This document shows, one piece after another, positions 1-64,000 of a stretch of DNA of 64,000 nucleotides; positions within the stretch are counted from its first letter, which is position 1; each line of letters starts with the position of its first letter. The stretch lies in assembly GCA_051294905.1 (NCBI GenBank), contig CM119371.1, positions 21,144,001 to 21,208,000 on the forward strand, given 5' to 3'. The stretch comes from Botryllus schlosseri. Its lineage: Eukaryota. The position numbers were made by a program, and so were the translations under genes. The notes beneath the pieces were generated by a model, which ran no database searches, was not told where the DNA came from, and saw only the letters and a list, made by a program, of their open reading frames with translations.

Positions 1-795
1 CCAATACCGTTTTCACTTGGAAATCTATCTTTTCCCTGGGTAACAATATCATTTTCGTTTTGAAAACTGACAACCACACCGGACAATTTGATATTTTTGT
101 ATATTGTTACAACGGGTAGTGACAAAATATACACCAACAACGACTCCGATACATTTGTCTAATCAAATATTCACTTGCTCTGATGCATCCCATCAAAATC
201 ATTGGTTACTCACATACAATAACAATGTGCTGTTGTACATCGACATGTATGTTTTCGGAATTGGCGAATAAAGGGGTTTCCGATATGTCTGTGATGTCCG
301 GGTTCGTGCTTTGGATTTTCCAGAGTCAAAATGTCTGAATAAAACACCTCCTTGACTTTGGTAACTGGTTGATACACGGATAATGGTGTTCGGAAAACGG
401 ATGAATTTATGTTCCCCATCGCGCTAATAACTCCGGGTTACTTGTGAGTTTCCTCAGGTCTGTTTACTATATTGTGTCTTTACTGGTCAATACATGTCGC
501 TCCAGTCAGCTGCAACCGGATCACTAATATGAGAAAGTGTGTGGGCCTGATCCGGATATTCACTCATGAACCAACGACCAATATTCAAGTAAACATGTTA
601 CAGACCGTGTTTTGTCTCCATGAAAAATACCAATGCATACACCATCACATCAAGTACTTCACGATTGTTCACAAGTATTCGCGTAAACGAGGTGTACATA
701 CAATGTGTCGGTGTACAAACATCATGGAAAACAAATTCATGTTCTCAAGTATCATCATGCGACGACTCTGTACATTCAATGTGGGCATAGATGAC
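1..795. repeat. Left arm of long inverted repeat (pairs with 1770-2564; truncated by window start)
   Basis: Position n pairs with 2565-n. ORFs 210-419(-) and 2146-2355(+) are identical. The only difference I found is gttctcaag vs cttgggaac (FSS vs FPS in the mirrored ORFs). Confidence 0.97.
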
Positions 796-1769
796 TTGGG
801 GACAGACAAGCAGCCATATTTGGACGTAACACGATCTTAGTATGAGCCGCCTCAACCCAACTTGTGAAAAATGAATCTCACACGAGTACAACCCTTTCAC
901 TGGTTCACACCTTGATTTTGCAAGATTTTTCGGATTCTCATGTAGACTTGCATCGTGATCCAGACCTCGACTTAATCGGGTTGCGTAACTCGCTCAACCC
1001 CTGCGTATCGTTGGTCATAACCTGCTAACTTTTTCGCTGAGACCGCAGTGTTTCACCTGGTTTTATGTATTTGGTGATTACCATCGTTATCAATCTTTCA
1101 CGCGATGAATATGTCGGATGTCGCTACTCCCACATAACGACTCCAGCTAAACATCGTGAGCAGTGACTCCGGATTGAAATCGTAAACAGGGACTCTGTGT
1201 GTGTGTGTGAATCTCGAGTTCGATTACGATTAGATAATGTAATCCAGGGTGTGTCTCTGCGAGCTGAAGGCGGATTTCGTGTTAATCACACCGCAAGAGG
1301 GTGCTATCTCGTAACTCGACAGGTCAACATAAATCGCGGTTGGAAACTTTTGGTCTAGTTGATCCAGCTACGTATTGAAACGTTGTACCCACACAGCCCA
1401 TTGAGAAAACGTTGTCGTTACCTGACCATATCCACGAGTAAATATGGGACTACGCGTAACTGTCCATAGATTCCTCTGGCCCCACACCGTGGTTTTACGA
1501 CACAGACAAGATGCAGCGGTGGAAATATTGAAAATGAAAAACGATACCTTGGTGACATTTGATTTGGATTTTACACCTGATGAACCATACACTCGATTGG
1601 TACATTGGGATGACAACTCTATCGTCGAGGTCAAGGGAAAAGAAATGTACAGATTTGTTGGTGTTGTGGATATTCAGCGAAAATCAGGGTATATGGTTGT
1701 GTATGGTTCGCATATTTGACTGAGAATATATCGGTATGCATAATGCACTGTCCATGTATCATGTCGTGT

Positions 1770-2564
1770 GTCATCTATGCCCACATTGAATGTACAGAGT
1801 CGTCGCATGATGATACTTGGGAACATGAATTTGTTTTCCATGATGTTTGTACACCGACACATTGTATGTACACCTCGTTTACGCGAATACTTGTGAACAA
1901 TCGTGAAGTACTTGATGTGATGGTGTATGCATTGGTATTTTTCATGGAGACAAAACACGGTCTGTAACATGTTTACTTGAATATTGGTCGTTGGTTCATG
2001 AGTGAATATCCGGATCAGGCCCACACACTTTCTCATATTAGTGATCCGGTTGCAGCTGACTGGAGCGACATGTATTGACCAGTAAAGACACAATATAGTA
2101 AACAGACCTGAGGAAACTCACAAGTAACCCGGAGTTATTAGCGCGATGGGGAACATAAATTCATCCGTTTTCCGAACACCATTATCCGTGTATCAACCAG
2201 TTACCAAAGTCAAGGAGGTGTTTTATTCAGACATTTTGACTCTGGAAAATCCAAAGCACGAACCCGGACATCACAGACATATCGGAAACCCCTTTATTCG
2301 CCAATTCCGAAAACATACATGTCGATGTACAACAGCACATTGTTATTGTATGTGAGTAACCAATGATTTTGATGGGATGCATCAGAGCAAGTGAATATTT
2401 GATTAGACAAATGTATCGGAGTCGTTGTTGGTGTATATTTTGTCACTACCCGTTGTAACAATATACAAAAATATCAAATTGTCCGGTGTGGTTGTCAGTT
2501 TTCAAAACGAAAATGATATTGTTACCCAGGGAAAAGATAGATTTCCAAGTGAAAACGGTATTGG
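1770..2564. repeat. Right arm of long inverted repeat
   Basis: Reverse complement of 1-795; 974-bp unique spacer at 796-1769. Confidence 0.97.
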
Positions 2565-3060
2565 TACTCGGGTAAATGATAGTTTTCCAGACGAAAAGGG
2601 TTTGTTACCCAGGAGAAATGATTAGTTACTCTAGGAAAAGCTAGATGACCAAGAGAAAATGTATTGTTACACTGGGTAAACGCCAGATCTCCAAAGGAAA
2701 ATGATATTTTTACTCAGGTAAACGACGACCCACCAAGTGAAAATGGCTTGTTGCTCAGGGAAAAAGGTTTGTTACCCGGGGAAAAAGGTTTGTTGCCCAG
2801 AGAAAAAATATATTTCCAAGTGAAAAAGGTTTGTTAACCAGAGAAAAAAATATATTTCCAAGTGAAAAAGGTTTGTTACCCAGAGAAAAAATATATTTCC
2901 AAGTGAAAAAGGTTTGTTATCCAGGGAAAAAATTGATTTCCAAAGGAAAAGGGGTTTGTTACTCTGGGTAAACATCAGATCTCCAAAGGAAAATGATATG
3001 TTTAGCCAGGTAAACGACGGACTGTCAAGTGAAAGTGGTAATTTTACATAGGTAAACGTC
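2520..3060 (+). repeat. 21/42-bp periodic tandem repeat, probably a decayed coding repeat
   Basis: Units like gaaaaaggtttgttacccagagaaaaaatatatttccaagt. They translate as recurring FPSEKGLLPREK / SPKENDxFxQVND peptides broken by frameshifts in A-runs. Confidence 0.8.
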
Positions 3061-6000
3061 GTGGGTTCAGTGTCGTTGGTCTTGTTAAACGCCGCTGTCG
3101 ATGAACAAAAAAGCCGAGTTGGCGGTATATGACTACGAAGGGAGAGAATGAAATTTTTATTTTGAGTACCAGAAGGATGTTGTATGTAGATTTGACAGTA
3201 ACCCTATCATTCGCATATGACAAACACAATCATGGCCATTAACTAACTTGCTCGGTCTAGATCAACGCAAAAGAGATGATTCGTTTTTTGAAACCGTAGC
3301 GAAGACCACATGTAAATCTATGCGATGGACTTCTATCTCCTTACATTCAGTCGTGTCGTGTCCATTTTAATACGGTCCCCACGTGTATGACATGCACACA
3401 CTAACACCGTAAACAGAAGTCGATGATTTTGATTAATAAAAATATTTCTTGACTACAAGTATGTTTTGGGAAATTAAAATTTATTTTTCTGTATGTGACG
3501 AAATGAAAATAGATTCGTGGTTTTAATTGAATTGTGACTGCGTTGTTTTAATGTACGTTTCAACAGGTAGACTTGACACTGAACAACAATTCACCTCACA
3601 AAAAATGTTTGTTATATGATTTGTCACTGGTGCGCAAAGGGTTAGGAATATTTTTGTATGATAATATCTTCTAGCTGTTTTGTTGTGAGGGTAATCATGT
3701 GGTGACTCAGCACTTTTCGTTAGCAAAGTAGATTGATCTATGTGAAATATGTAAGGACGGTGACTAGAAAACATGTGTACTTTGTTGTTGGAGTACTGCT
3801 ATGGCGTTGAAATAACCCTCTGGAAGTGAGTATGCTTTTCTTTCACGAAAGTTTACGTGGCTCCGTTGTAATAAATTTGTGTTAACTAAACTCGGATGGA
3901 TACCGCAATTGTGCTGGACTTACACATGGTATTCGCATACTGTACACATACAAACTTTTGTGTAAACAACTCTGATGTTTCTGTTGGTACTAGTGCTGTG
4001 TTGAACTATTCGGTTCTTAAGACACATGAACAACCATTCAGACAATAAAGGTCTTGAGGTAACGAAACAGTTTGTAGAGTCAAACCAACCATTCTTTAGT
4101 TTCGTAATGTGAGAATATCGAGTAAAGTTGATTACTTTGTGTGATGTAAATATCTTTCGTACTTTTGTAAGAGTAGTGGGGGTCTCATGAAAAAAGTAAC
4201 TTGTTGACAAAAACAAAATATTGAATGAAGGTTCGTCTGTTGTTTTCGTAAGTCAAGAGAGTGAAAATTGTTGTTGTTGTTTTTGTTACACTAAATCGAA
4301 ATAGTGTGAAAGCGTCACCAATCATTGCGTATGTTCGTAGCATGAGCGAATATATTCGTGTACCATGAACATCTTTCATATACACTTAGTATGAAATGAG
4401 ATGCGTGGAATAATAATTAGTGTCCTACAAAAGTAAAACTTGTTGCGTTTGATTGTATACTTTATATCGATGTCTTTGTGATGTTGAAAGACAGCTGTGT
4501 TTACATTTGAATATAGTAAGCGGAGTAACTCAAGTAATAAATTTTACTCGTTTGAAAATACCGGTCAATGGAGTAACAGTATCAATATGAGTGGTAATTA
4601 TTTTTCGTGATATACAACCAATCTTCCAAGCATAACTTTTCCAAAAATCGTCGTGGCATAGTCGGCTGTTACGAATTCGAAACAAATGTACTTCGATTAT
4701 CACGATGATGGAAATTACGACCAACACAGTATTTCGTAAGTGAATGTGTATCGTTTGGTATGTTCAGCAGTCACTAAATGACAAAAATAGCAAACTGATG
4801 CAACCCGGTAGTTAAACGATACAGTTACAAGTTGGATGTAATCTTGATTTACAGATGACAGCTTGATGAGTATTGTGATGACATTTACTTTAGCGAATGA
4901 CAACGGAAAAATTTTCGATTGCATTGTCGGCGTATGTGTTACACAAATAATTCTAGTACACCTAACTATAGGATGCATTTGACAAACATCGTACAAATTG
5001 TTTCGTTGTGATGGTAACGACTTTCAGCGGTTTGGTTTCATGTCGGGAATTATTATTTGGGGGTTCAAAAACAATCAATACTACAAATGAACAACAATAC
5101 AAAACACGTTAAGTGAATTACAGCGTAGCAAGTACTTCCTTGATATCACGATTGTTGTGTACCAGACATTTCTAACTGAATTGAATGCATCTAGCAAACA
5201 TATTCCAATTTACTTTTGTAATGATCAAAGTATGTGAAAGGGTGCGAATGGATTAGGTATTAATCAAGCGGCGGTATGTCAATTCACCTAGTGTGATATC
5301 TTGACACCGGATAATGTGCGAAAGTGTTTCAATTCTCACTGCTGATTATGATGATAAAGTATTGTACCGGTTATTGTTTAACAAAGGAAATTGTTGTTTC
5401 ATCTTTAGTCTTGGTTAGTGGAGACAAATACATTTGTAAAATATTTTCTGATATCCGCGATACGCAGGGTGATATGTACCAAGGTGGAATAATTTTCCAT
5501 TCAAGGACATTTCAGACACGCATAGTTTTACAACTCAATATGTTAATAACAACGGCACTGAAAAGTTTGTTGCTGTCATAATAACCTTTACCACAACGCC
5601 GGGTCTAATTAACGCGAATAATTTAATAATCAAGTCATGATAGACCATTACAAAATCTCATATGTTAAATCGATGTGACAATCCTTATGTTTACATCACG
5701 ATAATTTTCGATACAACACCTGCGTTCGATTGTAAGAAACTACGATGGTCATACTTTCAAATGTCGTATACTCAAATATATTATGTTAATCTCAAGTCGC
5801 CGACATCGAGAAGTAATTACTTTTGTCTTACAAAATATACCGCATAGTAATTTCTTTGTCTTGCGGCATAGTAACGACTTTTACAGTTGAACAAAAAAAA
5901 AAGACGAGTTGGTGGTATATGCCTAAAACCGAACTTGATATGTTTGTGGGTTGTAGTAATTACTTGGATAGTCTTGCCTACTTTTCGTATGGACACTTTT

Positions 6001-6914
6001 TGCTTTGGTTCGGTGAGTTACAAACGGATTGACTTGACAAGGTTTTTGTATTTTACTCTTTTGTGTATGGTAAGATGTTAAAATGTTGAGATGTCATAGT
6101 GATAATATTTCTGAAACTATCTTTGCCAAACGGAAAGTCCGATCGCGAATATAGTTGTAATATTTCATTACTTGTTTCAAATCAATATGCGTATAATTTC
6201 GAAATGTGACTGGGTGAAAGTTGGTAGTTATGTTTGTCAATCTATTTCAATTCAGATTATGTCAAAGTCCTAATATTTCATTTTGGATTATCTGAATTTA
6301 CCTTTAGTACATCCCGCGAACGGATTCCGACGCCGTACTATAACATTCTTAATAATACAGGTTCGAGGATTTTCATGATAGAGTTGACAAGTGATAAGAT
6401 GCGTGTTTGTATTAAGAGTTGGATTTCAAGTTGACAAAGACAATAACTGTATAATGCACATACTTGTGATTCTTGATTCTTGTAGAGTTATAGTTGGTAT
6501 TGATTCTATAGGTGTGAAAACAGCAGCGCGAATGTGTGAATAATTCAATGTGACTGAAAGTCGGCGTCAGTAATATTCAGGTTACGGTCGAATCAAAAGA
6601 TCACGTTAAAAAGATTTCTCAAATTAGAATTGTACCGAATTAACACATTCAGATACGAATCAACTTGAGCTGTGTAGCAAGTTTCATTTCAAGTTGTCAA
6701 ATTGATGCATTGCTTGAATATTCGCATGATTCTTATCACGCAAAGTCAACGACTGTTCCAAAGTGTCAAAACATATAGCGATCGCGTGCAAGTGTCAAAT
6801 TGTTGGTTTTCGAATCACGGTCTGCGCTGGTACTGTTATTCATTACTTATTACTTGATAGTAACAACCGCCGACATATTACACTGTAGCGATTGGGATGT
6901 ATGTAATGACAAGA

Positions 6915-7241
6915 CGCGAGAAATGGCTATGTCTTTGGTGTTATCTTGTGAGCGATCGTGGGATTTGTAACCTATTTCACACGTTTTTTGAAGTGTTGGT
7001 TTGTGAACGCGGCTATTGTTGATATTCGAATCGCCGTCTACGCCGGCTCTGTGGCAAACTAATTATCAAAATATTACTTGTGCGTAATTCCTACCTTTGT
7101 AACATCAAACCACGAGAGATGGCTATTCTTATGTGTTATCTTGTGAGCGCTTGTAGAGAATATTTCACACCTTTTTGGAGTGTTAGTTTGTGAACGCGGC
7201 TATTGTTGGTATTCGAGTCACCGTCTACGCCGGCTCCGTGG
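6915..7241. repeat. Imperfect direct repeat (~6915-7054 vs ~7113-7241)
   Basis: Both copies contain atggctat...gtgttatcttgtgagcg...tatttcacac...tttgtgaacgcggctattgttg...ccgtctacgccggctc. Confidence 0.85.
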
Positions 7242-7644
7242 TAGATTTTCAGCCAAGGAATACTTGAATAATTTTGGGGATGATAAAAAAGTTAATGATA
7301 CGATTGTGCGTGCTTTTGTGAAGAGTTTGATTTCAGAGTAATAAACGAATGTGTAAATGTGTATACTTGTGATTCTTGTTGCGACTGTGAACAGCAGACT
7401 ATTCTGTAGGCGCGAAACAGCGAATAAGCCGAAAGTATTATTCAGGTAGCAATCAATAGTGAGGAAAGAGAACACGATCGGTCATTTGACACGACTGAAC
7501 TACGACATCATATATCATAATTTACGATATACACATTAGCAAAGGTTCATTCACATGACTATTTACTTGATACACATTCAACACGAAGTACGACACGCCA
7601 ACAACGTTAGCATGCGACCGATTACTATACTGAAAAGGTTTACC

Positions 7645-8034
7645 GTGCGACCACAAGACACAATAGCCGCTCGCCACCGCACCCATAAGACATAAAAGCC
7701 GCTTGCCACCCCGTGCAACTAGGACCAGCCGCTTGCGACCCCACCCATAAGAAATAAGAACCGCTTGCCGCCGCACCCATAAGACGCAATAGCCGCTCGC
7801 CGCCGCGCCCATAAGAAATAAGAGCCGCTCGCCACCCCCGGTTTTTCCAGCCGCTCGCCGCCGCGCCCATAAGAAATAAGAGCCGCTTGCCGCCGCACCC
7901 ATAAGACGCAATAGCCGCTCGCCGCCGCACCCATAAGAAATAAGAGCCGCTCGCCACCACGAGTTTTCCAGCCGCTCGCCGCCGCGCCCATAAGAGCCCA
8001 TAGCCGCATGCGACCGATCATACTAACTACTACT
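7645..8034. repeat. GC-rich ~31-bp tandem array forming the putative terminal inverted repeat
   Basis: Units ccgctcgccgccgc(a/g)cccataag(aaataaga|acgcaatag), interspersed with gccac...gttttccag units; ends in ACTACTACT. Confidence 0.85.
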
Positions 8035-11000
8035 AACCACTGCTCCATACCAGCCTCTTAAATCTGTCAATTTCCACAGATAACTCCAAAAAGTCTACCT
8101 CGTCGTCATAGGTGCTTTTAAAAGCGCTGGTGAATAAATTGTGACTTTCGCTTTGCAGCAGCGCGTGGGGATTAAAAAATCCAAACATCATTAGGTGGTG
8201 TAGGCTATGCCGGTAAACCTAGTTTGAGCTTCAAGTTTAGTTGTCACACTTGAATACCCAGACAGGCCTGCTGCTGAGCCAGCTAAAAGTAGCATAATTG
8301 GTCATGGTCATCATATAGTTAGCCAGACCCTCCGAGCGCTCAAATTTAAGAATACCGATCTTGATCGAAAGCTAATGTTAACCTGATTCCAGAAATACAA
8401 TTTAAATACTGGTATATAAATCGGCATTGTTCCGAATAATCGCTCGAAAAAATTTCCATTATCATTGTCAATTGGTCAGTGTGTTGCGGCGCTCTGATTG
8501 TCAGGAACAATCAACCTTGATGGCTATTTTGGAGTGGTTCTATTGTCATGTTAAGATATTAATTCGTGTTTTCGGAATCAGCGCGACACTAGCTTTTGAT
8601 TGAGACCAGTTTAATAAAATTTTAGCTCACGGGATGACAGCTATAGGACTACCAATTACGCTGCTTTTAGCCGGCTGTGTATACAGTACACTGTGTAGCC
8701 TCATTTTGCCGCCCCCTTGGAGCCTGCCGCCCCTGGCGCAGAGCCAGAACCGCCAAGTGCCTGCTACGCCACTGCTTCTTTGTCCAGCGGCATATATACA
8801 GATCGTGTGTATGCGTATCATGAGACGGTGTATATGCCGCAAATAACATCGAGGACAAAAATTAACTATACTTTCCTTTCCGTATTGGTGTCTTATCGGT
8901 AAGTCGAAATCAATGCCTTCGATGTGCGATTCAGCTGTCATAGTGGTGGTGGTAGATGACCGGGAAGTAGATATGTTTATAAGTCACCTCAAAGCATTAT
9001 CACCTGATGGTATAAGCGACGTAAATAGTTTCGTTATCATTTTCAGTATAGAGGCAGTGCTATTGGGCATGGACCATACGAATTAGTGTGATTAGCATCA
9101 TTGTCTCGGTATTCACGAGCTATTCACTTAATTCAAGCTGTACCTGTATACACTTGCATAGGTGTTCGTCCTATAGTGCTTTGTTTACAGTCCTAAGCTA
9201 TCCTAAAATGTCAGTTCTAACGCCCTAAACCTAAATTCTAACTCAACCCTCAGCATCAAATGGGCTATATTCGCTTGAGAACTTTATATCATCTACAAAG
9301 TAGAGGGAAAAGCATTAGGCCCTGTCAAGTCGCATGTTACAACGGCTAGAGGACGACAGATTGGGATTGGATTAGGATTACCGATATTATTCAATCTGTG
9401 GTTAAATGCGGAATTTTCATTGATACATCACGGCTCGGCCGAAAAAGCGTGATCACGTAACGCCGATACCTAGATCCTTGCGTTAAAAATCGGTGTTTGT
9501 ACAATCTCCTTCTTCACGTCCTCAAATGCATGGAGGAAAGTGTACCAGCTCATCTTTTTGAGCTTTTGATGTTCTACAATCTCAGAAGGACATTACGTTC
9601 TAAGTCACCAGATTTTTTGTCGGTGCCCATAATCATTCATCCCGTATACCTATGCAGTCCATCTTTTATTCATATCTTTGAACGTTTGTAAAAATATTTT
9701 ATTAGCCTCGAGTATTGCGCCCTATTGTAGTGATGTGTACCAGATCACACCCTTTCAGCTGGAGATAGGCCGTAAGAACACCAGAGCATGCATCGTATGT
9801 GAGTTTACACCCGTATAGTTGGAAAAAATGTACATTACGAATATACATTTTTGTCGCACTCCGTGTGACACCAATGTAAATTGGTTGAAATTCTGTTCTG
9901 CCAACCTTCAATGCTTCAGAGGTTTATCTAGGTTCCTTATATCTAACCTCATTGCCGTAGTAGTGTTTTGAACAATCCTATAGCCTAGAGTGCAGGTGAG
10001 CCGAGCCAAAAGTCGGAAGTATAGATCAAGCTACGGACGCATGAAAAACGAGAGACACCGATGGTGAAAGAGCGCGAACATGGATGTCGTCCGAAATATT
10101 GCCAAGACCTAACGACACTGATGCTTAAGGATACTGATGTTACTGTCGTAGCGCAAATGGCCTTATATATAGGCGACGACAAGCGTCACTGCTGCGTGTG
10201 AATGAAACACCACAAAAACGGAACAAATCTATTTTAAAAAATCTTTGCATTTCGCATACCCATCAAAATCGACACTGTCTGCGTGAGATGCAAAAATTTT
10301 CTCTGCGGGTGGCATGAATGCACATAGCACACCCCTGTTTTAAGCAATCGAAATCATTGTCGACTAAATGTAATTCAAAACAATGATTTTGTAGTAGCTG
10401 ATGCTTCCATAAATACAGGTGCAATGTTCGATAATGTTCAATAATAGTGACTATGTAAATTATTTGTCACACCTGAGCTAGTATTTGTACTGCATGCGAC
10501 ACAGTATTCTTTCCAATTGCGTGAGTCACGTAGTTTCACCAATCGTTACCAATAGTTACCAATAATTCAGCGATGGCAGTCCTCGAACCCGTTAAATATT
10601 AATACCGTTGTAAAATACGGAGATTTGAAGAGCTATTCTTTTTATGTGGACCAAAGGTGTTTGCGACCATGAAAACCTTTTTCAGTAGCCAATTTTATAA
10701 CTATTTGAAATCAATGAGTTTTTACGACATTTAGCAGTAAAAATGTACCGTCGCCAATAATTCTACAAGTCGGCCTACATATTATATCGATATATCGTCG
10801 TGGAAAATTATGCACCATCACAGTCAATCATTGAACTCCTTATATTGAAGATACTACCAAAACATTCAGCTTGGTGTATAATTTTAAATGTAGGTATATT
10901 TTTAACAAAATTCCATGTGAAAAATGGGGAAATTATACCAATAGCGTGCCAGTAATATCGAGACGGTAAATATAGGCGTAGCAGAATGAAACGTTCGAAT

Positions 11001-11339
11001 GCTTGAACCTAAATTGATGTGGCGGACTTCGGTGGTTTGATTTTTATGACGTCACTCCACATTTTTTATGAAGTCACTCCACATATCATTGTGACGTAGG
11101 GAACATAGATGATTTTACTCAAATCACGCATTATACGCCACTGGCCACTGGCTGCGTGACAGTCTATACTCTGGTGGTACAACTGGAGTGGTTGAAACTG
11201 AGATTGGTTCGAGGTCTACTTTCAATTTTAAGTACATCCTGTGATCTATCATTACTCGGTTTTCCGTAGAGATTGGAGTCATATGTATTTAATTTTTAAC
11301 ATCGCTCACTCATGATTCGTGTGACTCATTATCTCAACC

Positions 11340-11655
11340 CAGTGGTTCCCAACCTTGGGTCAGACACGCCACCCTTTATGATATGGAAAAAATTCGTGCC
11401 CCTCATTGTCATATCACAGAATCCATCCTTGATGCTAGCAACTCCAACAGATTGTTTGATGGCCTGGAAGGTTATAACTGTTGATGAGAGAATTTAAAAA
11501 TATGAAATTCGCTGTATATATAGAGAAACACGAGTGAATTGGAGGTAAATCGCGCAAAGCGCGAACATATTTTGACCACTTCTTCGCGGCCCCCGTTCTG
11601 AGCTTTCTCGTCCCCCTAAGGGGGGGGGGCGTGCCCACCAGGTTGGAAACCACTG
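11340..11655. mobile_element. hAT-type MITE
   Basis: TIR CAGTGGTTCCCAACC...GGTTGGAAACCACTG, flanked by ATCTCAAC(C) on both sides. Interior related to 23017-23245. Confidence 0.85.
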
Positions 11656-11908
11656 ATCTCAACCAATTATGCTGAGCTCGGAATATAACACACGGAACGA
11701 ATCGTTAATCGTTTGAACTTTAATATAATTTGATACCGTATCAAATTAAACGCGCATTGCCCCATCAACATTGAAACATCGCGTCATCATATATGATTGG
11801 TACACGTCAATGCGATATTTCAATGATATATACTACAAGTATTGATCATCTGACAAATTAGGGTTCCTTATGGGCACGGTTATTATTAAATCAGTATGAA
11901 TGAACTTG

Positions 11909-14900
11909 TCATTTCCGACCCTCGCGATATTTTATCTCTCTGTCTAGCTGACACATCGCGCATGTCTGACAGCAGCAAAGCAGACAGCAGTCATCGCAAA
12001 TAGACCCCTGCAAGAGAATGAAATTGCTTTGTATGTGACTCAATCACTTTCGAATGAGCATTTTCAATGTTTCGTACCTGAATACCATGCTTCGCTCTGA
12101 ATGCGGAACGCATTGCCAGGTGTCCGCCTGGGACACACCCATACTGATCCCCGCTGCAACCAATGCAATAGTTTTCCCCCATTCTGGTTGCAATGCATCC
12201 GTAATAAAAGCAACGACAGAAGAATACGCACAGACCTGTGAAATACACACGGGCTGTAAAGTCGATCGATCACTCATATCCTCTGTTGTAAGAGCAGTTT
12301 CGTAATCCTGCATCGCTTCATGTAGGCCTACTTCAGATAGAACGTATAGTTTCTCGGTCTCGTTGATTGTCGAGGAATGTTATTAGCTTCATTTACTTTG
12401 ATTAGAGAGTTTTCTCTGATATCATATTCCGTAACGTATTTTGTGTTTCATTTCGCTTTATATCTTACGCCTGTAGAGACTCATTACCGCAGAAATGAAG
12501 GAAATACAGAATATAGTTACGTATTCGGTATAGTGTTACGCACATTATTCATTTTTGTCAAATCACATTCGTTACCACGGTTGTACATAATATTGGTATA
12601 TTCATTTTTTCATTTTATTTTGTTCTACGGTGTCCACACAGCACCGTTTTGACGACAGTTTTAATCGTGATGTCTATGACGATTGAAACTGAGTATGGAG
12701 CGTGGAGCTAGCGGTAACTTCTATCTTTGTTTTGTGTTGAATTCCACTGGATGCTTTCACCATGATGAAGAAAGGAAGTGATTACAAATTGCAATTAAAT
12801 GTGATCCCGATCAAAGATGTGGAGATTACTGTAATATTATGCTATTCCATTATTATTTTCGCGGCGTAGGATATTCCAGGTGTTTTTTGCGAACAAGAGC
12901 CTCATAAACTTTCCAATCAGCTGTACCAATGTCAAAATCACAAAGGAAACATGAGGAACACACGCTCGGCCTAAACATAGGCATGCTTACACGATGGAAT
13001 GTCATCGCAGCAGTCACATATGTTGCTGCTCCAGATTTCCATTGTGGGACGTTGGTTCATAACCGTCACATGTTGCGGCATCATCATTGCGGGCTGCTGT
13101 GTATACACCGTGGGTTGCTGCTGTGTATACATCGGGGGTTGCTGCGTCACCACCACCCCAGGGCTATCCAGAGTTGGATATTGTTTTAGATCATGAGTCT
13201 GAAATCGAACAAAAATACCATCAGACGTATTCCGCAAGGACATCATTGACTGGAATAACATACGGATTAACCATTGTGTATTTTTAGGACCCGACCGTTC
13301 CAAATTACTTAGCGTTTAAATGCGCTTTAAGGATATTCACCGCCGAATTAAAATAAGCGGTAAAAGTCCCATTAAGCATGGTTTAGCACTGGAATTAGAA
13401 CACTTTTCTCATTACCAATTAGGGGGTTTAGAGTTTGGTATCCGAAATTGCGCTCAGTTTTGCACATCACTAATGTAATAGAAGCTTCTGTTTTGTACTG
13501 AAACCAGACTTGCATGCGATCAACTCTTCCAGACTAAATAAGATCATTATTACTAGGAATAGCAAACTATTACCGGGCTGAAACCAATCATGTCAGTTGC
13601 AATGCGATACCGATATCAGAAGGTAAAAAGTACTAGTTCTTACTAGTTCTCAACGCTTACTGGCAAATCCTGTGGAACAATTACGCTGACCTGCAGGTCT
13701 TCTTGCCACCCAAATTTTTCGCTGTGTCACGGAATAAAAAAACTACCGCACTACTCATCAAATAGTTTACTATAAATTAGTGGTGCACAAAAATCGCAGT
13801 GCATTAACGGAGTATCAAAAAAGCGAATTCAACAAAACACACTTTTCAAACAAAACCAAAATCTTATGGCGAATATTCATCCCGAACCAGATGTGATTTA
13901 TGCTGTTAGCAGTTCAAAAAGGCGGGGGGGGGGGGTTCTTTCACATTTGAGCTGATCATATTATTGTTCGGTGGGAATTCAAAAGAGCTATGCCAATTCC
14001 TCATCTACAAATGAACGGCCTTTCAGAAGTGCCAGGTTGTGATTTCGAGCCCAACCTCGCCTGCGCACACTTTTACATACGACGTATATCAACAACATTA
14101 AAAATTTGGTCCCTGAAAGCGACTAATCAGTCTAGGGCAAGTTTTTGTTGCAGTTAAATCCGTGGAAAGTTGCATTTATTTTTGAAAAAAGTTGCAGGAG
14201 TTGCATTTGACCACATTTTGCTTGGTTGACTAAAAAAAAGGTCAACTTCCCAGATTGACTAAAAAAAAGCTTTAAAAGCCGGTGCTGCTTTACGGTGTTT
14301 CAGTCGAATTTGGCCGTTTATTTCACGAGAATCGAAAATACTTTCATGAAAAATCGATAAAGTTGCAAAATGTTGCAAAAAGTTGCATGAAAAAAATTCA
14401 CAAAAGTAGCAAAAAGCTGCACTATAAGATTCCTTCAAACAGCTTGAAACAGCATTCTACATATCTTACGAGTATTTAGGAAGCTGCCGGAAGCTGTAAA
14501 AAAGTTGCAAAAGTAGCAAAAACTTGCCCTACTAATCACTAATTCTCTGTCAGTAAAGATGACCAAAACGGGGTTTATCTGGGCTCCTCCTCGCCAGCGC
14601 ATCCGAGTAAGCGGTGTCTTATTAAAGCCAGGAAGTGGACAGTGCTACAAGTCGGCAGCGACGAAATAAAGATGAAGAAAAGTGGTCCAAGTGTAAATGA
14701 AAACATACAACGGTAGTCAACAAATACCATGACTACCCCAATCAAACATACAAGAATGGCCTAGACGGCCGTATCGCTACAAATCATACGTATGTATTGT
14801 ACAGTGGTCCCTAATCTTTACGAACCCACGGAACAATCATGATAGTCTTCAGACCTTCGCGGATCCCCAAATTTACCACTATACATATCTACCTACACAT

Positions 14901-16420
14901 CTTATCTACATTGCTACAGATTACAGTGTGTGACATAGGGTGTTAAACGAGTTCAACCATTAAAATATATTTTAAAAAATAATAAGACCATGCTGTTATA
15001 AGCACCATAACATGCTTTTATTATTAAATAATAATAATAATAAAATGAAATGAAAATCAGTGTGACTTCTGCAAATTCCTTTCAGGTACCATATCAGAAA
15101 TGTGTGACTGTACCTTATAAGATGTGGTCTTATCGTTTGGTGTTCAACGCCACAGCGTGATACCAATTGCCTAATTATATATGAGCTTGTAAATATTGGA
15201 GACTCGACTCGACTCGAGCTCAACTCGAGTCACGATTTTCTGATGAAACGATTTGACTCGAGAGATTTTTTCAAAATACGGAAATGACTCGATTCGAGTC
15301 GAGTTAATCTGTGCATTGACTCGAATTGAACTCAAGTCATTAGGCATGACTCGAACCAAGTCATATGACTCGACACTCAGACAGCCAAGACCGACATTTC
15401 ATTGTAATTTAGAAGAATAGTAAAGTAACCACACTATTGGGATTTGAAATATTGGTTCTGGTACTTTAAAATGCGACCTAAAACTGATAAAAGTGAGAGA
15501 ATTAGAATATTAATAATGTGAACCATTCGTTATCACCAAAATGAGTTATAAAAGTGGGGTTAACAAGAATTTAACTGCAAACTGAGCAGTCAACACAATG
15601 ATTTGGACTTGGACTCGAGTCATAATACCCAAGACTCGGACTCGCCCCTCTGCTATCTGATTTGGACTATGACTTGAGTCGGTGGTGAGTTGAAGATGAC
15701 ACGACTTGACTCGAGTCAAAACTATAAGAGTGAGATTGACTTGTGACTCGATTACAACTCTACTCAAAAGTAATGATTCAACTAATGCTCGGGCCGAATT
15801 TCCTTCAACCCATGATGGCGAAGTCCAGCGCATAATCACACATCATATGCATAAGTAGAATCTCTCTCTTGAACTCTTTGGAACCCCTACAGTACCGTGG
15901 AACACCGGCTAAGAACCAGTGGTCTTGAGTATGTGATTTGACATCTAAGGAACTATTGACACATGGTTCAGCGAACCCCAGGTGTTCCGTGTACCACGTT
16001 CTGTGTACCACAGCTCTGAGCATTTGGTAGTAAGTCTACCTGCTGTGATTATAGCCGTAAGTCGAACAACGATTAGACTTTCGTTTGGGAAGAGTCTCAG
16101 TGTGCTAGATTCTGATATGAACACCGACAAATCCATATAAAAACATCGATCTTTCTGAGACAAACAGAGGTGCGAGCAATGAGCATGCAATTTGATGGCC
16201 TAAGTCAGATTTAAATTCATGGCTTGATTTTATTTCATCCATATATGGATTTGGTCAAGGGGGCACTTTTAATAATTGTTTAGTCTGTATTCGGCGCGGA
16301 TTAATGAATTGGAATTAGAGTAATATAAATGTAGTAGTACGAAACGAAGTTGCAAATAATTACATCAAGGCCTCTATAGGCTATATAAAATATTGCATAT
16401 GATATACTCACTTCCGCCAT
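11909..16420 (-). CDS. PLAC8/cornifelin-family cysteine-rich protein, copy 1 (4 coding exons, 157 aa)
   Basis: Exons 16420-16412 (ATGGCGGAA|gtgagt), 13198-12991, 12235-12078 and 12007-11909. All introns are GT-AG with consistent phases 0/1/0. Product: MAE-THDLKQYP...TQQP...WSSNICDCCDDIPSC-LCVFFCRCF...MGENYC...LAMRSAFRAKHGIQ-GSICDDCCLLCCCQTCAMCQLDREIKYREGRK*, the PLAC8 domain signature. The first micro-exon is the least certain. Confidence 0.9.
14133..14531. mobile_element. hAT-type MITE in intron
   Basis: TIR TAGGGCAAGTTT...AAACTTGCCCTA; internal aaagttgca repeats; imperfect flanking CTAATCA(G/C). Confidence 0.7.
14570..14795 (+). mobile_element. 3' fragment of the SINE family seen at 18746
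   Basis: Shares ctgggctcctc..cgcc, gtgctacaagtcggcagc and ggccta(g/a)acggc with 18746-19117. Confidence 0.55.
15195..15785. repeat. GACTCGAGTC-repeat DNA-transposon remnant
   Basis: Two clusters of gactcga/tcgagtc motifs, like the subterminal repeats of 31014-33778 and 48203-49192. Confidence 0.6.
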
Positions 16421-18745
16421 CCGTAGTCAGTCTAAATACCAGTTGTTCTATGCTGCTAATTAAGCAATATCGTCAAAAATGAAAAAAATAGACCACGCCT
16501 CAACAGAAGATATTACAGAAAACCATGGTGCAGTTCCTACGCTCAATTCTTAAAGATTCCAAAATAAATGGAATCGTAGAATGAGAACCGTCTATTTTTC
16601 CCGGTCGCTTCACATAGGCGGTACTGTCAGGTAGACACGTCAGCTCTGCCACCCATACTGATTGGCGTAAATGAGTTGCATACAATCGCATGTATGAAGA
16701 CATACACAACTAAACTGATTTCCAGTGGCAATGTCCTAATTCTGCATGACGCCTGCATTTATCTTCGACTATCGAGGAATCAAAGTCCTACTTGTTATAT
16801 ATACTACGAGATGTAATAGTTGGTCATGAAATGATTATCGACATCATGTCCGGCAGAATTCAATGGAAATTATCTAGCTTCACTACCGAACTGAGATTAT
16901 CATATTGGAAGCTTATTTCACGCTGATACGTGAGCCCGCACCTTACTAAAGATGGGTCATAACATACAACTGCGGCCTCATAAATTGGATAGTGGATTTG
17001 TCCGACGCATTCCAATCCTACCTACGTCGTGAACCCCTGTATTACAATGCGGCAACAATGGCTGACGGTGGCGGTGTCCAAGAACGATTCGTTTCATTGT
17101 GATGCTCACAAATATGTGCAATGTAAATATGCAGTAAAATATCACGGTTAAAGATGTGGAAGAGCTCTTGGCTACCTGGTTTTTCGGTGACAAAATAAAA
17201 ACAATGCATAGAATTGTATCAGGTTGTTAACTTGATGATGATCTTTCAGAAGCGAAAGGTTTGTGAGATTTTTTTACAACAAATTATGCCCGAGATTCCA
17301 GACATGAATGCATTGTTGATCGGCCAAGGTTATAACCAAACGGCCTGGAAGAAGCTTTCTATATTGGCTGATAATGGACTTAGGTTGACTAACAAATTCG
17401 CAAGACGTATAGCGGTAGAACCGGGTGGTGTCAATATCGAGCATGGAACTCAATTTCTCGTAGTTCTCGTAATTGGCATTACGCAGGGGAATTCTTCACC
17501 GAGTTATAGTAGCTTATATGCAAACTACTCCCACTTCTTTCAGCTGGCACCCTGCCAAATTATTAGGCTTAAAAAATACGTTTCTACTTCAATAGCAATC
17601 TTCAACATTCAGAGTCAAAAAGTAGTTTGCTATAAAACACATTGCTATCACTTCATAGGATTTCTATTTCGAGATGATGATTGGTAACTAACTTGAATGT
17701 TGATGCGAAAATGATAGGCTACAACTACAATCAGGATGTGGCGCACGCGACTGGCCGTATTATACACGTGACATACGACTCTCCATAACATACGCGCGCT
17801 ATCCATTTGTGCACGTAGCTACTGTCCATACTGTAACAACCGTTCATGTTGAAAAATCATCAGATTTAGGATCTTGATCCGTAATTGGATATAAAATTCC
17901 AATGTTGACCCGAGAAAGTAAATTTGGCATTTTAAAAAGTAAAGTACTTTTTAAAGATTTTACTCTTACTTTAGATGGTAAGTAACACTGTAATTTGGAA
18001 TCTAGTAAAATATTCGTATTTGTGAGAGGAATTACGGTATTTTCACGAAACGAATGTCATTATTATGCAGGTGACTGTCCCTGCTGTGCAGTCAATCGCA
18101 CAAAACCTCGGTATCGGAATCAGACCAGTATACTTCGGCATGAAATTTTTATATTAGTTTACTTGTCACTGTACAAGTGATATATTGTAAACCAGTTGTT
18201 TGCAAAGTATGCGCCAGCGCCCACTTGGGGCGTTCGCCAGCGTGAAGGGGGCTCTGGCCATGAAATGTGTGAGTGGGGTCGCTAGCTATAACATTGATCG
18301 GTAGGGAGCGCTGAGTGAAAATGGGGTGACCTATAGGTTTAGAATGCAACTGCTGCGTAGTTTAGAAAGGATTTATCAATAAAGCATCTGATTACGCAGT
18401 GAAAGTGAAAATAGATCCAGTCATGACAATGTAAGATCACCCGTCTATCAGCTGTACCGAAAAGTTCATTGGTATATGACAATGTTAATCTTGCCATCAA
18501 TGGACTAATTCAGCAGTCAGTAGAATTCCCAAAAATCGTGGTTCATCCTGTGCCGTGAGAACTACGAAGTAATTAAGCAACTATTTCTCACTGCAAGGTG
18601 TGATGGCTTTTTTCAGAGAAAATGTCTTGCGGGATTTTAATCTCTGTGTCAAACGATCGTGTATTTTACGCAGTGCTGCTACCGTTGCATCCGAGACACG
18701 GAGTTCAGGTTGTGAGAAACGATATCGCTTCCACTTGACGGGCAT

Positions 18746-19117
18746 GGGGAAGCGAGTGGCGCAGTTGGGTAAACACTGCAGTCACGACACCAATGGACGT
18801 GGGTTCGAATCACGGTTCTGACCCACTTCTACGTGTCGGAGGTTTCTCTGGGCTCCTCATCGCCGACCTCACTGCAACTACAGTGCATTGAAAAGCCCAG
18901 ACTGAAAGTGAGCCGTGCTACAAGTCGGCAGCAATGACCTCGATGGGGACGCTTGGGAGCGAGAGAGAATGAAGAATGACTGCGAGAGAGATTGAAAGAC
19001 GTTCCCAAGAATACTAAAAGCAAAGACTTCTGAACATTATGAAATTCGTGTCGTGGAGCACAAGGCCTAAACGGCGACAAGCTCCACTGTGTTGTACCCA
19101 TTAATACATACATACAT
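18746..19117 (+). mobile_element. Full-length tRNA-derived SINE
   Basis: A-box TGGCGCAGTTGG (18757), B-box GGTTCGAATC (18802), (TACA)n tail, perfect 13-bp TSD ACTTGACGGGCAT at 18733-18745 and 19118-19130. Confidence 0.9.
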
Positions 19118-20330
19118 ACTTGACGGGCATATTTACCAAAATTTATGAGTAGGAAATATCTATTCTTAGTAATGACGAAACTTAATAAAAGTGAAAATGT
19201 CACGGTCTGGATTCAATTCTAAGCCTGTGATATTTCACCGTTAGCTTGCATGAGCTAAACCGGTCCAACTCGAAAATCCGATTTTGATGAAGAAACATTA
19301 TTAAATCATCGCAGAAAATTACACGAGGATATGGGGATTATATAACAGAATATATGTCCCAATTAGAATTTCCTCACCGGATAATCAATCCATTGTGTAC
19401 AGTTTCCGAGCATGAAATGATCGAAGAGCTGATTGTTTCCTAGTTTGGAACAATTTAGAGTTCAACCCAAAGTGTCAATATTTCCAATCAACGTTTTGGA
19501 TATGCCATTGAATCAAATTGAAATTCGACTGGAGTCGGGTTGACTTTTTTGTCGTTGCCGGTCCCCGCTCAATGTTTGAGAAAACTTGTATTCAGAGTCA
19601 TAACCAAGTTCCTGAATCACAGCAGATATAGTGACTGTTGAACATCCCACAAAATTATCTTGACAGTATGGAACGTGAAGTCTGCAAATCTTAGAACGAA
19701 ACTGTTCTTATCAAACCTGAAACCAAATATGACAAGGATTATGATATTAATTCACCATCTTCATCATTATTAGCTGTAATGAATGCAAAACCACTTTCGT
19801 TTATGGTGTAGGCGTGCAGAGGGGATCCAGGGATGGCTGACACTACAATCGTTGTCCAGGGATGATATAGCTCCAAAAGGTCTGGGATAAATTGTTTGTA
19901 AACGAAGTCAAAAATATATATCTTCGTGAATATCACCTTGTACTTGAGCGATCCCATTCATGTATTTTGGTTGGTGTGAAAAGATGTATAGGGATATGGT
20001 ATGGCCGTATCATAATATACTTTCGGGATGTATTGATATACTGCAGGAGCTTTGGTTAAAATTAAAAAACGTTAGGATTGTGATTGATCATGGAGGGCTT
20101 TGCGAACCCAATTTGACTCGCGAACCGTAGGGGAGATCAGGGCAATTGTAACACTTTTTGTATTTTCGAACATTACATGTTTTTCTCGTGGATATTTCAT
20201 AGCCAAACTTTTATGTAAAGAAGCCAACAAATCGATAGTTAATATAAAAACTAAAATGGAACTCAATCAATAATAATCAATCATTGAAATATTTGGTCGC
20301 GAAAATCGTCGCTCAAATGCTACAATCGCA

Positions 20331-21955
20331 CCGTACCCCGGAGAAATTGTTACGCCCATGCGGGGCAAATGTAACAGTGCTGTTTATAACTAAAAACAAA
20401 CGAAATGAACAACAATAATAGGAGCACATATTGTACTATTGAATTAAACTAAAAAATAAAAGTTTGAACGCTTCTAGGTTACGCCCCACCGTATTTTTGG
20501 CATCTGAATAAATTATCATCCTTCGTGCCTTCTGCATGAGCTCAAAGTGTACAAGAACCATATTCATTCCATCATCTCCCTACACATATTCGACCTCTTC
20601 TAACAAGGTGCTGTAGTTCAGAGTACATAATGGGTTGCGCATTCGGTTCTCTGCGAATGGTGCGGAATTGACCTGGCTAAAATAGCTTTGTTGAATGGGT
20701 CGATGATAGTGTAGCAAAACGAGGACACGACATTGTGTTGCATCAAAGCTAATGGTATTCTTCTGTTCCGTACAAAATTAACATAAATTGTTCACACCAA
20801 ATGACGAAATGTAAGTGGGCCATGCTCAAAGTCAGGGGATGAGGATTCCGTCGTTGGCAACTTCTTAAGTCACCATTGAAGATCGACACACAAAAAATCG
20901 ATCAACAGGAGATAGGGTAGTGGAATCACGGAAATAACCGGACCCTAAGATTCACATCACCACTTCTGTATGGCCGTTCCAATAGAGGATCATGTTAGAA
21001 TTGGTATGACCAGGTAGAGTCTGTTCTGGTATTGGACTTATGGCTGTTGCAGGATTCCTCTGCAGTAGGGTTATACCAGCATATGAACACAGATATTCAG
21101 AACTCAAAAGATATTGTAACGGGCAAAAGTAACAGAGTCTTACAATTGCGCCTGACACGCTCGACCATGATTAATGTCTCAGGATGGTGCATTCCCGGCG
21201 ACGCAAGTCCTAGTCTCCCTATGATCCAGAGATGAGCATGGATTAGGATTAGGTTTTGAAAAAACAGGATTTGTGAAATTTTGTCGGATTTGGATTGGAT
21301 TTGGATTAGGCATTTTTTTCTGCACGGATTAGGATTTGGATTGGATTTACCTATTTTATGGGAGATTGAAATGTCGTGTGGCGAATGGCGACAAACTTTA
21401 TTAAGATCAGTTATTAATGTACTTATGGTTACTAGGTTATCTTGAATCAAATGAATCGTTGGTTGTGAAAGAAAATTTTCGAATCCCTCCATTGCATAAA
21501 TTAGTTTTTTTCTGAATTTCCAGTTGGAATTGGATTAGGATTGGACATGGACTTAAATATGAAAAAGGTATGGATTAGGATTTGGATTTGGATTTGAAGG
21601 TTCGGATATGGATTGGATAAGGACATAGAAATTTCAAATCCGCTCATCTCTGCTATGATCACGCTAGACTATGATAATATTGTTCCAGCTACATATATTG
21701 CATTGTAACCACTTGAGGTTTTATTCTTCAGAACAAATTATTACGTATCAGAAAATATTTACTAAAGGGTCCTAAATTTCGTTTTTTTAAATTATTCCGG
21801 GGTTTCGTGTCGTAGCTCAACATGACTTCAGGTATATTAGAAGACATACCTACCGCATGTGCACTCAAAATATGAAGGCTATTTCATCCTATACTAGCGG
21901 GGAGGTCGATTCTTACATTTGCCCCGTGTTACATTTGTTCCCGGTCTCCTACCGG
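20331..21955 (-). mobile_element. Decayed pogo/Tigger-like DNA transposon
   Basis: Imperfect inverted ends share CGGGGCAAATGTAA. Minus-strand relics: MILYWNGH (resembles the DDE_1 LxxDGH motif) and WNEYGSCTL*AHAEGTKDDNLFRCQKY (degenerate C-terminal PHD finger). Confidence 0.5.
21227..21652. mobile_element. hAT-type MITE nested in pogo-like element
   Basis: TIR CAGAGATGAGC...GCTCATCTCTG; 8-bp TSD CTATGATC; GGATT(A/T) subterminal repeats. Confidence 0.9.
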
Positions 21956-22567
21956 TAAACCGTTGGAAACATTCCACAATATTATTTCCAAATATATATA
22001 TATACCTGTAATTTCAAGTGCTATAGGCCTACTTCGTCGTCAAGCATCTGAAGATATATAATTTATATTCGCTCGGATTCATTCTAGCAACACCTTACAT
22101 TCCAAGTAATGTAATTGACAGGAATAAAGTGAGTAACAGATTAAATACAGCTATCAGAAACTGTCAAATGTGATCCTTGGCCACAGTTCACGAGTATAGA
22201 TGTGAAAAAATTGCGCATATTACTTCGGTATTGCTTTTGTGCAATATTTCTGTAAATAAGCGTTACTTTATCTAAATTATTAACCCATACGACTTATAGT
22301 ATTTATTTAGCATGCATTATAGGCCTACTCGGTGAGCAATATTTTCAGCGACATGCCACAATAACCAGTTATGGATTCTTTTAGTGTTTCAGACAGGAGC
22401 ATCGAAGCAAGTTTAGAGAGCATGTATAATGCAATAAATATTTGTATCCACGGATTAAATCCAACGACACAAACTGAAAACATGAATATAAGCGCGATTC
22501 TTTGTTGTATGAGAGCTTGCAATTTCCTTGTTGGATAGTCTACGTTAACTTGGTAAAGTTGTGCTTT

Positions 22568-25500
22568 TCATTGACGTCCCTCGCGATAGTTTATCTCCCG
22601 ATCCAGCTGACACATTGTACAAGGCTGACAGAAGAAAAGTAGGCAGCAGTCATCGCAAATAGATCCCTGAAACGAAAAAAATAGATATTTCGTTTTATGC
22701 GACTAAAGAACTTTTTACGGGGTGTATCCATAGTGACGAACCTGAATTCCATGTTTGGCTCGGAATGACGCGCGCATAGCCAGGTGACCACCTGGGACAC
22801 ATCCAGATGGGTCCCCACTGCATCCGACGCAGCAGTCCTCTCCCATTCTCTTTGCGATGCACCCGTAATAAAAACAACGGCAGAAATATACGCATAAACC
22901 TGTTAATATTTGTGCGGCTTTAAAGTTTCAATCAAAATATAATAGCGACTGCTGTGGTGACTGCTTACGGTTAATCGATTGACGGTATATCGGCCAGCGC
23001 TACGTATGCAATAGGCCAGTGGTTCTCAACCTTCTTTTAGACAAGCCCCCTCCACCCCCCTTTAGAATAGTTATTATGACTGTTGATGAGAGGATTTCAA
23101 AATATGAAATTCAGTCTATATAGAGAGAATCCAGCTTGAATTGGAGGTAAATCGCACAGAGCGCAAAATATTGTTCCATTTGACCACTTGTTCGCGCCCC
23201 CTACAGATGCTTTCACGCCCCTCCCCCCCCGGTTGAGAACCACTGCAATAGGCTATAAGCTTTAACACAAACGAGTGTGCTATACGTGCACACTAATGAA
23301 GAAATGAAGTTTAAAAGGCAACATGATCTGTTATCGAATCACCGGAATCTCTCAGTACAATAGAGGTTTATTCCCCATGTTTTACAAGTAATAAATTCAC
23401 GCTTAGGAGTACAGAACTTCATGACACATTTGAATAAAATATTCATTTTATTCCCGAAGCTATTCGGCTGACCCTCGTCAGGGGAATATCGTCAGCAATA
23501 ATGCGAGGATTCGAATAACTATGTTCAGCAACAATATATATCGCTAATTATGACGTCACACGGAAAATATACAAAGTTAGGAAAACCGCGATTCTTTTAC
23601 CTTCGCTGATGAGATGCGTCGCTCACAGCTATCCGCGCGCGATAATTTCCTAGGCTCATTCGACATAAAGAGCCTTTTCACCAACGTACCACTAAATGAG
23701 ACGTTGAATATTTGCGCTGATGCTCTATATAACGGTAAGCTAATACCCCCTCCTTTCTCGAGAGCTACCTTCATGGAATTGATGAGAAACGCTGTGTGTT
23801 CTGTTGAATTTAGTTTCAACAATATCATGTTCCGACAATCTGATGGTGTAGCAATGGGATCACCATTGGGTCCTATTCTAGCCAATATATTTGTAGGATT
23901 TCATGAAGATAAGCTCTTCTCTTCTTCTATTAAACCGCCCTTATCATACCATCGCTATGTCGATGACACGTTCGTGATATTCGATAATGAATCTGACTGT
24001 GATACTTTCCTGGGAAATTTAAACAAACTACATCCAGCATTGCAATTCACGTCGGAAAAAGAAATTAACAATCGCCTGGCATTCCTTGACGTTCTTGTGG
24101 AGAAACGGGATGGAAAATTCCTTACCTCCGTTTATAGGAAGCCCACATTTTCGGGTCATTACCTTCGATGGAGCTCTTTCAGCCCAAAAAGTCGTAAAAT
24201 CAATTTAATCGGCACCTTGGTTCACCGGGCGTTGATGATTTGTTCCGAGGTCAAATTGAATAATGAACTTGACTACATCCGTAAAATTTTCATTGACAAC
24301 GGATACCCAGAGTATGTTATTAAGCGGACAATAAGTAAAAAGTTAAGTCATTGGAATGATACCAAACCAGAAGAAACCCCCGAAGTAATTTCTCGTGAAA
24401 ATAGGGATGTGTACATTCATCTTCCTTGGATTGGCCCGGTTTCTTATCGATTTGAGACACAGATAACTTCAGCAGTCTACCGCTGTTATCCAGCGGTGAA
24501 AACCAATGTTGTTTTTACCACGATACCAATGTTTCCTGCAACCCGAAAGGACGTTCTCCCGGCTATAAAACAAAGCAACGTAATTTATGAATTCAAGTGC
24601 CACTGCGATTGTCGGTACGTAGGGAGAACTTCCAAACGGTTGCAGGACCGTATCAAAGAACACATTCCACCATCTGTCAAATCTTATATCTCAAATTCGC
24701 AGCTTAACAATCCGCTTGTTCTTGAACATTACCAGGCCATGGGTCAAAAATCTTCTATAGGCAAACATTTACTAGAAAATCATACGTGTGCTGCTAACTA
24801 TCACGAGGACATGTTCTCTATATTGGCTAAGGGTCGCAATTTATTTCATTTGTCTGTTCTTGAGTCCACCATCATCACTATGAGCAAACCTAGTCTATGC
24901 CAACAGAAAGAATTTGTGTATCATTTGAAAATCGCGCATTAACTTGTTTTGCTTCGCTATCTCCATGCCAACGCTTCAGTTCTCTCGTTTTCCTAACTTT
25001 GTATATTTTCCGTGTGACGTCATAATTAGCGATATATATTGTTGCTGAACATAGTTATTCGAATCCTCGCATTATTGCTGACGATATTCCCCTGACGAGG
25101 GTCAGCCGAAAAGCTTCGGGAATAAAATGAATATTTTATTCAAATGTGTCATGAAGTAATAAATTGTTATCAACGTTGTAAGATTTTCATACGGGAAGAA
25201 TAAATATTTGAAAAATCGAGCGGAGGTCTCAAACAAGTGGCAAGCGAGAGCATTTTGTGTGGCCCGCGTCGGTATTTTGGATTTCAAGTGATCGACAATA
25301 TTTAACTCCGCATCACGTCACTTCAAAACTACTCCTAAAACTTGAAAATACACAATCAATTTCAATATCGCCCCACTTTAGGTAGGTTTATCAGCTGCCA
25401 TGCTTTGGAAGATGTACTATTCCGTCGCATTACCTGTTCATTACAATAAAACATGATCCGCTGATTATTCGTGACTGAAAATTGTGATTTTGGCTTATGC

Positions 25501-27407
25501 GCGATTGTTCGTAGAATTACACAACCTCGGACTGGCCGGGTGATAAAATGAAAACGACTCAAGTTATGTCGGTTCAAACTTTAAAATAAGAGAAGGAGTT
25601 GTGACTGGAAACGTGGTGGGTTGGTAAACAAACTATCAAACCGGCATTCTCATGAGAAATAGTAACTTATGAAATGGTAGTAGCGGGCTTTGCGTATAGC
25701 GTAGCGGATTTCGCTATCTAAGAAAGTATTAATAGCAACAATTGTCAGTCGTCAATTAAAGTTGACGAGTAGCAAAGTGGTACGTTCGACAGCTGTAACA
25801 CCACTACATATTTTAGGGATTGGACATGTTTCAAATAGAGTGTCACCGCTTGTTATAAATGCAACCTTACTTACACGACGGAATATCATCAAAGCAAGCC
25901 CATATGCTACTGCTCCAGTTTGCCATTCCAGGCTGGTTCACAACTGCCGCATCTTGCCGCATCACCACACCATGCTGATAAGTAACCATGGTTGGTTCCT
26001 GTTTAACCACCGCATCATCATACAGCGTCGGCTGTAGCGTCTAAAATTCAATAAAGTCAATTAAATATTCAACCACATTTTCGAAAGAAATCGTCGTCTG
26101 CCTTTAAGTATGATTGGACTGTGGTACTAATTGTTTTCTACCGTGAAGACCAGCGCTATTACGTACTTGATCTTGTTTAGATATGGTTAATACGGACTTG
26201 ATATACTCCGAAAGTCGGAATTCGCAGGATGTTATATAGGACTGAAATACACATATGAAGACCATTTGTTTCTCTATACTCAGGAAGTTCATTATGAACT
26301 CTGCCTACAGCAATTCCACTGTACGCCAGACCTCGAAAACGTATTAATTTTAGGAACCTGATCAAGACTTGATAAGCCAGAAAAAAGGAACCGAATGAAT
26401 TCCAAATCAAATATAAATGAACTAAATTTTTATCTCTGAGCTTTCAACAACTGCCATACATGTGTCTCTATAAACACCTATCATTAAAGGGATGTTTCTC
26501 AAACCTTTTGAGCGCGGTAGAAATCCGAGTTTTATTATTATCTTGCAAACCAAGCCTTACACGTTAAATGCAATGCATCTAAAGGTATAAAAACATTTTC
26601 ATGCCCTGTGAGAAGGTGTGAACATTATAAAAACATACGATACCTATAGTTCTTTGAAGTATGATTCATTACAAAGAATCATTGATTCTGTGAGGTTGTT
26701 ATGACGGAAATTTATTTTTCATAGATTTAAAGCACGGCGCTTTAGTATTCGGCTATTCGCTTACACCGATTATCGCCTTCCGTCAATCGTCTCCAGCCGT
26801 TGTCTTGTCACAACTGTTTACACGCAATTCAAGCTCATGACCCCTGAAATTCCAATTTGAATGTGCACCCCTACTTCACACTAATGAAAAGATAATTGAC
26901 AAACGTTACTGTGATAACCGTTGTTTAAACTGAGCAAGTCAGAGACAACCTATCTCTTCATATTCTACAATACCGGCTCATTATGTTACAGCATTAGTGA
27001 GAAACCAAATGTCAGACAAATCTTACAATGATATAAATCCCTAGTATATCATGGAAGGCGCATTCAACATGATTGAGCAATATCTTCGCGACAACTTTGT
27101 GGGCGTGTCAGTCATTGTCATCTTAACTGTGAATGCAGACTTGGAAATGGTCAAAGCATAGAAACAAATATTACAATCATCAGACGACCGTGGAGTTTTA
27201 TTTGGAACATACGTAGGCCTTATTGGATTGGGATTCGATTAATAACTTGATTTAATTTGCATTCGTTAAAATTGTGTTTGTAGTACGTTTAATTATTTCT
27301 GTGAATTCTAAATATTTGAAATATATATTGAAGAGGGCTTAGTACAAAGCGAGTTTCTAAGTTGATAATTTGCTAATATATTAAATAGCCCATTTACTCA
27401 CATTCAT
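22568..27407 (-). CDS. PLAC8/cornifelin-family cysteine-rich protein, copy 2 (4 coding exons, 142 aa)
   Basis: Exons 27407-27402 (ATGAAT|gtgagt), 26040-25875, 22899-22742 and 22666-22568. Phases and the last two exon lengths (158, 99 nt) match copy 1. Product: MN-TLQPTLYDDAVVKQEP...WSSSIWACFDDIPSC-LCVYFCRCFYYGCIAKRMGEDCC...HGIQ-GSICDDCCLLFFCQPCTMCQLDREINYREGRQ*. Confidence 0.9.
23017..23245. mobile_element. hAT-type MITE
   Basis: TIR CAGTGGTTCTCAACC...GGTTGAGAACCACTG; 8-bp TSD CAATAGGC. Confidence 0.9.
23449..23488 (-). ncRNA. Hammerhead ribozyme copy in the inverted 5' pseudo-LTR, core-mutated (GAAA>GAAU)
   Basis: Reverse complement of 25085-25124 except at position 23462. Confidence 0.75.
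23587..24942 (+). CDS. Penelope-like reverse transcriptase + GIY-YIG endonuclease (N-terminally truncated, open frame)
   Basis: Motifs DSFTF, SFDIKSLFTNVP, QSDGVAMGSPLGP, RYVDD, FLDVLV, VYRKPT; GIY-YIG-type VIYEFKCHCDCRYVGRT...RIKEH...LES. The frame is open from the inversion junction at 23587, so ATG 23614 is an internal Met. Confidence 0.93.
   Translation, partial: RDSFTFADEMRRSQLSARDNFLGSFDIKSLFTNVPLNETLNICADALYNGKLIPPPFSRATFMELMRNAVCSVEFSFNNIMFRQSDGVAMGSPLGPILANIFVGFHEDKLFSSSIKPPLSYHRYVDDTFVIFDNESDCDTFLGNLNKLHPALQFTSEKEINNRLAFLDVLVEKRDGKFLTSVYRKPTFSGHYLRWSSFSPKSRKINLIGTLVHRALMICSEVKLNNELDYIRKIFIDNGYPEYVIKRTISKKLSHWNDTKPEETPEVISRENRDVYIHLPWIGPVSYRFETQITSAVYRCYPAVKTNVVFTTIPMFPATRKDVLPAIKQSNVIYEFKCHCDCRYVGRTSKRLQDRIKEHIPPSVKSYISNSQLNNPLVLEHYQAMGQKSSIGKHLLENHTCAANYHEDMFSILAKGRNLFHLSVLESTIITMSKPSLCQQKEFVYHLKIAH
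25085..25124 (+). ncRNA. Minimal type I hammerhead ribozyme in the 3' pseudo-LTR
   Basis: TATTCCC-CTGACGA-GG GTCAG CC-GAAA-AGCT-TC-GGGAATA: 7-bp stem I, intact CUGANGA/GAAA core, palindromic stem III (AAGCTT), predicted cleavage after C25117; AATAAA follows. Confidence 0.85.
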
Positions 27408-28961
27408 CCTTTTTTTTCTGCAAACACTGAAAGTACCAAATAATCCCTTGCACTATTGTAATACAATGATAACATATATTAACTGCAAGTAGCACAAACA
27501 CTCTTGTTCTGTGATTAATTGGGCAGATGCATATTTTTAAGGACACCGCTATAATCGATTGCCGTTGTCCAATTCCAGTTCACATTCTATTCCAACTCGA
27601 ATCAGTGTCCATAAATAAATTGATAAAGCTATTTCGAAAGCTAACCAATATTATACCCTACTTATATATTAGCTAATTTGACGATGTACAATTATAATGC
27701 ATATAAATGGGTGAAGTCAGCATAAGCGTAAATCTTCACGAATATCACCATGCACTTCGTCGATATCATCCTTTGTTATTTTCGATGTCTTTGGTATAAC
27801 CGTATGGCTCGGTCATGCCATTTTGACGATATCTATATATATATTGCCGGTTGTTTGTAACGATAACGGAGCTTGAAAACAGAGTTTGGTTTGGTTAGAC
27901 TTAAGGAAGGGTTAGGGTTGTGATAGATCAGGGTTAAGGCTGGTGCCTCAAACTCGATATGGGTCGTGGAATGTATTCAGAGAATTTTTATCGCTTTCGA
28001 ACCGAACCATAGTAAATAAATTCCAAATGATTACTTCTAAATCCAGGCCCTCATTTTTGGTGCGACACTTCATCATCAAGTATATGCAAACAAAATTTAT
28101 AATATTGCGAATCATAAGATATTTGTTTTAGCATCACCTTTATTCGCAATAATTGAATTGTCCAGGATATAATGACAAGCCTGAGCTTCTGTAACATTAA
28201 TCCTCAACCCACCGGTTACGACTATATATAACTGACAATGCTCCTTTTCCATATGAGTTCGTCACTGCCTGAAGCCTTCGTGCAATATTTCAATCAACAA
28301 ACGTCGCTTGAACTGAATTATTATCCCATACGATCATAGAATTGAGTATCGAGCATACCCTGTGATCAGAATTCTCATTGACATACTAACTGAACCAGTG
28401 ATGTGAGATTTTGATCTATGAGCTTTGGGCATATGCGATCCTTGTGTCTCTATAAACATTTGTTGATGAGGGTGTTTATCAAACCTTTTGAGCGCGATTC
28501 AAATCCTAGTTTTGTTATTAACATACGAACCAAACCCGTACACGCGGAATGAAATGCATCTAAGGCTATAATAACATTTCCATGGCCTGCGAGAAGGTGT
28601 GGACAAACATACGCGTCCTAGTAGTACGAAGCATGATTCATTACAAAAAGTCATTGGTCAGTGAGGCTGATGTATCTGAACTTTATTGTTCAAAGTGTAT
28701 AATCACGAATCTTTTGTCTTCTGCTATATATGCTACAGCAATCGCTTCCTTCCGTCATTTGTTTCCATCCGCTGTCTAGTCACAGCTGCTCACTCGCAAT
28801 TTAAGCTCATGACCCCTGAATCATTGAAATTGGATTTTCATAGTTAGTCCCCTTTCACACTAAAGACAATATAATTGGAGTACGCTATTGCGATATCCGC
28901 GATTTGATCTAAGCCAGTCGGAAACTACCTCTCTCGCCCTCCTCTACAATACCTGCTCATT
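26428..28961. repeat. Diverged ~550-bp direct repeat pair (~26428-26982 and ~28409-28961)
   Basis: Shared blocks tgtgtctctataaaca, tcaaaccttttgagcgcg, aatgcatctaa, gagaaggtgtg, atgattcattacaaa, aagctcatgacccctgaa, ctacaatacc.gctcatta. Confidence 0.85.
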
Positions 28962-29373
28962 AACTCAATCCTATCCATTTTGAAATGGTGAGAGCTCTTT
29001 AGTTAGCAGCAACATGCATCAGATTCAGATATTTGAGCATGATAGTGAATATTCTCAATGAGCCTTGTGCAAATGTGTGCCGTATTTACTTTAGGCAGAT
29101 ATACGGTTTATGAACGGATAACATCGGGTTAACGTTGTTAAGTTTTCCTGGTAGATTACTATCATTATAACCATCGCATTCCCACACCGACCCTTAGGAT
29201 GTTTAAGGTCAACCTATACTTTTCACAAGCTTTGTACTCTGTTCATCCTAGCGAATCCAAATACCAGTTACAGGAAGAACGTTTAACATTTTTGCCACCC
29301 CATCGCATCCATTAGTTATTTTTGCCCAATAGTTTCTCTAAATCACCAACGTTGGGAACCACTGATTTATATG

Positions 29374-29410
29374 ACACCTGATGAAGGAGCGGCGCTCCAA
29401 AAGCTCGTGT
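29374..29410 (+). ncRNA. Degenerate minimal hammerhead ribozyme (solo PLE-type relic)
   Basis: ACAC-CTGATGA-AGGAGC GGC GCTCC-AAAA-GC-TC-GTGT: stem I ACAC/GTGT, stem II GGAGC/GCTCC; core GAAA reads AAAA. Confidence 0.6.
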
Positions 29411-29984
29411 AACTAATAAGGTTATATTCATTCGCAAGTGCGGACGTTAAATAGAGTGTGAAAGCTACCAAGGTCTTACGTTCATATATCGTCTGCTATC
29501 GGCGCAACAAAGTATGACAAACCATGTCATAGGAAATCTGATATGCTAAATTAGAGCTGCTAAATATTTGTAAATATAAATGGGTCGGAGATTAGGAATA
29601 TGTGACTATTGCAGGCGTCGAAGTTTCTGGTGATGAAAATCTGTCATAGTCACTAATAAGGCCTACTCCTGAAAACACATACGACGAATATCTCGAATTG
29701 ACCATGTATGATTGGATCGAAAAAGGCCGCCATCGGAAACTATACCGTTTTAGTCACTTTCAACCCACCGCCATCAAATAATTTAGTTCCATGAATATCA
29801 TATCTAAGCACATCCTCGTGGGATAGCCAAGAAAAATTTGAGGTATCGTGGGTTGAATAACAAGCGTATCATACATGTTCTATTAGCTGTTCGATGGCTT
29901 TGGAGTTAATTTTTCGAAAAAAAAATATTAAAATATTTTAAAATTGTCGCCCCTGCTTCATCAAAGGACATATCAGGATATAAT

Positions 29985-30518
29985 TAGGGTTGCATTTAAA
30001 ACACACGGTGTTTTGAAAGCCTTTCTTAAAGACATCTTTAAACTGTGTTTTAAACAAATGACATTTAATTTTTTTTTTCAAGAGCCTAATTATGCTATAA
30101 TTGCTTAAATACGTCCGAAAAACCATGTGGCATGAGCGTACGGACGATTTGCACCCACAATAGTCGACGTATACAATGTGTGGAGGGTGGAACCCTCGAA
30201 ATCAATCGTCGTCTGTTAAACAGTTTTTGCACGTAGATATATATATCATTTGTGCGGAATGGGTGATCTGGTCATGATGACCGCCGACCATAAAAATGCT
30301 GCATAACGATGCAGTCTCGGTTAAAGATATTCTTGGTCTGTTTATGACAGTTATCGGAGTCCCTTTTCGTCGGAGGAGCCGTATTTACCCTACATTTTCA
30401 ACTGTCAATACTAATCCACGGTGACGTCACAAATCAAATATTCGTGACGTCAATGCTAAAAAAAACATTGTTTTAAACAGGTCGGTTTCAAATTGATTTT
30501 TGTTTCTAATGCAATCTA
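29985..30518. mobile_element. hAT-type MITE (TAGGGTTGCA family)
   Basis: TAGGGTTGCATT...AATGCAATCTA; 8-bp TSD GATATAAT; related, in opposite orientation, to 34910-35203. Confidence 0.8.
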
Positions 30519-31404
30519 GATATAATTCGTTACAGTGGTTGGTTTGTGATCGCGAACCCATGAGCACGGCTAATATACCAAACGCTGACGTGAAGAGAAC
30601 GTTCGAGCCATTATTACAGCTCCAGTTCCTAGTAATGGACCGCTTAATCACATACGTCTTATTATAAACCTACCCAATGAACAACGGCGACCCAGACAAA
30701 GTCATCGATATTTAGAGTACAATTCCTACCTGTCGGTTACTTGCAACTAGTATGTAGACCAGTGGTTCCCAACCTTTTTCGACTCATCGCCCCCCTTTGA
30801 AGCTCCACACCGACCATCGCCCCCAAATATTGGGAACTGAAAAATGGGTATACAAACTGGGATCACCGGCGAGTTGATTAATAAAAAAGGTCAACTTTTT
30901 GGCTTGACCTCGAAATTACACTTTTACTTTCACACCTAAACGCGCAACGCGCGATTGATTTATATAATTCATGTTTGAATCGGTCAATATGGTCGGGAAT
31001 TTCATATATATTGCAGTGTTGGGATCAAGTCACTACCTACGAGTCACGAGTCATTTCGAGTCATTGCATATTCTGACTCGAGTCAAGTCAAGTCAATCGA
31101 TTTTCGAAGGTGACTCGAGTCAAGTCAAGTCACCCGATTTTTGGAGGTGACTCGAGTCAAGTCAAGGCAAGTCACGAGTCAAGTCACAATGCAAGTCAAT
31201 TTGCCTTTTCGAAGTGCGGGCATGATTAGGTCATTGCATTTTGCTAGCTGTCTGAAATACAGATTGAGTGGTCATTGATTCTGAATCGATGAACGAATGT
31301 AGAGTTAAATGTACACGCTGTATCGCTCACATTTATGTAGAACTGTTGAACTACGTAAGTACTTGCATAGCCTCAGTGAAACCAATTGATAAGATGCAAT
31401 AGAT

Positions 31405-33283
31405 CAGTGCTCTTCAACCGGGGTTGTCGTACACCCTAGGGTGTACCAGAATTTGCAAAGGGTGTACCACTCGGATGGGGTGTACAGGGGTGTACCAGAT
31501 CCGAATTACAATGAGCCGATGGCTAGCTATCACAAAGGCAGGTTTATGGGTCAGTACAGGTTGACGCACAGGTTAATGAGCAATATGGTACGATGCTATC
31601 TCAAGCGTAATACCATAGTGTCCTATATGGTGTCGACACAAGCAAATCGCACGGTTCAATGAAATTGTATCACGTCACAGTTTCCATTTGGCTACAGGCA
31701 ATTTGACGGTGATTTTTGACCGACTTGCCGAGCATCAAATTTTATAAAACGGGTATCAATCGAAAGCTGCCGCCGTACTGATTACGAAAATATAAATTTT
31801 ATTCCGCTCGCGGCCCTGGAACCCCCACAATCAGCCTCTAATTTTTCATTGTTATGGAGATTGGCATTGGGACGCAACAATGCTGTCTGGCGAAACGACA
31901 GACGCAACAATACTGTCTGGCTCCCTTTTTCTCGAGCACCTGTCTCGTTTCGCTAGACAGCATTGTTGCGTCCCAATGCCAATCTCCATAACAATGAAAA
32001 ATTAGAGGCTGATTGTGGGGGTTCCAGGGCCGCGAGCGGAATAAAATTTATATTTTGGTAATCAGTACGGCGGCAGCTTTCGATTGATACCCGTTTTATA
32101 AAATTTGATGCTCGGCAAGTCGGTCAAAAATCACCGTCAAATTGCCTGTAGCCAAATGGAAACTGTGACGTGATACAATTTCATTGAACCGTGCGATTTG
32201 CTTGTGTCGACACCATATAGGACACTATGGTAATACTGTACACCGCTTGATTGTGATGTCATAAGCAAATATTTCTCCTATTAATTTAGCCGTCAGCAAT
32301 AGACCATTGGTTCCGTTTGGTGTTGAAAAGTATGCAGTTAACAAACATGTGTTCGGCTAGTATTTGTCTTTTAGTGATTTTTGAGGAAACCGCCGCGATA
32401 GCTCAAAGTCCTTGAATCGGCACTTCCTCCCTGACGTTAATAAATACCGCAATGCACATAAATGAAGTGACGTAGCCAGCCAGGGTCGAAACAACTTCCA
32501 TGTTGAAATCGAAACCCTTTTGTTTTAAAATGCCGATTTTATGTCCAATATTTCGACATACATTTGCAATTTAGTATTTTGGTATTAATGATGCAAATTA
32601 GCGACAATAGACTGTGTATAGCGGCATACGATCTGAGGTTACTGACATCTCTTGCAGCCCATGTGCTACTATCGACTGTGTATGGTGTGGCGCAGGCCTG
32701 ATACGCAGTAGGCTGGTGCGCCTGCTATCATCGCTGATCTGAATTACCGCTTCTGCAGCAGTAGCTTTCCTACTCTCTCCCCAATACTGTTACATTTAGG
32801 TTGATTATCGTTCGTAATGCCATGCTGTTTTGGGGCTGACACGAAATAAATTACAATTTGCGTGGCGGGCGGCCTAACTGGCTGCGAATAGACTCTGTGA
32901 CCAAATACTATTTTATTCATATCCAAAATTTTTGACGGCAATAAATCCACTTCTACTGGTTGGAATTGAACCAAATTTGAAGAACATCGTTTTTATAGAC
33001 AACCTAATAATTTCATGTGGTGAACAGATAAATTTGAAATTTTTCGTTATTTATTTTTATATAATAAATAGAAACTTTCTTCTCCCGTAGCAATGCGGAT
33101 ACTGGTTGGAATTGAACCAAATTTGGTGTGTAGGCTTAAGTTAGGTAACCTAACAATTTTATCAAGTAGCCAGTACGATTTGAGAAAAAAGTCATTTTTG
33201 AAGACCCCTCATGACCAGGGGTGTACGAGTTTTGAGCAAACGTTAAAAGGGTGTACCACGTCGAAAAAGGTTGAAGAGCACTG
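31405..33283. mobile_element. hAT-type element (nest layer 3)
   Basis: TIR CAGTGCTCTTCAACC...GGTTGAAGAGCACTG; TSD CAATAGAT; GGGTGTAC subterminal repeats. Confidence 0.9.
31614..32229. mobile_element. Palindromic MITE, probable P-element superfamily (nest layer 4)
   Basis: ~280-bp near-perfect inverted arms starting CATAGTGTCC; 7-bp TSD GTAATAC. CATAG termini with a 7-8 bp TSD fit the P superfamily. Confidence 0.85.
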
Positions 33284-34698
33284 CAATAGATTACCCACTT
33301 ACGAATTGATATGATGCCATTGGAGCTTGCGCCAATGGTTGAGAACTCTATAAACTATATTCGAATTCAATATCAATAAAACAAAAGGTTTGATTAAGGT
33401 AAGAACAGAAATAGACATTTTGCTGTTGAATTACTTTACTATATTAGTTTACGACAACGTGAGCTGTAAGCTTCGATCACCTCGTTTGCGGTCAATTTAT
33501 TTGTGAGAGAACAATGGATGCTCATTAAATCATTGAATCATTGAATGATTGCTCACTCTCACGGGTTACGCTGGCGTTTCGCGAACAATCCGACCATATG
33601 CAAGATACAGTGATTTTTATCGACACCGATTACTTGATGACTTGAAATTGACTCATGAATTTTGCTCCGAGTCACGAGTCAATCCACATTTCTGATACCC
33701 CGAGTCAAGTCAAGTCAAGTCATTTTAGCAAAGTGACTCGAGTCAAGTCAAGTCATGTCTCGAGTCATCCCAACACTATTGGTATAAATTTTTTATCCTC
33801 TCTGCTCACGTAATCAGATTTACCGGTAGAACTGAGTGTGGTGTGTTGGAAAAGGTAGGACCTCTAAATAATAATGAAACATCTTCGGGCGGACCCGTTG
33901 TTGTATTGACTTCGTTGCATGATGCTTTTTCGTGACCTCCTATATCTGCTATGTCCAAATATATGGAAATCGCCAAAACGTACCACATTGGTATTTCTTA
34001 ACTGGCAAATATTGTTTCTCTGCTGGATGGCATTTTTCCTGTAGGGTTCAGATCGCCAGGACAGAAACATTCGACGCCAGCCATTGATGCGTCTATAGAC
34101 AATTAAACATATATGTATATATACAACGTACAAGGTCTGTAAAAGGGCATTCCTTTTCGGCCAAGGTATTCTCGTTGCTAATCGTTCTGGCATACTTCTC
34201 GGATTCGTATGTTACATAGCCTATATCTTCATATGTCTTAGTGCGTCGTGGCGCAGTTATGGTCGACGCCGAAGTCGCCATTCCCATATATCATGCGTAT
34301 TTTTGTAAGGGGAAGGGTACCCCAAAATCAAGACATATGACAATATTCAATCGCGCCCAGCGTGCAAAATTTTCGAAAAGGTTTCATGAATTTCAAAAAA
34401 ATTACTTCATAATTTATGTTAATTCACGAAATAATTTTTGGCCATATTCGAGTTCGGTTTGGGGTGCGGCATCAGTTACGGTCCTGACTCTATAGAGACG
34501 TTTTAACGCACATCGCCCCCTATCGCGCCCTTCGTCGATTTCCGCCTTCCGTATCGCCCCTTTCGTTGTTTTCGCTCCCCTAAATTGCCCCCTGGGGGGG
34601 GGGGGCGATATCGCCCACGTTGTGAACCACTGATGTAGACACATGTTGAATGTGAACATGGTGAATTTTTCTGTTTGTTTATTGCGTAGGTTACTTAT

Positions 34699-34789
34699 AG
34701 GTTGCATATACCTGCTAACTTGAAAGGCAAGTCACTGCTCAGTCACTGACCAGTGACTTGCCTTTCAAGTTAGCAGGTGTAAGCAACCT
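34699..34789. repeat. ~90-bp near-perfect hairpin (mini-MITE)
   Basis: acctgctaacttgaaaggcaagtcactg ... cagtgacttgcctttcaagttagcaggt, extended by aggttgc/gcaacct. Confidence 0.85.
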
Positions 34790-34909
34790 TCATTATTCTA
34801 ACACTAGCATACGTATTTTATATCTGCGTCGCCGAACAGCGGCATAACACTACATCTAAGGGCTCATTTCTATCACCTCATAGCCTTTGAAACTGATAAA
34901 CACCTCAAC

Positions 34910-35203
34910 TAGGGTTACATTTAAAACATAAAATCAATTTAAAACAACCATGTTTCAAACAAGGCCCTTTTTATTGTTCTTTATTCAAGGCCATGACGTC
35001 ACGAACATTCACTTGTGACGTCATAGTGGATTTTGACATTGGCGGTTATATCGGGTGGTAATTGTCAGTAGGCTCATACAACATGATTTTGGAAAGCATT
35101 TACACAATTATGGTATCATTTTGCAAATTGAAAATAAAGCCATTTGTTTGAAATACTGTTTAAAAGATGTTTTAAATCACCGTTTTTTAAAAATGCAACC
35201 CTA
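34910..35203. mobile_element. hAT-type MITE
   Basis: TAGGGTTACATT...AATGCAACCCTA; TSD ACCTCAAC. Confidence 0.85.
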
Positions 35204-36006
35204 ACCTCAACTATGGTCATAAAAGCCTTCTGTCTATGAAAACCTGATTGGTAACCAAAATTGATTCCGTTGATTCAATAATGGCTCAATGTCTGGCACA
35301 CAGCATTCAGTTGTTCAGGGGGCTCCAATTATGATTAATTTCCCGAGTTCATAGAGCACGCCGGCGTCATGACTGTTCGCATTCAAGTCAAAATTCCTTC
35401 AGATAGCAAGCTGCAAATGATCAATTCTTCAGAGGGTTAAAATAGACAAAAAGTACAATTTCGATTCAAATATAAAATTAGACTCACATGGCAGTTAGTC
35501 CTGTATAATAGATTGAATCACGAAAATCAAGCTACTGGTAGCATGAAGCGCTATCATGTGATGAATAGAGATAACCTTCAACAGCGAACACTCAATAGCT
35601 ATTACCAAGCGTTTCGGATAAAGAACATTCGGTTTTCAAAACATTCAGTTAGCGCCATCGTAACGGAAATCCATTTTCCGTAGCACCTGTAGCTTTTTTC
35701 CAACACGAGTTCGATGCTGAGACCGACGTCAAACGCATTTTCTACGATCCCGCAGCAGACCAATTTATTTAAACCACGATCTATTATTTCTTGATATCAA
35801 TATAGCTAGGCCCATTAGTCAGACCGTTTCCTCGGATATAAGTTCAATTTTCTGATAGTGATAATGGTTTCTATGCTCCTGAAGACCGTGTCTTGGAATT
35901 GTTCCGGGGATTCGGATGATCCTGATTTTCCGTCTGTTTCATGAATTCCAAAATGTAGCACTAGCAAGGGCTTTTCAGCAACGGTTTATCAATAGATAGT
36001 GCAACA

Positions 36007-36951
36007 TCACCCTGTAACATTCACGTGAATCTTGATGTGTTTGTTCATATTTGATTTTACATTGAATGCTTTCCCACATATTTCGCAATGGTAATTCACT
36101 GCCGCATGGACGGAATAGTGTTGTTTCAGGTGAGACTTCGTCATAAAGCGTTTCCCGCATATACCGCATTCATACTTGCTCTCTTTTAAGTGGATCATCT
36201 TCGTGTGTACCTTAACGTACGACTTCGAGCGAAATGTTTTACCGCAAATGTCGCACTGATGCTGGTTTTCTCCGGTGTGAATCAGGCAGTGGTATGTTAG
36301 ATGAGATTTTTGACCGAAACTTTTCCCGCATATATCACACTCGTATGCTTTTACTCCAGAATGAATTAAATAATGTGTTTTCAAATGACTTTTAGTTGTG
36401 AAGTCTTTTCCGCATATATGACACATATATTGTTTCGCTCTGGTGTGAATCATATAATGCCTTTTCAATTCACTTTCCCGTCCAAACCCCTTTCCGCATA
36501 TACTGCAGTCAAAATATTTCATTCCGGTATGAAACAGATAATGGGTCTTCAAATGGGTGTTTGTAACGAAAGCCTTACCGCATACATCGCATTTATAGTT
36601 TTTGATTCCCATGTGTGTAGCATAATGATTTGTAAGTTGAAAATTTCGCGAAAAGGTTTTCGCACATACATTGCACTCAAACTCTTTCAGTGCGGCGTGA
36701 ATTTTCATGTGCGTTCTCATGTCAAATTTCTTGATGAAAGGTTTCCCGCATATGTCGAACTCGAACTCTTTAATTCCGGTATGAATTTTCAAATGGACTT
36801 TCATGGCATGTTTCCGGGTGAATGCTTTTCCGCAGACCTCACACATATTTTCACTGCCCTCGTCACGATGTCGCGAATTGACTCTGTCCTTCCTCACTAT
36901 GCAAGGAGACTTCGATTCTATGACTTTCATCTGATTCAATACGCCGGCCAT
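36007..36951 (-). CDS. Tandem C2H2 zinc-finger protein 1 (10 fingers, ~314 aa from first ATG)
   Basis: Ten CxxC-x12-Hx3-4H units with TGxK-type linkers; finger 2 has C>F. The frame is open to 37056 but the first ATG is at 36951. No effector domain recognised. Confidence 0.88.
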   Translation of the reverse strand: MAGVLNQMKVIESKSPCIVRKDRVNSRHRDEGSENMCEVCGKAFTRKHAMKVHLKIHTGIKEFEFDICGKPFIKKFDMRTHMKIHAALKEFECNVCAKTFSRNFQLTNHYATHMGIKNYKCDVCGKAFVTNTHLKTHYLFHTGMKYFDCSICGKGFGRESELKRHYMIHTRAKQYMCHICGKDFTTKSHLKTHYLIHSGVKAYECDICGKSFGQKSHLTYHCLIHTGENQHQCDICGKTFRSKSYVKVHTKMIHLKESKYECGICGKRFMTKSHLKQHYSVHAAVNYHCEICGKAFNVKSNMNKHIKIHVNVTG

Positions 36952-37329
36952 TCTTTGAATATCGTCGCGTTTACTTTTGCCCTTAATATAGTTTAGTACT
37001 GCAATCTCAAAAGATGACCGGAAGATTACATCTTTCCATATCACAGAGGATCGCAATGTAATATATTACACAGTCATGGAAGGTAGAATTTGCTATATTG
37101 GGCTGAATTATAGGTAGAATTATTTCAGTACGTTTCTGGTCAAATTCATGTGGAATTTTACAAGTAGGCCAAAACTAAGTGAATTGGACTTGAAGTAGTA
37201 TGCGAAGTAGTCTTGAGAGGTATTCAAGTAGTACGATCAGGAATATACATGCTAGCGACCAGCGAAGAATGACTAAAATCAATTCATGTCAATATCGCTG
37301 GCAAATATTGTGATGCTGGTCATATACAC

Positions 37330-37715
37330 CAATAATGGTACCCAACCTTTTTCTACTCATCGTCCTCCTTCAATCTCGAGAAAAATTCTCACCTCCTCTA
37401 TTTACGGTTCCCGAAAAGATAATATACAAACGTGAAGTTATGCACTCAACTCTGATCGCTAGTGAATTTACTAAAAACGGTCATTTTTCCGAGGTGCATG
37501 TGCTCGGAAAACAGGTTTCAGCATCTGCTATCCGTTGAGTTGACCTATTTTTGCATCATAATCAGAATGAGCCGCCTTCGCGTGATTTTTTAGGCCTTGT
37601 TTTTAATATATCCCACTGGACGTCCTAGCATTGTCGCCCCAATCGCCCTTGCGTCACCCTATTTCGTATTTCCCCCCCCCCCTGTTTTCAAAATCGCCCA
37701 CGTTGGGAACAACTG
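37330..37715. mobile_element. hAT-type MITE
   Basis: Degenerate TIRs (...GTTGGGAACAACTG); TSD ATATACAC. Confidence 0.75.
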
Positions 37716-38880
37716 ATATACACAGTAGCCTATATATGTCGAATATATAATTCCATGTCATTTTTCTCATGACGGGTAACGAGATATATTTTATTCCCAC
37801 TTTAGACTTGGCAAAATCTACAATGCGAAATAAATCTGGAAGAAATCAGGTAGACTATTAGAAGTGAAGGGGAAGTGCAAAAATTAGATCGCATTCGTCA
37901 AGATTTAAAAAATGATTGCCTGAACCATTCGTTCTCAAAATCGCGGTATGCCACCAACACACAAATATTGGTCGGTGCATAGTCCGAATTTCATATTTGA
38001 AAAGTGTCTGAACACCCCTAACACATTCCATGCCACCAAGCAATGCGTTGGGAGTGTGAACATTATGCAGAATGGTTGCGTATTTTTAATATCTCATTTT
38101 GATATGACAAGAAGGGGCGCGAATATTTTCACTATCATCAAGGGGATGCGTCGAAAAAAGTTTGAGAAACGCTATCCTGAAGGGTCCATTGATCACTGAA
38201 TAATAAATGTGGAATTTATGTTCGAGTTCTCTAAATTCCACTGCAACTATAGAGAGGTCTGCACTTTCACTTTTCTCTAAGCACATGAATGATACCTTCA
38301 TTTTCGGGCGCTTACTCTCCCACACTCATTACACGATCCGAAGCGGATCATAGTGAATTATTGCAAAACATATAGCCTTAAAATGCGACTAATTCTTGTT
38401 TCAACGCAATTGCTGGTTGTATTATTGTTGTAAGTAGACCGGGTTTATGTTGACAGAGATGCAATGTAGACGATACTCACTTATCAGTGTTTGAATAATA
38501 AATATAGCTCAATTATCCATTGAATGCTACAATGCTATACATGTCGATTGCGACTATTAAACCTACATAAATAACAATGCCGACCTCTCAAAAGTTTCAT
38601 TCATAGTTATTAGTTAATTCCATAGCAATCAGATAATGGTCCGTCATTGGTAGCTTTGTTCAGAATACAAATGAATATGATAATAATTTCTCTCTAGTAC
38701 AGTTCCTAATAATTATGTCATATGCATGTGGCAAACCCACTCTATTAAACATCGTCTTTTGTTGTATATTGACTACCCAATCATATTTTGAACTATAAAC
38801 ACTAGATCACAAATTCGTCGTCGCTTTAACTTGTCCTTACTGTAAGCGGTACGTTTCGAAATGACCTGTAGGCCTATTGT

Positions 38881-39327
38881 CATAGTGTCCTATATGGTGT
38901 CGACACAAGCAAATCTCACGGCTCAGTGAAATTGTATCACGTCACAATTTCCATTTGGCTACAGGCAATTTGACAGCCATTTTGACCGGCTTGCCGAGCA
39001 CTTAATTTGGTGAAACGGATATCAATCGAAAGCTGACTCTGCACTGATTACGAAAATATAAATTTCATTCCGCTCACGGCCCTGGAACCCCCACAATCAG
39101 CCTCGAATTTTTCATTGTTATGGAGATTGGCATTGAGACGCAATAATGCTGTCTGGCGAAACGAGAGAATAACGAGAGACTAACTCTCTCGTTTCGCCAA
39201 ACAGCATTGTTGCATCACAATGTCAGCCTCAATAACAATGAAAAATTCGAGGCTGATTGTGGGGGTTCCAGGGCCGCGAGTGGAATAAAATTTATATTTT
39301 CGTAATCAGTGCAGAGTCAGCTTTCGA
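38881..39327. mobile_element. Second copy of the palindromic P-like MITE, right arm truncated
   Basis: Begins CATAGTGTCCTATATGGTGTCGAC as at 31614; folds back at ~39175. Confidence 0.85.
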
Positions 39328-39366
39328 CTTGACTCTGCACCTTACAAATGTGGTTTGACTCGTGAC

Positions 39367-41163
39367 CAATGTTCCCTCTAAGCTGCGCACGTGCGCAAAT
39401 GCGCAGTGCTGAAACGGTCTCTGCGCACAGAAAATCTACGCTGCGCACAAGAAATTAGATATGATATTTTTTTTATAGTTGTTGCGCACTGTTGTCCAAT
39501 GGACCACTCAAGGCGCGCAGATTCGTGAAAATTAAGATGGAACATTGCCAGGGCCAAATAGTGTTATCACTGAAGTCTGAAACCGAGGTACAAGTGCGCC
39601 CCGCAAAGGTAACTATTGCGCTCCGTGAAGAAATGAGAATTCACAATCACGTGCGCCTCACCGAAGATATTTCTTTAGCATGGCTTCGTACGCGTAACCG
39701 ATACTGATATCATTTCAATAGCGCATCATTTTCTGGGAATGGCAAAATAACATGGTTTAACAAAGTTATAAATAACAATGGGCTAGCTCGAAGTTAATCT
39801 GCGAGAAATTAACGAATAGTCTTCTCCGCGTGGCATGAACATTGCGTAAGATTTACTCAGGACCGTAACTTTTGCACCCCAAACCACCCAATTGGAGGGG
39901 CCGAGCTCGAAGGGGGTCCAAAATTATTTCGAGAATTAACATAAATATTGGTGTATTTTTTTGGAATTTTTCATGAATTTTTTTTCGCGCTACACGCGTT
40001 TTATTATTGTCAGATATCTGATTATTCGGTACCCTTTCCCAACAAAAATTACGCATGATTTATAAAAACGGGCAGTTGGGCGTCGACCATTACCGCACCA
40101 TGACGCGCCAAGACATATGAAATTAAAGGCTATGTAACATGCGACTCCAAGAAGTGCGCCAGAACGATCAGCAGCGAGAAACCTTGGCCGAAAAAGACTG
40201 CCCCGGTGCTGACAAAAAACGTCGATATATACAAATATATGTGTATGTGTAATTGTCCATGTCCATAGGCCCCTAAATGGCTGGCGCCGTATGTTCCTGT
40301 CCTGGCGATCCGATTCCCACAACAAGACAAATGCCATATCGAGGGAACATTTTTTTCCAGTTAAGAAATAACAATTTGAAATCGTGTACGTCTTTTACTT
40401 TACTACGTTTTGGCGATTTCAATATCTTTTGACATAGCAGATAGGGGGTCACAAAATAGCATCATGTAACGAAGTCATTATATCAACGGCTACGCCCGAA
40501 GATGTTTTATTATTATTTAGAGGGCCTATTTATTCCAACACACCTCACTGGATCAGCTCTACCGGTAAATCTGATTATGTGAGCAGAGAGAGGATAAAAA
40601 TTGATAGCAATATATAGGCAATTCCCGATCATATTGGCCGATGCAATCATGAATTATAGATTTATTTCGCGCTTGGCGCGTTTAGGGACGCCACTACTAA
40701 ATGGCCCCCCAATATAGATGATAAGTACCGGAAAAAGACTAGAGCCCTAGGGGGGTCTGGGGGGCAAAGCCCCCCAGTAGTTGATTTGAACACCGTATTG
40801 GAGGGTGCTTGCGCACTGTTGTCCGAGGGCCTGCGCAGTGAGAGAGAGAGAGAGAGATATGATATTCTTTCTCGCCTGCACCATCGAGATGCTTTGGCGA
40901 CGGAGTTGCGATACGGCCCCATGAGGTCATCTAGTCTGCGCCCCCGTTTTTTTTCTCCTCCATGCTATCCGTGATTGCTGAGCGCCTAGCAGGATAGCTG
41001 CGGATACCATTTTTCGAGTCTTTGGTATGACCCGGCCGGGGATCGAACCTACGACCTACCGCTCGAGAAGCCGGACGCATAACCATTACACTATCTCGCT
41101 CGGTTAGTGAGTTAGTGAGTTGGCGTGTTTGCGCAGACTCTTGAAAAATTAGAGGGAACATTG
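39367..41163. mobile_element. hAT-type non-autonomous element with nested inserts
   Basis: 15-bp TIR CAATGTTCCCTCTAA...TTAGAGGGAACATTG; TSD CTCGTGAC; TGCGCA subterminal repeats. Confidence 0.9.
40841..41104 (-). mobile_element. tRNA-derived SINE (probable Meta-domain type)
   Basis: Minus strand: A-box TAGTGTAATGG, B-box GGTTCGATCC, then GGGTCATACCAAAGACTCGAAAAATGGTATCCGCAGCTATCCTGCTAGGCGCTCAGCA and a (TC)n tail. The Meta-domain assignment is from memory of the consensus. Confidence 0.8.
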
Positions 41164-42997
41164 CTCGTGACCCGAAGCAGCATTTACGGGTCAATTTCAA
41201 GTCATAGTAATCGGTGTCGAATGAATCACCCTATCTTATGTATGCCCAAATTGTTCGCGATCGTCGGTGATACTTGTCAGAGCAACGAGTCATTCACTGA
41301 TTGTACATTACACGGATCCTCCATCGTTACATCGCAAATCAATTGACCGCTAACGAAAAGATCGCAGCCTACGTTGTTGTAGTAGGAGTAAATTAATCTA
41401 ATAACAACGTTTCCGTGTTTCGTATGCGGCTCAGCTCTTACACGACGCTGTGCTCACCTTTAACAACACTCGCGCACAGATTCGATTGCCGCCGTAAAAA
41501 TGGCGCCTAGAAAAGATACCCGTCAAGGAAATAAAAAGACAAAGAAATAGCTTCAAAAAAGGATCGACGAAAAACAATAAAATCGGAGAAGGTTGGTAGT
41601 TCGGGCATCCCCCATCAGAGGTCGGGAACCTTTTTCGACCGAAGAGCCATATCGGACCAATATTTTGAGATGTAACTCCCAGAGAGCCATACATGACAGA
41701 CAAATGTTACGTCACAAGTGAATGTTCATGACGTATTGTTGGAACTAATATATGGGATTCGTAGTGTGCGCCATATGTTCTGCCCATATGCGTAGGGGGA
41801 CCCAAACATGGTCACTAAAGCAGTACATGCCCACTACGGGGAGTGATTCATCCGTGACATGGGGTTAGAGGTAGGCAAGTGAGTTAGAGCGTCATGTCGC
41901 CAGGGATGTGTGAAGGAAAATTGTGAAATATTCAATGTTTGTTAGTGTTTTCTATCGAGGTTTAAGAATCATTAAATTTTGAGCAATTTTATTCCCAAAA
42001 TCACCGAATTTTCGTAGTTATTGTTCGAAAATAAAGCTCGAAAGGAGAGGTACTGCACAGACGTACCAATCCCCATCCGTGATAGCGCGCGCGACTCATC
42101 GTAAATGGCTTATAATTTCGAATCCCTGATATTAATCATATTGTAATTGCAGCGCTGATGCCGAAAATGAAAATACTGAGCCACGTCTAAGCTATTCGGC
42201 GCAACAAAACGCTGCACTATACATTCCCGCATTTTTGTGGAGGTAGGTGCTAGAAATCTACCTGGATAGCTCGGGCGTTGTTTTTAATTTGAATTTGTAG
42301 TTTTAAATGGCACTTCCAAGGCATATTATATCTCGGCATTTTCCTACATTTTCCTATACAAGCATCGCCATCCCTGCTATTTTCTATGATCAATCAAGGC
42401 ATCGTGCAAACCAGATCGATTTCACGAATGGTGTTAGTCGCCAACGCGACAGCAACTGAAATTTTGGTATTTTCAAAAGGGGGGTAACGAGCCCATAACC
42501 CTGGATACCCCACTGTTTTGACATTCCAAAGACATGTTTAGGCTGCCACGAGAATAATTATTCTGGCAGTCATGAGAATTAACTAACAAGTTGCTCAAAT
42601 ACTGACAAATTTGTCAAAAAGCCATATGTTATACCAAAAAGAGCCATATATGGCTCGCGAGCCATAGGTTCCCGACCAGCGACCACTGCCCTATCTGTTC
42701 ATTACATCGCGTTGTGTGTATTCTATATCGCATTGTACATTGTGTGTCTGTCTTGGCACACGTTCACACCATCCCTAGTAATTAACCATTGAGTGATCAA
42801 TATCAATTCAGACTATAAAGTGGCCCAATATATTCAAAAGTAGCTTAAATGCAAGATTTCCAACTTGTTGAATGGATTAGGAGTTACATTGGTGCTTGTG
42901 TTGTTACGAGTACAAATCCAACGGCGCCTAGAAGTAAGGAAGCTTTAAAACTTGTCTGAAACCTGAGATGGTACCGTTAACATTGAAAGATCTAGCA

Positions 42998-43833
42998 CAG
43001 GAGTGGCCAACCTTTTCAGCTAAAGGGCCACACGAGATTTACGAACCACTGCGTGGGACACTTGACCGTTGATGACCTTTTGTAATCGTCCGATGAAGCG
43101 AACCGAATTAGGTAACGTTGAAAACAATACTGTATTACTATATGCATTAAATGTAATAACGTATATGTTCATGTCTTGGACGCGCCAAGCACGAATTTTT
43201 TTTCAAAGGTAGTGAATGAATTCGATCAATAATTACGTTTCTCACATATATTGCGGGTCACCTCAGTATAGCACTGTAATCATTGGACAGGGACAGGATT
43301 ATTGGGCGCTAAGAAACATCAATAACGAATATTTTGGCGAGCCTTTGTCCATCGCTTTCTACAATCATTTCATCCGTGACGATATTACTGCGAGCACTCA
43401 CATGAAGTTGCATGTTGGAAGACAAGTTCTCTAGTTGCGAATATTGTTGGACTCAATTCTGTAAATTATGCGGATTTTTAATGATCAGGAGGACTCCAAT
43501 ACTAAAAGCGAGGAATAGGACGGCAATAATTGCGCGAAATGCTAAGAAACATTTCAAGTCGAATAAATCTGCAACAAAATATTCTACTTTATGGTCAATT
43601 AGTCATATACGAACATCTACGAAAACTGTGGCTGGCCCATTGCTACGCCAATGCGTCGGAACTGATGTTTCAGTCGTCAACATCCGAAATTACGAGATCA
43701 GGCTAATCAAATTTGGGTAGGCCTTGCAATTTTATCTGGGTAATTATTTGTTTTGATGCTATAACTTTAATTTCGAGAATGACCTCGCGGGCCAGATAAA
43801 ACGTTCTCGCGGGGTAAAGGTTGGTCGCCGCTG
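42998..43833. mobile_element. hAT (Charlie-like) non-autonomous element
   Basis: CAGGAGTGGCCAACC...GGTTGGTCGCCGCTG; TSD ATCTAGCA. Confidence 0.85.
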
Positions 43834-44788
43834 ATCTAGCATGATGTTATTGTGGTAATTCGTTGAGATCATCTACTCTCCTATTTTGCTCACTGCATGT
43901 CTCATACACGTAACCGAAAATATCTCCGCATATCTGTACATACCCTTAATCCCTTGTGAGGAAATACGCAAGCTGCTATCTTCAAAGATCGGATGGAAGC
44001 ACTAACCGTGTGTATAATCATAATCAAATTTTACTGAAGAAAAAATATCATTTTTTTCGCACAATCACTATGTGAACTATAATGATGACCACATATCCCC
44101 ATAATAACTGAAAGGAAGGTCTTCACCCCCAAGTTACATTTGAAAAGTTATCATCATCCATCTAAAACAGTGTTTTCCAACGTGGGCGATATTGCCCTTT
44201 TGTGGGCGATTTTGAGAACAGCGGGTGAAAATACCAAATGGGGTGACTCGGGGATGATACGGGAAGAAAATATTGGAACGTCCAGTGAGATTTATTTATT
44301 CAGCACGGCCAAAAATGCGCGTGAAAACAGATTATTCTGCATGTGACACGAAAAAAAGGTTAACTCAACGGAAATCATGCGCGGAAACCGGTTATCTTAG
44401 CAGCTACTCGGTTAAATTACAATTTTTCGTCAATTCACCGTCCAAGATTTAGACCAATAAATGTCCGGTTTTTATACCCTCTTTACGGATCTCACAATAG
44501 GGGGGTGAAAATTTATGGCGATCTTGATAATTGGGCGACGAGTCGAAAAAAGTCCGGATTCTAAAACATCGACATTCTGTTATTCCAATATTTGTATTTG
44601 TGTGTTGTGTGGTTGAGACCAATATATTGTGAGTGTATTTCAAAGTTGCTTTAATTGAGCTCAAAAATATTCAGTGTGCTTGAATCGCATTTCATTGAAT
44701 GAAATGTCGTTCTGTTGGCCGTGTACGCGTTCGACGTACGACGTCAAATGCATTACCGTCGAGCCTAGCACGCCTATTCACTGTAAAT

Positions 44789-45483
44789 CAGGGTATATCA
44801 ACACGCAGCCCGATGACCACACGAGACCTGATATCTAATTTCAACTTTCAGAAGAACGCTAAGTAAAACATTTTCAAATCCTGAAATTATTTTGAGTTTC
44901 AAAATATCGTTGTTGTTGTTTCAAGCAATACTCATGTGCCTAATGTAACTAATCCCTAAAGGCGGAAACGGCTTCAGGGATGGCAGCAGCATTCTCAGCA
45001 AAATCCGCGGATATAAATGGGCAATGGGCATATTACCATGATGGGCATATACCATGATGTGCAATTGCCAAGACACTGTCAGAACTGAGACGCTTAGAAA
45101 GCGGCTTGAGGCATCAACACAGGGTTAAGCTTTTCGGTTGGGGTAGTTTTTCAGCTAGAACCGCCTCTCGCGAGCCCAAATATCTCTTGCTTGGTTGCCG
45201 AAAATTGTTGTTAGGTATCGTGCGCAGCTCGTAGTTCAAAATGAAACGAAATTGATGATCATGATTTTTTTTGTCGAATTGTATTTCATTATTAAAATAA
45301 AAAAATTCTGTTCCCAGCATCTATGTCAAAGAGAACAGCGTTTCACTGAGGGAACGATTTAAAAACGTGGTTGCGAAAAGTGTGGCTTATTGTTTTTGTG
45401 TCTCGATATCTTGATTGTGCAGCCCGCGGTCTCTACGAAATTGCAAACGTGACCTGCGACCCGCTTTGAGTTGACGAACCCTG
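44789..45483. mobile_element. Old hAT-type element predating the duplication
   Basis: CAGGGTATATCAAC...GTTGACGAACCCTG; TSD CTGTAAAT; homologous relic at ~53450-53986. Confidence 0.75.
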
Positions 45484-45825
45484 CTGTAAATGCATTTTCC
45501 TCAAACCTTTAGCACACGAATTCTTTGTGAACACAATGTGACCAGTCATGTAGAAGTTGTATTGATAAAAACATTTCCTCGAATTATGTGAAAGACACAC
45601 TTTCCAATAGCGATGATAATTTCTAGTACGAGATCCATCTCAACTGAATTTCAGTAAATTGTCGCCACCTTATTTTTGTCATTCCTCGACACAGGTGAAT
45701 GTTTTTCAACGAAATTCTTCGCACGTATATATATCGCACTCATACTCTTTCACTTCATCATGACTCTTGCTGTGTCTTGGATTCGGCATTGAATGCTGTC
45801 GCACGTACCTCACACATACGCATGA

Positions 45826-46887
45826 CTATTGTCGATATTTCATCTCCGTATGGACGGAATAGTGACTTATAAGGCTAGACTTTTTCGTAAAGCCCTTTCC
45901 GCATATTTCGCACTCATATTCATTTGATTTTAGGTGTACCGCCTTTATGTGTGATTTAATGTACGATCTCAAACGAAATGCTTTACCGCAAATTTCACAC
46001 CTGTGTTCCTTCTCTCCGTTGTGAACCGAATTGTGGGCTTTGAGTAGGTATTTATTACTGAAACCTTTTCCGCAGACATGACACACAAAATCTTTCGCGC
46101 CAGTGTGGGTCAAATGATGTTTTTTCAAATCGCCCTTTGCTACGAAATCTTTCCCGCAGACATGGCAATAGTAACCCTTCGTCCCGGCGTGATTCAAATA
46201 ATGACGTACAAGTTGAGCATTTTGTCGAAAACGTCTTCCGCATATATGACACTCATGATTTTTGGCTGGTGCATGAATCAACGAGTGTGCTTTCAAATTA
46301 CCCTTTAAAACGAAACCTCTCCCGCATATCGAACATACGTGATCTTTCAAACCGGCGTGAATCACATAATGGTAGTTTAATTGACCTTTTCGTCCGAAAG
46401 CTTTCCCGCATATGTCACACTCGTAATTCGTTGATCCGACATGCATAAAATAATGTGGTTTCAAATGACCCTTTTTTGTGAAACCTTTACCACATATATC
46501 GCACTTGAACTCTTTAAATCTGTCGTGACGTTTCATGTGGTTTTTCATGTCGTACATAGTGGTGAATGGTTTCGAACATACACCGCACTCGAACTCTTTC
46601 AATCCGAGGTGAATTTTCATGTGTCTTTTCAAATTTGATTGCCAGATAAATAGCTTCCCACATATATTACACTCGTGGTTTTTCTTTTCCTTGTGGTATG
46701 AATGATGAGATAATAGGGCACAACTCCTCACAAATCTTTTTCCGCATATGTCACACTCAAACTCCTTAACTCCGATGTGAATTTTCTTATGGACTCTCAT
46801 GTAATACTTGCTCTTGAAGCACTTTCCACAGACCTCGCAAACATTGCCATTGCAGCCTTGACGATGTTGAAAATGGGGTTCCATCAT
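45826..46887 (-). CDS. Tandem C2H2 zinc-finger protein 2 (12 fingers, 353 aa)
   Basis: Twelve intact C2H2 fingers in an uninterrupted ORF; in-frame TGA shortly upstream of the ATG. Confidence 0.92.
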   Translation of the reverse strand: MMEPHFQHRQGCNGNVCEVCGKCFKSKYYMRVHKKIHIGVKEFECDICGKRFVRSCALLSHHSYHKEKKNHECNICGKLFIWQSNLKRHMKIHLGLKEFECGVCSKPFTTMYDMKNHMKRHDRFKEFKCDICGKGFTKKGHLKPHYFMHVGSTNYECDICGKAFGRKGQLNYHYVIHAGLKDHVCSICGRGFVLKGNLKAHSLIHAPAKNHECHICGRRFRQNAQLVRHYLNHAGTKGYYCHVCGKDFVAKGDLKKHHLTHTGAKDFVCHVCGKGFSNKYLLKAHNSVHNGEKEHRCEICGKAFRLRSYIKSHIKAVHLKSNEYECEICGKGFTKKSSLISHYSVHTEMKYRQ

Positions 46888-48202
46888 TTTTACTTCGGTT
46901 GGAATACCTTGTTGCAGGAATGCTCATGCGATTCAATGTAGAACCTCTCCTTCGATGTACCCAACGAATATCGCGAGCAATACAGTTTGATGCTGTCTGT
47001 TGAAATCTAAAAATTATAACTGCATGGAATGCGGCACTTTGAATCTCAGAATATCACTGCTTTGCACAAAACATGGCCAGAACAGGTTACAATAGTCATG
47101 ACGTCATACAGAGTCTAACATCGCCTGGTCGGCATGCACATCATCTCGCGTTAAAGATGCGGATTTATTTAAATGCTATTTTCAACTTGGCGACATCACA
47201 AGTAAGTGAACTTCTAAAAGGTGCGAAATGAAAGTGGAAGTAATCTATCAACGTGACTATCCGAGGCACGTTTACACGAAGCATTGCTAGCGCTGCGTAA
47301 GAGTTGGCTTCATAGAGGGGCATTGCTGCGTACTGTATCAAAGACAGTCGCCAGGTTTTGATTACCAACGCCTAGCTAGTAATAAATTCACATATTTTGA
47401 TAGCATTCGTATCAGCATGTATTGAATGATGTTACATAAAACAGAACGATGTAATACTCCGCAATTTTGTGGTGTTTTGACCTGATTAAAATAATAATAA
47501 GCTGATACTGATACTGACGTAATAACCACAGTTATTAAATATTTACGAATTCGTCTGAGTATATTTGCTACACAATTGTAATTTGATAAGCTTTTTGGGC
47601 GCTGTGCTAGACTTCCACCTGCCATGACAAAACCGGACCAATTCAAGAATGTATAGGGCGATGTTCTATCGGGCTACTCCCGCAGCCATGATCAACAGTG
47701 CCGCAAACTCGAGTCTTCAGCATCTTGTGATTCAATACTTTGTTACTAAGGGATGTTAAATCCAATTTTGGTCGCGGGATGAAAAAGCGATCATAAATTT
47801 CAAACTCATTTGGGCCATGCACCGGAAAGGCGATTAGGTTTTTCGGATCAGCGCCACTCGTACTTACGTTCCAGTCCTCTTAAGGTTTAGCTATATTAAT
47901 ATTTATCTATCCAATATACGAGTTTGATGCTGTGACTGAAAATTCTGCAACGGACCAAAATGCAATGTCACCACAATGATATATGACAAGAATTGGCGGA
48001 TATGCCTATGCACGAGCCGCATATCTAAAGTCTTTGTTTTAACAGAGCCGCAACGCAAAAATTCAAAAATGAGAATTCATTCCGTCACAATGAAATGTAG
48101 GCTATCGAATACAGTTTATAACTGTGTCGTTACAATGTGCGTCTTCTCTTAGGCTGCAAGGTGTTTGAAGTCACGCTGGCATGAAATCAACGCAGTGAGG
48201 AG

Positions 48203-49192
48203 CAGTGTTGGGATCAAGTCACTACCTTCGAGTCACGAGTCATTTTGAGTCATTGCACATTTTGACTCGAGTCAAGTCAAGTCAATCGATTTTCAAAGGT
48301 GACTCGAGTCAAGTCAAGTCACTCGATTTTTGGAGGTGACTCGAGTCAAGTCGAGTCAAGTCAAGTCAAGTCACGAGTCAAGTCACATTTCAAGTCAAGT
48401 TGCCTTTTCGATGTAGGCCTATGTATGAGGCATGATTACGTCATTGCAATTTGCTAGCTGTCTGAAATACAGTTTGAGTGGTCATTGGTCATTGATTCCG
48501 AACCGGAACGAATATAGAGTTAAATATACACGCAAGAAGGCGCTCTATCGCTCACATATACGTAGAAATGTTAAACTACGTAATTGCATAGCCTCAGTTT
48601 AAAGTTACCAGCCAAAATAGAGAATAGGGAAACGAATTGATAAGATGCAATACGTTACCCATTTACAAATAGATATGATACCATTCGAGCCTGCGCCAAT
48701 GATTGAGGACTATATAAACTATATTCGACTTCAATTTCAATAAAACAATTGGTTTGACTAAGGTAAGATAAGAACAGAGAACAGAAATAGACATTTTGCT
48801 ATTCTATTACTTCACCACTAGAGTTACGACAACGTAAGCTTTAAGCTTCGATCACTTCGTTTGCAGTCAATCTATTTGTGAGAGAACAATCGAGGCTAGG
48901 TGAAATGCACGCTCATTGAATGATTGGTCGCTCTCACGGATTACACAAGCGTTTCGCGAACAATCCGAACATATCCGAAATACAATGATTTTTATCGATA
49001 CCGATTACTTGATGACTTGAAATTGACTCGTGAATTTTGCTCCGAGTCACGAGTCAATCCACATTTCTGATACGCCGAGTCAAGTCAAGTCAAGTCATTT
49101 TGGCAAACTGACTCGAGTCAAGTCAAGTCATGCGAAAAAGGTGACTCGAGTCTGACTCGAGTCAAGTCATGACTCGAGTCATCCCAACACTG
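48203..49192. mobile_element. hAT-type element with GACTCGAGTCAAGTC repeats
   Basis: TIR CAGTGTTGGGAT...ATCCCAACACTG; TSD GTGAGGAG; empty site in the paralogous unit at ~57910. Confidence 0.93.
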
Positions 49193-51649
49193 GTGAGGAG
49201 CAGTTCCTTCAAGTGCTTATGAGCAACTTAGGGAAGAATTAAGCTCCGTAATATTCTTGCTCTCTAAATCTGTCTCCGGTGGGTAACTCGTGGCAAAGTT
49301 TTAGTGTTACGATTAGTAGCTTTTTAAATAATGAAATGACCTTGACCGATATGGACAGAGGCATAAATCCACTATCACTGAATGAAAACTCTTCTCATAT
49401 TCTGCTTTAAATGTTCTATTTTCCTGTTCATACTAGCCTTTCCTTCAATCATCGATCAACGACATTATCTTGGCCAAATTCGACAGTTATTGCTAGCCTT
49501 TACAATACAAATGGGAGAGCTGTACTCACCACCAGCCAGGCCACTACCGTGATTACTTAATTATCAGGCACATTGTTAAACGCCGTGATTTATCATTGAT
49601 GGATGACTAATGACCATGTACCATTTTTACGGGTGAATCATTTATGTGCACTCGGTTCAAGAACTCTATTGCAAAGTTCGAACCATGTAGTGTAGCGCCA
49701 CCATCCAAGAAATTTTACAGTAGTGTTACGTAAACCAAAAGGAAAGAAACAACACAATACACATGTTGATAAAACGAGATGAAACGCGTAAATTTATAAT
49801 CAGGTTGCACCTCTCTAGGAAAATAGTGAAACTCATGTGCAATCAGTAAAGAGCTGCAATCAAAGACTCGAAGAACCGTATTATCGCCATATTTCTGAAC
49901 GTGCAAACGATAGCTGGTTACTAATCCTCACTGACACAGACAAAATTACATTATACTCGTAGGCACGGTGGAATCGCTAGACTAGTAAAATGTGACATAA
50001 TGAATTAACAGACCGTGAATTTCGTGCTTCAGCGCAAACTCGTGAGAATATGAATTAACAGCGCATAGCATCTGCCTAATTACTGACAAGTTTTCAAACT
50101 GCAAATGCGAATCGTCTGTGATACCGCATAGAAACTTATCATATCAAAATACGAACAAATAAATCCTCTCATGCCTCAATAATCATAGCAGTATAGTAAT
50201 ATAGTATATACTACCAGCTTAACGTCATAATTGCTTGTTGCGATGTTATCTAAAAAGGGATATATTGAATGTGATACAAAATATATCTTTAGGATTATCA
50301 GAAATTAAACCAAATTAACTTACAGTAAATCGTGGCTCGGTATAATATATGCAGCCTTATTTGGCATGTGGTGCTCACACACATTCTTTGCGTCATGGTG
50401 ACATGCTGCGTCTACAATTAAAATGCAACAATGGCGACTTGCAAATCTCAAATTATACATGGCAGAAAGATCAATGCATGATTTGACGAGGCCGCTAATT
50501 TTCCCCGCATACAACGAGAACGGCACATCCCTCTAATCACCCTATCAACTAAGTATTGTAAGAAGAGGCCAATCATTTTGATAACAGTAGTTATCGGATT
50601 TTATAGTGTGTTGAGACTGCGTAATCGTAGTCGGTAATACGTCAGTCTAGGTGCGATGTTTATGACTACAATAATCGAATCGAATCGACGAATTATTGTA
50701 ATCACGCTAGCAAATTACTTTTATTGTTGGTTGTAATATCATTTTTATCACAGCTCCAGTGCGAGCCTAGTCTAGTCATTTAGGACAAAAACGAGTTAAT
50801 TCAAATTCAAAGTTGAAGAATATTATTAGTAAAGTATTAGTAAAAGAATATTTATTGCTTGAGTTTATAATTTTTACATTATATAGCCTTCATTCATATT
50901 CTGATATCGTCTCCTTTACTTTTCTTTACTTTCTCATCATCAAGGACTTTGACAACACTTGCAAGTGAATACATTTTGATGCAAGCATCTGACAAGAGTC
51001 AAGCATAACCCGCTGATTCAGCCGATTCTTAGAGCTTTCAAAACTTCAACTATGTACTACAACCTGAGCCCAATAAGATAACACAAATTATAGTGTCACT
51101 GTTAAGCTTTATATTTGTATTCAATAATGATATATTCTTTCTGAAACTAGGAATCCGTCGCTACTTGCATAAGAGCCTATGCTTTCACTCGTTGAAAACA
51201 AGGCATATAGGCTACGACGGTTCCCTTCACAATGAAGCGATCATGCTTTAGACGTTTTTGTGAAGCAGCTGTTGTCTGTTCATCATGTATTTCGTACCTC
51301 AACATACCCTGAATTAATCCTAAATCATTATCTGTCAACCTACATACAATGCGCTTTCAGAATCGCCGCCGGTAGCAGACTCCTTGATCACCTACGCAGC
51401 AAGCTGCTGCTGTTGTGGTCATTGAAGCATAGCCGATTAGCCAATCAAGAGCCGTGGTTTCGTGATTGCCAGTCTTCTTGCCGTTCTATGGTAGGTGGCA
51501 CGCCCATTCTTCGGTAGCTACTTTCAAACGCTTTGCACGAAATCTTAACGGCCTTCCTGTGAGCTTCTTTCAGGCTTAGTGTCGTTTTTTATCAATAATC
51601 TATAGAATAAGACATTACAACGGAGGATTCGTAAGATTTTCCAAATTAT

Positions 51650-52198
51650 GGACAACCCTAATGTATATATATCGGAGTTTTCGGTTAGCACAAGGGTATT
51701 CCTTTTCGGCTTCTCGCTTTCTCGCCCTTCTTTCTTCTCGCAGCTGATCGTCCTGGCACACTTCTCGGGGTCGCGTGTTACATGACCTATAGCGTCATAT
51801 GTCTTGGTGCGTCGTGGCGCAGTAAGGGCCGACGGCGAAGTCTCTATTCTCATAAATCATGCGTATTTTTGTTGGGGGAAAGGTACCCCAAATTCAAGAT
51901 ATATGACAATAAGAAATCGCGCGCAGCGCGGAAAATGTTTGAAAAGTTAAATGAATTTCTAAAAAATTTCGCTATAATTTATGATAATTCACGAAATAAT
52001 TTTAGGCCTCCTTCGAGTTCGGCCCCCAATTTGAGGTTTGGGGTGCAGTAGTTAGGGTCCTGACTCCAATATAGCCGTTTTAACGCGCTATCGCCCCCCT
52101 ATCGCTCCTTCGTTGTTTTCACCCCTTATCGTCCTTTCGTCCTTTTTGGACCCCTATAGCCCCATTGGGGACGATATCGCCCACGTTGGGAACCAGTG
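51650..52198. mobile_element. Right-end fragment of the 30760-34632 element family
   Basis: Collinear with ~34110-34632, ending CCCACGTTGGGAACCAGTG. Confidence 0.75.
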
Positions 52199-52679
52199 GT
52201 CTATACTGAAATTGCAAGCCCGGGACTCATCCGTGCCGACAACGGAGCATATCCATATCGAAAGATTTGGCCCTCCATCATCGGTCAATTTTATACCAAA
52301 GTTTTATGGCCGCTTATGATTTTTCACCGCATTTTATCAGCGGTTTGTTGGCCAAAACTTTGCATCTTCACGAGCCCCGACGCAGTAGGGGTGGGCCTCG
52401 AAACGAATGAGTCTCATAGACCTGAACTCGCTCGCTGCACACCCCTACACTAGTTCATCCCAAGAGTCTTCTACCAGTTTTTTCAGAAAAATAAGTCGGA
52501 CAAATCTTATCTCGTGATAAAGCCATTATTTTCTGCGTGTATCGCTTATTAGCTACAGTACTCAACATAGTCACCTTATGAATATGTAAAACCGATCGCA
52601 GAATTTTTTGCATTAAATTCAAAAAATATATAAACAGATAGCTCTGGCACTGTGTCGATCCAAATTATACCCTTTGCGG

Positions 52680-53225
52680 TCCATAATTTATTAACCCTTG
52701 AACGGGTAAAAACTTGCAAATGTTAGTCTGTAATGATGGTATATTTACTACTATCCTCGTTCCTCGCGCTAATCGAGCAGTTATTACGAAACTATGATGA
52801 TTGTTCAGCGAAATATAGCAGAAAGCGAATTTGACTTAATTTCTTCAGCCTGTCGTGGGCTCATGCGGGCTGATATAATGTTTATCTGCCACTACACCAG
52901 CTTCCATACCATACTTTTGATTACGTAATAATTATAGTGCGAAAATATTAATTCACCATGGCTTGTGGAGGCTACGATCAGTGGTGCTTCGTAAGTTGAA
53001 CAAGCTTTTACAATTGCTTCGCCACTACAAAAGTTACACTGACCTTTAATTTCCTATTAGGTATATTTGAATTATTCCAGATCAGAAAAACTAAAAATTA
53101 TTCATGAATTTCATTTGCACTTGATTCGGATTTTCATTCACACTATTCGCACCACCTTCATCATTCGAACTGCATTTTTTTTATTCGCACAAGTGCGAAC
53201 CGTCACACAGGCTAAAAAGCACTGT
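52680..53225. repeat. Dispersed repeat, inverted copy at ~60510-61110
   Basis: Shared atttcctat..ggt.tatttgaattattcca, attcgcac repeats and gtgcgaaccgtcacacagg; mirrored ORFs MNYSRSEKL / MNYSTPEKL. Confidence 0.75.
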
Positions 53226-54320
53226 AATAAAGCATCGATATTCTGTTCTTCCGATATTCTTATTTGCGTGTTGTATGAAACCAATATAGCCTACTTATTT
53301 AGGTGTTTTAGAGTCGTTTTGAATGAGTTCAAAAATAGTAGGCGCGCTGCCATCGGATCTCATTGAATGATATTTAATTTTGTTGGCCAATACGCATTCG
53401 ACGATGTGTACGAAGTGACATGTATTCCTTCAAACCTAACACACCAATGGCGTATTCACTTCAACACGCGACCCGATGGCCGGATGAGCTGAAGCAGCTT
53501 CAGGGATGGCAGCAGCATTCCGAAGAAAATTAGCGGGTACGAATGAGCATATCGTATCGACGTGCAAAAGCCAAGACACTGTCAAGACTGATACGCTTAC
53601 AAAACAGCATAGTGTATCACCATAAGATTAAGCTTTTCGTTGCGTTCATCTAATACAGTGTCTCCCTAGCGCTCGCCCCAATATCGATGCCTTGGTTGCC
53701 GAAAATCCATGTTACGTATCGTGCGCAGCTCACAGCTCAAAATAAAATGAAATTTATAATCACGATAATTTTTGGTCAAAAAGTATTTCTTTAATAAAAA
53801 ATACTTTGTGTAGCTATGCCCGTAGCCCCTGTTAGAGACAACAGCGATCAGCTGAAATAAAGAGTTACAAACGTGGTTGTTAAACAAAGTGTGACCTATT
53901 TTGTCTCGATATTGCGATTCATGCGACCGGCGACATCGACCAAATTTCATGTGACCCGCGACCCGTTTTGAATTGGCGGCCCTTGCTGTAAATGCATTTT
54001 CATTAAACCTACGGAAAACCAATCTTCTGTACAAGTTGTATTAATCCAAACGTTTTCTCAAATTATGTAAAACACACATTTTCTGGCAGCGATGATATTT
54101 TCTAGTACGAAGATCAATCTCCACTGGATTGTTCATTGAATTGTCGTCTTCATATTTTTGCCGTGTCCATAATTTCTGAAATGGCGCACAAGTCGATGTT
54201 TTACAACGAAATTATTCGCGCGTATACATCTCACTCCTATTGTTCAACTGCATCGTGAATCTTGTTGTGTTTTGGATTCGACATTAGATGGTGTCACATG
54301 TACCTCACACATACGGATGC

Positions 54321-55382
54321 TTACTGTCGGTATTTCCTTTGCGTGTGGACGGAATGGTGACTTATGAGAGGAGACGTTTTCGTAAACCCCTTTCCGCATA
54401 TCTCGCACTCGTATTCCTTTGTTTTCAGGTGTACCGTCTTCATGTGTAATTTAAGGTACGATCTTAAACGAAATGCTTTACCGCAAATGTCACACTCATG
54501 TTCCTTCTCTCCGGTGTGAATCGAATAGTGGTTTCTAAATAGGCATTGTTTACCGAAACTCTTTCCGCATACATGACACACATAATCTTTCGCGCCCGTG
54601 TGGATCGAATGATGTTTTTTCAAATCACCCTTTGCTACGAAATCCTTTACGCAGACATGACATCGGTAATCCTTCGTCCCGGCGTGAATGAAATAATGAC
54701 GTTTCATGTCAGCATTGTGTCGAAAACGTTTTCCGCATACATGGCATTCGTGATCTTTGGCTAGTGTATGAATCAACGAGTGTGTTTTCAAATTACTCTT
54801 TAAAACGAAACCTCTCCCGCATATCGAACATATGTGATCTTTCACGCCGGCGTGAATCAAATAATGGTAGTTCAATTGACCTTTTCGTCCGAAACCTTTC
54901 CCGCATATATCACATTCGTAATTCGTTGATCCGACATGCATAAAATAATGTGTTTTCAAATGAACCTCTGCTGTGTTACCTTTACCACATATATCGCACA
55001 TGAACTCTTTAAATGTGTCGTGGCGTTTCATGTGGTTTTTCATTTCGTATTCGGCGATGAATCGTTGGGCACATACACCGCACTCGAACTCGTTCAATCC
55101 GAGATGTCTTTTCATGTGTGTTTTCTAATTTGATTTCTTGGTAAACAGTTTTCCACATACATCGCACTTGTGGTTTTTCATATCCTTATTGGATGAAGTA
55201 TGAAATAATTGGGTACTCCTTTGCGCAAATCTTTTTCCGCATATGTCACACTCAAACTCCTTAACCCCGGTGTGAATTTTCATATGGACTCTCATGCAAG
55301 ACTTGGTCTTGAAGCATTTTCCACAGACCTCGCAGACATTGCCATTGCAGCCTTCGAGATGTTGAACATGGGGCTCCATCAT
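54321..55382 (-). pseudogene. C2H2 zinc-finger protein 3, paralog of ZF2 with in-frame nonsense codon
   Basis: Same 1062-nt span as 45826-46887; TTG(Leu)>TAG at 55125-55127 in finger 3; finger 2 has also lost its second His. Confidence 0.85.
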
Positions 55383-56505
55383 TTTTAACTCGGTTGGGAT
55401 ACTTTGTTGCAGCGATGCTCATGCGGTTCAATGCAGTCGCAACTAATATCGCGAATGATAGATTTGATGCTGCGTGTTACAATCTAGAGAAGATAACTGC
55501 ATGTAATGCGGCTTTTAGAATTTCAGAATATCACTATACCTTGCACACACCATTGAACAGAACAGGTTACAATAGTCATGACTTCATACACAGTCTAACA
55601 TCGCATGGTCGCCATGCAAATCTTCTCGTGGCAATGATGTGGATATATGTAAATGCTATTTTGAACTTGCCGGCATCACAAGTAAGTGATTTTACTTCTA
55701 AAACCTTCGAAATGAGAATCGAAGTATTATGTAAACGTGAATACCAGAGGGCTGTTTACAAGTAGCATTGCTAGCGCTGCGCTAGTTGGCTTCATAGGAG
55801 GGGCATTGTTTCGTATTGTATCAGAGACACTCGCAAGGATTTCATTACCAACGCAAAGCTGTCTAGTAGTCCAAGTCAGTGGTTCTCAACCGCCGATCCG
55901 CGGCAAGTTTCCTACCGGTCCGCGGAGTATATCAGAATTTTATATCTTAATTCAAAATGAAAGAAGATGAACACTTATCCACTAATTAGTGAAATAAAAC
56001 ATCAGAATATAAATAGATACGGACGTATTTTCAACATTATGTCGCAATAGAGCAGTGGTTCTGAAATCGGCGGCGTGAAAGCATATTAAGTGGGGCGCTA
56101 AGTCGCCAGAGAGAAATGATGACATATCAGTATGTATTGAATGATATGTGAATGTGAATGTAATACATGCAATACGCAGTGCCGTGGTGTTCTGAAATGA
56201 TTAAAATTATAACAAATTGATACTGACACTGACGTAATAACCACACAGTAATTGCATATTTGCGAAGTCCCAATCGTCATTTGATTAGCTTTTTGTCGTT
56301 CTGCTAGACCTCTACCTACCATAACAAAACCTTACCATTTCAAGAATGTATAGGACGATGTTCTATCATGCTAGCTAGGCCCGTAGCTGTGATCAGCATC
56401 GCGCCAAAACCTGAGTCTTCAGCATCTTTTGATTCAACATTTTCGTAATATGGGATGTTAAATCTAATTTAGGTCGCGGGATGGAAAAGCGATAATGAGT
56501 GTTAA

Positions 56506-57530
56506 CCCTAGAATGCATACACGGAAAAACTTACGCTAATGCATAACAGGGGTCATTTTGACCCGTATTGCTATTACATGTGATTCTACTAAAACGACAA
56601 TAAATATTTTTCTTCTTGTGCTTTCCTAAGATCTTCCATTGGTGTAATGATGACACATCTAGAGTTTTTGCTGCATTTTAAATGAACAACCGGAGAAAAA
56701 CAGCGTAAAGAAGTCGGTAATAAAATCAAAGAAAAGTCCAGAACAGATCCACTACAAACAACAGCCTGATTCATTCACTGTACTTATTGCCTGTGATCAT
56801 GGTTACGCTGTATTCTGGGCACACGGGTCTGCAACATCGGGAGCAACATTTTGCAAGTTTCTAATCCTTTGCGTCTGGACATAAGGAACATCGCTTTCTC
56901 TTCTGCAACGTGTTTGCTGTTTGCAGGGATGAACTTCGAAAACCTCACAACATCCTCTCTTGTGGCTCTATGGTGTTTTATTGTCTATCTTGTCATCATT
57001 TTGGGGCAAAATGAGGCAGTTAGAAAGATATGAATGAAACCTCGTTGCTTTGAACCTTGTCCACTCTTATAATCAACTTATAGCCTACTTGTGTGAATAT
57101 GGATTATGCTTGTCTGAGTATGGTAATGGTAATGCATTTAGAGCTGCGATGTCGAGCAGATTGTAAATAAGAACTAGAGGCCATCGGCAGGATTGTCGTT
57201 TGCAAGTAAATGTTTGAACCATTTGGTCAATCAACTCAACACCAATCTTTGTCTGGTTATAAAATCTGATGATTGCAGGCCTCTTTTTTCAGGTATTTTT
57301 CTATTCCATTTGCTGCGGGTCAAAATGACCCCTGTTATGCATTCTCGGGGTATTTAGTGAAAAATGCATTTTTCTTGTCAAACGTAAAATTTTACCGAAC
57401 AACTTTTTTCTCATCATGTATAAGTATAAAAGACTAACAAAGTCAATAAATTTCAGGACTCAATTCCCAATATGTGTTATGATGAATAGCTTCGTATGGG
57501 TCATTTTGACCCCTGTTATGCATTCTAGGG
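56506..57530 (-). mobile_element. Internally deleted piggyBac transposon
   Basis: TTAA TSD, TIR CCCTAGAATGCATA. Minus-strand relic KKRPAIIRFYNQTKIGVELIDQM...RWPLVLIYNLLDIAALNA and Cys-rich tail RKRCSLCPDAKD*KLAKCCSRCCRPVCPEY. Absent from unit A. Confidence 0.93.
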
Positions 57531-60500
57531 TTAAACTCATTTGGGTCTCGGACTGGAAAGGCGATTAGGGTTTTCGGATTAGCGGGAACCGTACTTACGC
57601 TTCAGTCGTCTCAACGTTTAGCTGTGTTCAGGTTTATCTATCCCACGCGACTTTAACGCTGTGACCGAAAGATATGCGGCAACCAAATCAATTGTTACCA
57701 CAGTCATATATGGCAAGGATGGGCAGATCTTCTTCATGCGCGAGCCGCGTATATCTATTCTAAATTCTTATTTTTAAAAGAGCCACAACACAAAAATCTA
57801 AATAGGCGAATTCATTTCGTCCCAACGATATGTAGGCTATCGAATAAAGTTGATTACTGTGTGGTGATATGCAAAGTGTTTGAAATCAGGCTGGCTTGAT
57901 CTCAAAGCAGTGTGGAGCAGTTCGTTCAAGTACAGATGAGCAATTTAGGGAAAAATCCAGCTACGCAATATTATTACTCTCTAAATCTGTCTTCGGTGGG
58001 TAACTCGTGGCAAAGTTTTAGTGTTTGCTTTTGTAATGACTTTTCAGGTTAGTAGCTTTGGAATTATTGCACTGACCTTGAAAGATAGGGACAGTGGCTT
58101 ACCTCCGTTATCACTGAATGCAAATTCGTCTCCTATTCTGCTTTAAAAGTTCCATTTTCCTGTTCATACTTTCCTTTCTTGCAATTATTGTACAACGACA
58201 TTTTCTTGACCAAACTCCACAGTTATTGCTAGCCTTTACAATACAAATGAGAGAGCCGTACTCGACATTGTCAGCCAGGAAATGATCGTGGCCTGTACTG
58301 CCGTGATTAATTATCAGGTTCATTGATAGATTTAGTGATGTATGATTGATTGATTACCAATGAACATGTACCCTTTTTGCGAGTGAAACGTTCATGTGCA
58401 CTCGAATCAAGAATTCTATTGCAAAAGTTCCAACCCTGTAGTATAGCGCTCCCAACCACTAACTTTCCAAGTGTTACGTAAACCACAAGGAAAGAAACAA
58501 CACAAAAAACAATGCCCATGCAGATGATACCAGATAAAACCCATCCATTTATAATCAGGTTGCGCCTCTCTAGCAAAATTGTGAAGCGCATGTGCATTGC
58601 AATCAGTAAAGAGCCGCATTATCGCTATATGCCTGAACGTGGAAACTATAGCTGGTTACTAATCCTCACTGACACAGTCGACATTACGTGATATTCGAAT
58701 TTCAAGGGTACGATTGAATCGCTTGACTAGTATAGTGTTCTCATTCATAATGAACTGAGCACGAGTTTCGTGGATCAGCGCGAGCTCGCGAGAACATGAA
58801 TTTACATGAATTTACGCATATCATCTGACTAACAACTGAAAAGTTTTTGTACTGCAACTGTTAATCCTCTGCAATACCGCACAGAAACTTCATACGCTTG
58901 AGCAGTAATAAATGATATCACAATATGAACAAATAAATCCTTTCGTGCCTCAATAATAATCATAGTAGTTTAGTAATATGCTATATACTACAAGCTCGAC
59001 GTCATGATTGCTTGTTGCGATGTTATCTAACAAAGTGATATATTGAATATGATACAAAATATATCTTTAGGAATATCATAAATAAGACCCGATGTAATGT
59101 TAACAGTAAATCTTGGCTTTGTTATACTACATGAAGCCTCATTCGTCATGTGGTGGTCCAATACGTTCTAAGCTTCATGGTGACGTGCTGCGTCTATACA
59201 TCAAAATACAAATATATGGCGACCTGCAAATCTCAACTGGTGCATGGCAGAAAGAGCAGTGAAGCATAGGACGAAGCCGCTAATTTTCCTGGCATACAGC
59301 GAGAACGGCACACCTCTCTGATCATCCTCTCAACTAAGTTTCAATGAACTACATTCATCCCAGCAAGGATAGACATTGACAACCTGCGCTTTCAGAGAAA
59401 AGCTGCTACCGCGAAGAGAATGCACCGGTGTAGTTTTAACCATGAAGTGTCTGATTGGACTGATTGTGACTGATTGGACACCCGTCGTGATAATACCTCA
59501 ACCAACATCGAAATTTGAGTCATGTAGAAATATCACCGACATCACTCACTATGCCTATAAACCGATGTGTTTTGGCGATGTCGAAAATTGCATAGTTCAT
59601 GTGGAAATTGTTAACCAGTTGCTGCCAAATCTTTTTGGACCTCGACCTGAATGTTGAGTCTTATTGGCATCTCGTGACCAGGGTCTCGCAAATAGAATGC
59701 ATAGAATGCATTTGTAATGTTACAATGCCACGTTTGTAATGGCATGCATGGAATAGAGACGATGCAGTTGTACGCAACGCAGCTCTAAGTAAGATGATGC
59801 ATTAGGCCTACACAAAAGTCATTAATTCGGTGATGTTGATGTCATATAAAATTTATCTTTCATACAGTGGTATTTATTTGCATTTACCGAAAAAAAGTAT
59901 CCTCGTTTGGTCACAGTTGTACCGCGGGGATCAGCTTGCAAGGACAGAACCATAGCATGCGCCTTTACATATCTATATCGAAGATTCCCGTCAAATGAGA
60001 CAGTCATTTTAGGCCAAGGTTTTATCGACGCTTGGTACAGTACCGCACTTTCTGCAGCAGTATGTTGGATAAAAACGATGTGTTCCTGTGTCCCGGCGCA
60101 GAAGGGTTCGACCCTGACATATCTGTATATAATATAGTTTCTTACATTGCGCATTCCTATATTAAACCGCTCTAAAAGGTATTTTAAGTCGTCAAACGAT
60201 ACTATAGGAACATATTCACTTACTCATATGTACTAGCAATCCATTTTCAATTTCAAATAAGGATAAATTCATGTATGTAGAGTGTAGAGCTGTAGACTGT
60301 AGAGTATGCTTTGAAAGTTTTTGCGGCGGTTTTGGTCCCAACTTTCCCGCTACACTTCCTCAGCGGAAATATTACCATCGCCGGTTCGAACTTTCCAATA
60401 TAACCATTCCTGAACAGTCCTCATCTAGTTTGAAGTCCGGCAAACTACAATCACACGTCATAATTTCGTAAAATAACATATCCGCCAGTCTCGCTTATCG

Positions 60501-61725
60501 GCTACAGCATTGCCTTTCAACCTGTGTGACGGTTCGCACTCGTGCGAATGAAGGAGGTAGTGCGAATAGTGCGAATGAAAATCCGGATCAAGTGCGATGA
60601 CGAAGCTAGTGCGAATGGTGCGATTGAAGATCCGGATCAAGTGCGAATGACGATCGTGATTAATTGTCAACTTTTCTGGCGTGGAATAATTCAAATAAAC
60701 CTTATAGGAAATTTAGGATCTGTAGAATGTTTGTAGTTGCGACGCAATTGTAAAACTTAATATGACGCACCACTCATCGTAGCTCTCACAACCCGTAGTG
60801 AGTTAATATTCCCGCACTCGAATTATTACGTAACCAAAAGCCTGGTTTGAAACTGGTGTAGTGGCCGTATAGAGATCCCTACAAACTCTATAGTGGCAGA
60901 CATACAGTACATCAGCCAGTCTGAGCCTGCGACGGACTGGAAAAATGACGTCAAATTGACTTTCTGCCTTCTTTCACTGAACAATCATCATATTTTCATA
61001 ACAACTGTTCGATTTGCGCGAGGCACGAGGATAGTTGTAAATACCATCATTACAAACTCACATTTGCAAGTTACTGTAACGCAAATTTCTACCCCTACAA
61101 GGGTTATTAAGTGAACTCACTTGAATGGTATATATGCAGCTGCATGTCAGAGGCAACTATACAATTACGTGGTCGCGTTTTTGAATTCTTTGACTTCGAA
61201 TTCATATAGCCTCTTTCACAAGGATATATGGAGGTGATTGGAATAAATACTAGAAGACACCTCTGAAAACGCGCTTGGGTGACCGTTACAAAGGGCTTGC
61301 ATCAAAATGGAGCAACATAATTACACGTATATAGGCGCGGACACTTATTATTTTACGAGTTGGCGAAGTCTTGTGACGTCATAATTGTTCCCTATCGATA
61401 ACGTCATCGTCACACTAAATCGCACTGACGACTGTACGTGCAGCGTTAAACTATTTGTGTGACGTTAAAATACCGACCCTGCCCTCATCAATATTAAACC
61501 ATGAAGCCGAGTTATTAAATGGAATCTTAAAACCGTGCGACGATCATCCGTCCGTCCGACGGAATGCATCGAATAAAAATCAGAATTTACGTCGCTGAAA
61601 ATTTGGAGTTGCGTCAATGTTGTTAACGCGCAATGCGCCGTGTGAGTAACGAAATGCACTGCGCACAGGCAAGTAGCCCACGACAAGTCTCGAATATGAG
61701 GTTTCAAGCAGACAATAATTATGAT

Positions 61726-62845
61726 TAGAGACCGACCGATATTGGATTTTTGTGCCGATACTGATAAAACCGATATTCAGTACCTTCACCGGTAACCCCG
61801 ATATATTCAGCCGATATTCAAAAGATATGGAACCCAGCTCAAGGCGCATATTCAACACCTCAAGAGTATTTAATTGAACATGTTTACAGCCATTGCTATA
61901 CTTAACATGAAATGAATGATAGGGGGGGGGGGGGCAATAAAAATATATTAGTAGCACCAGTCTAGAAGTTGCAGATTACAAGTCACGAAGCATAATTTCT
62001 CTGTGTTTTCTCCAGGGAGTGAACTTGTGTGGTATTCATAAATGATGAAGGCTATATGGTACTAAGCACAGTGAACAGTCTTTCCGTTGGTACCGTAGTT
62101 GGTAGCACAGCAAGAACTGGGAATTTATTTTGTTTCCACGACTGCAGGTTATCTTTTCTTCATTGCTTCCACCAAATATTGATATTCTTATGGCAGTGCA
62201 CCTGGAGCCTTCAGAACATCATTAACAGCTGAAGAGAATGTGCAAAACAACTCAAATTGTTCACGTCAGCTCCACCCATCCCCTTGACTATGACCAGCAT
62301 TTCAACAATCAGCTGATCAATTGTTTACATACTGTCAGAATTGGCCAATGTCATTATTCGTATGAATTATTGTCTCTACTCCCTTTTTGCTTCATTTTCT
62401 TGTACTCTATGCCCGCATATTCCTTATCACGGAGGCCCCTCAGTCAGATGACTCCATACATTACTGGTATTTTTCGCTTTGTTGGTACCGAGCCTTGGCT
62501 TGTGAGCTTCCTTTCTATACAGACACCAACATCACTATCTACAGGTAAATGTTTACACGCGACTCACCGCAGGGCGATTGCCACTGAAGTCATTGGGGCA
62601 TACCGGTGAAATTATGTTTTTCGCATAGGGCTACTGGCCTGTGTGCATTGCAGCTTGGCCATTTATCTTTATAATTTACCGACATTCAGTGAAGACTTTG
62701 CGTCTTCTCTGACTCCCTACGACCATGTTGTGACGTCACGAAAATGGCCGATATTTTTTTACCTCCAGTGGCCGATACCGATATTTCTCTCCAAGTGTGA
62801 TATCGACTCGATATTATCGGCGAGCCGATAATCGGCCGGGCTCTA
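61726..62845. mobile_element. hAT (Ac-like) non-autonomous element
   Basis: TAGAGACCGACCGAT...ATCGGCCGGGCTCTA; TSD ATTATGAT; CCGATA subterminal repeats. Confidence 0.85.
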
Positions 62846-63095
62846 ATTATGATTACAGTCGCGAAATCGCGCAGCCAATCAGAAATTGTCACTTGCGGTT
62901 TCTGGCTTCGTGTTGAGTAGCTCGCATCGCGGCAATTGTTTGCAGATTAAAACAGCGATTTCGGCGGCATTGGTGCATTTCCCGGTTTACGTTCGCTAAG
63001 CATTTTTGGAGTACATTGGTGTATATGCCGCAAATAAATCTAGGAACGATATATAACGTCCTATTCGCATTTAATGTATCGACTATGGGCTAGAA

Positions 63096-63356
63096 CAGAG
63101 ATGGCCAACCTTTTTGCTATCCACGGCCGCATTTCGAATACTTGAGCAGCCTACGGCCGCATTCCTGGGCATATTAGACCCCAAATATACATATTAAACT
63201 GTCCTTGCCCATTACCGGCGAACTCCGGATTAAGATACGTTTTCATATCGGCTTATTATAGGCATCAAAATCGATGGCCGCCAGTACATACTAATTGAAT
63301 TACGTGTTGACGGCCGTGCAAATTTTCTTTCCACGACCGCAGGTTGGCCACCCCTG
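63096..63356. mobile_element. hAT (Charlie-like) MITE
   Basis: CAGAGATGGCCAACC...GGTTGGCCACCCCTG; TSD GGCTAGAA/GGCTACAA (7/8). Confidence 0.8.
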
Positions 63357-64000
63357 GGCTACAATTAATTGCAGTTCCATCCACATGCCGCGATTTTATC
63401 AATTGAAATCGACTGTCTACCAAATGATCAGTACTTTAAAATTCGATATTGTTTTTCTCGAAACGAGTACGTCCAGCAATCAAGTTTATCGGAATATAGA
63501 AGGTTCCCTGTTCAAACGAATCGAATAAATTCAGAGTTTGTGCCACCCAGAATCTCGTGATGCATCAATATCTGACAATGGCATGGCATACTGCACGTTA
63601 AAAACGAAAATAATGATAAGGATGAGCTCAGTAATTCTTATACTTATTGTTAATATGACTGTTAATTTATTGACGCATCAACAAATACATGGTAAGTAAT
63701 TAACTGCCCATTTTAATCCCAAAAGCTAGTTTCCATCATTTCTCTGGTAGTGCGTTTCGATCATGAGCACAATTCATAGTGCTCGAGTTCTATGTTGTTA
63801 TTACGCCATTGTCTACCGATTGTTAGAACAATGGCTTCACTGCTGTTAGATTGGAATCTTTGAGCTTTGCTGCGGATGAAATCACCTAATTGGCCGGATG
63901 CAGCCCTTGAGCCGTTTGTTTGACAACACTGATCTATATTGTTACAACATTGACTGCTATCTGTATTCTTAGAAGAGACTTAACATTTTTATAACAATAC

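What the first reader, a model, noticed from the sequence alone, without database searches (positions are those of the whole stretch)
1..8034. Possible giant fold-back Polinton-like element with >6 kb inverted arms
Seen: an inverted repeat centred near 1282, whose left arm is cut only by the window edge, lies in a block that ends at 8034 with a Polinton-style AGTAGTAGT terminus. Inference: if the symmetry (n pairs with 2565-n) continues, all of 1770-8034 is one arm. The element would then be a ~13.5-kb palindrome with a 974-bp spacer, i.e. a non-autonomous snap-back (defective-genome-like) derivative whose TIR is far longer than the usual hundreds of bp. Near-identical arms over heavily decayed coding content imply recent fold-back copying or gene conversion.
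Basis: partly seen in the sequence, partly recalled or inferred. Interest (0 to 1): 0.72.

Follow-up and report, generated by a model that had tools for sequence, protein, structure and literature searches.

The report
Giant hairpin element with Polinton-like end
The mirror-image stretch is real and looks like one copy of a very abundant, hairpin-shaped mobile element in a marine animal that has an end like those of virus-like Polinton transposons, none of their recognisable genes, and one small conserved gene of unknown function in its loop.

Summary
Arms 1-795 and 1770-2564 match at 794 of 795 bases around a 974-bp spacer, and ACTACTACT closes a GC-rich array at 8034. No genome is held, so the left end and the target-site duplication were not seen.

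Public runs show a very high-copy family. In three of four runs all spacer bins lie below all arm bins. In run X5 (another study) arm contigs are about twice as deep as spacer contigs, and one spacer contig ends at the arm boundary. This fits a family-wide fold-back shape rather than an artefact or a one-off event. Both arms share at least three differences from the X5 majority, so the arms evolve in concert.

Best reading: a helper-dependent, roughly 13.5-kb palindromic Polinton satellite. The Polinton link rests on one terminus here. The scan noted such elements before on other DNA of this genome (AI notes, not matched by sequence). My ten literature searches found no description of this form.

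The parts
1..795 (.). Inner part of the left arm, cut by the window edge; reverse complement of 1770-2564
   Evidence: 794 of 795 bases match
796..1769 (.). Unique spacer (loop), 974 bp, 44% GC
   Evidence: Mirror match at chance level inside; lower depth than the arm in runs X1, X18 and X5
1444..1719 (+). Intact 91-aa ORF of unknown family; ends 50 bp before the right junction
   Evidence: ATG..TGA with no internal stop. Full-length homologues at 99, 73, 75 and 67% identity, with stops aligned and one gap among 7 rows. No Pfam, PDB, Atlas or fold match
1770..8034 (.). Right arm, 6265 bp; no recognisable gene; very high copy; internally modular
   Evidence: Summed depth about 1700-4900 times that of the flank 8964-11000 in four runs (not a copy number). 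No family hits
2500..2962 (.). Internal tandem array of 41-42-bp units; its start is also mirrored at the window's left edge
   Evidence: Tandem Repeats Finder, self-BLAST; length variants among copies (joints)
6917..7241 (.). Two internal direct copies of a roughly 130-bp module (6917-7054, 7113-7241), 83% identical
   Evidence: Self-BLAST; contigs that skip one module (joint 6966 to 7159) in X1, X16 and X5
7651..7995 (.). Subterminal GC-rich array with a 32-bp unit
   Evidence: 7 matches to a unit pattern against 0 in 100 shuffles
8026..8034 (-). Terminus AGTAGTAGT, of the Polinton/Maverick (AGT)n type
   Evidence: motif type as described in PMC8097293. In X1, depth at single sites falls from about 70,000 at 7460 to about 700 at 8194
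8035..8040 (+). Candidate right copy of a 6-bp target-site duplication (AACCAC)
   Evidence: Inference only; the left copy lies outside the window

Best explanation
This is one recently inserted copy, cut by the window edge, of a high-copy family of non-autonomous palindromic elements of about 13.5 kb: two 6.3-kb mirror arms around a roughly 1-kb loop that holds one small conserved gene. It most likely hitch-hikes on an autonomous Polinton/Maverick. The AGTAGT ends would serve as origins for the helper's protein-primed polymerase and as substrates for its integrase. A displaced single strand would fold into a hairpin whose stem is the whole arm. Copying or mismatch correction on that stem would make the two arms of each new copy identical, so arms evolve in concert. 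SHOWN: mirror, spacer, right terminus, high copy, intact conserved loop ORF, no detectable core genes. INFERRED from read depth: two arms per spacer across the family, and arm homogenisation. INFERRED without a test here: the full left arm, a 6-bp TSD, the helper and the hairpin intermediate.
For: Arms match at 794 of 795 bases, with a sharp edge and a 974-bp unique loop. All 3 spacer bins lie below all 17 arm bins in X1, X18 and X5; X18 and X5 come from other studies than X1. In X5, the 7 single-contig arm depths that I could read (180-322, median 298) compare with 155 and 110 for 2 contigs in the right half of the spacer: ratios 1.9 and 2.7. X5 record 26 (1635-1799) ends at 1799, exactly where a 31-mer graph branches if the arm's first word has two predecessors (k=31 for these contigs is recalled). 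At least 3 differences from X5 contigs (one in 1864-2016, one at 2137, one in 2245-2436) lie where the two arms are identical. The window's letter at 2137 makes up about 8% of depth in X1, so it marks a minority subfamily and not an error. The terminus matches the commonest vertebrate Maverick end motif, which the paper links to protein-primed initiation (PMC8097293, passages). The predicted 13.5 kb lies within the 12.7-24.6 kb of intact vertebrate Mavericks. A racket-like single-stranded intermediate is the standing Polinton model (PMC4196379, passage).
Against: The left junction 795|796, the left end and the TSD were never seen. No strand-change joint is among the 15 of 218 joints listed, and no loose end at 8034 is among the 24 of 3319 listed. 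Binned arm/spacer ratios are 3.2-6.0, not 2. In X16, 4 of 17 arm bins fall below the highest spacer bin. The tool states that these depths are no copy number. No Polinton protein remnant was found, and no scan linked the terminus or array to Polinton genes. A 9-bp motif is a thin link. By-sequence look-ups of earlier findings gave 0 look-alikes, so identity with the noted families is by description only.
Confidence: 0.68

Rival explanations
1. A family-wide fold-back element moved by a cut-and-paste DDE transposase (Galileo 2-TIR, FB or Mutator style). The AGTAGT end is coincidental, and the arms are equalised by recombination or gap repair.
For: Long, internally repetitive arms with tandem arrays are the hallmark of foldback elements. 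In Galileo the longest TIRs are in non-autonomous copies, and TIR length is called an unreliable classifier (PMC3573991, passages). No Polinton gene was found.
Against: Galileo TIRs reach about 1.26 kb and 2-TIR copies average 1.7-2.2 kb, far below 6.3 and 13.5 kb. The end is an (AGT)3 run, and the predicted length matches Maverick size. No transposase remnant was detected either.
Confidence: 0.12
2. The family is an ordinary non-autonomous element, or the end region of a Polinton, and the inversion is local to this copy: a short or truncated left arm made by one template switch or nested insertion.
For: Only 795 bp of the left arm is visible, and the left junction was not seen in any listed contig. 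A recent local duplication also explains why both arms share subfamily letters. Lower spacer depth could reflect internal deletions or a divergent middle; X5 depths at 1264-1318 are only 44-59.
Against: The depth step and the contig end fall at the 1769|1770 boundary in runs from other studies, which a one-locus event would not cause. Of 7 loop-gene homologue records, 6 sit on contigs of 922-1192 bp, about loop size (weak, since such contigs are often near 1 kb).
Confidence: 0.14
3. A fold-back read, amplification chimera or assembly artefact.
For: The arms are 99.9% identical, and no long read spanning both junctions was examined.
Against: There is a 974-bp unique loop with an intact conserved gene and one transition between the arms. 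The arm/spacer boundary shows in runs from other studies.
Confidence: 0.04

Closest known systems
Polintons/Mavericks (polintoviruses), intact vertebrate set of PMC8097293 and nematode set of PMC10748475
   Same: (AGT)n terminus; predicted total size within 12.7-24.6 kb; hairpin (racket) single-strand model of replication.
   Different: Their TIRs are 46-1447 bp or 100-1500 bp, against a predicted 6265 bp here (93% of the element). No pPolB, integrase, ATPase, protease or capsid match was found. They usually have low copy numbers (median 8 per genome); this family is very abundant.
Butterfly polintons with ~2-kb gene-bearing TIRs, and polB-less polintons (bioRxiv 10.1101/2025.02.07.637071, passages)
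   Same: TIRs extended far inward; loss of polB with continued amplification.
   Different: Those keep core genes (hexon and adenain doubled in the TIRs). Here the arms are three times longer, carry no recognisable gene, and leave only a 1-kb loop.
Foldback-type elements: Galileo 2-TIR copies (PMC3573991, passages); FB, Tetris and Tm1 (search listing only)
   Same: Non-autonomous, almost wholly TIR, internal tandem repeats, variable modules.
   Different: About 2 kb against 13.5 kb; P- or Mutator-type transposase; 7-bp TSD in Galileo; no AGTAGT end noted in the passages read; a conserved non-transposase loop gene here.
Hairpin/palindromic deletion derivatives of protein-primed linear replicons (Kikuchi et al. 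1985, yeast 'hairpin plasmid'; only the title was seen, in a reference list; content recalled) and copy-back defective viral genomes (recalled)
   Same: One end of a terminal-protein replicon doubled into a palindrome that depends on helper enzymes.
   Different: Those are extrachromosomal laboratory or infection by-products. This is an integrated, germ-line, high-copy family with its own conserved gene.

Membership tests
Polinton/Maverick | 5'-(AGT)2 or (AG)3 terminal motif | tested here: met
   Right end only: ACTACTACT at 8026-8034; motif definition from PMC8097293. The left end is outside the window.
Polinton/Maverick | 6-bp target-site duplication | not testable with these tools
   Left flank not held; the prediction is AACCAC.
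Polinton/Maverick | TIR of about 50-1500 bp | tested here: not met
   Mirror symmetry lies 5.5-6.3 kb inside the terminus; published ranges.
Polinton/Maverick | pPolB and retroviral-like integrase genes | tested here: not met
   0 Pfam families in 6 of 6 frames of 796-8034 read with X at stops; 2 PHROG matches at E 0.21 and 0.36 only; 57 ORF pieces from 448-8057 gave no match above a curated cut-off.
Polinton/Maverick | ATPase, protease, major and minor capsid genes | tested here: not met
   Same scans. Very decayed remnants cannot be excluded (mild excess of 50-aa frames).
Polinton/Maverick | Total length about 13-25 kb | tested here: inconclusive
   13,504 bp only if the mirror holds.
Non-autonomous Polinton derivative | Terminal sequence shared with an autonomous Polinton in the same genome | not testable with these tools
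   No genome; terminus and array patterns found nothing in viral contigs. Earlier AI notes claim it for similar elements; unchecked.
Non-autonomous Polinton derivative | Many similar copies without core genes | tested here: met
   Depth three orders of magnitude above the flank in 4 of 4 runs; no core genes.
Foldback (FB/Galileo-like) transposon | Long, internally repetitive inverted arms | tested here: met
Foldback (FB/Galileo-like) transposon | Cognate DDE transposase partner and its TSD length | not testable with these tools
   No transposase match in the element; the genome and left flank are not held.
MITE | Length usually under 600 bp | tested here: not met
   At least 8034 bp; limit quoted in PMC3573991.

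The most novel reading that the evidence does not exclude
An old, self-standing class of Polinton satellites rather than degraded debris. These would be helper-sized, almost wholly palindromic DNAs, maintained across related hosts, replicated as giant hairpins by the helper's protein-primed polymerase and perhaps packaged in its capsid. Their one conserved loop protein (a new family) would act on the helper's replication or packaging, as satellite or defective-interfering elements do. Their concerted arm evolution would be a genomic footprint of the racket-shaped single-stranded intermediate proposed for Polintons.
Probability: 0.3. Interest if true: 0.85.

Novelty: new variant of a known kind. 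Interest (0 to 1): 0.6.

Why it matters
Polinton replication in animals is a model drawn from sequence, with a proposed single-stranded racket intermediate. A large family of gene-poor palindromes whose two arms stay equal while copies diverge would make that model testable by arm-versus-copy trees and by looking for free hairpin DNA. It would stretch the known TIR range about fourfold and show that Polinton ends can support an abundant satellite, although Mavericks are usually rare. It would also add a small protein family with no known relative. Many 13-kb perfect palindromes matter too for genome stability and for assembly, where they can be mistaken for artefacts.

Tried and rejected
Own genome: not held, so the upstream flank, TSD, copy count and helper search were impossible.

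Collection scans that found nothing: viral contigs with terminus, spacer and array patterns and two protein queries; metagenome contigs; genome contigs. Rfam on 1-12000 gave 0 matches.

Loop protein: no longer homologue among proteins of 143-2000 and 173-2000 aa (weak evidence by the tool's own note). No Atlas hit. No PDB sequence match better than E 1.1. Best Pfam E 0.11. The AlphaFold model is unusable (pLDDT 37), so its Foldseek list (best E 0.04) was disregarded. P0002 (E 1e-5, a repeat protein matching 22 residues) was dropped as chance and left out of the alignment. The ORF's length alone is not beyond chance (24% of shuffles reach it); the case for it is homology. No dN/dS was possible, as no DNA of the homologues was available.

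Coding origin of the 41-42-bp array: not supported, since the best-scoring unit is 41 bp.

Adenovirus panhandle repair as a precedent: only reference titles were found, so it is not cited as support.

Literature searches (open-access library only) listed no paper describing wholly palindromic Polinton derivatives. Most listed papers were seen as title and abstract start only. Repbase and subscription journals were not searched, and no supplements were read; supplements may hold such elements.
Full report
OBSERVATION. Window 1-795 is the reverse complement of 1770-2564, with one difference (745/1820, a transition), and the left arm runs off the window. The spacer is 796-1769. Inside it the mirror match is at chance (120 of 487), so the edge is sharp. 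ACTACTACT occurs once in the window, at 8026-8034, just after a GC-rich 32-bp array at 7651-7995. The motif alone would be expected 0.75 times in the window, but only 0.0006 times in a given 50 bp. If the mirror continues, the arm is 6265 bp, the element 13,504 bp (93% arms), and the left end lies at -5469. No genome is held, so this extension was not seen. The host is an animal: the window holds C2H2 zinc-finger frames and a reverse transcriptase frame. Earlier AI notes call it a sea squirt; I did not check this.

A HIGH-COPY FAMILY. Of 24 listed runs, 21 hold part of 796-10000. I laid 4 of them on 756-11000: X1 (best holder, possibly the source sample), X16 and X18 (same organism label, other studies) and X5 (another label and study). 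Median arm depth, leaving out the two array bins, is 1733 to 4862 times the median of the six flank bins. The tool warns that summed contig depth is no copy number, so I take from this only that the block is very abundant. In X1, depth at listed sites drops from about 70,000 at 7460 to about 700 at 8194, which brackets the terminus. Contigs skip or repeat internal modules (for example 6966 to 7159 in three runs), so the arms vary in length among copies.

IS THE FOLD-BACK SHAPE FAMILY-WIDE? Three signs say yes.
(1) All 3 spacer bins are shallower than all 17 arm bins in X1, X18 and X5; in X16, 4 of 17 arm bins are lower.
(2) In X5, where the family collapses into few contigs, the 7 single-contig arm depths I could read have a median of 298, against 155 and 110 for two contigs in the right half of the spacer: ratios 1.9 and 2.7. 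Two arms per loop predict 2.
(3) X5 record 26 runs from 1635 to 1799 and stops where a 31-letter-word graph must branch if the arm's first word has two predecessors (k=31 recalled). It is one contig, and one letter short of the tool's bridging rule, so I do not count it as a bridge.
Against: binned ratios are 3.2-6.0; arm bins vary several-fold among themselves; no strand-change joint is among the 15 of 218 joints shown; and the left junction was not seen. A one-locus event or an artefact would not put a boundary at 1770 in other studies' data, so I rate those rivals low.

ARMS EVOLVE TOGETHER. The window differs from X5 contigs at one site in 1864-2016, at 2137 and at one site in 2245-2436. 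The two arms are identical throughout these stretches. At 2137 the window's letter is about 8% of depth in X1, about 4% in X16 and absent from X18 and X5. A substitution arises in one arm first, so the arms were equalised after these changes arose, or the inversion itself is younger than they are (the local-duplication rival). One arm-to-arm difference in 795 bases suggests a recent insertion (inference).

CODING CONTENT. Six frames of 796-8034, read with X at stops, gave no Pfam family and only two PHROG matches at E 0.2-0.4. In 3070-7600 the longest open frame equals shuffles (110 vs 108 aa); frames of 50 aa or more are mildly in excess (32 vs 22.8, 2 of 300 shuffles). 'Heavily decayed coding content' is therefore unproven.

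The spacer holds an intact ATG-to-TGA frame of 91 aa at 1444-1719. A full-library search returned 2 proteins, one a 91-aa homologue (E 1.5e-39) and one a chance repeat that I dropped. A word search returned 4 of 5 candidates, at 99, 73, 75 and 67% identity with full coverage. All 7 aligned rows end at the same residue, 6 of 7 start at the same methionine, and there is one internal gap. That is the pattern of a selected gene, although dN/dS could not be computed. Of 7 homologue records, 6 lie on contigs of 922-1192 bp and one on 2005 bp, which fits a loop bounded by collapsed arms but is weak. No family, structure or longer form was found. My guess, at low confidence, is a small beta-rich DNA- or helper-binding protein that favours the element's own copying or packaging.

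MECHANISM. Vertebrate Mavericks end mostly in (AGT)2, a repeat tied to protein-primed initiation; they have 6-bp TSDs, TIRs of 46-1447 bp and sizes of 12.7-24.6 kb (PMC8097293, passages). The standing model has a single-stranded racket intermediate copied by pPolB and then integrated (PMC4196379, passages). An element that doubles one end region keeps both origins and both integrase sites while needing no genes. Its displaced strand would fold into a 6.3-kb stem with a 1-kb loop, and copying or repair on that stem would equalise the arms. Only the loop is single-copy, and that is where the gene sits. The helper, the TSD and the intermediate are inferred. The Polinton link tested here is one terminus plus a fitting predicted size.

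COMPARISON. The element fails membership as an autonomous Polinton (no core genes, arm far beyond the TIR range) but probably works through one. The nearest published cases I read are butterfly polintons with ~2-kb gene-bearing TIRs and polB-less copies (bioRxiv 10.1101/2025.02.07.637071, passages) and Galileo 2-TIR copies, with TIRs up to about 1.26 kb (PMC3573991, passages). Polinton TIRs are given as 100-1500 bp in PMC10748475 (passages). A review of giant transposons (PMC6431247, passages) showed no such form in the passages seen. The yeast hairpin plasmid precedent is recalled; only its title was seen. Ten searches of the open-access library listed no description of wholly palindromic Polinton derivatives.

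EARLIER NOTES. Fourteen AI notes on other DNA of this genome describe whole 11-17-kb palindromes with Polinton-type ends, some with 6.2-6.6-kb arms, roughly 0.9-kb spacers, a 6-bp TSD, hundreds of copies and an autonomous partner. One further note describes a conserved 91-aa loop protein. My homologue hit came before I saw the notes on the gene. The notes raised my belief in the full left arm and supplied the 'satellite' wording, but they are leads, not support. Three by-sequence look-ups returned no look-alike, so the match is by description only.

VERDICT. A real feature, most likely an edge-cut copy of a family of giant palindromic, helper-dependent Polinton-ended elements with one conserved loop gene (0.68). 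Rivals: local inversion 0.14, transposase-driven foldback 0.12, artefact 0.04. New variant of a known kind; interest 0.6.

Noticed in passing
window 31607-32236 and 38875-39327: A small fold-back repeat: 292-bp arms, 99% complementary, 46-bp spacer, with a roughly 90% related copy whose spacer is 16 bp. No match to 1-8300. An earlier AI note (e1-7803759) describes a giant palindrome with a 46-bp spacer in this genome; any link is untested.
   Followed up: no
window 23416-25157: A 453-aa reverse transcriptase frame (23581-24942, Pfam RVT_1 E 3.8e-08) between 171-bp inverted arms, 99% complementary. The C-terminal part looks like a GIY-YIG nuclease as in Penelope elements (recalled, not tested).
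   Followed up: partly
window 36007-37065, 45826-46923, 54321-55124 (minus strand): Three C2H2 zinc-finger array frames forming a local cluster.
   Followed up: no
window 8280-8963: The right flank is itself a high-copy repeat in all four runs laid, so the element sits in or beside another repeat; near-unique DNA starts at about 8964.
   Followed up: no
window 3104-3135 and 5894-5925: A 32-bp direct repeat within the arm (88% identical); an X18 contig joins 5896 to 3115, suggesting rearrangement between these modules in other copies.
   Followed up: no
window 31047-31198, 48263-48400, 49083-49181: Related short tandem arrays built on an AGTCA-rich unit, probably parts of one dispersed repeat family.
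   Followed up: no
run X16 over window 1782-7595: Depth in X16 is far more uneven along the arm than in the other runs, and near zero in the unique flank. The run's kind is not on record; if it is RNA, parts of the arm may be transcribed.
   Followed up: no

Follow-up and report, generated by a model that had tools for sequence, protein, structure and literature searches.

Whether a self-cleaving ribozyme that has landed in an intron of a host gene comes under selection to be silenced is the question raised by a Penelope-like insertion in the 64-kb stretch of Botryllus schlosseri DNA analyzed here (the window). The insertion carries two inverted hammerhead-bearing arms, and the arm lying in the sense of the host transcript has a changed catalytic core. 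The original prediction took this as a sign that selection had removed a self-cleaving site from the host transcript and named chance as its own alternative. The evidence described below favors chance, and we assign a probability of about 0.72 to the reading that the substitution is a neutral copying error or a later point mutation in a young, polymorphic insertion, in which the motif is predicted to be masked anyway.

The host is a probable gene of the PLAC8 family on the minus strand. Its four-exon model comprises a two-codon exon 1 (27402..27407), placed by donor motif and frame only, exon 2 (25875..26040), exon 3 (22742..22899), and exon 4 with the stop codon (22568..22666). The model encodes 142 amino acids with 16 cysteines and no internal stop, and its three introns of 1361, 2975, and 75 nt are all of the GT-AG type. 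When the exons were scanned singly, one of three matched Pfam: exon 4 aligned with positions 78-101 of PF04749 (E 8.7e-5), with a score of 23.8 bits where the cut-off for whole proteins is 34.4. Exons 2 and 3 scanned alone had no Pfam match, and a homologue search with exon 3 returned no candidate. A PLAC8-like paralog is located about 10 kb away (13147-11912, minus strand), with an identity of 79-83% in exons 3-4 and of 46% in exon 2; the two genes are a tandem pair. The RNA run X23 contributed 149 reads, with a depth of 1-4 per direction over exons 3-4, and no RNA-supported splice joint was found among the 15 of 43 joints listed. The direction of transcription and the label of intron 2 (22900-25874), in which the insertion sits, are those of the gene model.

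Intron 2 also contains other high-copy repeats. A small element at 23017-23245 ends in terminal inverted repeats of 15 bp and is flanked by a target duplication of 8 bp (23009-23016 and 23246-23253); it is of high copy by contig depth, has a related copy at 11472-11614, and resembles a hAT-type MITE. An old direct duplication with 73% identity (26426-26983 and 28408-28962, about 1980 bp apart) has one copy in intron 1 and the other upstream of the modelled exon 1. Elsewhere in the window, an inverted repeat of at least 795 bp (1-795 and 1770-2564) with one mismatch, at 745, and a spacer of 974 bp runs off the window start, and a descriptor search detected no hammerhead in it. Two long palindromic repeats of one family (31607-32236 and 39022-39332), which are 94% and 88% self-complementary, are probably foldback or MITE-like elements. 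Large diverged duplications with internal repeats and identities of 65-78% (36102-36871, 44962-50554, and 53488-59339) suggest a tandem gene cluster.

The Penelope-like insertion itself spans 23398..25156 on the plus strand (1759 bp) and consists of a tail, an inverted pseudo-LTR, a 5'-truncated body, and a second pseudo-LTR. Its borders are given by an empty-site joint that was found in a read comparison covering four of 24 listed runs, namely X1, X2, X7, and the RNA run X23. In X7, which is from another sample, a contig runs directly from 23388 to 25157 and leaves out 1768 bases, and 9 letters at the joint fit either side. This contig is an empty allele, and the insertion is polymorphic and not yet fixed. 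The empty allele also fixes the target duplication at 9 bp, or 12 bp with shared bases; the left copy (23386..23397) has its 9-bp core at 23389-23397 and three bases shared with the element end, and the right copy is found at 25154..25165. The tail of about 18 nt (23398..23415, minus strand) is attached to the inverted arm only. Loose ends at 23399 were seen in 22, 14, and 17 contigs and in 8 reads across the four runs and share a consensus end, and the tail in other family copies appears to extend some bases further.

A 453-codon open frame (23581..24942, plus strand) encodes a reverse transcriptase (RVT_1, E 3.8e-8) followed by a C-terminal GIY-YIG region. The latter had no direct Pfam match in this frame, but the frame aligns in full length to relatives that have one; three of these were scanned, with a best E of 3.9e-6 for P0012. 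No additional zinc-finger-like motif between reverse transcriptase and endonuclease was seen by eye in the frame or the alignment; assignment to the Penelope/Poseidon clade would call for this absence and for a matching position in a reverse-transcriptase tree. The body starts at 23587 with a blunt junction (23586/23587) and lacks the N-terminal part: six longer relatives have 175-350 additional residues at the N-terminus, and the match begins at their residue 176-349. The closest protein relative is 60% identical, and the family is without match to a named entry. Further copies of the family were not found in the 64-kb window. Alignment searches returned relatives at 24 loci in genome contigs and a weak one in viral contigs, and single-protein locus searches found none. 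The only locus with an exact 21-base pattern in metagenome contigs, L001, was rejected as a relative, being a short match that has no hammerhead context and lies on an unrelated-looking contig. Penelope-like elements with minimal hammerheads also occur in contigs labelled bacterial or archaeal, in the assemblies G001 and G002 (L003, L015, and others) and at L002, L006, L011, L016, L020, and L025; these contigs are likely eukaryotic contamination, in G001 and G002 most probably from a host.

Four features of canonical EN+ Penelope-like elements are present, namely a frame with reverse transcriptase and GIY-YIG, an inverted pseudo-LTR with 5' truncation, a one-sided tail, and a hammerhead in the pseudo-LTR. 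The described members of this class (Craig et al. 2021, PMC8557442; Frangieh et al. 2024, PMC11167929) share the order of reverse transcriptase and GIY-YIG, strong 5' truncation, the hammerhead in the pseudo-LTR, an inverted pseudo-LTR at the 5' end, a tail at one end, and an AT-rich target, and an adjacent inverted 5'-truncated copy with a one-sided tail is reported in the same papers. The insertion described here differs in its tail, about 18 nt against the 30-40 described there, and in that no full-length copy was seen and the best protein relative reaches only 60%. The element is a young, 5'-truncated Penelope-like insertion of published architecture. Its two arms would stem from separate events of reverse transcription and have been joined head to head, a mode of insertion already described for such elements.

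The arms are 171 nt long each. The host-sense, inverted arm covers 23416..23586 on the minus strand, and the element-sense arm, which is antisense to the host gene, covers 24987..25157 on the plus strand. In the assembly sequence their alignment has one mismatch in 171 positions, 23462 against 25111, as the original prediction had claimed. The right arm contains an intact minimal type I hammerhead motif (25085..25124, plus strand) with a predicted cut after the C at 25117. It is composed of a 7-bp stem I, CUGACGA, a stunted stem II of 9 nt, GAAA, and the palindrome AAGCUU, and all 12 core positions of the CUGANGA/GAAA/UH pattern are occupied as expected, including stem I and G10.1-C11.1. The corresponding host-sense motif (23449..23488, minus strand; predicted cut after 23456) differs by the substitution at 23462, which is A15.1 to U in hammerhead numbering. 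Read in ribozyme sense, C-GAAA-AGCU-UC in the right arm faces C-GAAU-AGCU-UC in the left. The substitution abolishes the A15.1-U16.1 pair, leaving U15.1 opposite U16.1, and it also reduces the AAGCUU palindrome to the inner AGCU by loss of its end pair. The change of GAAA to GAAU with a broken palindrome that the original prediction described was found, with the loss confined to the end pair, the antisense copy is intact as claimed, the mutated arm is, on the gene model, the host-sense one in intron 2 of a PLAC8-family gene, and the attribution to Penelope pseudo-LTR hammerheads agrees with the anatomy of arms, core motif, and reverse transcriptase plus GIY-YIG region.

The intact motif with its 7-bp stem I is beyond chance, as it occurred in none of 200 simulated 64-kb windows; with a stem I of 4 bp or more, matches occurred in 22 of 200. 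The Rfam hammerhead models matched neither arm, whether the gathering score or a limit of E 10 was applied. Metazoan minimal type I hammerheads (PMC4209133, PMC6765202) have the same full core with an extra base between A9 and 10.1, the same G10.1-C11.1 pair, a short palindromic stem III suited to dimer formation, and opposite-strand pairs close together. They differ from the present motif in having a 6-8-bp helix as stem II, instead of 9 nt between A9 and G12, and the present motif has a longer stem I of 7 bp and possibly a loop II pseudoknot. The hexamer 25077..25082 (plus strand, mirrored in the left arm) is complementary to loop II (25101-25106), with a duplex energy of -8.1 kcal/mol, and is predicted as a possible pseudoknot partner. 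In a model without pseudoknot or Mg2+, even the intact motif favors a fold with CUGAC paired to loop II, and pairing of loop II with the hexamer would compete with this inactive hairpin, which makes an activating pseudoknot possible. Work from 2017 by Lunse, cited in PMC6765202 and reportedly on dimer cleavage, may be relevant to both the stunted stem II and the pseudoknot.

In natural hammerheads, changes at 15.1/16.1 cost at least tenfold activity, and a mispair at this position is treated as disqualifying (PMC3088659). For this reason, the left copy has likely lost its activity as cutting strand; the active natural variant described in the same source has the swapped pair U15.1-A16.1, whereas U15.1 faces U16.1 in the left arm. 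The change also deepens the predicted inactive monomer fold by 3.1 kcal/mol, from -14.0 to -17.1 kcal/mol.

The base at 23462, which is part of a stretch of four A in a high-copy repeat, might also be an assembly or sequencing error. No read supporting it is among the 40 of 289 variant rows listed, and 13 contigs of X1, but none of X2 or X7, lack one base in the A run of the right arm (at 25109). The change at 23462 is, however, a substitution and not a run-length slip, and where the flanks are unique, contigs of the likely source sample agree with them in every letter across 250-750 bases. In addition, two other minority bases of this copy are supported by contigs whose depth in X2 (11.8 and 19.5) is close to that of a single locus. 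An error is considered very unlikely. A-to-I editing, which reads as G, was rejected as source of the change, since it would yield G and not U.

The case for selection starts from the position and orientation of the change, which fit the assumption that insertions with an active host-sense intronic hammerhead are purged and that this one persists because its core is broken. As described above, substitutions at 15.1/16.1 are costly, and intronic self-cleavage can lower mRNA levels. The fast engineered ribozyme T3H48 in a zebrafish intron reduced expression up to 20-fold in an orientation-dependent manner, and flipping it off (RiboFlip) rescued expression (PMC11856399); cleavage by the CPEB3 ribozyme competes with splicing (PMC10919898). 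Hammerhead-bearing retrozymes are reported to be depleted from Xenopus introns (10.64898/2026.07.22.740005). The distance of 556 nt from the host-sense cut site to the 3' splice site of intron 2 would give a short window for cleavage before exon 3 is made. CPEB3 and T3H48 resemble the present case in that the ribozyme is sense to the pre-mRNA in an intron and orientation decides the effect, but they are single motifs with measured cleavage and, as described in these sources, have no antisense arm in the transcript. The present motif belongs instead to a class that is weak and depends on dimers, and a complement of 171 nt precedes it in the transcript. According to Cervera and De la Pena (2014, PMC4209133), a single minimal hammerhead had no detectable cleavage and dimers cleaved at a low level, and the hammerhead of an Anolis element cut only with the element protein (PMC11167929), which argues against selection at this site. 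Craig et al. describe the in vivo role of Penelope-like hammerheads as open (PMC8557442). In X23, no pile-up of read ends was observed, at a depth of 1-4 that is too low to count.

The inverted layout of the insertion also argues against selection. A transcript crossing such an inverted insertion would carry one sense hammerhead together with its full complement. In host direction, the antisense arm precedes the sense arm by 1661 nt, so that, being made about 1.66 kb earlier, it would pair with the emerging sense arm. When host-sense RNA spanning the insertion was folded in silico, 170 of the 171 bases of the left arm paired with their mirror base, only 23462 being unpaired, and the arm-arm duplex has an energy of -304 kcal/mol. 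The antisense arm is thus predicted to mask the host-sense motif within the shared pre-mRNA, mutated or not, although this is an equilibrium prediction and local folding could outpace pairing over a distance of 1.4 kb. For the host transcript, the likelier consequence of the insertion would be a 170-bp double-stranded stem in the intron. Because the mirror arm is predicted to mask the motif regardless, a chance mutation is favored over selection.

The role of position 15.1 leads to the same assessment. Stems I and III would be intermolecular in a double hammerhead, and CUGANGA and GAAA of one molecule would flank the cut site of the other. Position 15.1 serves the cutting of the partner, and therefore intact element RNA could still cut the mutant copy. 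The predicted double-hammerhead energies are -20.7 kcal/mol for intact/intact, -19.6 for intact/mutant, and -18.5 for mutant/mutant; the mixed dimer bears a penalty of 1.1 kcal/mol against intact/intact, and its junction with the cut site of the mutant retains A15.1-U16.1 and five stem III pairs. A dimer fold of the motif is possible on paper. By this topology, A15.1 to U would remove the ability of the left copy to cut, as monomer or homodimer, but not its ability to be cut, and would not be the change that best protects host RNA. The mutant copy is likely crippled as cutting strand, with a cut site and an unchanged stem I still usable by an intact partner; its deeper inactive monomer fold could lower trans cutting, too. 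A literature search for studies on mixed hammerhead dimers found nothing relevant. A further point against selection is that a host-sense AATAAA at 23452 (minus strand), overlapping the 3' strand of stem I in the same arm, has been left intact; intron 2 has four such hexamers in host sense, three of them within the element. The polymorphic state of the insertion and the nearby paralog likewise argue against selection. The idea of selection is thus unsupported at this locus and regarded as very unlikely.

If the change did not arise in this copy, GAAU could have pre-existed in the source copy or subfamily, the two arms having been copied from different RNAs. The family is abundant, as concluded from the summed contig depth on the element, which exceeds the depth on the flanks by a factor of hundreds to thousands (this ratio is not a copy number), and it is variable, as three runs have indels in stem I at 25087-25089. 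Such motifs are described as extremely variable within genomes (PMC4209133). The arms appear to be separate products, with a tail on only one and a blunt junction at 23586/23587. A weak ribozyme may also leave more of its RNA uncleaved and thereby available for copying through the cut site; uncut RNA was the main template in vitro (PMC11167929). Against this stands the identity of the other 170 arm positions, which fits one donor in a family where many contigs are only 90-95% alike. Moreover, the intact arm spans the cut site, too, and no GAAU row is among the 40 of 289 variant rows listed, which do not include those for 23462 and 25111. A donor variant is accordingly unlikely, if somewhat less so than an error or selection.

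A neutral origin of the substitution in this copy agrees with its background divergence. The copy departs from most family contigs at four sites of the open frame among the 40 of 289 variant rows listed, and three of these change an amino acid; one difference encodes T where 28 of 60 relatives carry K. The two minority bases with single-locus depth in X2 mentioned above belong to these four sites. One to four changes per 1359 bases predict 0.25-1.0 changes across both arms, so that one change in 342 bases fits the background of this copy. What counts against neutrality is that the sole arm difference strikes a key core pair of the host-sense arm. The core of this arm makes up 12 of 342 arm positions (3.5%), or 34 of 342 (9.9%) with stems and palindrome, which amounts to a 1-in-29 to 1-in-10 event at a single locus.

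Surrogate pairs were taken from contigs of the two assemblies labelled bacterial, G001 and G002, in which the exact hammerhead pattern had 33 and 42 matches, respectively; 144 of 146 loci, many of them overlapping, were used, and L001 and L026 were left out. Across 18 inverted-arm comparisons, two of which share an arm, 7 core changes were counted among 109 substitutions, against 9.3 expected if changes were uniform. Both cores were intact in 13 comparisons and one core was changed in 5. Removal of five near-centre palindromes left 13 comparisons with 3 core changes (4.9 expected), and the 11 young pairs had one (1.7 expected). One-sided core changes thus arise at about the neutral rate in these pairs, at low power: the surrogates are from other organisms and families, their gene context is unspecified, one intact arm was required, and only 11 pairs are young. 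The arm differences may also stem from selected donor lineages. The absence of an excess of core changes in surrogate pairs, together with the single site available here, speaks against selection, and with the background divergence makes chance, the alternative named in the original prediction, the better reading.

The second haplotype of the source individual may itself be empty. Both runs compared from the likely source sample have a contig, at a depth of 9-10, that follows the left flank to 23385 and then continues with 106 letters off the insertion, as from an empty second haplotype, while the joint of the X7 type has depth 0 in these runs. Heterozygosity of the source individual for the insertion is only suggested by this pattern.

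The single locus, consisting of a standard insertion and one substitution, matters little. Among the papers listed by the literature searches, no study dealt with orientation-biased core decay or orientation-dependent inactivation of intronic Penelope hammerheads. The paired-arm design offers a cheap way to ask whether Penelope hammerheads harm host transcripts. As inverted pairs are predicted to mask themselves in read-through transcripts, selection should show in solo host-sense copies and not in pairs. Provided that dimers cut in trans, the cut site and the 3' strand of stem I would be its expected targets. That Penelope hammerheads cut host pre-mRNA in vivo, with intronic insertions being filtered so that those with broken host-sense cores persist, is very unlikely on the present evidence. 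If it were true, an inverted pair would be a built-in matched control, with a sense and an antisense arm of the same age and place, and ribozyme activity in vivo would be measurable from genome sequence alone.
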